The notes under the pieces are model-generated. The model did not search any database and was not told the DNA's origin. It saw only the letters and a program-made list of their open reading frames with translations. This document shows, piece after piece, positions 1-38,124 of a stretch of DNA of 38,124 bases (positions are counted from its first letter, which is position 1; every line of letters starts with the position of its first letter). The stretch is taken from assembly GCA_030550225.1 (NCBI GenBank), contig JAUQPV010000002.1, forward strand, positions 1-38,124, written 5' to 3'. Position numbers and translations under genes: made by a program. Source of the stretch: Acidobacteriota bacterium (GTDB lineage: Bacteria > Acidobacteriota > HRBIN11).

Positions 1-1
1 G

Positions 2-94
2 GTCGTGACCCGGACGACGGAAATCGACACGATGATTTCAGGCAAAAAATTCGTCTTTGAGGAAGAGTTGGCGCCTGAAGCCGAAAAGCCCTAA
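2..94 (+). CDS. 3' end of unidentified upstream gene (partial; ...TEIDTMISGKKFVFEEELAPEAEKP*)
   Basis: Frame is open from the window edge to TAA at 92-94. A strong intrinsic terminator begins 18 nt downstream. Only 30 codons are visible, so the product is not recognisable. Confidence 0.35.
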   Translation, partial: VVTRTTEIDTMISGKKFVFEEELAPEAEKP

Positions 95-111
95 GTGGTT
101 CCCCTCCCGCG

Positions 112-151
112 CCCGCCCCTCCCGGCCTCGTGCCGGGTCGGGGCGGGTTTT
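112..151 (+). terminator. Rho-independent terminator
   Basis: CCCGCCCC (112-119) pairs with GGGGCGGG (140-147). Inner stem CCCGGC/GCCGGG (121-126/132-137). Followed by TTTT at 148-151. Confidence 0.65.
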
Positions 152-248
152 AAGGAGCGCAGGCCTCTGGCCTGTGGGAGGGCAGACGTCCCGGTGGCCG
201 GGCCTCTGGCCGGCCAAGGGGTCCCCTGGAAAGGGGACGGAGGCGGAA

Positions 249-800
249 ATGTCGATTACGGTCACGGGATTGGGCAATCTGTTAATGGGCGATGAAGGCG
301 TGGGCGTCCACGCCGTACGGCTCTTGCGAGAGCGATTCGCCCGACCCGATGTCGCCTACCTCGACGGAGGCACCCTGGGCCTGAGCCTCCTGCCTTACTT
401 GGAGGAGGCAACCCATCTGCTATTCCTGGACGCCATCCGGGCGGACGCCCCGCCTGGGACCGTCCTCCGCGTGTCACTCCTCGACGGACCCACGCGGATC
501 CCCTTGAAGGTCTCAGCCCACGATATCGCCTTGCCCGACCTGGTCGCCCTCCTGAAGTTCCGGCGGGGCGAGGACCTCCGGGCTGTCGAGCTTTTGGGTG
601 TCGTCCCAGAGCGGATCGAACCCTCGACGGAACTTTCCTCGACGGTCCAGGCGAGCTTGCCGGACCTTATCTCTTGGGCCCTTCGAATTCTTCAACAGTG
701 GGGCGTCCTGGATCACCAGAGCCGTTCGGTTCGTGAGAATGGCGTCGAGGCGGTCTTTCCCACCGCCCGAAATAAAGGGCGAACGGCGAATAGCGAATAA
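249..800 (+). CDS. [NiFe]-hydrogenase maturation endopeptidase (HybD/HoxM/HupD family)
   Basis: ATG at 249 follows GGAGG. N-terminal MSITVTGLGNLLMGDEGVGVHA matches the GxGNxLxxDDGxG signature. About 183 aa, and located directly upstream of the hyp genes. Confidence 0.85.
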   Translation: MSITVTGLGNLLMGDEGVGVHAVRLLRERFARPDVAYLDGGTLGLSLLPYLEEATHLLFLDAIRADAPPGTVLRVSLLDGPTRIPLKVSAHDIALPDLVALLKFRRGEDLRAVELLGVVPERIEPSTELSSTVQASLPDLISWALRILQQWGVLDHQSRSVRENGVEAVFPTARNKGRTANSE

Positions 801-878
801 TGAACAGCAAATAGGTACCCCTTCCTACCTCCCGACCTGCCCATCTGCCGACCTGCCGACTGCCCATCTGCCCGATGC
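786..878. repeat. Degenerate tandem word arrays: heptamers GCGAATA-like (786-813), octamers CCNACCTG-like (821-878)
   Basis: Read directly: gcgaata gcgaata atgaaca gcaaata, then cctacctc ccgacctg cccatctg ccgacctg ... cccatctg. The 17-mer CGACCTGCCCATCTGCC (833-849) recurs at 6066-6082. Confidence 0.8.
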
Positions 879-881
879 CTT

Positions 882-912
882 GACCGCCGACGGCCGACCG
901 CGGTCGGCGGTC
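882..912 (+). other. Intercistronic GC hairpin upstream of hypC
   Basis: GACCGCCGAC (882-891) pairs perfectly with GTCGGCGGTC (903-912) around an 11-nt loop. There is no T-run, so it is more likely an mRNA structure than a terminator. Confidence 0.5.
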
Positions 913-945
913 TGGGAAAAATCGTCCTCCCCAGAGGAAGGACCT

Positions 946-1224
946 ATGTGCTTAGGCGTGCCGGGTCGAGTCGTCGAAGTCAACGGCCTCGTGGCCGTCG
1001 TCGATTTCTGGGGGACTCGCCGGAAGGTCCGGCTCGAGACGGTCGACCAGCCGGTTCAACCCGGTGATTACGTCTTGGTCCACGTCGGTTTCGCCATCCG
1101 GCGGATTCCGGAAGAGGAGATCGAGGAAACGCTGGCCTTCTACGACTCCGTCGTGCGGGCGGCTGAGAATGACTTAATGGGTGCAGACGTCCGGAGCGAG
1201 ATCGACGCCGCCCGGGGGGATTGA
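946..1224 (+). CDS. hypC: Hydrogenase assembly chaperone HypC/HupF
   Basis: Starts MCLGVPGRVVEV (invariant N-terminal Cys). 92 aa. RBS GAGGAAGG lies 4-11 nt upstream. Confidence 0.9.
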   Translation: MCLGVPGRVVEVNGLVAVVDFWGTRRKVRLETVDQPVQPGDYVLVHVGFAIRRIPEEEIEETLAFYDSVVRAAENDLMGADVRSEIDAARGD

Positions 1225-1226
1225 CC

Positions 1227-2366
1227 ATGGAAGCGGTCCGCGACGAGGGTGCATGGAAGCGGTTGGAATTTCGGGATCCCGAGCGGGTCCAGGCCCTGCG
1301 GCAGACCCTCCAGCGGCTGTGCGACCAGATCGGGCGGCCCGTATCGGTCATGCACGTCTGCGGGACCCACGAACAGAGTATCGCCCGTTTTGGCCTGCGG
1401 AGCCTCCTCCCCCGGAACCTGAACGTGTTTATGGGGCCCGGCTGTCCCGTCTGCGTGACGGACATGCCGGAGGTCGACGAGGCGGTGGCCCTGGCCCTTC
1501 AGGGCGTCATCGTCGCCACCTTTGGCGACATGTTCCGGGTCCCCGGGAGCGTGATGTCCCTGGCCGAGGCCAAGGCCCAGGGGGCCGACGTGCGGGTCGT
1601 CTACAGTCCCTGGGACGCCCTGCGGCTGGCCCAATCGACGGACCGGGACGTCGTCTTCTTCGCCACGGGCTTCGAGACGACCGCCGTCGCCACGGCCGCC
1701 GTGATCCTATCGAACCCGCCGTCGAACTTCTCGGTCCTGTCGGCCCACAAGTACATCCCGCCGGTCATGGAGATCATCGCCGAGATGCCCGATACCCGGG
1801 TGCAGGGCTTCTTAGCGGCCGGCCATGCGGCGACCATCACGGGGTGGAAGATCTTCGAACGGTTCGTCGAGCGCCACCGGATTCCCGTCGTCGTCGGGGG
1901 GTTCGAGCCCCTCGACATCCTGGCGGCCCTGGCCCAGTTAGTCGAACTCATCCGGGACGGCGACCTGCGGGTCGTCAATGCCTATCCCCGATGCGTCACG
2001 CCAGAAGGAAACCGTCAGGCCCAGCGTCTGCTCTGGGAGGTCTTCGAGACCGTCGGCGGCACCTGGCGCGGCATCGCCCACATCCCGAACGGCAACCTCC
2101 GGATTCGGTCGAAATATGCCGGGGTCGACGCCCGGCGGCGTTACGACATCGACGTGAGCGGCCTTCTGCAGGGAGCGCCGCCCCGGCTCACGCAGGAGTG
2201 CATCTGCGGGGACATCATGGCCGGGATCGCGTCCCCCTACGACTGCCGGCTGTTCGGGAAGGAGTGCACGCCTCAGAACCCCGTCGGAGCCTGCATGGTC
2301 AGTAGCGAGGGGACTTGCAAGATTTGGTACGAATACGGGGGACACGTCATCGTGGAGACTCCTTAG
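1227..2366 (+). CDS. hypD: Hydrogenase maturation factor HypD
   Basis: Motifs CGTHE, GPGCPVCV and GFETT are present. ATG at 1227 lies 3 nt after the hypC stop. An alternative TTG start at 1221 would overlap the hypC stop. Confidence 0.9.
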   Translation: MEAVRDEGAWKRLEFRDPERVQALRQTLQRLCDQIGRPVSVMHVCGTHEQSIARFGLRSLLPRNLNVFMGPGCPVCVTDMPEVDEAVALALQGVIVATFGDMFRVPGSVMSLAEAKAQGADVRVVYSPWDALRLAQSTDRDVVFFATGFETTAVATAAVILSNPPSNFSVLSAHKYIPPVMEIIAEMPDTRVQGFLAAGHAATITGWKIFERFVERHRIPVVVGGFEPLDILAALAQLVELIRDGDLRVVNAYPRCVTPEGNRQAQRLLWEVFETVGGTWRGIAHIPNGNLRIRSKYAGVDARRRYDIDVSGLLQGAPPRLTQECICGDIMAGIASPYDCRLFGKECTPQNPVGACMVSSEGTCKIWYEYGGHVIVETP

Positions 2367-2609
2367 CAGAGCCCTTTGACCCGTGAAAATCCCGATGGGA
2401 TCGGCTTTTCCGACCCTTCGAAAAATCGGTGCTCGGTGCTGGGTGTTGGGTGCTGGGTGTTGGGTGTTGGGTTCTTGAAAAAGGGACCTAACACCTAACA
2501 CCGAGCACCCAGCACCCAACACCAAACACCCATTCTGTCTGAAAAATCGTGCTTCCTGGGCGATGGAAAAGGCCGTCTTAATGCCGCTCTCATGAACTGA
2601 ACGGCCCTG
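2367..2609. repeat. Nested-palindromic repeat element, copy A (inverted relative to copies C and D)
   Basis: Begins CAGAGCC directly after the hypD TAG and ends ...GAACGGCCCTG. Core arms are a GGGTGYT heptamer run (2428-2473) and an RRCACCY run (2487-2531) around a TTCTTGAAAAAGGG loop. Flanking arms are alignable to the copies at 30734, 33488 and 36566. Confidence 0.85.
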
Positions 2610-2618
2610 TTAAGAGGG

Positions 2619-3401
2619 ATGGGGATGACGGGTCGGTTGCGAGTCGTCGTGATGGTCGGTCCCCGGGGCGAGGGTCTCGAGGCCCTGCTGGATTACGGTA
2701 CTCGGTCGCCGGACTATGCGATCGTCGGGGCCTTGGTGACGACCCCTGACAGCACGGCCGTCCCGGTCCTCGAGCGGTATGGCATCCCCTGGGTCTGCAA
2801 TGACATTCAGGCCTTCTACCGGGCGCGCCAGGCACCCGTCCGGGACCTTCAGTATCGACCGGACTACGACGACCAGAGTCTCCGGTACGTCGAGGCTTGG
2901 GCTCCGACGCACTTGGTCCTGTTTCGGTACATTTACATCGTGACGCCGGTCCTCTTGAGCGCCTTTCCCGGCCGGGTCCTGAACGTTCATGACGGGGACC
3001 TCACCCGACGAGACTCCACCGGACGACCCCTCTACCGTGGCCTTCACGCGACCCGGGACGCCATCCTCGACGGGGCGACGGCGACCCGCTCGACCGTGCA
3101 CATCGTCACCGAGGAAGTCGACATGGGTCCGCCGATTTTATTGTCGCCGGCCTATCCGGTCCATCGCCGCCTCGTCCGACAGGCGCGGTGGGCCGGCGCC
3201 CTGGACGTCCTGAAGGCTTACGCATACGCCCATCGGGAATGGATGATTCGGGACAGTTGGGGCAAGCTGATTCATACGGCCCTGACCTTGTGGTCGCAGG
3301 TTCCCTTACGGATCTTGGGCGACCGGGTCTTTTGGGGCGACCGGCCGGGTCCATGGGTCCTCCGGGCTTACATCGCCCGACGGGAGACAGCGGCACCATG
3401 A
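2619..3401 (+). CDS. PurN-type formyltransferase-fold protein (candidate HypX N-terminal-domain equivalent)
   Basis: LRVVVMVGPRGEGLEALLD N-terminus. LNVHDGDL sits where PurN has NIHPSLLP. TVHIVTEEVDMGPPIL matches the PurN VHFVTxxxDxGPII block. An alternative ATG at 2625 has better RBS spacing. The stop overlaps the next start (ATGA). Confidence 0.7.
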   Translation: MGMTGRLRVVVMVGPRGEGLEALLDYGTRSPDYAIVGALVTTPDSTAVPVLERYGIPWVCNDIQAFYRARQAPVRDLQYRPDYDDQSLRYVEAWAPTHLVLFRYIYIVTPVLLSAFPGRVLNVHDGDLTRRDSTGRPLYRGLHATRDAILDGATATRSTVHIVTEEVDMGPPILLSPAYPVHRRLVRQARWAGALDVLKAYAYAHREWMIRDSWGKLIHTALTLWSQVPLRILGDRVFWGDRPGPWVLRAYIARRETAAP

Positions 3402-4264
3402 AGGAAAAAGAAGGTGAGGTCGTCGAAGAACTCTACCACATCCGGGTCACCCGTCGAGACGCCATCGGGGTCATCACCCTGGACCGGCCCGAGCGGTTCA
3501 ACGCCCTGGACGTTCAGATGGCCCAGGACCTGCGCAAGGCGGCCCTCGCCTTGGCGCGAGACCGGACGATCCGATGCGTGATCCTGGCCGGCCACGAGCG
3601 GGTCTTCTGTAGCGGCGCCGACCTTCGGTACGTCCAGCAGGGCGGGGACGAAGCCGACTTCTCCTACCTCCAGCCGGAGGCCCGGGAGGTCCAGAGGAGC
3701 TACGGGGCGGCCTTCAAGCAGATCCTGGAATACCTCCACAGCACGATTTCCGAGATCCGACGGGCGCCCAAGCCCTTCATCGCCGCCGTCCGAGGCGTCG
3801 CCGCCGCCGGCGGCTTCGGCCTGGCGATGAGCTGTGACCTCGTCTATGCCTCGGAGGACGCCTGGTTTGAATGGGCCTATTCGAAAACGGGTCTCACGGG
3901 AGCCGAAAGCTCGACCTTTCTCCTGCCCCGCCTGATCGGCCTCCGGCGGGCCCTCGAGATGGCCTTCCTGAACCCCCGCCTGAGCGCCCAGGAAGCCTGG
4001 TCCCTGGGCCTGATCAACGGCGTCTTCCCCCAGGACCGGTTCGATGAAGAAGTCTGGCGGGTCGCCGAGCGACTCGCCGAAGGACCGACCCGGGCCTTTG
4101 GCATCACGAAGCGCCTCCTCAACGAGGCGGCCGGCATGGACCGTCTGGACGTCCACCTGGATAAGGAACTCCAGTTTCTGGCCGAAATCGCCGAGGGTGC
4201 CGACTTCTGGGAAGGCCTGCGAGCCTTCTTTGAAAAACGGAAGCCCCAGTTTCGGGGAGAGTGA
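3398..4264 (+). CDS. Enoyl-CoA hydratase/isomerase (crotonase) family protein (candidate HypX C-terminal-domain equivalent)
   Basis: ITLDRPERFNAL, FCSGADL and AAVRGVAAAGGFGLAMSCDL are crotonase signatures. ATG 3398 overlaps the upstream TGA (3399-3401). Confidence 0.8.
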   Translation: MKEKEGEVVEELYHIRVTRRDAIGVITLDRPERFNALDVQMAQDLRKAALALARDRTIRCVILAGHERVFCSGADLRYVQQGGDEADFSYLQPEAREVQRSYGAAFKQILEYLHSTISEIRRAPKPFIAAVRGVAAAGGFGLAMSCDLVYASEDAWFEWAYSKTGLTGAESSTFLLPRLIGLRRALEMAFLNPRLSAQEAWSLGLINGVFPQDRFDEEVWRVAERLAEGPTRAFGITKRLLNEAAGMDRLDVHLDKELQFLAEIAEGADFWEGLRAFFEKRKPQFRGE

Positions 4265-4279
4265 TCGTGGGTGTGATGG

Positions 4280-4369
4280 GAATTGCCAATTGCGGATTTG
4301 GGGATAAGAGGTGCAGGTCGGTTCTCCGAGGCTTTCCCCGCCCTGATGCCCAATCCGCAATTCGCAATC
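4280..4369. repeat. Intergenic inverted repeat built from CAATYCG-type heptamers
   Basis: GAATTGCCAATTGCGGATTTGGGG (4280-4303) faces CCCAATCCGCAATTCGCAATC (4349-4369) across a loop of about 45 nt. Confidence 0.75.
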
Positions 4370-4390
4370 TTTGAGATGGAGGGATAGGCG

Positions 4391-5443
4391 ATGGCCGGAA
4401 GCGTCCGATCTCTTCAGTGTCCGGTCCCGACGCTGACCCACCGCCAGGTCCTCCTGGGCCACGGAAGCGGGGGCCGGCTGATGCACGACCTCATCGAGGC
4501 CGTATTCCGCCCCCGGCTCCTGCCGGCGGACCTGACGTGCCTGAACGACGCCGCCTACTTTCGCGTCGCTGGCTTCCGCTTGGCTATCACGACGGATTCC
4601 TTTGTCGTCGACCCTATCTTCTTCCCGGGCGGTGACATCGGCCAACTGGCCGTCCACGGGACCGTCAACGACCTGGCCGTCAGCGGGGCCCGGCCCCTGG
4701 TCCTGAGCGCCGCCTTTATCCTCGAGGAAGGTTTCCCCATCGAGGACCTCGAGCGGGTCGTCGACTCGATGCGCGAGGCCAGCGCTCGGGTCGGCGTGCC
4801 TATCGTCACAGGCGACACGAAAGTCGTCCAACGGGGCAAGTGCGACCGAGTGTTCATCAACACGACGGGCGTCGGCGTCCTGATGACGGAGCGAGTCCTT
4901 TCGGCCGACCAAGCCCGACCGGGGGACCTGATCCTCCTGAATGGGGACATCGCCGCTCACGGCATCGCCATCCTGGCGGCCCGGGGAGAGCTCGAGTTGG
5001 ACACGCCCATCGTCTCGGACACGGCCCCCCTGCATACGTTGGTCGAGGCCATTTTAGAAGGTGACCCCGGGGTCCGTTGCATGCGGGACCTGACGCGGGG
5101 CGGGCTCGCCAGTGCCCTCAACGAAATCGCTCAGAGCTCGGGCGTGGGGATCCGTATCTGGGAAGACCGGATCCCCATTCGGGATGAGGTCCGAGGCGTC
5201 TGTGAGGTCCTGGGGCTCGACCCTTTGCATGTAGCGAACGAGGGAAAGCTGATCGCCGTCGTCGCCCGAGAGGACGCCGAGGCCGTCCTGGCCCGGATGC
5301 GGGCCCACCCCCTCGGTCGGGAGGCGGCCATCATCGGCGAGGTCGTCGAAGACGCCCGGTCGATGGTCCTCATGAAGACTCAAGTCGGGGGCTTCCGGGT
5401 CGTCGACATGCTGGCCGGTGAGCAGTTGCCCCGGATTTGCTAA
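4391..5443 (+). CDS. hypE: Hydrogenase maturation carbamoyl dehydratase HypE
   Basis: PurM-like body with the diagnostic C-terminal ...LPRIC*. RBS GGAGGGA lies 6 nt upstream. Confidence 0.92.
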   Translation: MAGSVRSLQCPVPTLTHRQVLLGHGSGGRLMHDLIEAVFRPRLLPADLTCLNDAAYFRVAGFRLAITTDSFVVDPIFFPGGDIGQLAVHGTVNDLAVSGARPLVLSAAFILEEGFPIEDLERVVDSMREASARVGVPIVTGDTKVVQRGKCDRVFINTTGVGVLMTERVLSADQARPGDLILLNGDIAAHGIAILAARGELELDTPIVSDTAPLHTLVEAILEGDPGVRCMRDLTRGGLASALNEIAQSSGVGIRIWEDRIPIRDEVRGVCEVLGLDPLHVANEGKLIAVVAREDAEAVLARMRAHPLGREAAIIGEVVEDARSMVLMKTQVGGFRVVDMLAGEQLPRIC

Positions 5444-5445
5444 GG

Positions 5446-5545
5446 GGTAGTGAGGCAATAAGGCCGTAAGGCGTGTCGGACAGTCAACCGTAGGGCCCTA
5501 TCTACCGCCTTATTGCCTTACTGCCCTATTGCCTGATTGCCTACT
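5446..5545. repeat. Intergenic inverted repeat built from GCCTNNTT octamers
   Basis: Right arm reads gccttatt gccttact gccctatt gcctgatt gcctactt (5508-5547). Left arm carries the complement words (gaggcaataaggccgtaaggcg, 5452-5473). Confidence 0.75.
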
Positions 5546-5558
5546 TAGGTATGCCATC

Positions 5559-5969
5559 ATGCATGAACTTTCGATCATGCAGGCCTTAGTCGATGCCGTC
5601 GAGGCGATCGTCCGAGAGCATGGGGCCCGGCGGGTCGTCCGGCTGGTCGTCGAGGTCGGCGAAATGTCCAACGTGATTCCCATGTATCTCCGGAATGCCT
5701 TCTTAGCCTTCCGGGAGGTGAAACCCTTCCTGGCCCAGGCCGAGCTGGAGATCCGTTTCGTCCCCCTGCAACTCCGGTGCGAATCCTGCGGCTTTGAGTT
5801 CCAGCCCCAGGGTTATCGATACCGCTGTGTCGAGTGCGGGGCGACCCAGGTCCGGGTCGTGCAGGGCGAGGAATTGCTCTTGCGGGACGTCGAGCTGGAG
5901 GTCGAATCCGATGACCCGTCTTGGCCGGTCGAACTGCCAAGTCATGGGGCCCCACGCTTCTGTGAATGA
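5559..5969 (+). CDS. hypA: Hydrogenase nickel insertion protein HypA
   Basis: Canonical MHELS start. Zinc site CESCG...CVECG. Carries a C-terminal extension of about 20 aa relative to typical HypA. Confidence 0.88.
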   Translation: MHELSIMQALVDAVEAIVREHGARRVVRLVVEVGEMSNVIPMYLRNAFLAFREVKPFLAQAELEIRFVPLQLRCESCGFEFQPQGYRYRCVECGATQVRVVQGEELLLRDVELEVESDDPSWPVELPSHGAPRFCE

Positions 5970-5974
5970 AGGCG

Positions 5975-6090
5975 GATAGGGGCATAACTGTAAGGGCGTG
6001 AGGACGGGACGGTCACCGGCGGCGTCAGGACAGAGGGGACGTCCGCGTCACTGCTGGCGTCCCGCCGACCTGCCCATCTGCCCAAGACCG
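5975..6090. repeat. Degenerate G-rich / C-rich octamer arms
   Basis: ggcggata ggggcata ... ggcgtgag gacgggac faces cccgccgacctgcccatctgcccaagacc. The C-rich arm shares the 17-mer CGACCTGCCCATCTGCC (6066-6082) with 833-849. Confidence 0.55.
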
Positions 6091-6131
6091 TGATTTGTCC
6101 CAGAGATGGCCGGACTGCTAAGAGGGAAGCG

Positions 6132-6803
6132 ATGGCGGAGATTCGAACCGTTCGAGTGATGGAAAGCCTCCTGAAGGCCAACGACTACGTGGCCCAACGC
6201 CTCCGGCAGGCGTGGGACCAGGGCCAGACTTTCGTCGTCAACCTGATATCGGCCCCGGGCGCCGGCAAGACGACCCTGCTGGAGGCGACCCTGCCGGTCC
6301 TGCTGAGCCGGTACCGCGTCGGCGTCCTGGAGGGCGACATCGAGACGGAGCGGGACGCCGAGCGGATCCGGGCCTTGGGCGTCGAGGCCGTCCAGGTCAC
6401 GACGGGCGGGACCTGTCACCTGGAAGCGCCCATGGTCGAGCAGGCCTGGCGCCTTATGGATAACGAGATCGACTTTCTGTTCATCGAGAACGTGGGTAAC
6501 CTCGTGTGTCCGGCGAGCTTCGACCTGGGGGAGCACCTCCGGGTCGTCCTGCTCTCGGTCCCCGAGGGGGATGACAAACCGGCCAAGTACCCCAAGGCCT
6601 TCCGGACAGCCCAGGCCCTGGTCATCACGAAGGCCGACCTGCTGGAGACGATGGACTTCTCGGTCGAGCGAGCCCGCCGGGAGGCCTTGGAGATTCAGCC
6701 CGAACTTCAGGTCTTCGTCGTGTCGGCCAAGACGGGCGTGGGGATTCCGGCATGGACGCAATTCCTGGAACAGCGACGACGGCAGACGTTTCCGGACGCT
6801 TGA
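6132..6803 (+). CDS. hypB: Hydrogenase nickel incorporation GTPase HypB
   Basis: APGAGKTTLL P-loop, GGTCHL and ENVGNLVCP motifs. ATG 6132 is preceded by AGAGGGAAG. A GTG at 6090 is also possible. No His-rich or CxxCGC N-terminus. Confidence 0.9.
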   Translation: MAEIRTVRVMESLLKANDYVAQRLRQAWDQGQTFVVNLISAPGAGKTTLLEATLPVLLSRYRVGVLEGDIETERDAERIRALGVEAVQVTTGGTCHLEAPMVEQAWRLMDNEIDFLFIENVGNLVCPASFDLGEHLRVVLLSVPEGDDKPAKYPKAFRTAQALVITKADLLETMDFSVERARREALEIQPELQVFVVSAKTGVGIPAWTQFLEQRRRQTFPDA

Positions 6804-9076
6804 GCGTCGAGCGCCTTCAAGTCCGAGTCCTGGGGGTCGTCCAGGGCGTCGGGTTCCGGCCCTTTGTGTATCGTCTGGCCTCAGAGTTGGGCCTGACGGG
6901 TTGGGTCAGTAACGACGGCCTCGGCGTCCTCATCGAGGTCGAGGGCCCGTCCCCGGCCCTCTTGGAATTCCTGGGACGTCTCCCCCGGGAGAAGCCGCCG
7001 CCGGCCTTTCTCTACGCCATCGACCATCGATTCCTCGAGCCCGTCGGATATTCGATTTTTACGATCCGGGAGAGTCAGCTTGGCGAAGCTCGCCGGGTCT
7101 GGGTCCTACCGGATTTGGCCGTCTGCGCCGCCTGTCGCCGAGAGGTCTTGGACCCGAGCGACCGTCGGTTCCGGTACCCCTTCACGAACTGCACCCACTG
7201 CGGCCCCCGGTTCACGATCATCGAGGACCTCCCCTACGATCGGCCCCGCACGTCCATGAAGGCTTTTCGGATGTGTCCCGATTGTGAACGGGAGTATCAC
7301 GACCCGAAGGACCGTCGGTTTCACGCCCAACCCAATGCCTGCCCCCGATGCGGGCCCCATCTGGAGTTCCGCACGCCTGACGGGACGCCTGTCGCCTGGG
7401 GCGACGAAGCCTTCTACCTGGCGGCCGAGAAGGTCCGGACCGGGGCGATCATCGCCCTGAAGGGTCTCGGCGGCTACCACTTGATCGTGGACGCCCGGAA
7501 CGAGCCGGCTGTCGCACGTCTTCGGGCTCGCAAGCGTCGGCCTTTCAAAGCGTTCGCCGTCATGTATCCCGACCTGGAGACCCTGCGTCGTCACGTGGAG
7601 GTCCCGTCTTTTGCGGAAGCCCTCCTGACGTCGCCGCAGGCGCCCATCCTGCTTCTGCCCCGGACGCCCGCCGGATGGCGGGAGATCGCACCCTCGGTCG
7701 CACCCCGGTCCCCCTACTTAGGCGTTTTCCTGCCCTACACGCCCCTGCACATCTTACTCCTGTACGAACTGGGCTTCCCCGTCGTGGCGACGTCGGGGAA
7801 CCTCTCCGACGAGCCGGTCCAGTATCGAGACGAGGAGGCCCTCCAGGCCCTGGCGGACCTCTGTGATGGCTTCCTCCTGCACGACCGACCGATCGTCCGC
7901 CATGCCGACGACTCGGTCCTTCAGGTCATCACCCGGCCCCGGGCCAAGCCCCAGATCCTGCGGCGGGCCCGGGGCTACACACCCCTGCCGGTCCTGGCGC
8001 CCCGCCCGCTCCCGCCCCTCCTCGCCCTGGGCGGTCACATGAACGCGACCTTCGCCCTGAGCCGGGACCGGGAGATCATCCTCTCCCAGCATATCGGCGA
8101 CCTGGATGGCTATGAGGCCCGTCAGGTCTACCGGCGGACGTTAGAGGACTTCTTACGCCTCTACGACGTTCATCCCCAGGCCGTTGTCCACGACCTCCAC
8201 CCGGACTATTTCACGACGCGCTTGGCTGAGGAGTGGGGTGGGCCCCGATTCGCCGTCCAGCACCACCACGCCCACCTGGCGGCCTGTATGCTGGAAAACC
8301 AGCTCGAAGGGACCGTCCTGGGCCTCACGTGGGACGGGACTGGCTATGGCCTGGACGGCACCGTATGGGGCGGAGAATTTCTGATGGGCGACCCCCGGGA
8401 TTTTCGGCGTGTCGCTTCCCTGTGGCCCTTCCGCCTCCCCACAGGCGAAAAGGCCGTCCGGGAACCCTGGCGGGTCGCCCTGGCCCTCTTATGGGAGAGC
8501 TTTGGGTCGGACTTTCCCCGAGACCTTCCCTTGTTCCGGGAGATTCCGAAGCGGGCCGTCGAACTCGTCTTGCAGGTCCTTCGGAAGGGCCTTCTGAGCC
8601 CCGTCACGACCAGCATGGGCCGTCTCTTCGACGGCGTCAGCGCCCTGCTCGGCATCTCTTTCTTCAACACCCATCAGGCCCAGTCGGCCCAACTCCTGGA
8701 GTACGCCGCCTGGCAGTATGGCCCGGGGGCGCATCCTCTTCCCCTTCCCCTCCGGGAGGCCGACATCCTGCGGCTGGATTGGCGAGAACTCATCCGAGCC
8801 CTGGTCGATCGATTCCGGCGGGGCGCTCCCCCGGAAGCCCTGGCGGCCGCCTTCCACGACGCCCTCGTCCGGGCCGCCGTGGCCGTCGCCGAGCGCCTCG
8901 GCGTCCCAAGGGTCGTGATGGCCGGCGGCGTGTTCTGCAACCGCTATCTCACGGAGGCCCTCCTGACCGAACTGGAGGCGCGAGGTCTCCAGGGTTTCAT
9001 CCACACCCAGCTCCCTCCGACGGACGGGAGCCTCGCCGTCGGCCAACTGTGGGTCGCCGCCCATCGCCTCGAATAG
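6752..9076 (+). CDS. hypF: Carbamoyltransferase HypF
   Basis: Acylphosphatase-like VQGVGFRPFVYRLA. Two zinc-finger pairs (CAACRREV...CTHCGPRF and CPDCEREY...CPRCGP). YrdC- and Kae1-like C-terminal parts. A TTG at 6800 that overlaps the hypB stop is an alternative start. Confidence 0.9.
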   Translation: MDAIPGTATTADVSGRLSVERLQVRVLGVVQGVGFRPFVYRLASELGLTGWVSNDGLGVLIEVEGPSPALLEFLGRLPREKPPPAFLYAIDHRFLEPVGYSIFTIRESQLGEARRVWVLPDLAVCAACRREVLDPSDRRFRYPFTNCTHCGPRFTIIEDLPYDRPRTSMKAFRMCPDCEREYHDPKDRRFHAQPNACPRCGPHLEFRTPDGTPVAWGDEAFYLAAEKVRTGAIIALKGLGGYHLIVDARNEPAVARLRARKRRPFKAFAVMYPDLETLRRHVEVPSFAEALLTSPQAPILLLPRTPAGWREIAPSVAPRSPYLGVFLPYTPLHILLLYELGFPVVATSGNLSDEPVQYRDEEALQALADLCDGFLLHDRPIVRHADDSVLQVITRPRAKPQILRRARGYTPLPVLAPRPLPPLLALGGHMNATFALSRDREIILSQHIGDLDGYEARQVYRRTLEDFLRLYDVHPQAVVHDLHPDYFTTRLAEEWGGPRFAVQHHHAHLAACMLENQLEGTVLGLTWDGTGYGLDGTVWGGEFLMGDPRDFRRVASLWPFRLPTGEKAVREPWRVALALLWESFGSDFPRDLPLFREIPKRAVELVLQVLRKGLLSPVTTSMGRLFDGVSALLGISFFNTHQAQSAQLLEYAAWQYGPGAHPLPLPLREADILRLDWRELIRALVDRFRRGAPPEALAAAFHDALVRAAVAVAERLGVPRVVMAGGVFCNRYLTEALLTELEARGLQGFIHTQLPPTDGSLAVGQLWVAAHRLE

Positions 9077-9077
9077 A

Positions 9078-9305
9078 AGACCATCGGCTGTCGACCACAG
9101 ACCATGGACCTGTTTCGGAGGCCTAGTTCGCATCGTCTCGAGACGAGGGGTATTCCGGTGACTCTGAACTCATCTCAAAACCCTCTCCCTGGGGGAGGGG
9201 GTAGGCTGAGGGCCTTGATCCAGAGCTTCTCTCTCACTGAGATCAGGGACTTTTGAGACGAGTTCTCTGTCAGGTCTGGGGTCTATGGTCCGTGGTCTGC
9301 GGTCT
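9078..9305. repeat. Long intergenic inverted repeat with GGTCTNN-heptamer arms
   Basis: AGACCATCGGCTGTCGACCACAGACCATGGACCTG (9078-9112) faces CAGGTCTGGGGTCTATGGTCCGTGGTCTGCGGTCT (9271-9305). An inner pair TCTCAAAA/TTTTGAGA is also present. Confidence 0.75.
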
Positions 9306-9313
9306 CTTTTGGA

Positions 9314-9357
9314 CATCTTGCATTCCGCATCCTGCATCTTGTATCTTGGATCCTGCC
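9314..9357. repeat. CATCYTG heptamer array upstream of the cNMP/FHA gene
   Basis: catcttg cattccg catcctg catcttg tatcttg gatcctg, read directly. Ends 22 nt before ATG 9380. Confidence 0.8.
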
Positions 9358-9379
9358 TGACCGATTACCGAGAAGGGCC

Positions 9380-10168
9380 ATGGACTGGCAAGAGGGCTTC
9401 CAGCGTTATCTGGTCCGCTACCCGAAGGGCGAGATGATTTTCAACGAAGGGGACCTGGGCAACGAGATGTACGTCATCCAGTCCGGGAAGGTCCGCATAT
9501 TCAAGAACATCAACGGCATGGACCAGACGCTGGCCGTCTTGGAAAAGGGTGACTTCTTCGGGGAAATGGCCGTCTTAGAGGGTATCCCCCGCACGGCCTC
9601 CGCCGAGGTCGAGGAAGATTGCGAGCTGATTCGCATCAACAGCGCCAACTTCGTGGCCATGATCCAGGCGAATCCCGAGATCGCCCTCCGTATCATGCGG
9701 AAGCTCTCGATCCGTCTTCGGGAGACGACCGACCAACTCCAGCGGCTCCTGCAGGTCTCGACGGCCGTCTTTTCGAGCTACGACGCCCCGCCTGTGCAGG
9801 TCGCCCCTGAGCCGCCCAAGGAGGAGAAGCGCAAGGCCATTGCCCATCTGGTCTCGGCGGCGACAGGCCGGACGTATCCCATCACGAAAGAAGTCACGAT
9901 CATCGGTCGCTACGACAAGGTCACGGGCCTGTCCCCGGACGTGGACCTCACGGAGGAGGACCCCCACCGGTACGTCTCCCGCCGCCACGCCGTCCTTCTC
10001 TACGAGGAGGGCCAGTGGAAGCTGATCGAGGAGATCGGAGCCGTCAACGGGACATTCCTGAATAAGAAGCGGCTCCCGAACGGCGTGCCCGTCTCTATCC
10101 GGGACGGCGACCAGGTCACCTTCGCCAACGTGACCCTGACGTTCCGGGTCGTCCAAGACGAGGGCTGA
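9380..10168 (+). CDS. Cyclic-nucleotide-binding domain / FHA domain fusion protein
   Basis: N-terminal cNMP-binding signature FGEMAVLEGIPRTASAEV. C-terminal FHA signatures TIIGR...SRRHAVL...NGTFLN. RBS GAGAAGGG. Visibly lower GC than its neighbours. Confidence 0.8.
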   Translation: MDWQEGFQRYLVRYPKGEMIFNEGDLGNEMYVIQSGKVRIFKNINGMDQTLAVLEKGDFFGEMAVLEGIPRTASAEVEEDCELIRINSANFVAMIQANPEIALRIMRKLSIRLRETTDQLQRLLQVSTAVFSSYDAPPVQVAPEPPKEEKRKAIAHLVSAATGRTYPITKEVTIIGRYDKVTGLSPDVDLTEEDPHRYVSRRHAVLLYEEGQWKLIEEIGAVNGTFLNKKRLPNGVPVSIRDGDQVTFANVTLTFRVVQDEG

Positions 10169-10181
10169 CCGGACGTCAGCC
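10163..10181. terminator. Short hairpin spanning both stop codons of the convergent genes
   Basis: GGCTGAC (10163-10169) pairs with GTCAGCC (10175-10181) around a 5-nt loop. TGA 10166-10168 and TCA 10176-10178 each lie in one arm. No T-run. Confidence 0.35.
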
Positions 10182-11798
10182 GGCCGGTCGTGCCTCGGCC
10201 CGCAGGACGTACTTCAGGATCTTCCCCTGGGGGTTCTTGGGAAGTTCATCCCGAAACTCGACGAGGCGGGGGTACTTGTAATTGGCCAGGCGGTCCCGAC
10301 AGAAGGCGATCAGCTCCTCGGCCGATACCCGACCCCGAAATTCCGGCCGCAGGACGACGACGGCCTTGACCGTCTCGCCCCGATAGGGGTCGGGGACGCC
10401 GATGACGGCCGCCTCCAGGACGGCCGGATGCTCCAGCAGGACGCCCTCGACCTCTCGGGGCCACACCTTGAAGCCGGACACGTTGATGATGTCCTTCCGG
10501 CGCTCGATCCAATAGACCCACCCCTGGGCGTCCATCTTGCCCAGGTCGCCCGTATAGAGCCATCCTTCCCGAAGTGTCTGAGCCGTCTCCTCGGGCTTGT
10601 TCCAGTAGCCCTTGAACACGTGAGGTCCCCGGGCGACGATCTCGCCGACCTCGCCGGTCAGTCGGGGCTGACCCGTCTCGGGGTCGACGATGCGAACCTC
10701 GCTCCCGGGAATCGGCCGGCCGACGGACAGAGCCCCCGTCTCGGGGTCGACGGGGGCCCGTTCCCCGAGGGGCGTCCATGTGCCGGGCGAGGTCGTTTCA
10801 GTCATCCCCCATACATTGTGAATGTAGACGCCGGTCGCTCGCTCCCACCGCTCGACGACGGCCGGCTGGACGGGCGCGCCGCCGCTGAAGACCTTCCGAA
10901 GTGTACGAAGACGCCCCGGGTCGAAGGCCTCCGAGTTCATCATGGCGATGAAGGCTGTGATAGAGCCGATAACAAAGGTCGCACCCCGTCGCTCGGTCTG
11001 GCGGATCGCCTCGTCGGCCTGGAATCGGTACAGCAGGACCATCGGGATCCCGACGTGGCAAGCGGCGGCAATGTGGCCGACCGTGCCCGTGATGTGAAAC
11101 AGAGGAGCAACCGCCAGGACACAGTCGTCTTCCGTGAGGCCGCAGAGACGCTCGTAGGTCCGAGCATTGAATAGCAGGTTGCCGTGAGTGATCATGGCAC
11201 CCTTGGGGGGTCCCGTCGTCCCAGACGTGTAATGAAGATAGGCCACGTCGTCGGTGCCCAAGGCGATCGGCTCGGGGACCCGGTCAGCGTATCGGGTGAC
11301 CAGGTCCCGGTAGGTCCATCCCCTTTCGGGCGGGCCGCCTTCCGGTGGCGGGATTATGTCCGGTAGGGGAGCTTGCAAGTCGAGGTGGTCATAAGGAGAA
11401 GTCGTGACGACAAATCGGACGCCGGCCCGCTCGGCGATGGACTGGACCCAGGAGACGTCCCGCTGTTGGCACACGAGGCCGACAGCCCCGGCGTCTTCCA
11501 GATGGTAGGTCAGCTCCCGCTCCTTGAACATGATGTTAAGGGGGACGACGATCCCACCGGCTTTCCAGACGGCAAAATGGGTCACGACGGCGGCCGGTTC
11601 GTTTTGCAGGAAGACGGCGACCCGGTCGCCCCGCTGGAGGCCCAGGTCCCGCAGGGCGACGGCCAGAGCGTTGCTTTCCGCCTCGAGGGTCCTGTAGTCC
11701 AGGGTCCGGTCAAAGTAGTGAATGGCCGGACGGTCCGGCCGACGGGAAGCCTGAAGCCTCAGCAAATCGACCATGGAGGCTACCCGGATTTCTTCCAT
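10176..11798 (-). CDS. AMP-dependent acyl-CoA synthetase/ligase
   Basis: YTSGTTGPPKGAMITHGNL AMP-binding motif, GWLYTGDLG and WPREVE motifs. 540 aa. Confidence 0.88.
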   Translation of the reverse strand: MEEIRVASMVDLLRLQASRRPDRPAIHYFDRTLDYRTLEAESNALAVALRDLGLQRGDRVAVFLQNEPAAVVTHFAVWKAGGIVVPLNIMFKERELTYHLEDAGAVGLVCQQRDVSWVQSIAERAGVRFVVTTSPYDHLDLQAPLPDIIPPPEGGPPERGWTYRDLVTRYADRVPEPIALGTDDVAYLHYTSGTTGPPKGAMITHGNLLFNARTYERLCGLTEDDCVLAVAPLFHITGTVGHIAAACHVGIPMVLLYRFQADEAIRQTERRGATFVIGSITAFIAMMNSEAFDPGRLRTLRKVFSGGAPVQPAVVERWERATGVYIHNVWGMTETTSPGTWTPLGERAPVDPETGALSVGRPIPGSEVRIVDPETGQPRLTGEVGEIVARGPHVFKGYWNKPEETAQTLREGWLYTGDLGKMDAQGWVYWIERRKDIINVSGFKVWPREVEGVLLEHPAVLEAAVIGVPDPYRGETVKAVVVLRPEFRGRVSAEELIAFCRDRLANYKYPRLVEFRDELPKNPQGKILKYVLRAEARPAG

Positions 11799-11814
11799 GG
11801 CAGGCCCCTGTCAC

Positions 11815-13254
11815 CTAAGCTTTCAACAGCGCCTCGATGAGTCGGCGGCCAGCGGAGAAGTCATAGCCCCGCAAGATCTCGATGACACTGGCCTCGATAG
11901 AACCCTCGGCGTGGACCATCGTGACGTTTTCATAGCCACCCAGGAGGCCGACCAGTTCCCGGGCCAACAGAAACAGTCGGAATCGGCGCTCCCCGGTGAC
12001 CGTCGCCCGACCCGTGAGGTATTTCTCGATGATGGGTCGCAAGTCTGGATGGGCCCAATCGTCCCCGCTGGGGGCCGTCGCCACCAGGCCGCCGGCGCAG
12101 TCGATGAAGGCCTGCGTCGCCGAAAGATAGTGGGTATTTGAATAGAGCTTCCCCAGATTCACGGAGAGGGGATCGGGATAGACGAGGCCCGTCGTCGGGT
12201 CGGCATGACACCGGTAGGCCGCCAGATGCGCCGCCATACGTTGGACTTCAGCCAGAAGGATGAGCTCGACCAGATTGCGGCGGATGTGACTCTTGTCGGC
12301 GATGCCATTGGCCTCGGCGATCTCCCGAGCGAGGGCTGCCATCAGGTCGGCCTGGGCCGCCCGGTAGGAGATGGCCGAAAACCGGTGCCACAGGGCGAAC
12401 GTCAGGGCCAATCGACTGGCGTACTCGGTCTCTCCGGCCAGGAAGACCCGCTCCCAGGGGACGAAGACATCATCGAGGACGACGAGCGCCTCGGTCAGGG
12501 TGTTGTGTCGCACGCGCGGGCCTTCGAGGGGATGACGGGCGCTCTCCAGCTCGACCATCGGGCGGGTGACCATCGTGATGCCCGGGGCGTTGGCCGGGAC
12601 GGCAAAGGCGACGGCGTAATCGGCGTCCTCTGGGCTGAGAGACCGGCACGGGATGACGATCAGCTCGTCGGCGACCTGTGCCTGCGTGATATGAGCCTTG
12701 GCCCCCCGCACGACGATACCGTCTGACCGCCGTTCCCGGATCCGCACGTAAAGGTCGGGATCGGCCTGTTGGTACGGCCGCAGGGACCGGTCGCCCTTAA
12801 CGTCCGTCTGGGCGACCGACACGGCCCGGTCGCCATGCGCCACGTAACGGTGGTATTCGAGGACCCGGCGCCGGTAGTCCGTGCCCCGGGCCCGGTCCAG
12901 GGCGGCCGTCACGATGTGGAGGGCAAATAGGGCGTCCGAGCCGATGACCTTGGCGATGTTGAAGACGCCTCGGGAGCGATGGGTCGTCGCCTCGATAAGA
13001 CGGGACCGACGAAGCAAGTCGTCGGTCGAGGTCGGAGACTGGTAGAACGTGCTGATCGACTCGCCCGTGTCGTCCGTCGTGACGAGCTCAGCCTGCAGTT
13101 CTGGGTCGAAGTGAAGGTCGAACAGGAGGGCACTATGCCGAGCCGGGACCTGCAGGATGAAATGACGGGTCACGTCCGAGACGAGTTCCCCCCGGTAGTA
13201 GACCCGCCGCCCATCGACGAGCCCTTCCAGGAATTGCCCACCATTCCGAAGCAT
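11815..13254 (-). CDS. HpaB / 4-hydroxybutyryl-CoA dehydratase (AbfD) family protein, more likely HpaB-type flavin monooxygenase component
   Basis: QTDVKGDRSLRP and C-terminal HAEGS blocks are typical of the family. ATG 13254 is preceded by GAGAGGA; the track start at 13290 is a TTG. No Cys in the first ~200 residues. Confidence 0.65.
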   Translation of the reverse strand: MLRNGGQFLEGLVDGRRVYYRGELVSDVTRHFILQVPARHSALLFDLHFDPELQAELVTTDDTGESISTFYQSPTSTDDLLRRSRLIEATTHRSRGVFNIAKVIGSDALFALHIVTAALDRARGTDYRRRVLEYHRYVAHGDRAVSVAQTDVKGDRSLRPYQQADPDLYVRIRERRSDGIVVRGAKAHITQAQVADELIVIPCRSLSPEDADYAVAFAVPANAPGITMVTRPMVELESARHPLEGPRVRHNTLTEALVVLDDVFVPWERVFLAGETEYASRLALTFALWHRFSAISYRAAQADLMAALAREIAEANGIADKSHIRRNLVELILLAEVQRMAAHLAAYRCHADPTTGLVYPDPLSVNLGKLYSNTHYLSATQAFIDCAGGLVATAPSGDDWAHPDLRPIIEKYLTGRATVTGERRFRLFLLARELVGLLGGYENVTMVHAEGSIEASVIEILRGYDFSAGRRLIEALLKA

Positions 13255-13268
13255 AGGCCGTATCCTCT

Positions 13269-13347
13269 CGGCAACTCGGCAGTTCGGCAATTCAGAACCC
13301 GGATTCCGGGGTTCCCGAATCCCCGAACTCCCGAATTACCGAACTGC
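13269..13347. repeat. Intergenic inverted repeat built from CGGCANTT / GAANTNCC octamers
   Basis: cggcaact cggcagtt cggcaatt ... faces gaatcccc gaactccc gaattacc gaactgcc. GGCAGTTCGGCAATTC (13278-13293) pairs with GAATTACCGAACTGCC (13332-13347). Confidence 0.8.
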
Positions 13348-14478
13348 CTAAGCCCCGACGATGACCTGCCGGGCGACCTCGCCAGTAGCCAAAGCGTCCA
13401 TCGCTTCGTTGACGTCCGACAGGGCGATCGTCCGGCTCAGGAGGACGTCCGCCGGCAGGAGACCGGCCTGATAGAGGGCCAGCCACCGGGGAATGTCCCG
13501 CCGGGGGACGGAAGAACCCATGTAGGACCCCCGGATGGTCCGCTCTTCACCGACGATCGTCACGGCCGGGACTGAAAACATCCGGCTCGGATGGGGAAGC
13601 CCGATCGTCACCGTCGTCCCGCCCCGGCGGGTCGCCTGATAGGCCTGCTGGAGGACCTGCTCGGAGCCGACGGCCTCAAAGACGTAGTGGGCTCCGCCAC
13701 CCGTGACGTCCCGAACGGCCTGGACGGGGTCGTCTCGACGGGCGTGAACGGCATGCGTGGCGCCGACCTGCCGGGCCAGGTCAAGCTTCGTCTCGACGAC
13801 GTCCACGGCGACGATAGGCCAGGCTCCGGCCAGACGAGCCCCCATGACGACGCTGAGGCCGACGCCGCCCAGGCCGAACACGGCAACCGACGTCCCCGGC
13901 TCGACCCGGGCCGTGTTCACGACGGCCCCGAGGCCCGTCAACAGCGCACAGCCAAACAGGGCCGCCTTCTCGAAGGGCACCGAGGGGTCAATCCGGACAA
14001 GCGATTCCTGGGCCGCGACCGTATAGCGCGAAAACGCCGAAACGCCCAGATGGTGATGTAAGGGGCGCCCCTGGGCGTCCCGGAATCGGACGGACCCGTC
14101 CAGGAGTGTGCCGGCGGCGTTCGCCCGATTGCCGTTTTCACATAAAGCCGGTCGACCGGTCGCGCAGGGGATACAGCGGCCACAGGCCGGGACAAAGGAA
14201 AATACGACGTGGTCACCCGGCTTCAGGTCCTGCACGCCGGGGCCGACCTCCCGGACGATGCCGGCCGCTTCGTGCCCCAACACCATCGGCACCGGCCGGG
14301 GTCGGGAACCGTCGACGACCGAGAGGTCCGAATGGCAAATCCCGGCGGCGGTGACCTCGACGAGGACCTGCCCGGGACCGGGTCCTTCCAGTTCGACTTC
14401 CTCGATGACGAGGGGCTGGGACACCCGGTAAGGTGAGGGCTTGCCCATCTCGTACAAGACGGCGGCGACCGTCTTCAT
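13348..14478 (-). CDS. Zinc-dependent alcohol dehydrogenase (MDR family)
   Basis: GICHSD, GHEAAGIVREVGPGV and structural-zinc CGRCIPCATGRPALC motifs. ATG 14478 is preceded by GAGGAG. Confidence 0.88.
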   Translation of the reverse strand: MKTVAAVLYEMGKPSPYRVSQPLVIEEVELEGPGPGQVLVEVTAAGICHSDLSVVDGSRPRPVPMVLGHEAAGIVREVGPGVQDLKPGDHVVFSFVPACGRCIPCATGRPALCENGNRANAAGTLLDGSVRFRDAQGRPLHHHLGVSAFSRYTVAAQESLVRIDPSVPFEKAALFGCALLTGLGAVVNTARVEPGTSVAVFGLGGVGLSVVMGARLAGAWPIVAVDVVETKLDLARQVGATHAVHARRDDPVQAVRDVTGGGAHYVFEAVGSEQVLQQAYQATRRGGTTVTIGLPHPSRMFSVPAVTIVGEERTIRGSYMGSSVPRRDIPRWLALYQAGLLPADVLLSRTIALSDVNEAMDALATGEVARQVIVGA

Positions 14479-14494
14479 TCGAAACTCCTCGTAG

Positions 14495-14545
14495 CGAATA
14501 GCGAGTAGGGAATAGTGACAGTTACCGTTCGCCATCCGCCATTCG
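14495..14545. repeat. Intergenic hairpin built from AGCGAAT-type heptamers
   Basis: CGAATAGCGAGTAGGGAATAG (14495-14515) faces CCGTTCGCCATCCGCCATTCG (14525-14545). GCGAATAGCGA (14494-14504) also occurs at 786-796. Confidence 0.7.
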
Positions 14546-14620
14546 GCGGACCACCCCTCTCTTGCATCCCGCACCGGGACACCCCATCCATGGGCCTCCG
14601 GTGCCAGCAGGACCAAAGCC

Positions 14621-16066
14621 CTACGTCCCCAACCGGATGGCGACCATCTGGATGTTCGTCATCTCCTCGATGGCGTAGCGGACGCCCTCTCGACCGATGC
14701 CACTCTGACGGTTGCCGCCGTAGGGCATGTGGTCGGCCCGGAACGTCGGGGCGTCGTTAATGATGATCCCTCCGAAGTTCAGACGACGGATGGCTTGGAA
14801 AACCCGCTGGATGTCCCGAGTAAAGACGGCGGCCTGAAGACCATACTCGGTCGCATCGGCCTGGCGGAGGGCCTCCTCGAAGTCGTCGTACTCAATGACG
14901 TTGGCGATGGGAGCAAAGGCCTCCTTGGCGACGACCTTCATCTCGGGTTTTACATTCACGAGGACCGTCGGCCAGTAGACGGGACCTTCCCGTCGGCCGC
15001 CCGTGACGATGCGAGCGCCTCCTTGCGTCGCCTCAGTGACCCAGGCCTCGATTCGCTGAGCCTCTCGTTCATCGATCATCGGCCCGACGTCGACCCGTTC
15101 GTCCAAGGGGTCGCCGACGACCATCGACTCCGTCTCCCGGACGAACCGCTCCAGGAAGGGATCGTAGACCGGCCGCTCGGCGTAGACCCGTTGGACGGAG
15201 AGGCAGACTTGGCCCGAGTTGTAGTAAGCCCCGATGGCACACCGCCGGGCCGCCCACGCCAGGTCGGCGTCCGGAGCGATGATGACCGGCGAGGTATTCC
15301 CCAGCTCCAGGGTCACCTTCTTGATGCCGGCAATCTGCGTAATGCGCGCTCCGACGTCCGGGCTCCCCGTGAAGGTCACCTTCGCCACGCGGGGGTCCCG
15401 CACGAGCCACTCCCCGACCGTATGCCCCGGCCCGACGACGAGGTTGATGGCCCCTGGCGGCAGGCCCGCCTCTTCCAAGACGCGACACAGCAGGACCGAA
15501 GTCAGGGGCGTCGAGCTGGCCGGCTTCAGGACCAGGGCGTTGCCCGCCGCAATCGCCGGGGCGACCTTGTGGGCGACCAAGTTCAGGGGGAAGTTAAAGG
15601 GCGTGATCGCCGCCACGACGCCGACGGGCCGGCGGACGTAAAATCCGAAGTAGCCCTCGCCGGCCGGGACGGCGTCCAGGGGGACCGTCTCGCCGTGGAC
15701 CCGGCGGGCCTCCTCGGCGGCGATGGTAAACGTCGTGATGGCCCGGTCGACTTCGACCCGGGCCCACTTGAGGGCCTTCCCCGCTTCCGCCGCAATCGTC
15801 CGGGCGAATTCGTCCCGCCGTTCCCGGATCAGGGCCGCCGTCCGGGCCAGGATTTCGGAACGCTTGTGGGCCGGCATCTCGGCCATGATGGGAGCCGCCT
15901 GCTGGGCGGCGGCGATGGCCGCATCGACGTCGTCCTCCCGGGCCGTCGGGACCGTCCCGATGACGTCCCCGCTGTATTTGTTCCGGACCTCCAAGGGCGG
16001 CCCGCCCGAGACCCACCGACCCCCGATGTAGAGCTTCGCTTCTCCGAATTCAAACCGAATGGCCAT
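14621..16066 (-). CDS. NAD(P)-dependent aldehyde dehydrogenase
   Basis: LELGNTSP and GQVCLSVQR (catalytic Cys) motifs, 481 aa. ATG 16066 is preceded by GGAGAAG. Confidence 0.88.
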   Translation of the reverse strand: MAIRFEFGEAKLYIGGRWVSGGPPLEVRNKYSGDVIGTVPTAREDDVDAAIAAAQQAAPIMAEMPAHKRSEILARTAALIRERRDEFARTIAAEAGKALKWARVEVDRAITTFTIAAEEARRVHGETVPLDAVPAGEGYFGFYVRRPVGVVAAITPFNFPLNLVAHKVAPAIAAGNALVLKPASSTPLTSVLLCRVLEEAGLPPGAINLVVGPGHTVGEWLVRDPRVAKVTFTGSPDVGARITQIAGIKKVTLELGNTSPVIIAPDADLAWAARRCAIGAYYNSGQVCLSVQRVYAERPVYDPFLERFVRETESMVVGDPLDERVDVGPMIDEREAQRIEAWVTEATQGGARIVTGGRREGPVYWPTVLVNVKPEMKVVAKEAFAPIANVIEYDDFEEALRQADATEYGLQAAVFTRDIQRVFQAIRRLNFGGIIINDAPTFRADHMPYGGNRQSGIGREGVRYAIEEMTNIQMVAIRLGT

Positions 16067-16180
16067 GATGGGGACTTCTCCATTAAGCAAGAAGGCAGTA
16101 GGACAATGAGTCTGGCTCATGGGTCCTGAGGAAGGGACCCTCTTCCCCAGGACTTGTAAACCATGAGCCCTCGGCCCAGT

Positions 16181-16204
16181 GGGGGCCGGGAAAACCCGGC
16201 CCCC
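16181..16204. terminator. Perfect GC hairpin between the cyclase-family gene and the ALDH gene
   Basis: GGGGGCCGGG AAAA CCCGGCCCCC, a 10-bp perfect stem. There is no clear T-run on the minus (sense) strand, so it may be an attenuator or stabiliser rather than a full terminator. Confidence 0.45.
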
Positions 16205-16217
16205 GGTAAAGTTTAGA

Positions 16218-17183
16218 TTACCGAATCGCGACAGCCGTCGCCCACGTTTGACCGGAGCCCTTCACCCGCAGGATGGACAGCACGATCATGAATTCGTAAG
16301 CCTTGTCCCGGACCAACTCTTCCGTGACCGCATTTTCAAAGAGCATGATCCCGTTCTTCGTGATCAACTCCTGGTGAGGCGCAAAGGCCGTGCCGTCGGG
16401 ACCCGGGACGGCGTCGATGCCCCAGGTATCGGCCCCGACGACGGCGACCCGCCGCTGGACCAACCACTTGGCGGCGTCCATGTAAATGCCGGGTTCGCTA
16501 CTGATCCACCGCTTCGGGTCCTTGTCTAAGACCTTCATCCATCCCGTGTGGAAGATCACGACGTCGCCCGGGCCGACGCGGATGTTCCCCTGCCGCTTGA
16601 GGGCCGCCTCGATGTCAGCGACCGTGATGACGTAGTTGTCGGGTTGTAAGACGTCGACGCCCTTCAGGCCGGCGATGTCCAGCAAGACACCCCGAGTCAC
16701 GATGGGCTTGAGCTTTTCACAGCTGTTCATCTTCAGGCCCGTCGGCGTGAAGATGTCCCGCCAGGGCCGCCCGTTGTACCACCGGTCATTCAGGCCGATG
16801 TGGCCGAGACAGTCAAGTTGGGTAAAAGAACCGAGCCAACCGAAGACGACCTCTTCGGACCATTGGAGCTTATTAGCGCCCAGGTAAGCGACGACCGAGT
16901 GGTAGGGCATGTGCATGCTGAAGGTCCGAGGGGCAAAGGCCGGGACACCTTCTCGTAAGACCATCGAGAGGTGATAGGTCTTGCCCTCTTTGATGAGGGC
17001 GGCGGCTTCTTTGACCTTGGCGGGTGTGATCTCGTTCAAGGCACCCTGTTCGTCGTCGGCGCCGTACCGACTGGGCCACCACTTTTCCTCCTGGCCGAGG
17101 CTCAGGCCGACGAGGGCCACGACACCGATGAATCCGGCGAGAGCCAGGAGGAGCCTTCGAGAACGGAAATTCCAGGCTTTCAT
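16218..17183 (-). CDS. Exported cyclase-family (kynurenine-formamidase-fold) hydrolase
   Basis: N-terminal signal or anchor MKAWNFRSRRLLLALAGFIGVVALVGLSLG. Body resembles the putative-cyclase fold (FTQLDCLGH where HxGTHxDxPxH is expected; GDVVIFHTGW). ATG 17183 is preceded by GGGAGGG. Confidence 0.6.
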   Translation of the reverse strand: MKAWNFRSRRLLLALAGFIGVVALVGLSLGQEEKWWPSRYGADDEQGALNEITPAKVKEAAALIKEGKTYHLSMVLREGVPAFAPRTFSMHMPYHSVVAYLGANKLQWSEEVVFGWLGSFTQLDCLGHIGLNDRWYNGRPWRDIFTPTGLKMNSCEKLKPIVTRGVLLDIAGLKGVDVLQPDNYVITVADIEAALKRQGNIRVGPGDVVIFHTGWMKVLDKDPKRWISSEPGIYMDAAKWLVQRRVAVVGADTWGIDAVPGPDGTAFAPHQELITKNGIMLFENAVTEELVRDKAYEFMIVLSILRVKGSGQTWATAVAIR

Positions 17184-17311
17184 GATCACCCTCCCGATGA
17201 CTTTAATTAATAATTAATTTAACTTGACACGGTCCCCCATGTCGGGCGTCCGATCCTCCAGAGACCGAATCCCGAACACCGGAGACCCGCATCAAGCCAG
17301 GACGAACCCGA

Positions 17312-17336
17312 GCCGTCGGGGCGCCGCCCCGACGGC
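17312..17336 (-). terminator. GC hairpin downstream of the outer-membrane protein gene
   Basis: GCCGTCGGGGC (17312-17322) pairs perfectly with GCCCCGACGGC (17326-17336) around a 3-nt loop, 15 nt after the stop. No T-run. Confidence 0.45.
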
Positions 17337-17350
17337 CGAAGGGACTTTGT

Positions 17351-18262
17351 TTAGAAGGAGTAACCCAGGTGAATCCGGAAGTCCAGATGGGATTGGGCCG
17401 GACCGTTCTTTCCGGACAGGGTAAAGCCGTGCGGATACCACTCGTCCTGCAGACCGACGAGGACCCAAGTGAGGAAGAACTTCCCGTAAGACAGGGTCAC
17501 CGACGGGAGCAGGGTCCACTGATGGCCGTCCGTGTTGGGGACTTCCCGGCCGTTGAGTTTGGTCGGGCCGAATCCGCGACGGCGGACCTGCAGGTCGACC
17601 GTCAGGCTCGTCTTCTCCCCGATGGGGTAGCTATACGTGACGCCGACCGTAGGGACTGTCAAGTCGCCGGGGTCGACCTCATCCTCGCCGTCTTGGTGGA
17701 CCAGGGTCATGATGTAGTAGGTACCGCCGTAGACGGTCAGCGAGCCCTTCGGGAGACTGAGGGGGTACTTCACGGTGCCGTTCAGGATGATCTCGTCGCT
17801 CTGGTTCGTCGCCGAGATCCGACCCGGCTCGACGGGCCGAGGCGCAAGGTCGAAGACGTAAGCCCCCGTAAGGTTAAAGTACTTGGTGCTCAAGGTCCCG
17901 TAGGTCCAGAACCAGAAGGGGACGAGGCCGCTGGAGACGGTCGTTCCACTGGTGGTCACCTTCACGTTGCCGAACAGGGTCAGGGCCCCGACGGTGAAAG
18001 CCGGGCTCAGCTCGTCAGCCACGCCCTTGACCGGCGTCGTGTATTGCGCCAGGGCGAACCAATAGGGGACCTCGATTTTAAAGGTGGGGTCGGGTCGGTA
18101 TTTGGTACCGCCGGCGTCATACAGCTCATTGATGGTCACTGTACTGGCGGCGACCAGGACCGTCCACTGGGCCTGGCTGGAGACGGCCGTTCCGGTCAGG
18201 AAGACGGCCGCCAAGACCAATGCGCGAGCGCCGCGCCACGGAAGCCGTCGATGGACTTTCAT
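17351..18262 (-). CDS. Outer-membrane beta-barrel protein (family not identified)
   Basis: Signal peptide MKVHRRLPWRGARALVLAAVFLTGTAVSSQAQ. Alternating amphipathic strands rich in Y/T/G. C-terminal ...HLGYSF* with terminal Phe. ATG 18262 is preceded by GGAGGGGG. Confidence 0.6.
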   Translation of the reverse strand: MKVHRRLPWRGARALVLAAVFLTGTAVSSQAQWTVLVAASTVTINELYDAGGTKYRPDPTFKIEVPYWFALAQYTTPVKGVADELSPAFTVGALTLFGNVKVTTSGTTVSSGLVPFWFWTYGTLSTKYFNLTGAYVFDLAPRPVEPGRISATNQSDEIILNGTVKYPLSLPKGSLTVYGGTYYIMTLVHQDGEDEVDPGDLTVPTVGVTYSYPIGEKTSLTVDLQVRRRGFGPTKLNGREVPNTDGHQWTLLPSVTLSYGKFFLTWVLVGLQDEWYPHGFTLSGKNGPAQSHLDFRIHLGYSF

Positions 18263-18397
18263 AGCCCCCTCCAAAAGGTAAAGTCCAATATGCAGGCCAC
18301 TCAGGCAGTCGGGCGACCCGATAAGCCGGCCCGTGACATGTCTCCATGACCTAAACATCTTATCATCGGCCGGATTGTAAGGAATCCTATTTACCTG

Positions 18398-19069
18398 TCA
18401 ACTCGAACTTCCGGCCCCCGACGCCCCGTCGGTCGCGACCTCGCCCCGCTCGATGGTCACGACCCGATCGACTAAAGCGGCAATCACGCGCGGGTCCGAC
18501 TCGGCGACCAAGAGGGTCACGCCCGTCTCCCGGACCCGGGCGAGGACGTCGACCATACGGGCGGCCATCTCGGGGGCCAGGCCCTCGAAGGGCTCGTCCA
18601 GCAGGAGCCAGCGTCGGCCAGCCATCAGCGCCCGGGCCAAGGCGGCCATCTTTTGCTGACCTCCGCTGAGCCACGTAGCCCGCCGGTCCGCCATCGTCCG
18701 CACGTCGGGCATGAGGTCGTAGACCCAGCGAAGCCGCTCGGCGGCGTCCGGGATCCCCATCGCCCATGCCGGGAGCAAGATGTTTTCCTCCACGGTCAGG
18801 GACCCGACGAGGCGTCGGTCCTCGGGCATATAGCCGATGCCGAGACGGGCCCGCTCGTAGGGCCGGAGTCGGCCGACGTCCCGGCCGTCCAAGCGGACCT
18901 GGCCGGACTGGACCGGGAGGAGGCCCATGATGCTCCGCAGGGTCGTCGTCTTACCGGCGCCGTTGCGGCCGACGAGGCCGACGGCCGTGCCCGTCGGGAC
19001 CGTCAACGTGACGCCCCGTAGAATCCCGTATGCACCGATGAAGACCCAGACATCCTGGAGCTCTAACAT
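18398..19069 (-). CDS. livF: ABC transporter ATP-binding protein, LivF-like
   Basis: GRNGAGKTT Walker A, LSGGQQKMAALARAL signature, LLLDEP Walker B. Starts MLELQDV. An upstream GTG at 19129 is possible. Confidence 0.85.
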   Translation of the reverse strand: MLELQDVWVFIGAYGILRGVTLTVPTGTAVGLVGRNGAGKTTTLRSIMGLLPVQSGQVRLDGRDVGRLRPYERARLGIGYMPEDRRLVGSLTVEENILLPAWAMGIPDAAERLRWVYDLMPDVRTMADRRATWLSGGQQKMAALARALMAGRRWLLLDEPFEGLAPEMAARMVDVLARVRETGVTLLVAESDPRVIAALVDRVVTIERGEVATDGASGAGSSS

Positions 19070-19133
19070 GGACCTTTCCCTTTTCGTGACGACGGGATGG
19101 ATGGCTCGTACCACTTCATCACTCGTCACACCG

Positions 19134-19874
19134 TCACTTGGTCTTGGAGGGAGCGGCTAAGACTTCCGAAAGGACGGCCTGGGGGTCGCCGTCAGCGACA
19201 ACCCGGCCGCCCTGAAACACGAGGACTCGCTGGGCGTATCGCAAGACGACGTCCATGTCGTGTTCGACGAAGAGGACCGTCACGCCGGCGGGAAGCAGGA
19301 TTTCCATGAGCGTGTCCATAAGGGGGAACTTCTCCCGGACGCTGACGCCACTGGTCGGCTCGTCCATCAGGAGGAGCCGGGGCCGCAGGGCCAATGCCAG
19401 GGCCACATCCAGGAGCTTCCGCTTCCCTTCGGGTAGGGTATAGGTCGGCCGGTCGGCGTCGTCGGCCAGACCGAACCGGGCCAGCAGGTCCATCGCCGGT
19501 TCGACCCAGGCCGTTCGCCGTAGGGGCCACCAGGGGTCCATCATCCGGCCTTCTCGGGCGGCCCACGCCAGAAGCATGTTTTCCAGGACCGTCAAATTCG
19601 AGTAGAGCTGGGGGATCTGAAACGTGCGGGCGATGCCCAGGCGAGTGATCGTCCGGGGGTGCAAGCCCGTGATGTCCCGTCCCATAAACCGGATGGTCCC
19701 CCGCTCGGGCGGGATATAGCCCGTCACGAGGTTCAGGAAAGTCGTCTTGCCTGCTCCATTCGGGCCGACAATGCCGACCTGCTCGCCTTCTCGGACCTGG
19801 ACGGCCAGGTCCTCGGCGGCGACGACTTGGCCGAAGCGCCGCGTGAGACCCTCAGTCTCCAACACGACCGTCAT
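19134..19874 (-). CDS. livG: ABC transporter ATP-binding protein, LivG-like
   Basis: GPNGAGKTT Walker A, LLLMDEP Walker B, starts MTVVLETEGLTRRFG. ATG 19874 overlaps the livM stop (ATGA). The longer track ORF is a spurious extension into livM. Confidence 0.88.
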   Translation of the reverse strand: MTVVLETEGLTRRFGQVVAAEDLAVQVREGEQVGIVGPNGAGKTTFLNLVTGYIPPERGTIRFMGRDITGLHPRTITRLGIARTFQIPQLYSNLTVLENMLLAWAAREGRMMDPWWPLRRTAWVEPAMDLLARFGLADDADRPTYTLPEGKRKLLDVALALALRPRLLLMDEPTSGVSVREKFPLMDTLMEILLPAGVTVLFVEHDMDVVLRYAQRVLVFQGGRVVADGDPQAVLSEVLAAPSKTK

Positions 19875-20815
19875 GATACAGCCTTCCGAAATCGAAGATA
19901 GCGAAGGGTCCAAAGGCCCCGGGGCATGAAGAGGATCAGCAAGAGCATCATCCCGCCCAGGGCCATCTGCCACGTATAGGGCGCGTATTTCAGGGCATAC
20001 GTGCGAAGGAACTCGAATACGACTGCGCCGATGAGGGGCGCCAGGACACTTTCGGTCCCGCCTAACAGCGTGATGAATACGAACTCGCCGGCCGTCGTCC
20101 AGTAGGCCAGCTGGGGGTCGACGTGGCCGACGTTTAAGGCCGTCAGGACACCCCCGAGACCGGCCAAACCGGCCGCCAGGACGTAGGCCCAGTAGACGAC
20201 CTGCCAGACCGAACTTCCGAGATACTCCAGACGGACCTCGTTGTCCCGGACGGCCCGGAGGGCATACCCCAGGGGCGAGTCCAAAAACAGGTGGATCAGG
20301 ACAAGGGCGACGGCCGTACAGACCAAGGTGGCCTCGTAGAGGACCGACCGAAGCGTGTCGACCGACCACGCCGTGCCCAAGACGGTCGGCGGGGGAATCC
20401 GGAGTCCGTCTGTACCGCCCGTGATCCAGTAGGCTTTCAACAGCCAGCCGTAGAGGATCATCGTGAAGGCCAGGCTCAGCATGGCGAAGAAGATCTCCCG
20501 GTACCGGGCAATCCAGAGGCCGGTCAGGGCGGCCACGGTCATGCTGACGATGACGGCCCCGACGAGGAGAAGCCCGGCCTCCCGAACGCCAAGGAGCCGC
20601 ACCATGAAGGCGGCTGTGTAAGCACCCGTCGCAAAAAACAGACTCTGCCCAAAGGAGACCAGACCGGCCCGCATCAGCAGGGCCACGCTGAGGGCCGCCA
20701 GACCCCGGGCCAGGGCCAGGGAGAACAGAAAGACCGTCCATCGGGGTAAGACGAAGCCCACCGCCCCGAGCCCGACGAAGCTCAATACCCCGATCAGGAC
20801 TGCCCGAGGTTTCAT
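19871..20815 (-). CDS. livM: Branched-chain/HAAT-family ABC permease, LivM-like
   Basis: Polytopic membrane protein with GQSLFFATGAYTAA-type motif. ATG 20815 overlaps the livH stop (ATGA). Confidence 0.85.
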   Translation of the reverse strand: MKPRAVLIGVLSFVGLGAVGFVLPRWTVFLFSLALARGLAALSVALLMRAGLVSFGQSLFFATGAYTAAFMVRLLGVREAGLLLVGAVIVSMTVAALTGLWIARYREIFFAMLSLAFTMILYGWLLKAYWITGGTDGLRIPPPTVLGTAWSVDTLRSVLYEATLVCTAVALVLIHLFLDSPLGYALRAVRDNEVRLEYLGSSVWQVVYWAYVLAAGLAGLGGVLTALNVGHVDPQLAYWTTAGEFVFITLLGGTESVLAPLIGAVVFEFLRTYALKYAPYTWQMALGGMMLLLILFMPRGLWTLRYLRFRKAVS

Positions 20816-21711
20816 AGCCGTCGGACCTCCACCCGACCCCAAAGCCCCCGGGGTCGCAGGATCAAAACCAGGGCCATGACGAGGTAGATCACGAACAACT
20901 CCAGGACCGGGAACAGGTGTACGGTCGCCGCCCGGAGGAGACCGATCAGGAGGGCCCCCACGGCGGCGCCCTCCAGGCTTCCGAGTCCCCCGAGGACGAC
21001 GACGGCGAAGGCCAGGACGATCACCTCGGCCCCCATCCCCGGCATGACGGCGATCATCGGGGCCGTCATCGCACCCCCGAGGCCGGCCAAGACGGTCCCT
21101 ATCGAGAAAGCCAGGACGGACATCCGGGGCACGTCGATGCCCAGGGCCATACTCATCTCGGGGTCCTCGATCATGGCCACGATGATCCGGCCCGTCCGGG
21201 TCCGGCGGATAAAGACACTCACGAGGATCCCGACGACGGCAGCCGTCCCGACCAGCAGGAGACTATACCAGGGATAGGTAATGTCCCCGATGGAGACCTC
21301 CCCGAGGAGTGTGTATGGGGCATACGCATAGATGGGGTCGACTCCCCAGACCAGCTTGGTGAGGTCCTCAAAGATCAAAAACAAGGCGTAGGTCGCCAAG
21401 AGTTGATAGACCGGCTCCCGGGGATACATCCACCGCAAGATCCCCCGCTCGACGAGAGGACCCACGACGACACCCACGGCGAGGGCCGCCAGGGGGATCA
21501 TCAGATAGACACCGTAGGGCCAGAGGTCCCGGCGTCCGTAAAGCCCGATGAGGGACGCCGCCGCATAGGCCCCCAGGGCATAGAAACTCCCGTGGGCGAT
21601 GTTGAGGACCCGCAGGACCCCGTAAATCAGGCTCAGACCTAAGGCAATCAGAAAGAGCCACGCCGCATAAATCAAGCCATCGGTCCCGATGACGACCAGC
21701 GTGTCGATCAT
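20812..21711 (-). CDS. livH: Branched-chain/HAAT-family ABC permease, LivH-like
   Basis: LSLIYGVLRVLNIAHGSFYALGAY N-terminal motif, 299 aa, multiple transmembrane segments. Confidence 0.85.
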   Translation of the reverse strand: MIDTLVVIGTDGLIYAAWLFLIALGLSLIYGVLRVLNIAHGSFYALGAYAAASLIGLYGRRDLWPYGVYLMIPLAALAVGVVVGPLVERGILRWMYPREPVYQLLATYALFLIFEDLTKLVWGVDPIYAYAPYTLLGEVSIGDITYPWYSLLLVGTAAVVGILVSVFIRRTRTGRIIVAMIEDPEMSMALGIDVPRMSVLAFSIGTVLAGLGGAMTAPMIAVMPGMGAEVIVLAFAVVVLGGLGSLEGAAVGALLIGLLRAATVHLFPVLELFVIYLVMALVLILRPRGLWGRVEVRRL

Positions 21712-21723
21712 CTTACCGCCCCG

Positions 21724-23043
21724 TCACGGACATCGGGCGCCTGGGAACCCCTGGCGGATCCAGTCCTCGCTCTTGACGCCGTCCGGCGGGTTCACGCACT
21801 CGGCCGGGAAAGTCATTACGTTCGTCAGCCGCACCTCTTTCTGCTGAGGATCATAGGGACCCGTGATGCCATAAGCCGTCGGCTCGACAGCCTGATGGCC
21901 CTTGCCGATGGCCATCCGGATCGTGCCGCTGGGCGTCTCGAACTCCAGATACTCGAGGGCGGCGATGACCTGATCGACCGTAGGCCACTTGCCTTCATTC
22001 GCCGCTAAAGCCTTCTCAAAGGCGGCTTTCACACCCAAGAGGGCCTGAGCCATGTGGTAAGACGCATAGACCGGCCGAATCCCATAACGGTCTCGGTACG
22101 CCCGGACGAACCACTGGTTCAGCGGCGTGTTCGGCGCAAAGGGCCCGTGGGGCCCGCGCGCCCCAACGATGATCCCCGGCGGGACGTCCCGACCCAGCCG
22201 GGGGAGCATCGTCTCTCCCGGTGTGAAGGCGATCAGACTCCGACGATGTAGGCCCCGGGGCGTCATCTGGATCGTGAAGCCCTCGAGGTCTCCGCCCCAG
22301 AAGCTCGAGTGGATGAACTCGGGCCGGGCCGCCAGGAGGGCCGAAATCTCGGTCGAGAACTCCCCCGCAAACAACTTGGGGAACTGCTCGGAGACGACCT
22401 TCACGTCCGGCTTTAGCTTGAGCAGAGCGTCCCGGAAGGTGTTCCACGAATCCTGTCCCCAAGCGTAGTTCTGATTCAGGCCGGCGACCGTCCGGACGTT
22501 CGGCCGAATCTTCAGGAGATACCGAGCGAGGCCGATGCTATCGATGACCTGATGAGCGCTCGTCCGAAAGACGTACCGGTACGTCCGGTCCTCGAAAATC
22601 CGATTCGTCCCGCAGTCGAACAAGAACGTCAGGACCTTCAACTCCTCGGCGACCGGGGCGATGGCCAGACAGTCAGCACTCGAGATGTAGCCGATCACGA
22701 AGTCGACCTTTTCCTCCAGGACGAGACGGCGGAGCTCGGCGACCTGCCGCTCGGCCCCGCCGGCCTCGTCGACATAGACGGCTCGGATGGGCACGCCCCC
22801 GATGCCCGGCCGGTCATAGGGCTTGGGGGCACTCCCGGCGTTCAACTGCTCGATGAGGAGTTCGGTGGCATTCCGGGCCGGCACGCCGAAGGGAGCGGCG
22901 GCGGCGCCGGACAGGAAGACGACGATGCCGACTTTGAGTTGGGCCGGGGCCCCCGGCGGGGTGGGCGCCTGGGGCGACCCGGGCGGCGTCGATGCCAACA
23001 ATATTAATATAAAAATATTCAAGACACTAAAGGGACGGCTCAT
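21724..23043 (-). CDS. ABC transporter periplasmic substrate-binding protein (type 1 PBP, LivK-like, ligand unknown)
   Basis: Signal peptide MSRPFSVLNIFILILLASTPPGSP. Lies directly upstream of livHMGF. RBS GGAGGGGGG. Confidence 0.8.
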   Translation of the reverse strand: MSRPFSVLNIFILILLASTPPGSPQAPTPPGAPAQLKVGIVVFLSGAAAAPFGVPARNATELLIEQLNAGSAPKPYDRPGIGGVPIRAVYVDEAGGAERQVAELRRLVLEEKVDFVIGYISSADCLAIAPVAEELKVLTFLFDCGTNRIFEDRTYRYVFRTSAHQVIDSIGLARYLLKIRPNVRTVAGLNQNYAWGQDSWNTFRDALLKLKPDVKVVSEQFPKLFAGEFSTEISALLAARPEFIHSSFWGGDLEGFTIQMTPRGLHRRSLIAFTPGETMLPRLGRDVPPGIIVGARGPHGPFAPNTPLNQWFVRAYRDRYGIRPVYASYHMAQALLGVKAAFEKALAANEGKWPTVDQVIAALEYLEFETPSGTIRMAIGKGHQAVEPTAYGITGPYDPQQKEVRLTNVMTFPAECVNPPDGVKSEDWIRQGFPGARCP

Positions 23044-23076
23044 GAAGCGCCCCCCTCCGAGAAGATCAGGCTTATT

Positions 23077-23850
23077 TTAGCCAGCCGTGAGGCCCCCGTC
23101 AACGACAAGCACATGGCCCGTCACGTACCGGGCCGCCGGCGAGGCCAAAAACACGGCGACCCCCTTCAGGTCCTCGGGCTGACCGATGCGACCTATAGGT
23201 ATTAGTAAACGAATCCGGTCGCCAGCCTGTTCCAGGACGCCGCGCGTCATCCGAGTCTCGAAAAATCCCGGCGCGATCACGTTTACTCGCACGCCGTAGG
23301 GAGCCCACTTCACGGCCAGGTCCCGGCTCAAGGCAATGATGCCCCCCTTGGAAGCCGTGTAGCCGACGGCGGCCAGGACGTCCTCGGGCATCCCGATCCA
23401 GCCGGCCACGGACGCCACGTTGATGATACTCCCCGACCCCTGACGGACCATATGGCGGCCGACGGTCTGACACATCAGGAAAGTCCCCGTCAGGTTCGTC
23501 CGGAGGACCCACTCCCAACGTTCGAGGGGCATCTCCAGGGAAGGCGCTCCCCAGGCGACGCCGTGGGCGTTGACCAAGACGTCGATGCGACCGGCCCTTT
23601 CGAGGACTGTGCGGACGACCGTCTCCGCCTGAGACGGGTCGCCGATGTCGGCCGCCAGGGCTTCACAGGCCAGGCCCCGGGCCGTCAGGGCCTGCTCGGT
23701 CTCGTCCAGCCATTCCCGGCGTCGGGCCACGATGAACACGCGGGCACCGGCTTCGGCCAGGCCCTCGGCCATCGCCCGCCCGAGGCCCCGGGAGCCACCT
23801 GTCACCAAGGCGACTTGCCCCGTCAGGTCAAAGAGCGCCTGCACGTGCAT
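23077..23850 (-). CDS. Short-chain dehydrogenase/reductase (FabG-like)
   Basis: TGGSRGLG cofactor motif and YTASKGG (YxxxK). ATG 23850 is preceded by GGAGGC. The longer track ORF is an upstream extension. Confidence 0.88.
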   Translation of the reverse strand: MHVQALFDLTGQVALVTGGSRGLGRAMAEGLAEAGARVFIVARRREWLDETEQALTARGLACEALAADIGDPSQAETVVRTVLERAGRIDVLVNAHGVAWGAPSLEMPLERWEWVLRTNLTGTFLMCQTVGRHMVRQGSGSIINVASVAGWIGMPEDVLAAVGYTASKGGIIALSRDLAVKWAPYGVRVNVIAPGFFETRMTRGVLEQAGDRIRLLIPIGRIGQPEDLKGVAVFLASPAARYVTGHVLVVDGGLTAG

Positions 23851-23884
23851 GCATGCCTCCGTCCGGGGGGTACAAAACAGGCAT

Positions 23885-23913
23885 TTGACATCCCCGCAGG
23901 TCCATCCTAAGAT
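23885..23913 (+). promoter_or_regulatory. Candidate sigma70-type promoter for the yjbQ / FAD-dehydrogenase / ThDP-enzyme unit
   Basis: TTGACA (23885-23890), a 17-nt spacer, then TAAGAT (23908-23913), about 110 nt upstream of ATG 24025. Sequence match only. Confidence 0.4.
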
Positions 23914-24024
23914 ACCATACTCACGTTCCCCCCGATATGGAAAGGAAGCGACGTGGCGGGGCATGCCCATCCCAAGGCCGGTAGGATGGAAGTCCCCCTA
24001 CGTCACGCGAGGGGAGGTCAGTCC

Positions 24025-24504
24025 ATGCAGGTCGTGAGCATACCCCTGCAGGCGGAATGGCTCGTATGCGCTGACACGATTAAAGTCACGACGGACCGGA
24101 AGATCGGCCTCTACAACCTGACGGACCGCATCGTGGCCTTTATCGAAAAGACGGGGCTTCAGGAGGGTATCGTCATCGCCACCACGCTTCACACGACGAC
24201 GGCCATCTTCATCAACGAATTCCAGGACGCCCTCTTACGGGATATCCAGCAGGTCTTGGAAGACTTGGTCCGGGAGGACCAGTTCTACTACCACAACTGC
24301 GACGACTACTCGGATTGTGAGCGGAGGAACGCCACGGCCCACCTGCGCTCGCTTCTCCTGGGCCACCAGGTCATCGTCCCCGTCCATCAGGGCCGTCCTG
24401 CCGTCGGGACGTGGCAGAACATCATCCTGGCCGAACTCGACGGGCCCCGGACCCGTTCCATTTACCTCCAGGCGATGGGCCTCCCCCGCGACAGTCGGAT
24501 GTAG
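24025..24504 (+). CDS. yjbQ: YjbQ/UPF0047 family protein (secondary thiamine-phosphate synthase-like)
   Basis: LHTTTAIFINEFQD and NATAHLRSLLLG family motifs. ATG 24025 is preceded by GGGGAGG. Confidence 0.8.
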   Translation: MQVVSIPLQAEWLVCADTIKVTTDRKIGLYNLTDRIVAFIEKTGLQEGIVIATTLHTTTAIFINEFQDALLRDIQQVLEDLVREDQFYYHNCDDYSDCERRNATAHLRSLLLGHQVIVPVHQGRPAVGTWQNIILAELDGPRTRSIYLQAMGLPRDSRM

Positions 24505-24580
24505 TCTTTCGTCCATCGGCTGGGATGAGAAGAAGGGCGACGGAATCCGTTCTGCCGGTCGCGGCCCCAGACCTGCAAGG

Positions 24581-26200
24581 ATGCGAACGCAACCGCTGCA
24601 CTATGAAGCCGACGTGGTGATCGTCGGAGGCGGCCTGGCCGGCCTGGTCACCGCCCTGGAACTGCTTGGAAAGGGCCGTCACGTGGTCCTGTTCGACCGC
24701 GACGTGCCAGAACGGTTGGGCGGCCTGGCGCGCGAGTCGTTCGGCGGCATATTCCTGGTCGATACGCCCCACCAGCGTCGGCTGGGAATTCGGGACAGTC
24801 CGGACCTGGCCTGGGCCGACTGGCAACGCTGTGCCCGTTTCGGACCGGACGACTCCTGGCCCCGTCGCTGGGCGCAACTCTACTGCGAGCGCTCTATACC
24901 CCTGATCTATGAGTTCCTGGACCGGCTGGGGGTGCGTTTTCTGCCGTTGGTGCACTGGCCGGAACGGGGGCTTTACGAACCCCTGAATACGGTACCCCGC
25001 TGGCATATCGCCTGGGGCACGGGCTACGAGATCGTCGCCCGGGTCATCGCCGCCTTAGAGGCCCATCCGAATCGCCGCCGGCTGGAGCTCTACTTCCGAC
25101 ATGCCGTGACGGACCTCGAACAGGCAGGCGGCCGGGTCGTGGGCGTGCGGGGCGTGGTGGAGCCAGATGGCTTGCCGTTTGAGGCGAGGGCATCGGCCGT
25201 CGTCTTGGCCTCGGGCGGCATCTGCGGGGGCGACTTGCGCAAGCTCCGAGAATGCTGGTACCGCCCCTGGGGCGACCCGCCCCAGAAGCTCCTGAACGGT
25301 TCCCACCGCTACGCCGACGGGTTATTGCACGACCGAGCGGCTGCGCTGGGAGCGCACCTGACGCACTTAGACCTGCAATGGCACTACCCGGCCGGTGTGC
25401 ACCACCCGGCCCGGCGTCGCCCTGACGACGGTCTGAGTCTGGTACCGCCGCGCTCGGCCCTCTGGTGCAATGCCCTTGGCCGCCGCATCGGTCCGCCTCC
25501 GCTGGTGGCCTATACCGATACCCGCTGGCTCGTCGAGCAGGTCCTACGTCAGCCCGGACAGTACAGTTGGCTTGTGCTCAATTACAAGATTGCCTTGCGG
25601 GAGCTGGCCGTCTCGGGCTCCGACTATATGGAGGCGTTACGCTATAAAAAACGACTCCGCCTGCTCTGGGAGCTCCTGCACGGCCATCACCGGCTCGTGC
25701 GACGACTTATCGACGAATGTCCGGACGACTTCGTAGTCGCCGACACCCTGGAAGAACTTATCGAAGGCATGAATGCCCGGAGTCTGTTCGGCCTTCGGGT
25801 CGATGGCGAGGGGCTGACACGGGACATCCAGGCCTACGACGCAATGATCGCCCGGGGCCCAGCTTTCTTCAACGACGAGCAATTGCGGCGGCTGATGAAC
25901 TTCCGCACTTACCGCGCCGACCGGCTCCGTCTGTGCCGCTTTCAGCCAATCCTCGACCCGAAGGCCCGTCCGCTCATCGCAATCCGCTGTTTCATCCTGA
26001 GTCGCAAGAGCTTAGGCGGGCTGAAAACGAACCTGGAGGGACAGGTCCTCCGTCCCGACGACACGCCGATCCCGGGGCTGTACGCCGTGGGCGAGACGGC
26101 CGGCTTTGGCGGCGGGGGCATCCATGGGCAGGGCTCCCTGGAAGGGACGTTTCTGGGCGCCTGCATCCTCACGGCTCGGCTTACCGCCCAAAACCTGTAA
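24581..26200 (+). CDS. FAD-binding dehydrogenase (KstD/fumarate-reductase-like flavoprotein, COG3573 type)
   Basis: DVVIVGGGLAGL dinucleotide-binding N-terminus and C-terminal GLYAVGETAGFGGGGIHG. 539 aa from ATG 24581. Confidence 0.8.
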   Translation: MRTQPLHYEADVVIVGGGLAGLVTALELLGKGRHVVLFDRDVPERLGGLARESFGGIFLVDTPHQRRLGIRDSPDLAWADWQRCARFGPDDSWPRRWAQLYCERSIPLIYEFLDRLGVRFLPLVHWPERGLYEPLNTVPRWHIAWGTGYEIVARVIAALEAHPNRRRLELYFRHAVTDLEQAGGRVVGVRGVVEPDGLPFEARASAVVLASGGICGGDLRKLRECWYRPWGDPPQKLLNGSHRYADGLLHDRAAALGAHLTHLDLQWHYPAGVHHPARRRPDDGLSLVPPRSALWCNALGRRIGPPPLVAYTDTRWLVEQVLRQPGQYSWLVLNYKIALRELAVSGSDYMEALRYKKRLRLLWELLHGHHRLVRRLIDECPDDFVVADTLEELIEGMNARSLFGLRVDGEGLTRDIQAYDAMIARGPAFFNDEQLRRLMNFRTYRADRLRLCRFQPILDPKARPLIAIRCFILSRKSLGGLKTNLEGQVLRPDDTPIPGLYAVGETAGFGGGGIHGQGSLEGTFLGACILTARLTAQNL

Positions 26201-26221
26201 TCTTTCAGGCCGGGTCGACCC

Positions 26222-27970
26222 ATGCAGGGGAAAAGGAGCGGAGCCTGGCTGATTCGTTATGCACTGGAACGACTGCCGGTGCCCTTCACGTTTGGCATCC
26301 CCGGCGTGCACGTGACGGAGCTCTACGACGAGCTGGGGCAGAGCGACCGCGTGCGACCGGTGCTCGTCACGCATGAAGGCGGCGGCGCCTTTATGGCCGA
26401 CGCCGTCAGCCGTACGGCGCCTGACCGTATCGGGGCCCTCGCCATCGTCCCGGCGGCCGGAGCCGCACTGGCCATGGGCGGTCTGGGCGAGGCCTACCTG
26501 GCGGGCGTGCCGCTCCTGGTCATCGCGGGCGGCGTCCGTACCGACGTGCCGTATCGCTTCCAGGTCCATGAAATCGACCAGGGACGACTGGTCCGAGCTG
26601 TCACGAAAGGATTCTGGCGCGTGCTACGTCATGTCGACATCGTACCGACCATCTTCGAGGCCTACCGGACGGCCGTCACGGGCGTACCCGGCCCTGTCTT
26701 CGTCGAGGTACCGGCGAACGTACAGCTCTTTCGGGACGAAGTGCCGGCCCTGCCGACTTTCCAGCCTCCGCCCCCGCCGGAGGCGCCGGACGACATGCTT
26801 ATCGAAGAAGCCGCCCGTGTGCTGGCCTCAGCCGAGCGACCCGGCATTTTCGTCGGATGGGGCGCCGTCGACGCTACCGAAGCGCTTGTGGGAATCGCCG
26901 AACGGTTGGGCGCGCCGGTCGCCACCACGTTACAGGGCCTGAGTGCCTTCCCGGGCCACCATCCGCTCTATGCCGGCATGGGCTTCTCCCCGGCGGCCGT
27001 ACCGGGGGCCGAACGGGCCTTCCGGGACTGCGATGCGCTCCTGGCCGTCGGGACCCGCTTTGCCGAGATTCCGACGGGGAGCTTTAGCGTGCGCGTGCCC
27101 GAAGCGCTTGTCCATGTCGACCTCGACCCGCAGGTCCTCGGGGCGAACTATCCGGCCCGAGTGGCCGTCGCAGGCGACAGCCGCGTGGTATTGCCCCGCC
27201 TGCTGGAAGCGCTACGCGACCTGAAGGTCGACCGCCGCGAGCGACGTGAGGCCGTGGCCCGGCAACTAAGGGCCGACAAGCAGGCCTATCGCGAAGCCTG
27301 GTACCGACACGACAGCGGCCGTCGCGTGAATCCGGCCCGGTTTTTCGATGCCCTACGGGCCGTATTACCCGACGAGGCCATCGTGACGGTGGACAACGGC
27401 AACCACACATACTTGACAGCCGAGCTGTTCGAGGTACGGCGACCACGCACGCTCATCGTACCCAGCGACTTCAACTGTATGGGCTATGCCGTGCCGGCGG
27501 CCGTCGGTGCCCGCTTGGCCCATCCCGACCGGCCCGTCGTGGCCATCGTAGGCGACGGCGCCTTTCTCATGACCGGCTTCGAGTTACTGACAGCTCGGCG
27601 CATGAAGGTCGGTGTGGTCTGCTGTGTCTTCCATGACGGCGAGCTGAGCCAGATCTCCCAGGGCCAGGCGGTCGCCTACAACCGGAAGACCTGCACCGTG
27701 ATCGGCGACGTACGGTTCGAAGGGATCGCCCAGGCTGTAGGGGCCCGTTACGTCCTGCTCACGGGCGATACGGCGGCCATGCGACGCATGCTCCAAGAGG
27801 CGCTGGCGTGGGCGGCCGACGGTGACTCCGTGATCGTCGAGGTGCCTATCGACTATAGCCGGCGCACCCGGTTCACTCAGGGCGTGGTGAAGACCGTAAT
27901 GGCCCGTTTCCCGACCGGCGACCGGCTGCGCTTTGTAGGCCGTGCTCTCTGGCGTCGGTTGTGGGGATAA
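26222..27970 (+). CDS. Thiamine-diphosphate-dependent enzyme (acetolactate-synthase-like fold)
   Basis: N-terminal PYR domain (GIPGVHVTELYD), ThDP-binding GDGAFLMTGFELLTA motif. 582 aa. Confidence 0.85.
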   Translation: MQGKRSGAWLIRYALERLPVPFTFGIPGVHVTELYDELGQSDRVRPVLVTHEGGGAFMADAVSRTAPDRIGALAIVPAAGAALAMGGLGEAYLAGVPLLVIAGGVRTDVPYRFQVHEIDQGRLVRAVTKGFWRVLRHVDIVPTIFEAYRTAVTGVPGPVFVEVPANVQLFRDEVPALPTFQPPPPPEAPDDMLIEEAARVLASAERPGIFVGWGAVDATEALVGIAERLGAPVATTLQGLSAFPGHHPLYAGMGFSPAAVPGAERAFRDCDALLAVGTRFAEIPTGSFSVRVPEALVHVDLDPQVLGANYPARVAVAGDSRVVLPRLLEALRDLKVDRRERREAVARQLRADKQAYREAWYRHDSGRRVNPARFFDALRAVLPDEAIVTVDNGNHTYLTAELFEVRRPRTLIVPSDFNCMGYAVPAAVGARLAHPDRPVVAIVGDGAFLMTGFELLTARRMKVGVVCCVFHDGELSQISQGQAVAYNRKTCTVIGDVRFEGIAQAVGARYVLLTGDTAAMRRMLQEALAWAADGDSVIVEVPIDYSRRTRFTQGVVKTVMARFPTGDRLRFVGRALWRRLWG

Positions 27971-28061
27971 AAAAGAGCGGGCTCCCTGATTCCCGACCGG
28001 AAGCGTCTTGGCAAGCCCGCTGGGTCGACATGCACGGCTTGGACCTGACCGTCGGCCGGGA

Positions 28062-28946
28062 TCACTCGTATGGCGAAGCCGTAGACCACTGCCAGGCGAC
28101 GCACCGGACGTGACCCAGCAGGTCTTGCCACTGTCCGATGCATCGTCCTCCCAGACGACTCAGCCACTCGATAACACGCGAGGCTTGGCTCGCCCCGACC
28201 TCGACGACGAGGACACCCCCCGGCCGCAGACGGCGTTTCGCCTGCCGGCCCAGGGTCGTGTACACGTAGGCCGGGCCCCGGGGATGAAAGAGGGCCGCCG
28301 GAGGCTCATAGTCTCGGACCTCGGGTGGCGCCTGACGCCACTCCCGGCGAGTCATATAGGGTGGGTTGGCGATGATGAGGTCCCACAAAGGCCGGGGCGG
28401 CGTAGCATCGAGCCAGTTTCCGCACCATACGTGGACCCGGTCGTGGACGCCGTACCGTTCAGCATTCTGGCGGGCGGCCCGGACGGCCGTCAGCGATAGG
28501 TCGACGGCCCAGACACGGCATCTCGGGTAAACCCGGGCCAGGGCGATCGCCAGGGCCCCCACGCCGGTCCCGACGTCGACGATGGCCCCGGCCCATGCCT
28601 GGTCCGGCCATAGGTCCAAGACGGCCTCGACCAGGGTCTCGGTCTCCGGTCGGGGAATGAAGACACCGGTCGGGACGACCAAGTCGGCCAGATCCCAAAA
28701 GCCCCAGGTCCCCAGGACGTACTGGATGGGCCATCCGCCCAGCCATCGGTCTACGGCGGCCCGGAATCGGGCTTCGACCGACGGGGGGACATCCTGCCGC
28801 AAGTCGGCTAACACGGCTTCGGGCGAGGTACGGAGGCCGTCGGCCAGCAGACGTACCAAGAGGAGAAAGACGTGCTCCATGGAGAGGTCTGGAAACCGTT
28901 CCCGGACTTGGCGGAGGGCTTCTTGGATCAGTGTGCGGGCTTGCAT
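28062..28946 (-). CDS. prmC: Release factor glutamine N5-methyltransferase PrmC/HemK
   Basis: VDVGTGVGALA SAM motif and IIANPPYM (NPPY). 294 aa. Confidence 0.88.
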   Translation of the reverse strand: MQARTLIQEALRQVRERFPDLSMEHVFLLLVRLLADGLRTSPEAVLADLRQDVPPSVEARFRAAVDRWLGGWPIQYVLGTWGFWDLADLVVPTGVFIPRPETETLVEAVLDLWPDQAWAGAIVDVGTGVGALAIALARVYPRCRVWAVDLSLTAVRAARQNAERYGVHDRVHVWCGNWLDATPPRPLWDLIIANPPYMTRREWRQAPPEVRDYEPPAALFHPRGPAYVYTTLGRQAKRRLRPGGVLVVEVGASQASRVIEWLSRLGGRCIGQWQDLLGHVRCVAWQWSTASPYE

Positions 28947-28962
28947 CGAGGCACCGGGACGC

Positions 28963-30723
28963 TCATGGTGGGGCGACTCGACGGGCCTTTTGGCAGACCT
29001 CTTCGGCCTCGGCCCAGGCCCGGGGGTAGCCTGGGTCCTCGGGGCTCATGCAGGCCAGGACTTGAATGCGTGTATCACAGGCCTGAATCCACGCCTGCTG
29101 GGCCTCCGCCACTGCTGCCTGCCGTCGGAGGGCCTGGACCTGGGTGGGCGTCATTGAGCAAGTCGGTGGAACGGCCGGGACCGGTAGGCCCTCCGGATGC
29201 CGGAGGACATCGGAGCTCGGGAGTACCGGCGGGGTACCCGACGTTTGGAAGACCCGAGCGCCTCCATAGAAGAGAGCCGCACCGATGAGCAGGCCGACCA
29301 AGCCGGCCACCGCCCAGGCCCTCTTCGACATCCGACCCGGTCCCGTCGAGCCGTCAGGCACCGCCGGTTCGGCCGCCGGGACCTCGGGTACGGGTTGAGG
29401 TTCCACCCGAGTCATGATGGCTCGCAGACGGATGTCCAGGTCCTGGAGATAATCTACGGCAGAGCCCACGACGGGGGCCCGATTCCACTCAAGCTGTTTC
29501 CAGGCGTTCCAGGCGTCCAACAGACGCCCCTGGGCTAAAGCTGATTCCATCTCGGAGCGCCATCGGGGAAAGGCCGCCGAAGGCTTCTCTCGCAGGGACG
29601 GCCCGGCCGGACGGGAGGCTTCGGAAGACGTCCAAGGTTCAGGCGTCGGGGGCTCCAGAGGTCCACCCCGAAAGCTCTGCACCACACGAGACCGTCGTTC
29701 TTCGACCCAACTTTCCTGGGCCAGGCCCTGCGCGACCCAGGGGTCAAAACGTTGGAGGACTTCGTGAAACCACAGAGCGGCTTCTTCATCTCGGTCTCGT
29801 AAGGCCCGAAACCGCCACTCCTTGATCTGGTTTTCCATCTGGCGGCGATAGTCTGCGTAATACCCTTGGGGGTCGCGAAAGAACCGCTGAAGATGGGCTT
29901 CGTCGGCTTCGAGGCTGACCCGCCGGTACAGGCGGTTCAGCGACCGAGCCAGGGCCGTCAGGTCTGGCCGATTCAGTTCCAGCAGACTCCGGACCCAGGC
30001 GTCCAATTCGCCAGGGAGCCAGGGGACCACGGCCTGTAAGGGAAGCCGCAGGGTCCACACGGGCGGACCGGACTTGTCTTGGACCCACGGCCATCGGCCC
30101 GTCAGCAGAAAATAAGCCGTCACGCCGAGGCTGTAAGTGTCCCACCGACGGCCGGTCGGGACCTCGGTTTCGGACGTGCCCGAAAGCCCGCCCAGGCGGG
30201 CCACCTCCCAGGGACACGCAAAGCCATAGGCCGACGCATAACCTGGGGCGACGACCGGCGGGACGATCCGGACTTGACCGGTCTCGTCCAGGAAAATGGT
30301 CGAAAGACCCAGCCGACCGTGACTGGCTTCCCGGCGGCCCGCCTCGTCCATGCGGTGATAGAATTCCTGAAGTCCTCGGAGGACCTGCTCCAGGACCATG
30401 CAGGCCACGGGCCATGGGAATAGAGGGACGTGCGAAAAGAACTGATCGAGGGGCTGGAGCCGGCCTGCCTCGAAGACCACGTAAAGGTCCAGACCCTCAT
30501 GAAAGCGACCGGCCGGCCGGAGAAAGACGGAAGGTGGCAAGCCCTGCCAGTAGTCCAAAAGCTCTTCGATGGATCGCCGAAAAGCCTCGTGGAAGTAATC
30601 GAACCGAAGGACCCGCCAGATGCGGACGGGGACACCCTCCTGGACGTCCAGCGCCTCCCAGAGCTCCCCGACCGTCGTCCGTCGGGTCACCCGGGCGTCA
30701 CGGTAGCGTGTCCACGGGTTCAT
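28963..30723 (-). CDS. Membrane-anchored Hanks-type pseudokinase with Cys-containing C-terminal domain
   Basis: Kinase-fold remnants: SHGRLGLSTIFLDETGQVRI where HRDLKPxNILLD is expected, ACPWEVARLG (APE-like), DTYSLGVTAYFLLTGRWPW. Transmembrane segment AWAVAGLVGLLIGAALFYGGA. Start MNPWTRY at 30723. The track ORF extension runs through repeat B and the neighbouring gene. Confidence 0.6.
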   Translation of the reverse strand: MNPWTRYRDARVTRRTTVGELWEALDVQEGVPVRIWRVLRFDYFHEAFRRSIEELLDYWQGLPPSVFLRPAGRFHEGLDLYVVFEAGRLQPLDQFFSHVPLFPWPVACMVLEQVLRGLQEFYHRMDEAGRREASHGRLGLSTIFLDETGQVRIVPPVVAPGYASAYGFACPWEVARLGGLSGTSETEVPTGRRWDTYSLGVTAYFLLTGRWPWVQDKSGPPVWTLRLPLQAVVPWLPGELDAWVRSLLELNRPDLTALARSLNRLYRRVSLEADEAHLQRFFRDPQGYYADYRRQMENQIKEWRFRALRDRDEEAALWFHEVLQRFDPWVAQGLAQESWVEERRSRVVQSFRGGPLEPPTPEPWTSSEASRPAGPSLREKPSAAFPRWRSEMESALAQGRLLDAWNAWKQLEWNRAPVVGSAVDYLQDLDIRLRAIMTRVEPQPVPEVPAAEPAVPDGSTGPGRMSKRAWAVAGLVGLLIGAALFYGGARVFQTSGTPPVLPSSDVLRHPEGLPVPAVPPTCSMTPTQVQALRRQAAVAEAQQAWIQACDTRIQVLACMSPEDPGYPRAWAEAEEVCQKARRVAPP

Positions 30724-30733
30724 ATTCGCCTGA

Positions 30734-30948
30734 CACAGCCGTTCGGTCCATGAGAATCCTGATGGATTCGGCTTTTCCGACCCTTCGAGAAATCGGTGTT
30801 CGGTGTGGGGTATTGGGTTCTTGAAAAAGGGCCTGAAACCTAACACCCAACACCTGACACCCGTCCTCCGCCTTGCTTGAAAAATCGCCATCCTCCCAGG
30901 GTCGGCAGGGCTGAATCCATCCGGGTTCTCACGGGCTAAACGGCTCTG
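30734..30948. repeat. Nested-palindromic repeat element, copy B (variant)
   Basis: CACAGCCGTTCGGTCCATGAGAAT... to ...GGGTTCTCACGGGCTAAACGGCTCTG. Shorter heptamer core (ggtgttcggtgtggggtattgggtt / aacctaacacccaacacctgacaccc). Confidence 0.85.
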
Positions 30949-31700
30949 CTCATCTCGAAAAGGGCCTGGAGGCGTCGGACCTCTTCTTCGTCGATGAGGT
31001 CGACGGGAAGAGTCGCCCACGTCCATCCGAAGACAGTCCCGAAACCGACTTGCAGGGCTTCTCGCAAGTCCCGAAGGGACGGTATCCCGCCACATACCTC
31101 CCGGAGCGTCGTGAAGGCCGGCCGGAAGAGGCCCGGTCGGAAGACCGCCGCCAGCCGGAAGTCGAAGTCCAACAAGATCGACCCATGCTGAAGGACGACC
31201 GAACGGCCCCATCGCTGAGCGCTCCCGATCAGTTTACGACCGTCGACCGTGATTTCATAGTGCGCCGTCTCGGCAAAACAGAAGCCCTCGAGTCGACCGG
31301 CCGGCCGGGCCGGTCGGGCGATGTCGGCTCGCGGGAGGCCCAACCGATGAAGGGCTGTCTGCAGGGCTTGGCTGATGCGCTCGTAGGCCTCCAAGGGCTT
31401 AGCCACCCCCAGTTGAGCCGGCGTGGCAATGACGCTGTATGTGAGTTCGTGATGATGTAGGACGGCCGCCCCACCGGTCGGGCGCCGGACGACGTCTACG
31501 CCGAGGTCCTGACAGGCTTTCGGGTCTACGACCCTCTCCGCCGTCTGATGGTACCCCAGGGACACCGTGGGCCGGACCCACTGGTAGAACCGCACGACCG
31601 GCGGCCGGTCCGGCCCCTGGGTCTTCCATAGCCAGAAGTCCAGGGCCATGTTCCAGGCGCCGGTCCGGGGGTCGTCTTGCAAAAGGTAAGCCACCGACAT
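30936..31700 (-). CDS. Lipoate/octanoate-protein ligase family protein (LplA/LipM-like catalytic domain only)
   Basis: RRPTGGAAVLHHHELTYS (RRxSGGGAVxHD-like) and GRKLIGSAQRW (conserved Lys) motifs. 254 aa. Starts 7 nt after the ATP-grasp gene. Confidence 0.75.
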   Translation of the reverse strand: MSVAYLLQDDPRTGAWNMALDFWLWKTQGPDRPPVVRFYQWVRPTVSLGYHQTAERVVDPKACQDLGVDVVRRPTGGAAVLHHHELTYSVIATPAQLGVAKPLEAYERISQALQTALHRLGLPRADIARPARPAGRLEGFCFAETAHYEITVDGRKLIGSAQRWGRSVVLQHGSILLDFDFRLAAVFRPGLFRPAFTTLREVCGGIPSLRDLREALQVGFGTVFGWTWATLPVDLIDEEEVRRLQALFEMSRAV

Positions 31701-31707
31701 GGGGTTG

Positions 31708-32757
31708 CTACTTGCCCGAGAAGGTCTGGCACCGGATCCCCTGCCGGACCTTCGTGAAGACGGCCTGACCCACGATCCGTGCGTCTTTCGGCAGTCGGCC
31801 CTCCCGGCAGACCTCCCATATGGCCCGTGCGAGGTTGCACGAGATGACCCGTCGGAGACCGATGTAAGAGGTCGTCAGCCGGGGGTTGATCTCCATTAGC
31901 CATGCCTTCCCGCTGGCCAAGACCAGGTCGACGCCGACATAGCCCCGCAAGCCCGGGACCTGACGGACAGCGGCCTCGGCCACCTCGAACGCCCGAGTCC
32001 TCAAGGGATGTTGTAGGGGGACGACGCCGCCTCGATATATGAAGGGGCATCCGGCGACGATCCGCTGACCGTTCAGGCTTAAGGGGCGGACATGGCCGTC
32101 GTCGGTCACTAACAGGGAGACACTGGCATGATCGCCGGGCACGAGCCGCTGAAGTAAGATCTCCTCCTGCCGGGTCGCCTGAGCCAGAAGTTCTTGGACG
32201 ACGGTCAGCTCCTCGGGCGACCTGACTTGGCAGACGCCCTCACAGCCCACGCCGTCGATGGGCTTGACGACGAGGGGGAAGCCGAAACGGACGGCCTCCA
32301 CCAGCAGGTCGGCCCGGCGGACGCGCCGGGTCTCAGGCGTCGGAAGGCCGGCGGCCCGGAAGTGTTCATAACAGGCCCATTTGTCGGTCGCGACGGCCAC
32401 GGCCATCGGCCGCGGGCCTAACAGAAAGACCCCGGCTGTCTCGACGAGGGCGCTGAGACGGGTCAGGACCCCGTTCACCTCCGGGGCGATGACAAGGGCG
32501 GCCTCGCAGGTTCCCAGGAGGTCGGACAGGACGGCCTCATACTCACCAGGCGTCACGTCGACGACGATGTCAGCCCCACGGGGGCGCCGGGTCAGCCGCC
32601 GGTCGTGGGTCGTCACGGTCTGAACGGCACCCCAGGCTCGAAAGTCGGCCAGGGCGGCTTCAAGCATCGCCCGACCCTCGGCGGCGAGGCCAGCCGGGAG
32701 CTTGCCGGGCGGCCAGCCCCCGCCGGTGACGAACTCAAAGACAAGGACGCGAGGCAT
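31708..32757 (-). CDS. ATP-grasp ligase of the H4MPT/methanofuran cofactor-biosynthesis type (MptN/MfnD-like)
   Basis: N-terminus MPRVLVFEFVTGGGW followed by an ATP-grasp body (PLVVKPIDGVGCEGV). Sits among mch, fhcD and mptG. Upstream ATGs at 32766, 32775 and 32784 are possible alternative starts. Confidence 0.6.
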   Translation of the reverse strand: MPRVLVFEFVTGGGWPPGKLPAGLAAEGRAMLEAALADFRAWGAVQTVTTHDRRLTRRPRGADIVVDVTPGEYEAVLSDLLGTCEAALVIAPEVNGVLTRLSALVETAGVFLLGPRPMAVAVATDKWACYEHFRAAGLPTPETRRVRRADLLVEAVRFGFPLVVKPIDGVGCEGVCQVRSPEELTVVQELLAQATRQEEILLQRLVPGDHASVSLLVTDDGHVRPLSLNGQRIVAGCPFIYRGGVVPLQHPLRTRAFEVAEAAVRQVPGLRGYVGVDLVLASGKAWLMEINPRLTTSYIGLRRVISCNLARAIWEVCREGRLPKDARIVGQAVFTKVRQGIRCQTFSGK

Positions 32758-32764
32758 TCGGTTC

Positions 32765-33502
32765 ATGCGAGTCATCCCGGTCATCGACGTTCGGCATGGT
32801 ATTGTAGTCCACGCCGTCCGGGGCGACCGAATTCACTATCGGCCCGTCGTCAGCGTCCTGGCGGAGCGACCTGACCCTCTCGTCGTCGCCCGGGCATTTC
32901 GGGAGCGTCTGGGCCTTCAAGAACTCTACGTCGCCGACCTGGACGCCCTCCAGGGCGGCGACGTCCAGTGGGACGTCTTGGAACGCCTCGTCCGGGATGG
33001 GGCGACCCAGCTCATGGTCGACGCCGGTATCACGGACGTCGAGTCGGCCCGACGTCTGCTGGACGCCGGCGTCCACCGGGTCGTCGTCGGGTCGGAGACC
33101 CTGAGCGGCCCCGAAGCCCTGAGGGCCTTCAGTGCCGTGCCGCCAGACCGACGGGTCTTCAGCTTAGACTTGCGGTCCGGTCGGGTCTGGACCCGATGCC
33201 CCCGATGGGCCGACGGCTCCCCTTGGGAGGTCCTCGACGAGCTTCGGCGGACTCAATGGACGGAAGTCATCGTCCTTGACCTGGCTCGGGTCGGAACGGA
33301 GGCCGGCCCCGATACGGCTCTGCTGACCGAAGTCCGCCGCCGGTACCCCGGCCTCACCCTGCTGGCAGGCGGCGGCGTCCGACACGTCGAGGACCTCCGC
33401 ACGCTTCAGGCCCTCGGCATAGACGGCGTCCTCGTGGCAACGGCCCTCCACCGGGGTACGATCACGGCCGCCCACCTTCGGGATTTACAGATCGGCCCGT
33501 GA
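32765..33502 (+). CDS. HisA/HisF-family TIM-barrel protein (H4MPT-cluster-associated paralogue)
   Basis: MRVIPVIDVRHG start, LYVADLD, VVVGSETL and GGGVRHVEDL motifs typical of the HisA/HisF fold. Confidence 0.7.
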   Translation: MRVIPVIDVRHGIVVHAVRGDRIHYRPVVSVLAERPDPLVVARAFRERLGLQELYVADLDALQGGDVQWDVLERLVRDGATQLMVDAGITDVESARRLLDAGVHRVVVGSETLSGPEALRAFSAVPPDRRVFSLDLRSGRVWTRCPRWADGSPWEVLDELRRTQWTEVIVLDLARVGTEAGPDTALLTEVRRRYPGLTLLAGGGVRHVEDLRTLQALGIDGVLVATALHRGTITAAHLRDLQIGP

Positions 33503-33732
33503 GAATGGCGTCGGAACGACCTTTTCCATCGCCCGGGAAGCACGATGTTTCAGACAGAATGGGTGTCGGGTGTTGGGTGCTGGGTGCTCGGTATTAGGTG
33601 TTAGGTCCCTTTTTCAAGAACCCAACACCCAACACCTAACACCCAGCACCCAGCACCCAGCACCGAGCACCGATTTTTCGAGGGGTCGGAAAGGCTGAAT
33701 CCATACGGGTTTCCACGAACCGAACGGCTCTG
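33488..33732. repeat. Nested-palindromic repeat element, copy C
   Basis: CAGATCGGCCCGTGAGAATGGCGTC... to ...CCACGAACCGAACGGCTCTG. GT-heptamer arm 33561-33605, AC-heptamer arm 33620-33671. Confidence 0.85.
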
Positions 33733-33792
33733 CTAACACACAGAACCAACATCGATGATCACTGAGACTCGGCACATAGGACTCGGGACCCG

Positions 33793-34740
33793 CTATCCCA
33801 ACCCAAACGACCGCTTCAGAACGGCCGGGTCGACTTGGCCGGCCCGGAAGCTACGTCCGCTGACGACGTTTGTGACGACGACTTCCGCCGGACTGAAGAG
33901 AAGGGGGTCGGTGCGGTAAAAGTCGAAATCATAGCTTTTGAACACCTCATAAAACGGCCGCCCATAGTCGGGCGAGGCCGACGACGGCAGCCGAGGCACA
34001 AGGGCTTCCAGCTCGGCGTCGTCGGCCTGGACGGTTAAGTACACGCGACCGCCGTACAGGACAGCATCGTTCGTCCGCCCGAGGGCATGAATGTCGTCCT
34101 CGGCCGGCGGGGGGATCGGGCAGACGCCCATACCGTGCAAGACCCGTCGGACGTCAAAGCCCAGGACGTGAAGCTTGTGAAGGGCCGTCTCGACTGAGCG
34201 GGCGGCGACCTGGACGCCCCCGGTCAGGCTAGCTGTCGGAGCGACCAGCAGGGCCAGACGGGCTGGGTCGACGCCCGCCCGGTTGGCGATGAAGTCGGCG
34301 ACGTCGGCCGTCGGGAGACGTCGGGTTTCCAGACAGAGGACGGCGACATCGGCCGACTCCTGATAGCCGAGATGCTCGTAGAGTTCCGTCTCGGCCCGGA
34401 TGAGGGCTCGGGCGGGGCCGCTTCCCATCGCAAAGTAATCTCCATGCCGGACGGCCCAACCGGCGTACTGGGCGGCCAGGCAAGCCTCGGCCGGGTGGTC
34501 CGTATAGACGGTCACAGCCGGCCAAGTCATATCGCCCCAGGCCTGCCACGTGAGGGCCACGGTCCCGAGGCCGCCCATGCAGACTTCGGCCAGACGCCGG
34601 CCCGCTTCGAGGCCGCCCCGGACGTGCACGCCGCAATCCAGGACCTCCGTCCCCCCAGGGAGGACGTGAACGGCGATTCCCAGAGCCTCGGCCTCGGCGG
34701 CCATCCGCCGAACGAGGTCATAAGCCCGCCGATTCAGCAT
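33793..34740 (-). CDS. mch: Methenyltetrahydromethanopterin cyclohydrolase
   Basis: 315 aa. N-terminal LNRRAYDLVRRMAAEAEALGI...GGTEVLDCGV and EVCMGGLG blocks are typical of Mch. RBS GAGGAA lies inside the upstream MNT gene. Confidence 0.85.
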   Translation of the reverse strand: MLNRRAYDLVRRMAAEAEALGIAVHVLPGGTEVLDCGVHVRGGLEAGRRLAEVCMGGLGTVALTWQAWGDMTWPAVTVYTDHPAEACLAAQYAGWAVRHGDYFAMGSGPARALIRAETELYEHLGYQESADVAVLCLETRRLPTADVADFIANRAGVDPARLALLVAPTASLTGGVQVAARSVETALHKLHVLGFDVRRVLHGMGVCPIPPPAEDDIHALGRTNDAVLYGGRVYLTVQADDAELEALVPRLPSSASPDYGRPFYEVFKSYDFDFYRTDPLLFSPAEVVVTNVVSGRSFRAGQVDPAVLKRSFGLG

Positions 34741-35108
34741 AGGCGTTCCTCGTCATCCTTCTGGCGTATCCCCCAGACCTCGATGCCCGACTCGATCACG
34801 GCGTACCAGGTCGGCGCCTCGTGTTTCAGACGCTCCCACTCTTCCTCCGTGTATACGAACAGGTCCACCCCGACCGGGAATCCGACGGGGAGGTACTCGA
34901 CCATCCGCTCCCGGCGGGGCTTATCCGAAGAGGCGACGATCACGCACAGGTCCACGTCACTCCCGGGACGGGGCCGTCCCGTCACCCAGGAGCCGAACCA
35001 AATGACCCGGCGCACCTCAGGATGCTCGGCTCGGAGTCGGGCGACATAATCTTGGACGGCCCGGGCGATACGTTCCCGGTCAGCCGATTTGACGACGACA
35101 GAACTCAA
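34734..35108 (-). CDS. Nucleotidyltransferase-domain protein (MNT, type VII antitoxin-like)
   Basis: IWFGSWVTGRPRPGSDVDLCV (GSxxxGxxxxxSDxDL minimal nucleotidyltransferase motif). Proposed TTG start at 35108 with GGAGG 7 nt upstream. Stop overlaps the mch start. Confidence 0.75.
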   Translation of the reverse strand: MSSVVVKSADRERIARAVQDYVARLRAEHPEVRRVIWFGSWVTGRPRPGSDVDLCVIVASSDKPRRERMVEYLPVGFPVGVDLFVYTEEEWERLKHEAPTWYAVIESGIEVWGIRQKDDEERLC

Positions 35109-35469
35109 GGAGAGCCTCCGCGCAACGGATCGCTTGCTCGGCGTCTTGCCGAGTATAGAAATCTGTCGGGGCCCCCGTATCGAAACTGTTTGGGTAGCGG
35201 GTCGGGATATAGTGCTTGTCCAAGGTTCGGGCACAGTCGATCAGGTCGGGTGTCGGCCGGGCGTCCGGCGGCAAGTTCCCGATCAGAGCCGTAAGAGTGT
35301 GACCCCAGGCTTCCATCCCAAGCTTTTGGAACACAGCTTTTAAGGCCTTTTCCGCCGCCTGCTGAGCGGCGAAACAACTCCATTCAAAGTCCCCGTCTTC
35401 CAAAGCATGGCGGGCGTGGCGCAAGTCGGCCTCTGCCTGCCGGAACCAATCCGCATATCGGTTCGCCAC
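35080..35469 (-). CDS. HEPN-domain protein (type VII toxin-like RNase)
   Basis: 129 aa. Rx4H motif in CARTLDKHYIPTRYP. GTG start 35469 is preceded by GGAGGAGGA. Confidence 0.8.
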   Translation of the reverse strand: MANRYADWFRQAEADLRHARHALEDGDFEWSCFAAQQAAEKALKAVFQKLGMEAWGHTLTALIGNLPPDARPTPDLIDCARTLDKHYIPTRYPNSFDTGAPTDFYTRQDAEQAIRCAEALLEFCRRQIG

Positions 35470-35617
35470 GGTCGTCCTCCTCCGTCGACCCGCAAGGCAG
35501 GGCGCCTATTGCTTCATCCATTTTTTATTTGATGTTTGTAGTGCGGCGATTTATCGCCGCATGAAAAGCGCAATAAATTGCGTTGCTACAAACTTTGAGA
35601 TGGACAAAGCACTACGT
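35470..35617 (-). promoter_or_regulatory. AT-rich promoter/operator region of the HEPN-MNT pair, possibly also the fhcD terminator
   Basis: Locally AT-rich in a GC-rich genome. Perfect palindromes GCGGCGAT-TT-ATCGCCGC (35543-35560) and CGCAAT-AA-ATTGCG (35569-35582) are enclosed by GTTTGTAG/CTACAAAC (35534-35541/35586-35593). Confidence 0.5.
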
Positions 35618-36511
35618 TCAAAGGGTTAGCAGATCTCGAAGCCGGATCTGATAGGGGCCCAGCCGGCCGCCGTAGTTGCCGGCCGTGATGTAGCGGGCCC
35701 CGTTCTGGGCGGCCGCTTGCAGGCCCCGGCGCATGGCCTCTTCGACGGCCGCCAGGCTCAAGCCGTCGACAACGATCTCATAGGTGCAGTGGAGGCCCTG
35801 GGGGACCCGCGTGTTCGGGACAAGGCTCCGTAAGGTCGGACAGAAGGCGTCGTTGGTCGAGGCCGTCAGGAACTTATATCGGCGGGCACCGACCTTACTG
35901 CCGCTCCGGCAGATGCCCCCCGGGAAGGGTAGGATCACGCCCGGGACCGTCCGCATCGCCTGCACGGCCGCCTCGGCGGCCCGGAGGGTCGAGGTGGCGT
36001 CCGCCCCCAGGAGGATGAGGTTCCCGCCAGCAACGGCCCGGCGGATGCCCAAACGTTCCTCGACGAGGAATTCGCCGTCCATGACGGGGACCCGCCAGAA
36101 GCGCCGCCCGTCTAAGCGCTTGCTGACCTGATAGCCGTCGCCGAAGTAACGGATCTGACCGCCGACATTGATGGTCTGGTCGCTTTCCAGGCCGTTGTAA
36201 CAGGCCGTCGTGGCCGTCGTCAGGACGCACTGGCCGATGCGTTCCACCAAACGCTTGCCGAGGTCCTCGGCCCGGACGGTCAAGAGGAGGACGCTGACGC
36301 CAGGCCGTCCGTCCGGCGTTTCGTCCGGTGCCAGCTCTCGCTCGATACCGGCCTCACAGCCACAGCCGATGACGGAAGTGGCAAATCCCGTCATGGACTG
36401 AGCGGCCGCCTGAGCCCAGGCGGGTGTCTCAGCCGTGATGATGACCCGGGCGGCCCACATTTCGAAGGCCTCGGCAAACGTGTCTTCGACTTCAGCCTCG
36501 TACAACTGCAT
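35618..36511 (-). CDS. fhcD: Formylmethanofuran:tetrahydromethanopterin N-formyltransferase
   Basis: EVEDTFAEAFEMWAARVIITA N-terminal block typical of Ftr/FhcD. About 297 aa from ATG 36511. A TTG at 36544 is an alternative start. Confidence 0.85.
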   Translation of the reverse strand: MQLYEAEVEDTFAEAFEMWAARVIITAETPAWAQAAAQSMTGFATSVIGCGCEAGIERELAPDETPDGRPGVSVLLLTVRAEDLGKRLVERIGQCVLTTATTACYNGLESDQTINVGGQIRYFGDGYQVSKRLDGRRFWRVPVMDGEFLVEERLGIRRAVAGGNLILLGADATSTLRAAEAAVQAMRTVPGVILPFPGGICRSGSKVGARRYKFLTASTNDAFCPTLRSLVPNTRVPQGLHCTYEIVVDGLSLAAVEEAMRRGLQAAAQNGARYITAGNYGGRLGPYQIRLRDLLTL

Positions 36512-36565
36512 GGCGGCACTGCTCCCCACGCTGGCATAAGACAATCAGGCAGTGGGGTTGCTGAG

Positions 36566-36844
36566 CAGAGCCGTTCGGCCCATGAGAATGGCGTCAGGCC
36601 AGCCTTTTCCATCGCCCGGAAAGCACGATGTTTCAGACAGAATGGGTGTTGGGTGTTAGGTCCCTTTTTTCAAGAACCCAACGCCCAACACCCAGCACCC
36701 AACACCTAACACCCAACACCCAGCACCGAGCACCGATTTTTCGAAGGGTCGGAAAGGCTGAATCCATACGGGTTCTCACGAACCGAACGGCCCTGTTAGG
36801 GGAAAGGCCGGTCAGACGCCATTCTCACAGGCCCGGCGGCTCTG
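36566..36844. repeat. Nested-palindromic repeat element, copy D (core 36566-36795 plus an extra inverted terminal arm 36806-36844)
   Basis: CAGAGCCGTTCGGCCCATGAGAATGGCGTC... to ...CTCACGAACCGAACGGCCCTG, then GGCCGGTCAGACGCCATTCTCACAGGCCCGGCGGCTCTG, which is the complement of the 5' arm. Confidence 0.85.
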
Positions 36845-36872
36845 CCAACATCCAACGCCAAAGACCGAGACT

Positions 36873-37874
36873 TCAATCCCCTTCGACCCAGAGGCGACGG
36901 CCGTGGGGGTCTGGGGCGACGACCTCCACGGTCATCGTCTCGGCCAACGGCCGACCGTCGGGGCCGGGCCGGCGGCCGAGGGCTGTCGCCAGCTGGCGGG
37001 CCTGGTCCTCGTCGGCCGCCAGGCCGTACACGGTCGGCCCCCAGGAGCTTTGCCCCGCCCCGGCGGCGCCCAATTCAAGCAGGGCCTCGACGCATGCGGC
37101 CGAGACCGGATTGGCATAGCGTCCGCCCTGGACCGGTGCGAAGGCATCCCCCACGATTTGCTGGATCTCCGTCACGGCGTGTCCAAAGGCCCTGATGTCT
37201 TCTTCCAAGAGGGCCGGCAGGAGGCGCAAGAGGACGAGGCGGCACAGCCGTCCGACGGTCCCGGCATCCATCGAGACCCGTCGGGCAAAGGCCTCTTCCT
37301 CGACGTCGCCGTGAATGCCCCGCGCCTCCCGGGGGATCAGTAGGACGAAGCGCCACGCCGGCGGCAAGGCATATCGACCCAGCAGGGGGGCCAGCCCGGC
37401 GTCGGTCCCGTCCGTACGGCGGCCGCCCTCCAATACGAGACCCCCGTATAGATACGTCCAGGTCCCGACGCCCGACCGACGGCCGCGGCCGGCCAAGCGG
37501 CAGAGCTCGACGGCCGTCAAGTCCCATCCAACCATGTGGGCCAGGGCCTCGACGACGGCCAGGTGAAGCTGGGTGCCAGACCCCAGACCGACATGGGCCG
37601 GGATGGCTTGATGAACCTCGATAGCGGCGCCCGGCGGCGTCAGCCGACCGGCCACCCGAGCCGCCTCGAAAAACCGCTCGGCGATAGCCCGGACCCGCTC
37701 TGCCCAGGGCCCACGGACCGTGAGGTCGGACGCCGGCCGGACTGCCACCCGAACGACGGGCCGCTCGACGGCGACCCCCAGACCCCCAAAACGTCGACCC
37801 AGGCCACCTTCCAAGTCCAGCATCCCCAGATGCAAGCGGGCGGGTGCCTGGACCCAAATCGTCCCCTCGGTCAT
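36873..37874 (-). CDS. mptG: Beta-ribofuranosylaminobenzene 5'-phosphate synthase (GHMP-kinase fold)
   Basis: ARLHLGMLDLEGGLGRRFGGLGVAV N-terminal signature. 333 aa. Start overlaps the upstream stop (ATGA). Confidence 0.8.
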   Translation of the reverse strand: MTEGTIWVQAPARLHLGMLDLEGGLGRRFGGLGVAVERPVVRVAVRPASDLTVRGPWAERVRAIAERFFEAARVAGRLTPPGAAIEVHQAIPAHVGLGSGTQLHLAVVEALAHMVGWDLTAVELCRLAGRGRRSGVGTWTYLYGGLVLEGGRRTDGTDAGLAPLLGRYALPPAWRFVLLIPREARGIHGDVEEEAFARRVSMDAGTVGRLCRLVLLRLLPALLEEDIRAFGHAVTEIQQIVGDAFAPVQGGRYANPVSAACVEALLELGAAGAGQSSWGPTVYGLAADEDQARQLATALGRRPGPDGRPLAETMTVEVVAPDPHGRRLWVEGD

Positions 37875-38122
37875 AGCGGTCGTTCCGATGAGGCCTGCGT
37901 CGCGGCCGCCCGTTGCACATACTCGGTCAGGAGGTCCATGGCCGCGTGTTCCCGAGGTCCGCCCGTCTTGTCAACGATGACCCGGAGCCGCTTCCACTCG
38001 GCCAGGATGTCGTCCATCGGTAAGAGGCGGACCCGAGTCGCCAGGATGGCCGCCTCGATGACGGCCGCCTGTGCCCGATTATAGCCGATGAACTCCCGTT
38101 GGAACCCGGCGTAGACGACCCG
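37871..38122 (-). CDS. 3' part of an unidentified gene co-transcribed with mptG (partial, runs off the window)
   Basis: My own translation of the minus strand: ...RVVYAGFQREFIGYNRAQAAVIEAAILATRVRLLPMDDILAEWKRLRVIVDKTGGPREHAAMDLLTEYVQRAAATQASSERPL*. TGA at 37873-37871 overlaps the mptG ATG. Not in the ORF track because it lacks an in-window start. Confidence 0.5.
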   Translation of the reverse strand, partial: RVVYAGFQREFIGYNRAQAAVIEAAILATRVRLLPMDDILAEWKRLRVIVDKTGGPREHAAMDLLTEYVQRAAATQASSERPL

Positions 38123-38124
38123 GC

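Follow-up and report, generated by a model that had tools for sequence, protein, structure and literature searches.

Several kinds of short, dispersed, non-coding repeats are known in bacteria, and three groups of them are close to the repeat family described here. Correia (CREE/NEMIS), RUP and ERIC elements are 100-300 bp long and non-coding with terminal inverted repeats of about 25 nt, number over 100 in a genome, located at gene ends and within operons, where they are co-transcribed, form long RNA hairpins, differ in presence between strains and have TA-rich flanks (in part after PMC10969869), and the present family is like them in all these respects. A REP is a 20-40-nt imperfect palindrome with a GTAG (or CGTC) tag (PMC3733652). 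The BIMEs and REPINs of enterobacteria and pseudomonads consist of few short modules in alternating orientation, found as singletons, inverted pairs and clusters; they are extragenic, of high copy number and likely moved in trans, with copies of one genome more alike than orthologues, and the family here resembles them in these features too. Heptamer repeats (STRR) of heterocystous cyanobacteria were reportedly described by Mazel et al. in 1990. The STRRs, the GGGNATC repeats of Xanthomonas and Nostoc and the TAACTGA repeats of Beggiatoaceae share with the present arrays that they are intergenic tandem repeats of exactly 7 nt, with several unrelated unit families per genome, variable unit number and a bias to the spaces between aligned genes (PMC4692102, PMC4679880).

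The stretch of DNA analysed here (the window, 38,124 nt) carries genes of hydrogenase maturation (hycI-hypC-hypD, and hypE, hypA, hypB and hypF) and of the H4MPT pathway (mch, ftr and a GHMP-kinase-like gene). In the GTDB taxonomy, HRBIN11 ranks as a class within the Acidobacteriota (PMC11778308). Mch of the window was 95% identical to that of 'bacterium HR11' (GCA_002898535.1), with a more distant match labelled Acidobacteria, and HypC was identical to HypC of HR11. The sequencing runs containing the window sequence were hot-spring metagenomes. Identity and synteny suggest that the source organism is a close relative of HR11. A planctomycete origin, to which the H4MPT genes might have pointed, was set aside on account of these matches.

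Between hypD and hypE a formyltransferase-like gene (2619-3401) and an enoyl-CoA-hydratase-like gene (3188/3398-4264) were found, and this pair was kept in all fetched relatives. HypX, the aerobic CO-ligand synthase of [NiFe]-hydrogenase maturation, is usually a single fused protein, and we take the pair together to be like a split HypX. A HEPN / nucleotidyltransferase (MNT-like) gene pair (34734-35469), likely a toxin-antitoxin system, lies between mch and ftr; it was also present in HR11 and was not found in the more distant relatives L011 and L013 (the compared loci are cited by number). In addition, FAD-binding oxidoreductase and thiamine-pyrophosphate enzyme genes (24317-27970) were located between SDR and PrmC-like genes, a place taken by a YjbQ gene in HR11 and other relatives.

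The repeat family has inverted ends, (T)TAR followed by CAGAGCCGTTCGGNNNNTGAGAA, and two such ends with their arms enclose complementary GGGTGYT heptamer arrays and a small loop. Both the shared terminal inverted repeats and the heptamer core claimed in the initial annotation were borne out: the 23-nt terminal pattern CAGRGCCGTTCGGNNNNTGAGAA gave eight matches in the window at three mismatches or fewer (0.01 expected from shuffles), and double GGGTGYT heptamers gave 35 (0.95 expected). An alignment of 15 ends, window and HR11 combined, yielded the consensus (N)T-N-A-(R), then CAGAGCCGTTCGG NNNN TGAGAA, then one of three related arms. The type 1 arm reads TGGCGTC..GCCTTTTCCATCGCCCGGRAAGCACGATGTTTCAGACAGAAT and the type 2 arm CCCGNATGGATTCAGCCTTTCCGACCCTTCGAAAAATC, while type 2b is identical to type 2 through CCGACCC and continues as ..GGAGGATGRCGATTTYTCAAGCA. 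One arm of type 1 and one of type 2, the composition previously given for every copy, held for copies A, C and D; copy B combines type 2 with type 2b and so has the arm-2 kind at both ends. Copies A, C and D could be aligned with one another at about 90% over 87-167 nt, and B was linked to them through its ends in the repeat search.

All four copies reported earlier for the 38 kb were present, and a fifth, copy E, was added. Copy E (717-930, plus strand) is a rearranged, one-ended form between hycI and hypC, composed of a terminal repeat (717-739), the start of arm 1 (740-772), a GCGAATA array (786-814), CTGCCCAT/CTGCCGA arrays (827-873), a GACCGCC palindrome (882-908) and the inner motif GGGAAAAATCGTCCTCCCC (914-932), and it lacks the right terminal repeat. 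Copy A (2363-2613, minus strand) lies between hypD and the formyltransferase-like gene, and repeat alignment agreed that it is inverted relative to C and D. Read on the plus strand it consists of TTAG, terminal repeat (2367-2389), arm 2 (2390-2427), G-rich heptamers (2428-2472), loop (2473-2485), C-rich heptamers (2486-2531), arm 1 (2532-2586), terminal repeat (2587-2609) and TTAA. Copy B (30734-30948, minus strand), between an LplA-like gene and a gene of unknown function, contains a terminal repeat (30734-30756), arm 2 (30757-30793), a G-rich array (30794-30818), a loop, a C-rich array (30834-30862), the inner motif with arm 2b (30863-30925) and a terminal repeat (30926-30948).

Copy C (33488-33732, plus strand) is situated between the convergent HisF-like and mch genes, with a truncated terminal repeat (33488-33506), arm 1 (33507-33560), G-rich heptamers (33561-33606), a loop, C-rich heptamers (33620-33671), arm 2 (33672-33709) and a terminal repeat (33710-33732). 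Copy D had been placed at 36566-36844. The element is there, between the GHMP-kinase-like and ftr genes, while its complete unit covers 36566-36795 (plus strand), with a terminal repeat (36566-36588), arm 1 (36589-36642), a short G-rich array (36643-36661), a loop, a long C-rich array (36676-36734), arm 2 (36735-36772) and a terminal repeat (36773-36795). The remainder is a separate solo inverted end (36800-36844, minus strand) made of a terminal repeat and the start of arm 1, which abuts copy D after TTAG and pairs with the left end of D over 46 nt with 80% complementarity. Arm types 1, 2 and 2b were combined differently among copies A-E and in HR11, and solo ends and a 1-kb cluster were also present.

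The two arrays within a copy are complementary to each other, with the outermost units CGGTGCT common to the copies and a variable number of inner units; in copy D they are unequal, 2.5 units on one arm and nine on the other. Copies A-D were predicted to fold as long imperfect hairpins (dG -108 to -159 kcal/mol, z -6.7 to -9.6 relative to dinucleotide shuffles), in agreement with the earlier description of the whole unit as one hairpin. The copies are 215-280 bp long and their ORFs are read-throughs only; the read-through peptide had no match in the protein database. A coding gene was ruled out, since every frame contained stops or low-complexity read-through, and a CRISPR-like array was ruled out by 7-nt units without spacers.

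The inverted repeat reaches 3-5 nt outward into the flanks (TTAG/TGAG/CTAA and similar), so the element ends carry stop codons. Copy A does begin its terminal repeat at 2367, directly after the hypD stop as had been described, and because of this outward extension the stop itself (TAG, 2364-2366) would be supplied by the element's own end. Likewise the TGA stop of the HisF-like gene (33500-33502) lies inside copy C, in its truncated terminal repeat.

The abundance of the family was estimated from Logan contigs of four hot-spring runs for copy D, plus one run for copy A. In run X2 the flanks of copy D had a depth of about 36, arm 2 about 6,500-7,100 and arm 1 about 2,800-3,150; in run X9 the flanks of copy A had a depth of about 312, and the element bins stood at 34,275 and 22,596. 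Arm depth was about 70-190 times that of the flanking genes in metagenome assemblies of the same organism, as expected from the suggestion that the family is abundant genome-wide. This corresponds to roughly 70-190 copies of the arms per genome, and the family is put at roughly 100-200 copies, approximate numbers because they come from summed assembler word depths of metagenome contigs and not from a closed genome. About 200-350 contigs per run matched the element (230-295 per run for copy D), mostly continuing into unrelated flanks, and unique contigs terminated inside it, so that assemblies of HRBIN11-type organisms fragment. Additional copies of the family were observed within HR11 loci. 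An assembly artefact was ruled out, as the junctions were reproduced exactly in independent assemblies of several runs.

No named family could be assigned to the ends, as had been supposed. Rfam covariance models gave no match at the gathering score and only chance miRNA-hairpin matches below it. In BLAST searches of plasmid and phage collections the family ends had no match and only the heptamer core was matched, by direct, non-palindromic arrays in cyanobacteria and Streptomyces, namely (ACCCAAC)n on Tolypothrix and Microchaete plasmids and (CACCCAG)n on a Streptomyces plasmid. The terminal ends had no match among viral contigs. A scan of genome contigs, a set without the source genome and HR11, with the terminal pattern revealed six single matches in unrelated phyla, about the chance expectation. 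The strict terminal pattern had none in metagenome contigs, and the arm-2 pattern recovered nothing there but site B of the window itself, in a contig of 1 kb.

Syntenic loci of relatives were compared by blastn and by eye. The search for empty sites proposed in the initial annotation was successful at all five places: sites A and E were empty in two relatives each, D in three, B in one and C in two. At site D, 357 nt between the aligned blocks of the window correspond to 16 nt in HR11 (a 19-nt intergenic spacer), and L011 and L013 had no member of the family there. L014 and L016 lack the element at sites A and E, and the genes on either side overlap there or almost touch; in L014, whose HypD is 94% identical, hypD overlaps the next gene as ATGA, and hycI and hypC overlap as well. 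Site C was empty in L011 and L013, and site B was empty in L011 and reduced to a solo remnant of one end in L013.

Where the orthologous site was filled, the junctions were kept (at B and C also the outermost bases of the element) and the arms and cores were entirely different. At site A, HR11 keeps the CCTTAG junction around an unrelated 128-nt interior with YGTTCGG units; at site E it keeps the end and arm 1 with GTGACGA units; at site B both junctions remain, including an unusual CTGTG end, and enclose GGCAGAT octamers and a type 1 arm; at site C the truncated end CAGATCGGCCCGTGAGAA is kept with an interior of TCGGCAG/TTCGGGA arrays. Where window and HR11 cease to be homologous, the break falls within the terminal repeats for B and C and at the junction for A. 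Site E had at least four structures among strains or contigs with identical HypC: the window form, the HR11 form, a third in which only CACAGCCG of the end was left (with a related form without any of it), and a fourth with a different upstream gene and the breakpoint within the arrays. In L028 (1-784, against window 400-945), HypC is identical and another gene, on the opposite strand, takes the place of hycI; as the breakpoint is within the copy E arrays, the repeats apparently serve as rearrangement breakpoints. These comparisons show that the element was gained and lost at defined sites and that interiors were apparently often traded between copies, the breakpoints lying in segments which the copies share. 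Part of the interior replacement could be due to independent insertions into a hot spot.

Hairpins with tandem 7-8-nt arms of other sequence, without the family ends, were distributed in many other intergenic regions of the window (4283-4372, 5444-5547, 9090-9356, 13262-13358 and 14488-14550). Their units included AATTGCGG, GCCTTATT, GGTCTRT/CATCYTG, TTCGGCA/TTCCCGA and GCGAATA. Tandem Repeats Finder revealed arrays of period 7-8 in about ten intergenic regions with about eight recurring unit families, and about half of the longer intergenic regions of the window bear 7-8-nt arrays. Heptamer hairpins of other sequence were also found in the relatives. A second, unrelated repeat family (..CCCTCTCCCTGGGGGAGGGGGTAGGSTGAGGGCC..TGATCCAGAGCTTCTCTCTCACTGAGATCAGGG..) was observed at 9168-9265 of the window and at 1035-1125 of HR11 locus L022, in non-orthologous places, and a form related to it takes the place of copy E in some strains (L024/L025, upstream of hypC). 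L014, which lacks A and E, has its own two-copy element (7430-7580 and 13990-14125) with GGATGCA heptamer arms around a GC-rich centre, so related lineages carry different heptamer-hairpin families.

The G-rich array was the 5' arm in seven of eight independent unit families (window, L009, L014 and L022), the GGTCTAT/GACCATA family with reversed polarity being the sole exception, and because the hairpins are palindromic this holds on both strands. In copies A, C and D at least four G3 tracts spaced 4 nt apart make up a canonical quadruplex motif, and G-rich heptamer repeats of Xanthomonas and Nostoc, with the same bias to the spaces between aligned ORFs, form quadruplexes in vitro (PMC4692102). 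It might thus be thought that the 7-8-nt G-clusters themselves are functional, as quadruplexes or as arrays for a periodic nucleic-acid-binding protein, and that the ends are incidental, a polarity with the G-rich arm 5' in most hairpins being in favour of it. However, members with identical ends have units without G3 tracts (GCGAATA, GTGACGA, GGCAGAT), the same strand also bears the complementary C-rich arm, which speaks for a hairpin (heptamer core hairpins have dG of -34 to -84 kcal/mol), and the unit diversity is too great for a single sequence-specific binder, which leaves this account highly improbable.

Another possibility is that the heptamer and octamer arrays are cassettes installed or exchanged between fixed ends by a dedicated mechanism. 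It is allowed by three observations: unrelated unit families at orthologous copies whose flanking genes are 83-96% identical, the polarity of the G-rich array on both strands in most hairpins, and a 44-nt array module (CCTCCCGACCTGCCCATCTGCCGACCTGCCGACTGCCCATCTGCC) that is 100% identical between copy E of the window (829-872) and the C site of HR11 (L009, 10988-11031), two sites in different genomes that are not orthologous to each other. The G-rich 5' polarity is the geometry to be expected from an extension of two 3' ends, each by G-rich repeats, followed by their head-to-head joining. Such a mechanism seems very unlikely; were it true, there would be an enzyme writing short tandem repeats into bacterial DNA, and with it an origin for STRR-type heptamer repeats generally.

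Transcription through copy A was followed as sense-strand depth over the hyp operon in a stranded hot-spring metatranscriptome (X27), the RNA runs X21 and X26 being too shallow. The depth was 5-9 upstream of copy A, 9-16 on its left arm (inflated by other copies), 0 across the hairpin apex (2467-2504), 5-11 on its right arm and 12-16 downstream, and four reads, with the loose end at 36798, join the right end of A to the downstream gene. Thus copy A is co-transcribed with its operon. The possible role in termination mentioned in the initial annotation did not survive for this copy, because sense RNA continues past A at equal or greater depth and reads cross the right junction. An intrinsic terminator at A was ruled out in addition by the lack of a U tract, and a terminator scan of positions 1-6000, a range in which A is the only complete copy, revealed no terminator-like site at it. 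Arms of other copies were transcribed in both orientations.

The central gap in coverage may come from RNase cleavage, from reverse-transcription or library bias on the 44-bp stem, or from strain differences. Cleavage would fit a host-selected cis RNA element, in which operon-internal hairpins set mRNA stability or processing, through RNase III or RNase E entry or a block to 3' exonucleases, or uncouple the translation of adjacent genes, and abundance would reflect regulatory recruitment. The neighbours of the five window copies are co-directional or convergent in every case and never divergent, hairpin potential was retained across elements despite differing heptamer sequence, and Correia and ERIC elements are cut by RNase III and RNase E (PMC10969869). 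Nevertheless, orthologous sites are empty in close relatives with identical operon layout, so the element is dispensable there, and its interior is swapped wholesale instead of being conserved. A library artefact of the stem, or reads of variant strains that failed to map, could also explain the dip in coverage, read ends did not pile up at copy A in X27, and the read-through evidence comes from locus A, loci B and D being weakly expressed in this metatranscriptome. Host selection as the reason for the family is therefore regarded as quite unlikely.

As stated earlier, the family is without a transposase of its own: the window has no gene for a transposase, integrase or reverse transcriptase (most of its large ORFs had ordinary Pfam matches), no mobility gene was listed in the gene tables of the fetched relatives, and an autonomous element with the family ends was not found in about 70 kb of the lineage (the 38-kb window and about 33 kb of HR11). 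In many contigs the flank consensus was TTAA, CTAA or ATAA before CAGAGCC on one side, and CTG before NTAAGG on the other. One HR11 copy has ATAA on either side (ATAA/ATAA), whereas copy A has TTAG and TTAA, B has CTGA and CTCA, and C has TTTA and CTAA. At B (TGA/TCA) and C (TTA/TAA) the trinucleotides run inverted rather than direct, so the flanking T-N-A may belong to the terminal repeat, and the empty site of L014 has no TA at the A junction. With TTAA/YTAR-type flanks and the ATAA/ATAA copy on one side and the inversion at B and C on the other, a 2-4-bp TA/YTAR target duplication is possible, and the flanks read equally well as an extension of the inverted repeat. Target duplications of this kind are typical of DDE enzymes of the IS630 or IS5 type.

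The inverted flanks leave room for a REPIN/BIME-type system, in which the ends would be single-strand substrates of an HUH tyrosine transposase (RAYT or TIRYT), each end would consist of a conserved tetranucleotide and a small hairpin, and inverted end pairs would move or arise as hairpins without target duplication. A direct duplication is not evident, ends are found single, in inverted pairs and clustered (copy D with its solo end, and the 1-kb cluster at L022 541-1605), and TIR-flanked tyrosine transposases with matching TIR repeat families are known specifically in Acidobacteria (Di Nocera et al., PMC3733652). On the other hand, the ends begin (T)TAR then CAGAGCC and do not carry the GTAG or CGTC tag of REPs; the small hairpin GGTTC-GTGA-GAACC, a 5-bp palindrome, occurs only in arm-2-type ends and is not obvious in those of the arm-1 type; neither the window nor the gene tables of the fetched relatives include a Y1 transposase gene; and the TTAA/YTAR consensus with the ATAA/ATAA copy is equally compatible with DDE-type duplication. 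This system is held to be unlikely, with some chance left to it.

The account preferred here, with moderate confidence, is that of a non-autonomous MITE/BIME-like mosaic repeat family that is mobilised in trans and that recombination reshuffles; its host is a thermophilic acidobacterium of the HR11/HRBIN11 lineage. The copies would be moved by a transposase encoded elsewhere, which is best guessed to be a DDE enzyme with TA or YTAR targets and might alternatively be a REP-associated or TIR-associated tyrosine transposase. Interiors would be swapped among copies via ectopic recombination, gene conversion or re-insertion into resident copies. Array length would drift by slippage, although the order of variant units is conserved in the 44-nt module, unlike the prediction of free slippage, which counts against that part of the mechanism. 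New stop codons, lost gene overlaps and long, possibly processed mRNA hairpins would then be by-products for the host, and not the raison d'être of the family.

A very abundant, uncatalogued repeat family with unusually fast modular turnover is thus documented in HRBIN11, a class of thermophilic Acidobacteriota that has hardly been studied. Gene ends are rewritten by the element in operons of hydrogenase maturation and H4MPT C1 transfer, where it brings new stop codons and breaks translationally coupled overlaps. Its strain-level polymorphism is visible in public metagenomes and gives a handle on the origin and turnover of heptamer arrays. In practical terms the family matters only modestly, unless a regulatory role or a dedicated mechanism can be demonstrated.

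Compared with the known systems, the family joins two phenomena which are usually separate, transposon-like inverted-repeat elements and STRR-like heptamer arrays. Like prokaryotic MITEs it is short and non-coding, with terminal inverted repeats, many dispersed copies and insertion polymorphism among close relatives, which agrees with the MITE-like or REP/BIME-like nature first proposed for it. It differs from Correia, RUP and ERIC elements in its unrelated end sequence and its host, an uncultured acidobacterium; its centre is made of paired complementary heptamer arrays where theirs is unique sequence, and its copies trade arms and cores but keep the outermost ends. With REPINs and BIMEs it has in common the modular mosaic with alternating orientation and single, paired or clustered ends; it differs in lacking the GTAG/CGTC tag, in its larger unit (about 60-90 nt of end and arm), in having no RAYT gene found nearby and in linkers that are tandem heptamer arrays. 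Intergenic 7-nt tandem arrays of several unit families per genome are found here as among the STRRs, whereas here complementary inverted array pairs form a hairpin stem between conserved transposon-like ends, in another phylum. By sequence it belongs to none of the three groups; by analogy it is a family that would work like a Correia/ERIC-type MITE, is built like a BIME mosaic, and has a core like the heptamers of STRRs and of Xanthomonas and Nostoc.

Follow-up and report, generated by a model that had tools for sequence, protein, structure and literature searches.

A hyp-linked formyltransferase-crotonase gene pair from an Acidobacteriota genome as a candidate two-protein analogue of HypX

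The closest described relative of the system reported here is HypX (HoxX), a CO synthase that uses formyl-THF in the aerobic maturation of [NiFe]-hydrogenases, studied in C. necator and, with structures (6J0P-6J1J), in Aquifex aeolicus. HypX is the only enzyme known for the synthesis of the CO ligand, and it is limited to some aerobic H2 oxidisers (PMC12134894). Mutation of its Tyr/Glu pair results in a HypX-minus phenotype (PMC6802093), and its OB subdomain helps to hold CoA. In the literature that we searched, with most subscription papers outside that search, no two-gene or crotonase-only form of HypX is described; the earlier note on this DNA, made from the sequence alone, likewise knew of no split form.

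The window, i.e. the whole stretch of 38,124 nucleotides that was analysed, carries a hyp operon on its forward strand. It starts with a gene for a HycI/HoxM-like hydrogenase maturation endopeptidase (249-800, translation MSITVTGLGNLLMGDEGVG...), whose homologue in relatives comes after the genes for the NiFe small subunit, large subunit and cytochrome b. The hydrogenase structural genes are upstream of the endopeptidase gene, beyond the window. Then follow hypC (946-1224, N-terminus MCLGVPGRV, with 57-92% identity to HypC in related loci) and hypD (1221-2366, assigned from its translation and from 64-97% identity to related HypD genes, those with Pfam HypD). Further downstream are hypE (4391-5443, 43-96% identical to related HypE genes with AIRS/AIRS_C) and, assigned by translation and comparison with related loci, hypA (5559-5969), hypB (6090-6803) and hypF (6752-9076).

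Wedged between hypD and hypE are two co-directional genes. ORF1 (2619-3401, probable start 2625) is a paralogue of the PurN-class formyltransferases, as seen from Pfam, a family alignment and an AF2 model, and ORF2 (3398-4264) is a stand-alone crotonase with HypX-type Tyr161 and Glu170, as seen from Pfam, hhalign and HMM comparisons. They are joined by an ATGA stop/start overlap (3398-3401) of the kind associated with translational coupling: the ATG of ORF2 (3398-3400) overlaps the TGA of ORF1 (3399-3401). Both genes and their overlap are thus present as the earlier note had read them, and so are the motifs that it quoted: LNVHDGDL (121-128), TVHIVTEEVDMGPPIL (159-174) and the TRRDSTGR insertion in ORF1, and FCSGADL (70-76) and AAVRGVAAAGGFGLAMSCDL (129-148) in ORF2.

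The spacers on both sides of the pair contain repeats. Between hypD and ORF1 there is a long hairpin repeat of heptamers, (GGTGYTG)n/(CARCACC)n, at 2424-2534 (no strand assigned), with a predicted RNA fold of -84 kcal/mol (z -9.5), flanked by the direct repeat GAAAAATCG in two copies (2420-2428 and 2541-2549). In a close relative (L007) this spacer is only ~80 bp, and the hairpin is likely an inserted repeat element outside the enzyme system. The spacer between ORF2 and hypE holds an inverted repeat with 20-nt arms that are 90% complementary (4282-4368, no strand assigned) and is ~24 bp long in L007. An Rfam search of the window gave no match, and a scan of the window for promoters and terminators stayed at background level.

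Two samples of related loci were studied. The sample seeded with the formyltransferase consists of 80 species genomes from Gemmatimonadota, Acidobacteriota/Thermoanaerobaculia and Nitrospiria. In essentially all of these the formyltransferase gene adjoins hypD or hypE, and the crotonase gene follows it directly in all but one (L075). About 70 loci have the order hypCDE-formyltransferase-crotonase and about 7 have the order of the window, hypCD-formyltransferase-crotonase-hypE. The hypX gene of C. necator is found directly 3' of hypE, and in most relatives the pair is in this same slot. A 4-nt NTGA stop/start overlap is present at the junction in 60 of 78 pairs, which supports translational coupling as the usual state. 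The adjacency of formyltransferase and crotonase by hyp genes is far beyond chance.

The sample seeded with the crotonase consists of 83 loci, and hyp genes are adjacent in 80 of them. Among the 75 loci that are informative for the neighbouring gene, 52 have no adjacent formyltransferase; because of these loci it is the crotonase that is the core hyp-linked gene. We considered a divergent formyltransferase hidden in the space from hypD to the crotonase gene of these loci, and rejected it: this space contains small unrelated ORFs, such as those in L112 (toxin-antitoxin-like by eye only) and a 174-aa ORF in L151 that is not a formyltransferase. In neither sample was a fused hypX found within 10 kb of any related locus. 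Altogether ~160 loci from several phyla keep the hyp synteny, and none has a pur or paa gene as neighbour. The pair, whose co-occurrence with hyp genes the earlier note had proposed to check, is a conserved member of hyp operons. The JGI metagenomes contain more than 590 copies of ORF2-type crotonases among the matches listed, and a plasmid collection searched with ORF2 gave no close homologue. The linked hydrogenases do not show the six-cysteine O2-tolerance motif, and an aerobic need for the two-protein route is accordingly no more than a possibility.

ORF1 is 260 aa long if read from 2619 and 258 aa from the ATG at 2625. The latter start is more likely: positions 2611-2617 read AAGAGGG, which is Shine-Dalgarno-like, and 258 aa is also the length of the nearest homologues in the databases. 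The protein matches Formyl_trans_N (PF00551, 9.5e-13), and it can be aligned end to end with E. coli PurN (27% identity, E 8e-18); against the NCBIfam PurN model (TIGR00639) it obtains 62.2 bits, below the curated cutoff of 150.1. In its AF2 model (pLDDT 94.5) the top Foldseek matches are PurN and PurU. The catalytic residues Asn122-His124...Asp168 correspond to PurN Asn106, His108 and Asp144 and are kept in 73-77 of 77 family sequences, and the folate loop of PurN is kept as well. Family-specific are Asp125, Asp127, Arg16 and the motif KAYAYAHREWM (199-209).

In PurN, the GNGSN segment after strand 1 is the loop that binds the phosphate of GAR. Here it is replaced by G-P-R-G-E, with the family consensus xRxxG and a near-invariant Arg16. 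Compared with E. coli PurN there are insertions at 67-77, at 129-136 and within the helices at 183-227. It is these insertions that account for the excess length, and not a C-terminal extension of about 80 aa as had been claimed earlier, as PurN's own C-terminal helix and hairpin align. No OB subdomain is found in ORF1 by Pfam, in the AF2 model or in the PurN alignment.

Profile comparisons place ORF1 in the same way from both sides. An HMM of the ORF1 family gives 84 bits for PurN, 20 for ArnA-N and 3 for HypX-N, while an HMM of HypX-N gives 29 bits for ArnA-N, 16 for PurN and at most 7 for the ORF1 family. With hhalign, the ORF1 family and HypX-N are matched at 68% probability over 87 columns, with the His out of register. 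The top 50 Foldseek matches of the ORF1 model are all PurN, PurU, ArnA or Fmt chains, and HypX is absent from these 50. Fusions of an ORF1-type formyltransferase with a crotonase are not found in the close family (lengths 104-335 aa). Longer matches (442-1845 aa) were considered as fusions and rejected, as they are members of other families and align, at E ~1e-14 to 1e-19, over the catalytic core only. The related loci show no pur genes next to members of the ORF1 family. By sequence comparison, ORF1 is a PurN-class paralogue and not a detached N-domain of HypX.

ORF2 has 288 aa and matches ECH_1 (PF00378) at 1.3e-53, its 182 bits being over the cutoff of 27. No crotonase model of NCBIfam gives it a score that reaches the cutoff. 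It is a member of a tight family of crotonases in which both oxyanion-hole motifs, FCSGADL and AAAGGFG, are invariant and which also has a specific insertion of ~20 residues at about 82-101. The catalytic glutamates of enoyl-CoA hydratase are Glu144 and Glu164 in rat numbering. In the ORF2 family the column of Glu144 is an invariant Tyr161, and that of Glu164 is variable (E/G/D). The catalytic Asp136 of PaaG corresponds to Ala169, and ORF2 obtains 180 bits against a cutoff of 345 for TIGR02280.

Tyr161 and Glu170 are invariant in the ORF2 family (120/120 and 137/137 sequences). By BLAST, the family MAFFT alignment and hhalign they match Tyr439 and Glu449 of ReHypX, which are Tyr416 and Glu426 of Aquifex HypX. 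Tyr161 is matched in all four alignments and Glu170 in three, being one position off in the fourth; its equivalence depends on the placement of a one-residue gap. None of six other crotonases has a Tyr or a Glu at these columns. Glu158 and Trp159 are likewise invariant in the ORF2 family and are missing from HypX.

The position of ORF2 depends on the side from which it is viewed. Matched to HypX-C by hhalign, its family obtains 99% probability (E 3e-18). An HMM of HypX-C gives 58-67 bits for the family (67 for ORF2 itself) and 17-30 for the other crotonases tested, and phmmer with ReHypX gives 45.5 bits for ORF2 against 36.2 for the best PDB crotonase. These comparisons support the ORF2 family as the one nearest to HypX-C among the crotonases tested, as judged from the HypX side. 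The profile test against the two HypX domains that the earlier note had suggested is thus positive for ORF2 and negative for ORF1. From the ORF2 side, PaaG-like crotonases are far closer than HypX-C: the best overall matches are PaaG-type crotonases and the enoyl-CoA hydratases 2EJ5 and 3P5M (E 1e-44 to 1e-39, Foldseek TM <=0.95), and the top 50 Foldseek matches of the ORF2 model do not include HypX. The Tyr/Glu pair common to HypX and ORF2 could therefore be convergent. As HypX is outside the top 50 for both models, the fold test does not separate HypX-like from generic members of the superfamilies. Such a separation came from ranking HMM scores from the side of HypX.

On these grounds we consider it probable that ORF1 and ORF2 together do the work of HypX as two proteins, a functional analogue that makes the CO ligand of the [NiFe] site. 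The reactions that we infer are as follows. ORF1 would move the formyl group of N10-formyl-THF onto the thiol of CoA to give formyl-CoA; ORF2, the crotonase with Tyr161 and Glu170, would then decarbonylate formyl-CoA to CO and CoA, and the CO would be delivered to the iron that the HypC-HypD scaffold carries. Coupled genes would yield both proteins at once, and these may associate in a complex. Such a complex is not required, since the hyp operons of many relatives contain the crotonase without its partner gene, and the data do not require an obligate heterodimer; these crotonase-only operons imply that an ORF2-type enzyme can take formyl-CoA from solution. In evolutionary terms, the crotonase module would be specifically related to the C-domain of HypX, while the formyltransferase module would have been recruited from another branch of its superfamily. 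Against the analogue stands that ORF1 is not orthologous to HypX-N and does not have the OB subdomain that helps to hold CoA. Further, the 52 of 75 crotonase loci without a formyltransferase mean that the substrate of ORF2 might be something else.

As for the formyl donor, H4MPT and methanofuran were considered and rejected. The earlier note had speculated, from C1 genes in the window, that the formyl donor may not be THF-bound, and this is not supported: mch and ftr are ~30 kb from the pair and are present in no other locus examined. A gene for formate-THF ligase is adjacent to the pair in one genome only.

More tentatively, the analogue can be extended. It is possible, although we would not call it probable, that the crotonase of the hyp operons decarbonylates formyl-CoA as a free-standing enzyme, that HypX grew from it as its ancestral core, and that it supplies the CO ligand in many uncultured bacteria. 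For this it would have either an adjacent PurN-derived formyl-CoA synthase or no partner, the latter in more than half of the loci sampled, where it would use the cellular pool of formyl-CoA. The phyla named for this extension are Acidobacteriota, Gemmatimonadota, Chloroflexota, Nitrospirota and others. If true, CO-ligand synthesis from formyl-CoA would be much more widespread than HypX, the route would have been assembled at least two times with different formyltransferases, and it may reach organisms whose CO source remains a question.

The strongest competitor to the HypX analogue is that the pair acts in hydrogenase maturation by a different chemistry. ORF2 could, for example, be a hydrolase of formyl-CoA or another acyl-CoA, an isomerase or a carrier, and the formyl acceptor of ORF1 could be a protein or, in place of CoA, another small molecule. 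The hyp linkage is strict but does not identify the substrates, ORF2 is globally nearest to PaaG-type isomerases, and its family has the invariant Glu158 and Trp159 and the ~20-residue insertion that HypX does not have; crotonase-only loci also show that the formyltransferase is dispensable. However, CO synthesis is the only missing step of the [NiFe] cofactor that is known with both folds (PMC12134894), the Tyr/Glu pair of ORF2 matches residues that HypX needs for its function, and the catalytic Asp column of PaaG is Ala169. We regard a different chemistry as rather unlikely.

Much less probable is a literal split HypX, in which hypX underwent fission and the products must re-form a heterodimer with a single CoA cavity. 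This was the proposal of the earlier note, and several of its elements stand: the two superfamily folds are the same and in the same order, the pair is in the position of hypX, the genes are coupled in 60 of 78 pairs, and the crotonase is specifically HypX-C-like. What does not stand is the fission. The formyltransferase comes from a different branch of the superfamily (84 bits for PurN and 3 for HypX-N with the ORF1-family HMM; only 68% hhalign probability against HypX-N), and the pair is therefore not a fission product of hypX. Neither the OB subdomain of HypX nor any fused form of the ORF1 type is found, HypX is missing from the top 50 Foldseek matches of both models, the best 120 HypX homologues are all fused (566-639 aa), and in many hyp loci the crotonase is alone.

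A pair of housekeeping genes, i.e. PurN for purines and a crotonase of beta-oxidation or phenylacetate degradation placed in the operon by chance, which the earlier note had set against its own proposal, agrees with the best named matches and the automatic annotations (PurN and PaaG-like) but is effectively refuted by scores far under those required for the families (62 bits where PurN demands 150, and 180 where PaaG demands 345), by the lost GAR loop of ORF1, by the missing hydratase and isomerase catalytic residues of ORF2, and by the hyp synteny in ~160 loci of several phyla without pur or paa neighbours.

A hyp-linked crotonase with the catalytic residues of HypX is a concrete candidate for the CO-making enzyme of several phyla that are abundant in soil and sediment, and it occurs either with a non-orthologous formyltransferase or alone. 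These loci are a natural experiment on whether both activities of HypX need one common CoA cavity. Their parts are smaller and separable, which could be of use where hydrogenases are produced heterologously, and the misleading automatic annotations of both proteins, PurN and PaaG, are corrected.

In comparison with known systems, the pair resembles HypX in three respects: a module of the formyltransferase superfamily comes first and a crotonase second; the genes are in or next to hypCDE, in most relatives beside hypE; and a Tyr replaces the hydratase Glu and is followed 9-10 residues later (9 in ORF2) by a Glu. It differs in being two polypeptides, or a crotonase alone, while HypX is one chain of ~560-640 aa. 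The N module of HypX is of the Fmt/FDH/ArnA class (PF00551 and PF02911) and ORF1 of the PurN class; ORF1 and ORF2 have neither the OB subdomain nor the linker; and the HypX triad His74/Asp80/Asp109 can be mapped on ORF1 only as a His and an Asp, in the PurN arrangement. ORF2 differs further by its ~20-residue insertion and its invariant Glu158-Trp159, and the hosts of the pair are Acidobacteriota, Gemmatimonadota, Nitrospiria and Chloroflexota MAGs.

With PurN (E. coli 1CDE, TIGR00639) ORF1 has in common the full-length fold (Foldseek TM 0.8-0.85, target-normalised), the Asn-His-Asp residues and the folate-binding VHxVTxxxDxGP block. It differs in that HPSLL is changed to HDxDL, GNGSN is replaced and there are insertions; further, its family has the invariant KAYAYAHREWM helix and is found in hyp operons, never in pur operons. 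The PaaG-type crotonases (1,2-epoxyphenylacetyl-CoA isomerase; 3HRX, 6SL9, 4FZW_C) and the enoyl-CoA hydratases 2EJ5 and 3P5M are the best matches of ORF2 in sequence and structure; in common are the oxyanion-hole motifs and the folding of the C-terminal helix back onto its own subunit. In contrast to them, ORF2 has Ala169 at the Asp136 column and Tyr161 at the Glu144 column, and its loci are without paa or fatty-acid genes. Finally, the N-domain of HypX has its relatives in the hydrolase domain of 10-formyl-THF dehydrogenase (FDH), in Fmt and in ArnA-N, all of which use N10-formyl-THF and a His/Asp pair. The chemistry proposed here for ORF1 is that of FDH, in which a phosphopantetheine thiol receives the formyl group. 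ORF1 is much nearer to PurN than to these proteins and is without their OB-fold C-terminal subdomain.

The [NiFe]-hydrogenase maturation operon of the window lies on the plus strand at 249-9076 and encodes an endopeptidase (249-800), hypC (946-1224), hypD (1221-2366), ORF1 (2619-3401), ORF2 (3398-4264), hypE (4391-5443), hypA (5559-5969), hypB (6090-6803) and hypF (6752-9076). ORF1 is a formyltransferase (Formyl_trans_N, 9.5e-13) and ORF2 a crotonase (ECH_1, 1.3e-53). The earlier note had suggested that the two may be a HypX, the fused CO-ligand synthase, split into translationally coupled subunits; the motifs it cited are all present, and the TGA of ORF1 (3399-3401) indeed overlaps the ATG of ORF2 (3398-3400). 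The likelier start codon of ORF1 is ATG 2625, not 2619: it is preceded by AAGAGGG (2611-2617), and the closest homologues in the database have 258 residues. The nearest genome is an Acidobacteria MAG, whose operon proteins are 89-97% identical and in which the same genes lie downstream of those for the small and large subunits of a hydrogenase and a cytochrome b. Immediately 3' of hypF there is a gene for a protein with cNMP-binding and FHA domains (9380-10168, plus strand), and a cNMP-binding gene is likewise found near the hyp cluster of another locus (L005).

The spacers contain repeats. Long hairpins of tandem heptamers, (GGTGYTG)n facing (CARCACC)n, occur at 2424-2534, 33560-33673 and 36643-36736; the pattern has 26 matches against 0 expected and none in Rfam. 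The hairpin in the hypD-ORF1 spacer has a folding energy of -84 kcal/mol (z -9.5); flanked by the 9-bp direct repeat GAAAAATCG, this copy looks like a small inserted element. The spacer between ORF2 and hypE is taken up by a different inverted repeat (4282-4368), whose 20-nt arms are 90% complementary and separated by 47 nt; in the Acidobacteria MAG this spacer is only about 24 bp. Further, two long minus-strand ORFs have no Pfam match at 1e-5, one of 749 aa (28963-31212) and one of 335 aa (17351-18358); it is uncertain that the latter is a real gene, because a 326-aa ORF overlaps it on the opposite strand.

Scanning the ORF1 family over one genome per species gave 80 loci, all from metagenome-assembled genomes of Gemmatimonadota, Acidobacteriota including Thermoanaerobaculia, one Nitrospiria and one Actinomycetes. 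The formyltransferase adjoins hypD or hypE in all 80, and the crotonase follows directly 3' in every locus except one (L075). The order hypC-D-E-formyltransferase-crotonase is found in about 70 loci, and that of the window, with the pair between hypD and hypE, in about 7. At 60 of 78 junctions the genes share a 4-nt NTGA overlap, and at 2 more a 1-nt overlap. The hypX of C. necator occupies the same slot, immediately after hypE. In L075 the ORF1-family gene (10001-10603) has hypF on one side and hypB on the other, and neither a crotonase nor hypCDE is present within 10 kb. Housekeeping roles for ORF1 and ORF2 are excluded by the hyp synteny and by failed membership tests for known enzyme families.

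The family of ORF2 is very tight (the 120 best database matches are 65-99% identical), and with no NCBIfam crotonase model does ORF2 reach the curated cutoff (best 188 vs 351 bits; PaaG model 180, cutoff 345). All 120 of 120 database homologues, and all 137 of 137 genes recovered from the loci, have Tyr161 and Glu170. Where hydratases have their canonical glutamate (Glu144 of the rat enzyme) ORF2 has Tyr161, and at the second glutamate position (residue 187) the family has E, G or D. Neither a Tyr nor a Glu is found at the 161 and 170 columns in any of six other crotonases (E. coli PaaF, PaaG, MenB and CaiD, a paralogue from locus L040, and 2EJ5). In BLAST, the family MAFFT alignment and hhalign, the pair aligns with Tyr439/Glu449 of C. 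necator HypX, equivalent to Tyr416/Glu426 beside the CoA thiol in the Aquifex structure, whose mutation gives a HypX-minus phenotype (PMC6802093). When more outgroups are included, in a fourth alignment, the gap falls elsewhere and the Glu170 match is off by one position. Judged from these alignments the tyrosine match is robust; the glutamate match is very likely but alignment-dependent, because the HypX loop is one residue longer and gap placement can shift the Glu.

Overall, PaaG-like enzymes are closest to ORF2, both by sequence and by its AF2 model (pLDDT 84.9; Foldseek TM up to 0.95), and HypX does not appear among the 50 best structural matches. A BLAST comparison with C. necator HypX gives 30% identity across 205 residues (E 5e-15), and hhalign between the ORF2 family and the HypX crotonase domain 99% probability (E 3e-18, 235 columns). 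An HMM of that domain scores ORF2-family proteins at 58-67 bits vs 17-30 for six other crotonases. With the C. necator HypX as query, and method and database size identical to those of the PDB search, ORF2 scores 45.5 bits vs 36.2 for the best crotonase of known structure. Such an asymmetry would be expected if the HypX domain were related to an ORF2-like crotonase and had evolved fast; convergence is the alternative.

The split-HypX reading is partly borne out for ORF2, which carries the Tyr/Glu pair and is preferred by the HypX HMM, and fails for ORF1. The HypX N-domain is Fmt/FDH/ArnA-like with an OB subdomain (PMC6802093). Its HMM gives ArnA-N 29 bits, PurN 16 and the ORF1 family at most 7; reciprocally, the ORF1-family HMM gives PurN 84, ArnA-N 20 and the HypX N-domain 3. 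In hhalign the two reach 68% probability with the catalytic His out of register, and we reject ORF1 as a HypX N-domain.

ORF1 aligns over its full length with E. coli PurN (27% identity, E 8e-18), its AF2 model (pLDDT 94.5) best matches PurN and PurU, and it retains the catalytic Asn122, His124 and Asp168 and the folate-loop block; in the family His is kept in 77/77, Asp in 76/77 and Asn in 73/77. It is not PurN: its score of 62 bits is short of the cutoff of 150, the GNGSN loop after strand 1, which in PurN binds the GAR phosphate, is replaced by xRxxG with a near-invariant Arg16, HPSLL has become HDxDL, and the C-terminal helix carries an invariant KAYAYAHREWM. The C-terminal extension of about 80 aa described in the earlier note is absent, the region being PurN's own helix and hairpin lengthened by insertions. 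The family is distinct (about 200 sequence clusters); its members, roughly 180-335 aa long, all have a single domain, and a search among them for fused forms found none.

Starting instead from the crotonase, three look-ups and a metagenome scan (more than 590 copies matched) gave 83 loci. Hyp genes adjoin it in 80; the other 3 are short contigs with the formyltransferase and crotonase alone. Both genes are present in 23 loci, 8 have too little upstream sequence to score, and in 52 (52 of the 75 informative loci) no formyltransferase is adjacent, the order being hypC-D-crotonase-hypE or hypC-D-E-crotonase-hypA-B (for example L091 7001-7819, L093 7001-7864 and many of L095-L173). One of these is an Anaerolineae MAG whose neighbouring hydrogenase looks soluble and multi-subunit. 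The gaps 5' of these crotonases hold no hidden formyltransferase but unrelated small ORFs; those between hypD and the crotonase of L112 (4920-5610; 68, 76 and 99 aa) look toxin-antitoxin-like by eye. The core hyp-linked element is the crotonase. Loci with and without the formyltransferase are intermixed inside the same crotonase clusters, which argues that it has been gained, lost or moved repeatedly.

In the best-supported model of the CO-ligand route, ORF1 would transfer the formyl group of N10-formyl-THF to CoA, ORF2 would decarbonylate the formyl-CoA to CO with Tyr161 and Glu170 acting as in HypX, and the CO would be handed to the Fe on HypCD. The same formyl transfer to a pantetheine thiol is made by the HypX N-domain and the FDH hydrolase domain (PMC6802093). 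The conserved 4-nt overlap suggests co-production of ORF1 and ORF2, and possibly a complex. Formate-THF ligase adjoins in one genome. The proposed H4MPT-linked donor finds no support, as mch and ftr/fhcD lie about 30 kb away and occur in no other locus. They belong to an H4MPT-linked C1 cluster (31708-37874, minus strand) in an apparent Acidobacteriota genome, with an ATP-grasp protein (31708-32784), mch (33793-34740), ftr/fhcD (35618-36544) and a GHMP-kinase-like gene (36873-37874), and no conserved linkage to the hyp operon was seen among the loci compared.

O2-tolerant group 1d enzymes have a six-cysteine proximal-cluster motif that is missing from the linked hydrogenases, and a specifically aerobic role of the pair would therefore be putative. 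The small subunit of the Acidobacteria MAG (locus L007, 4314-5348) has FQDCAGNTES, with Asn for the second cysteine of the usual (L/M)QECTGC(V/T)ES of most related loci, which suggests unusual cluster ligation.

As the earlier note had supposed, the full-text literature searched, with a 2025 review of [NiFe]-cofactor biosynthesis (PMC12134894), mentions only fused HypX; that no two-gene or crotonase-only HypX was found there, most subscription papers lying outside it, is absence of evidence only. The module may have escaped notice because its formyltransferase-seeded loci are all MAGs and the plasmid collection holds no close homologue of ORF2. Judging by the loci that have the crotonase alone, a diffusible pool of formyl-CoA would be sufficient, and the single shared cavity of HypX would then be no requirement of the chemistry. 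We class the system as a probable HypX-like CO-ligand module made of separate proteins, in which the formyltransferase is non-orthologous and the crotonase is also found by itself.
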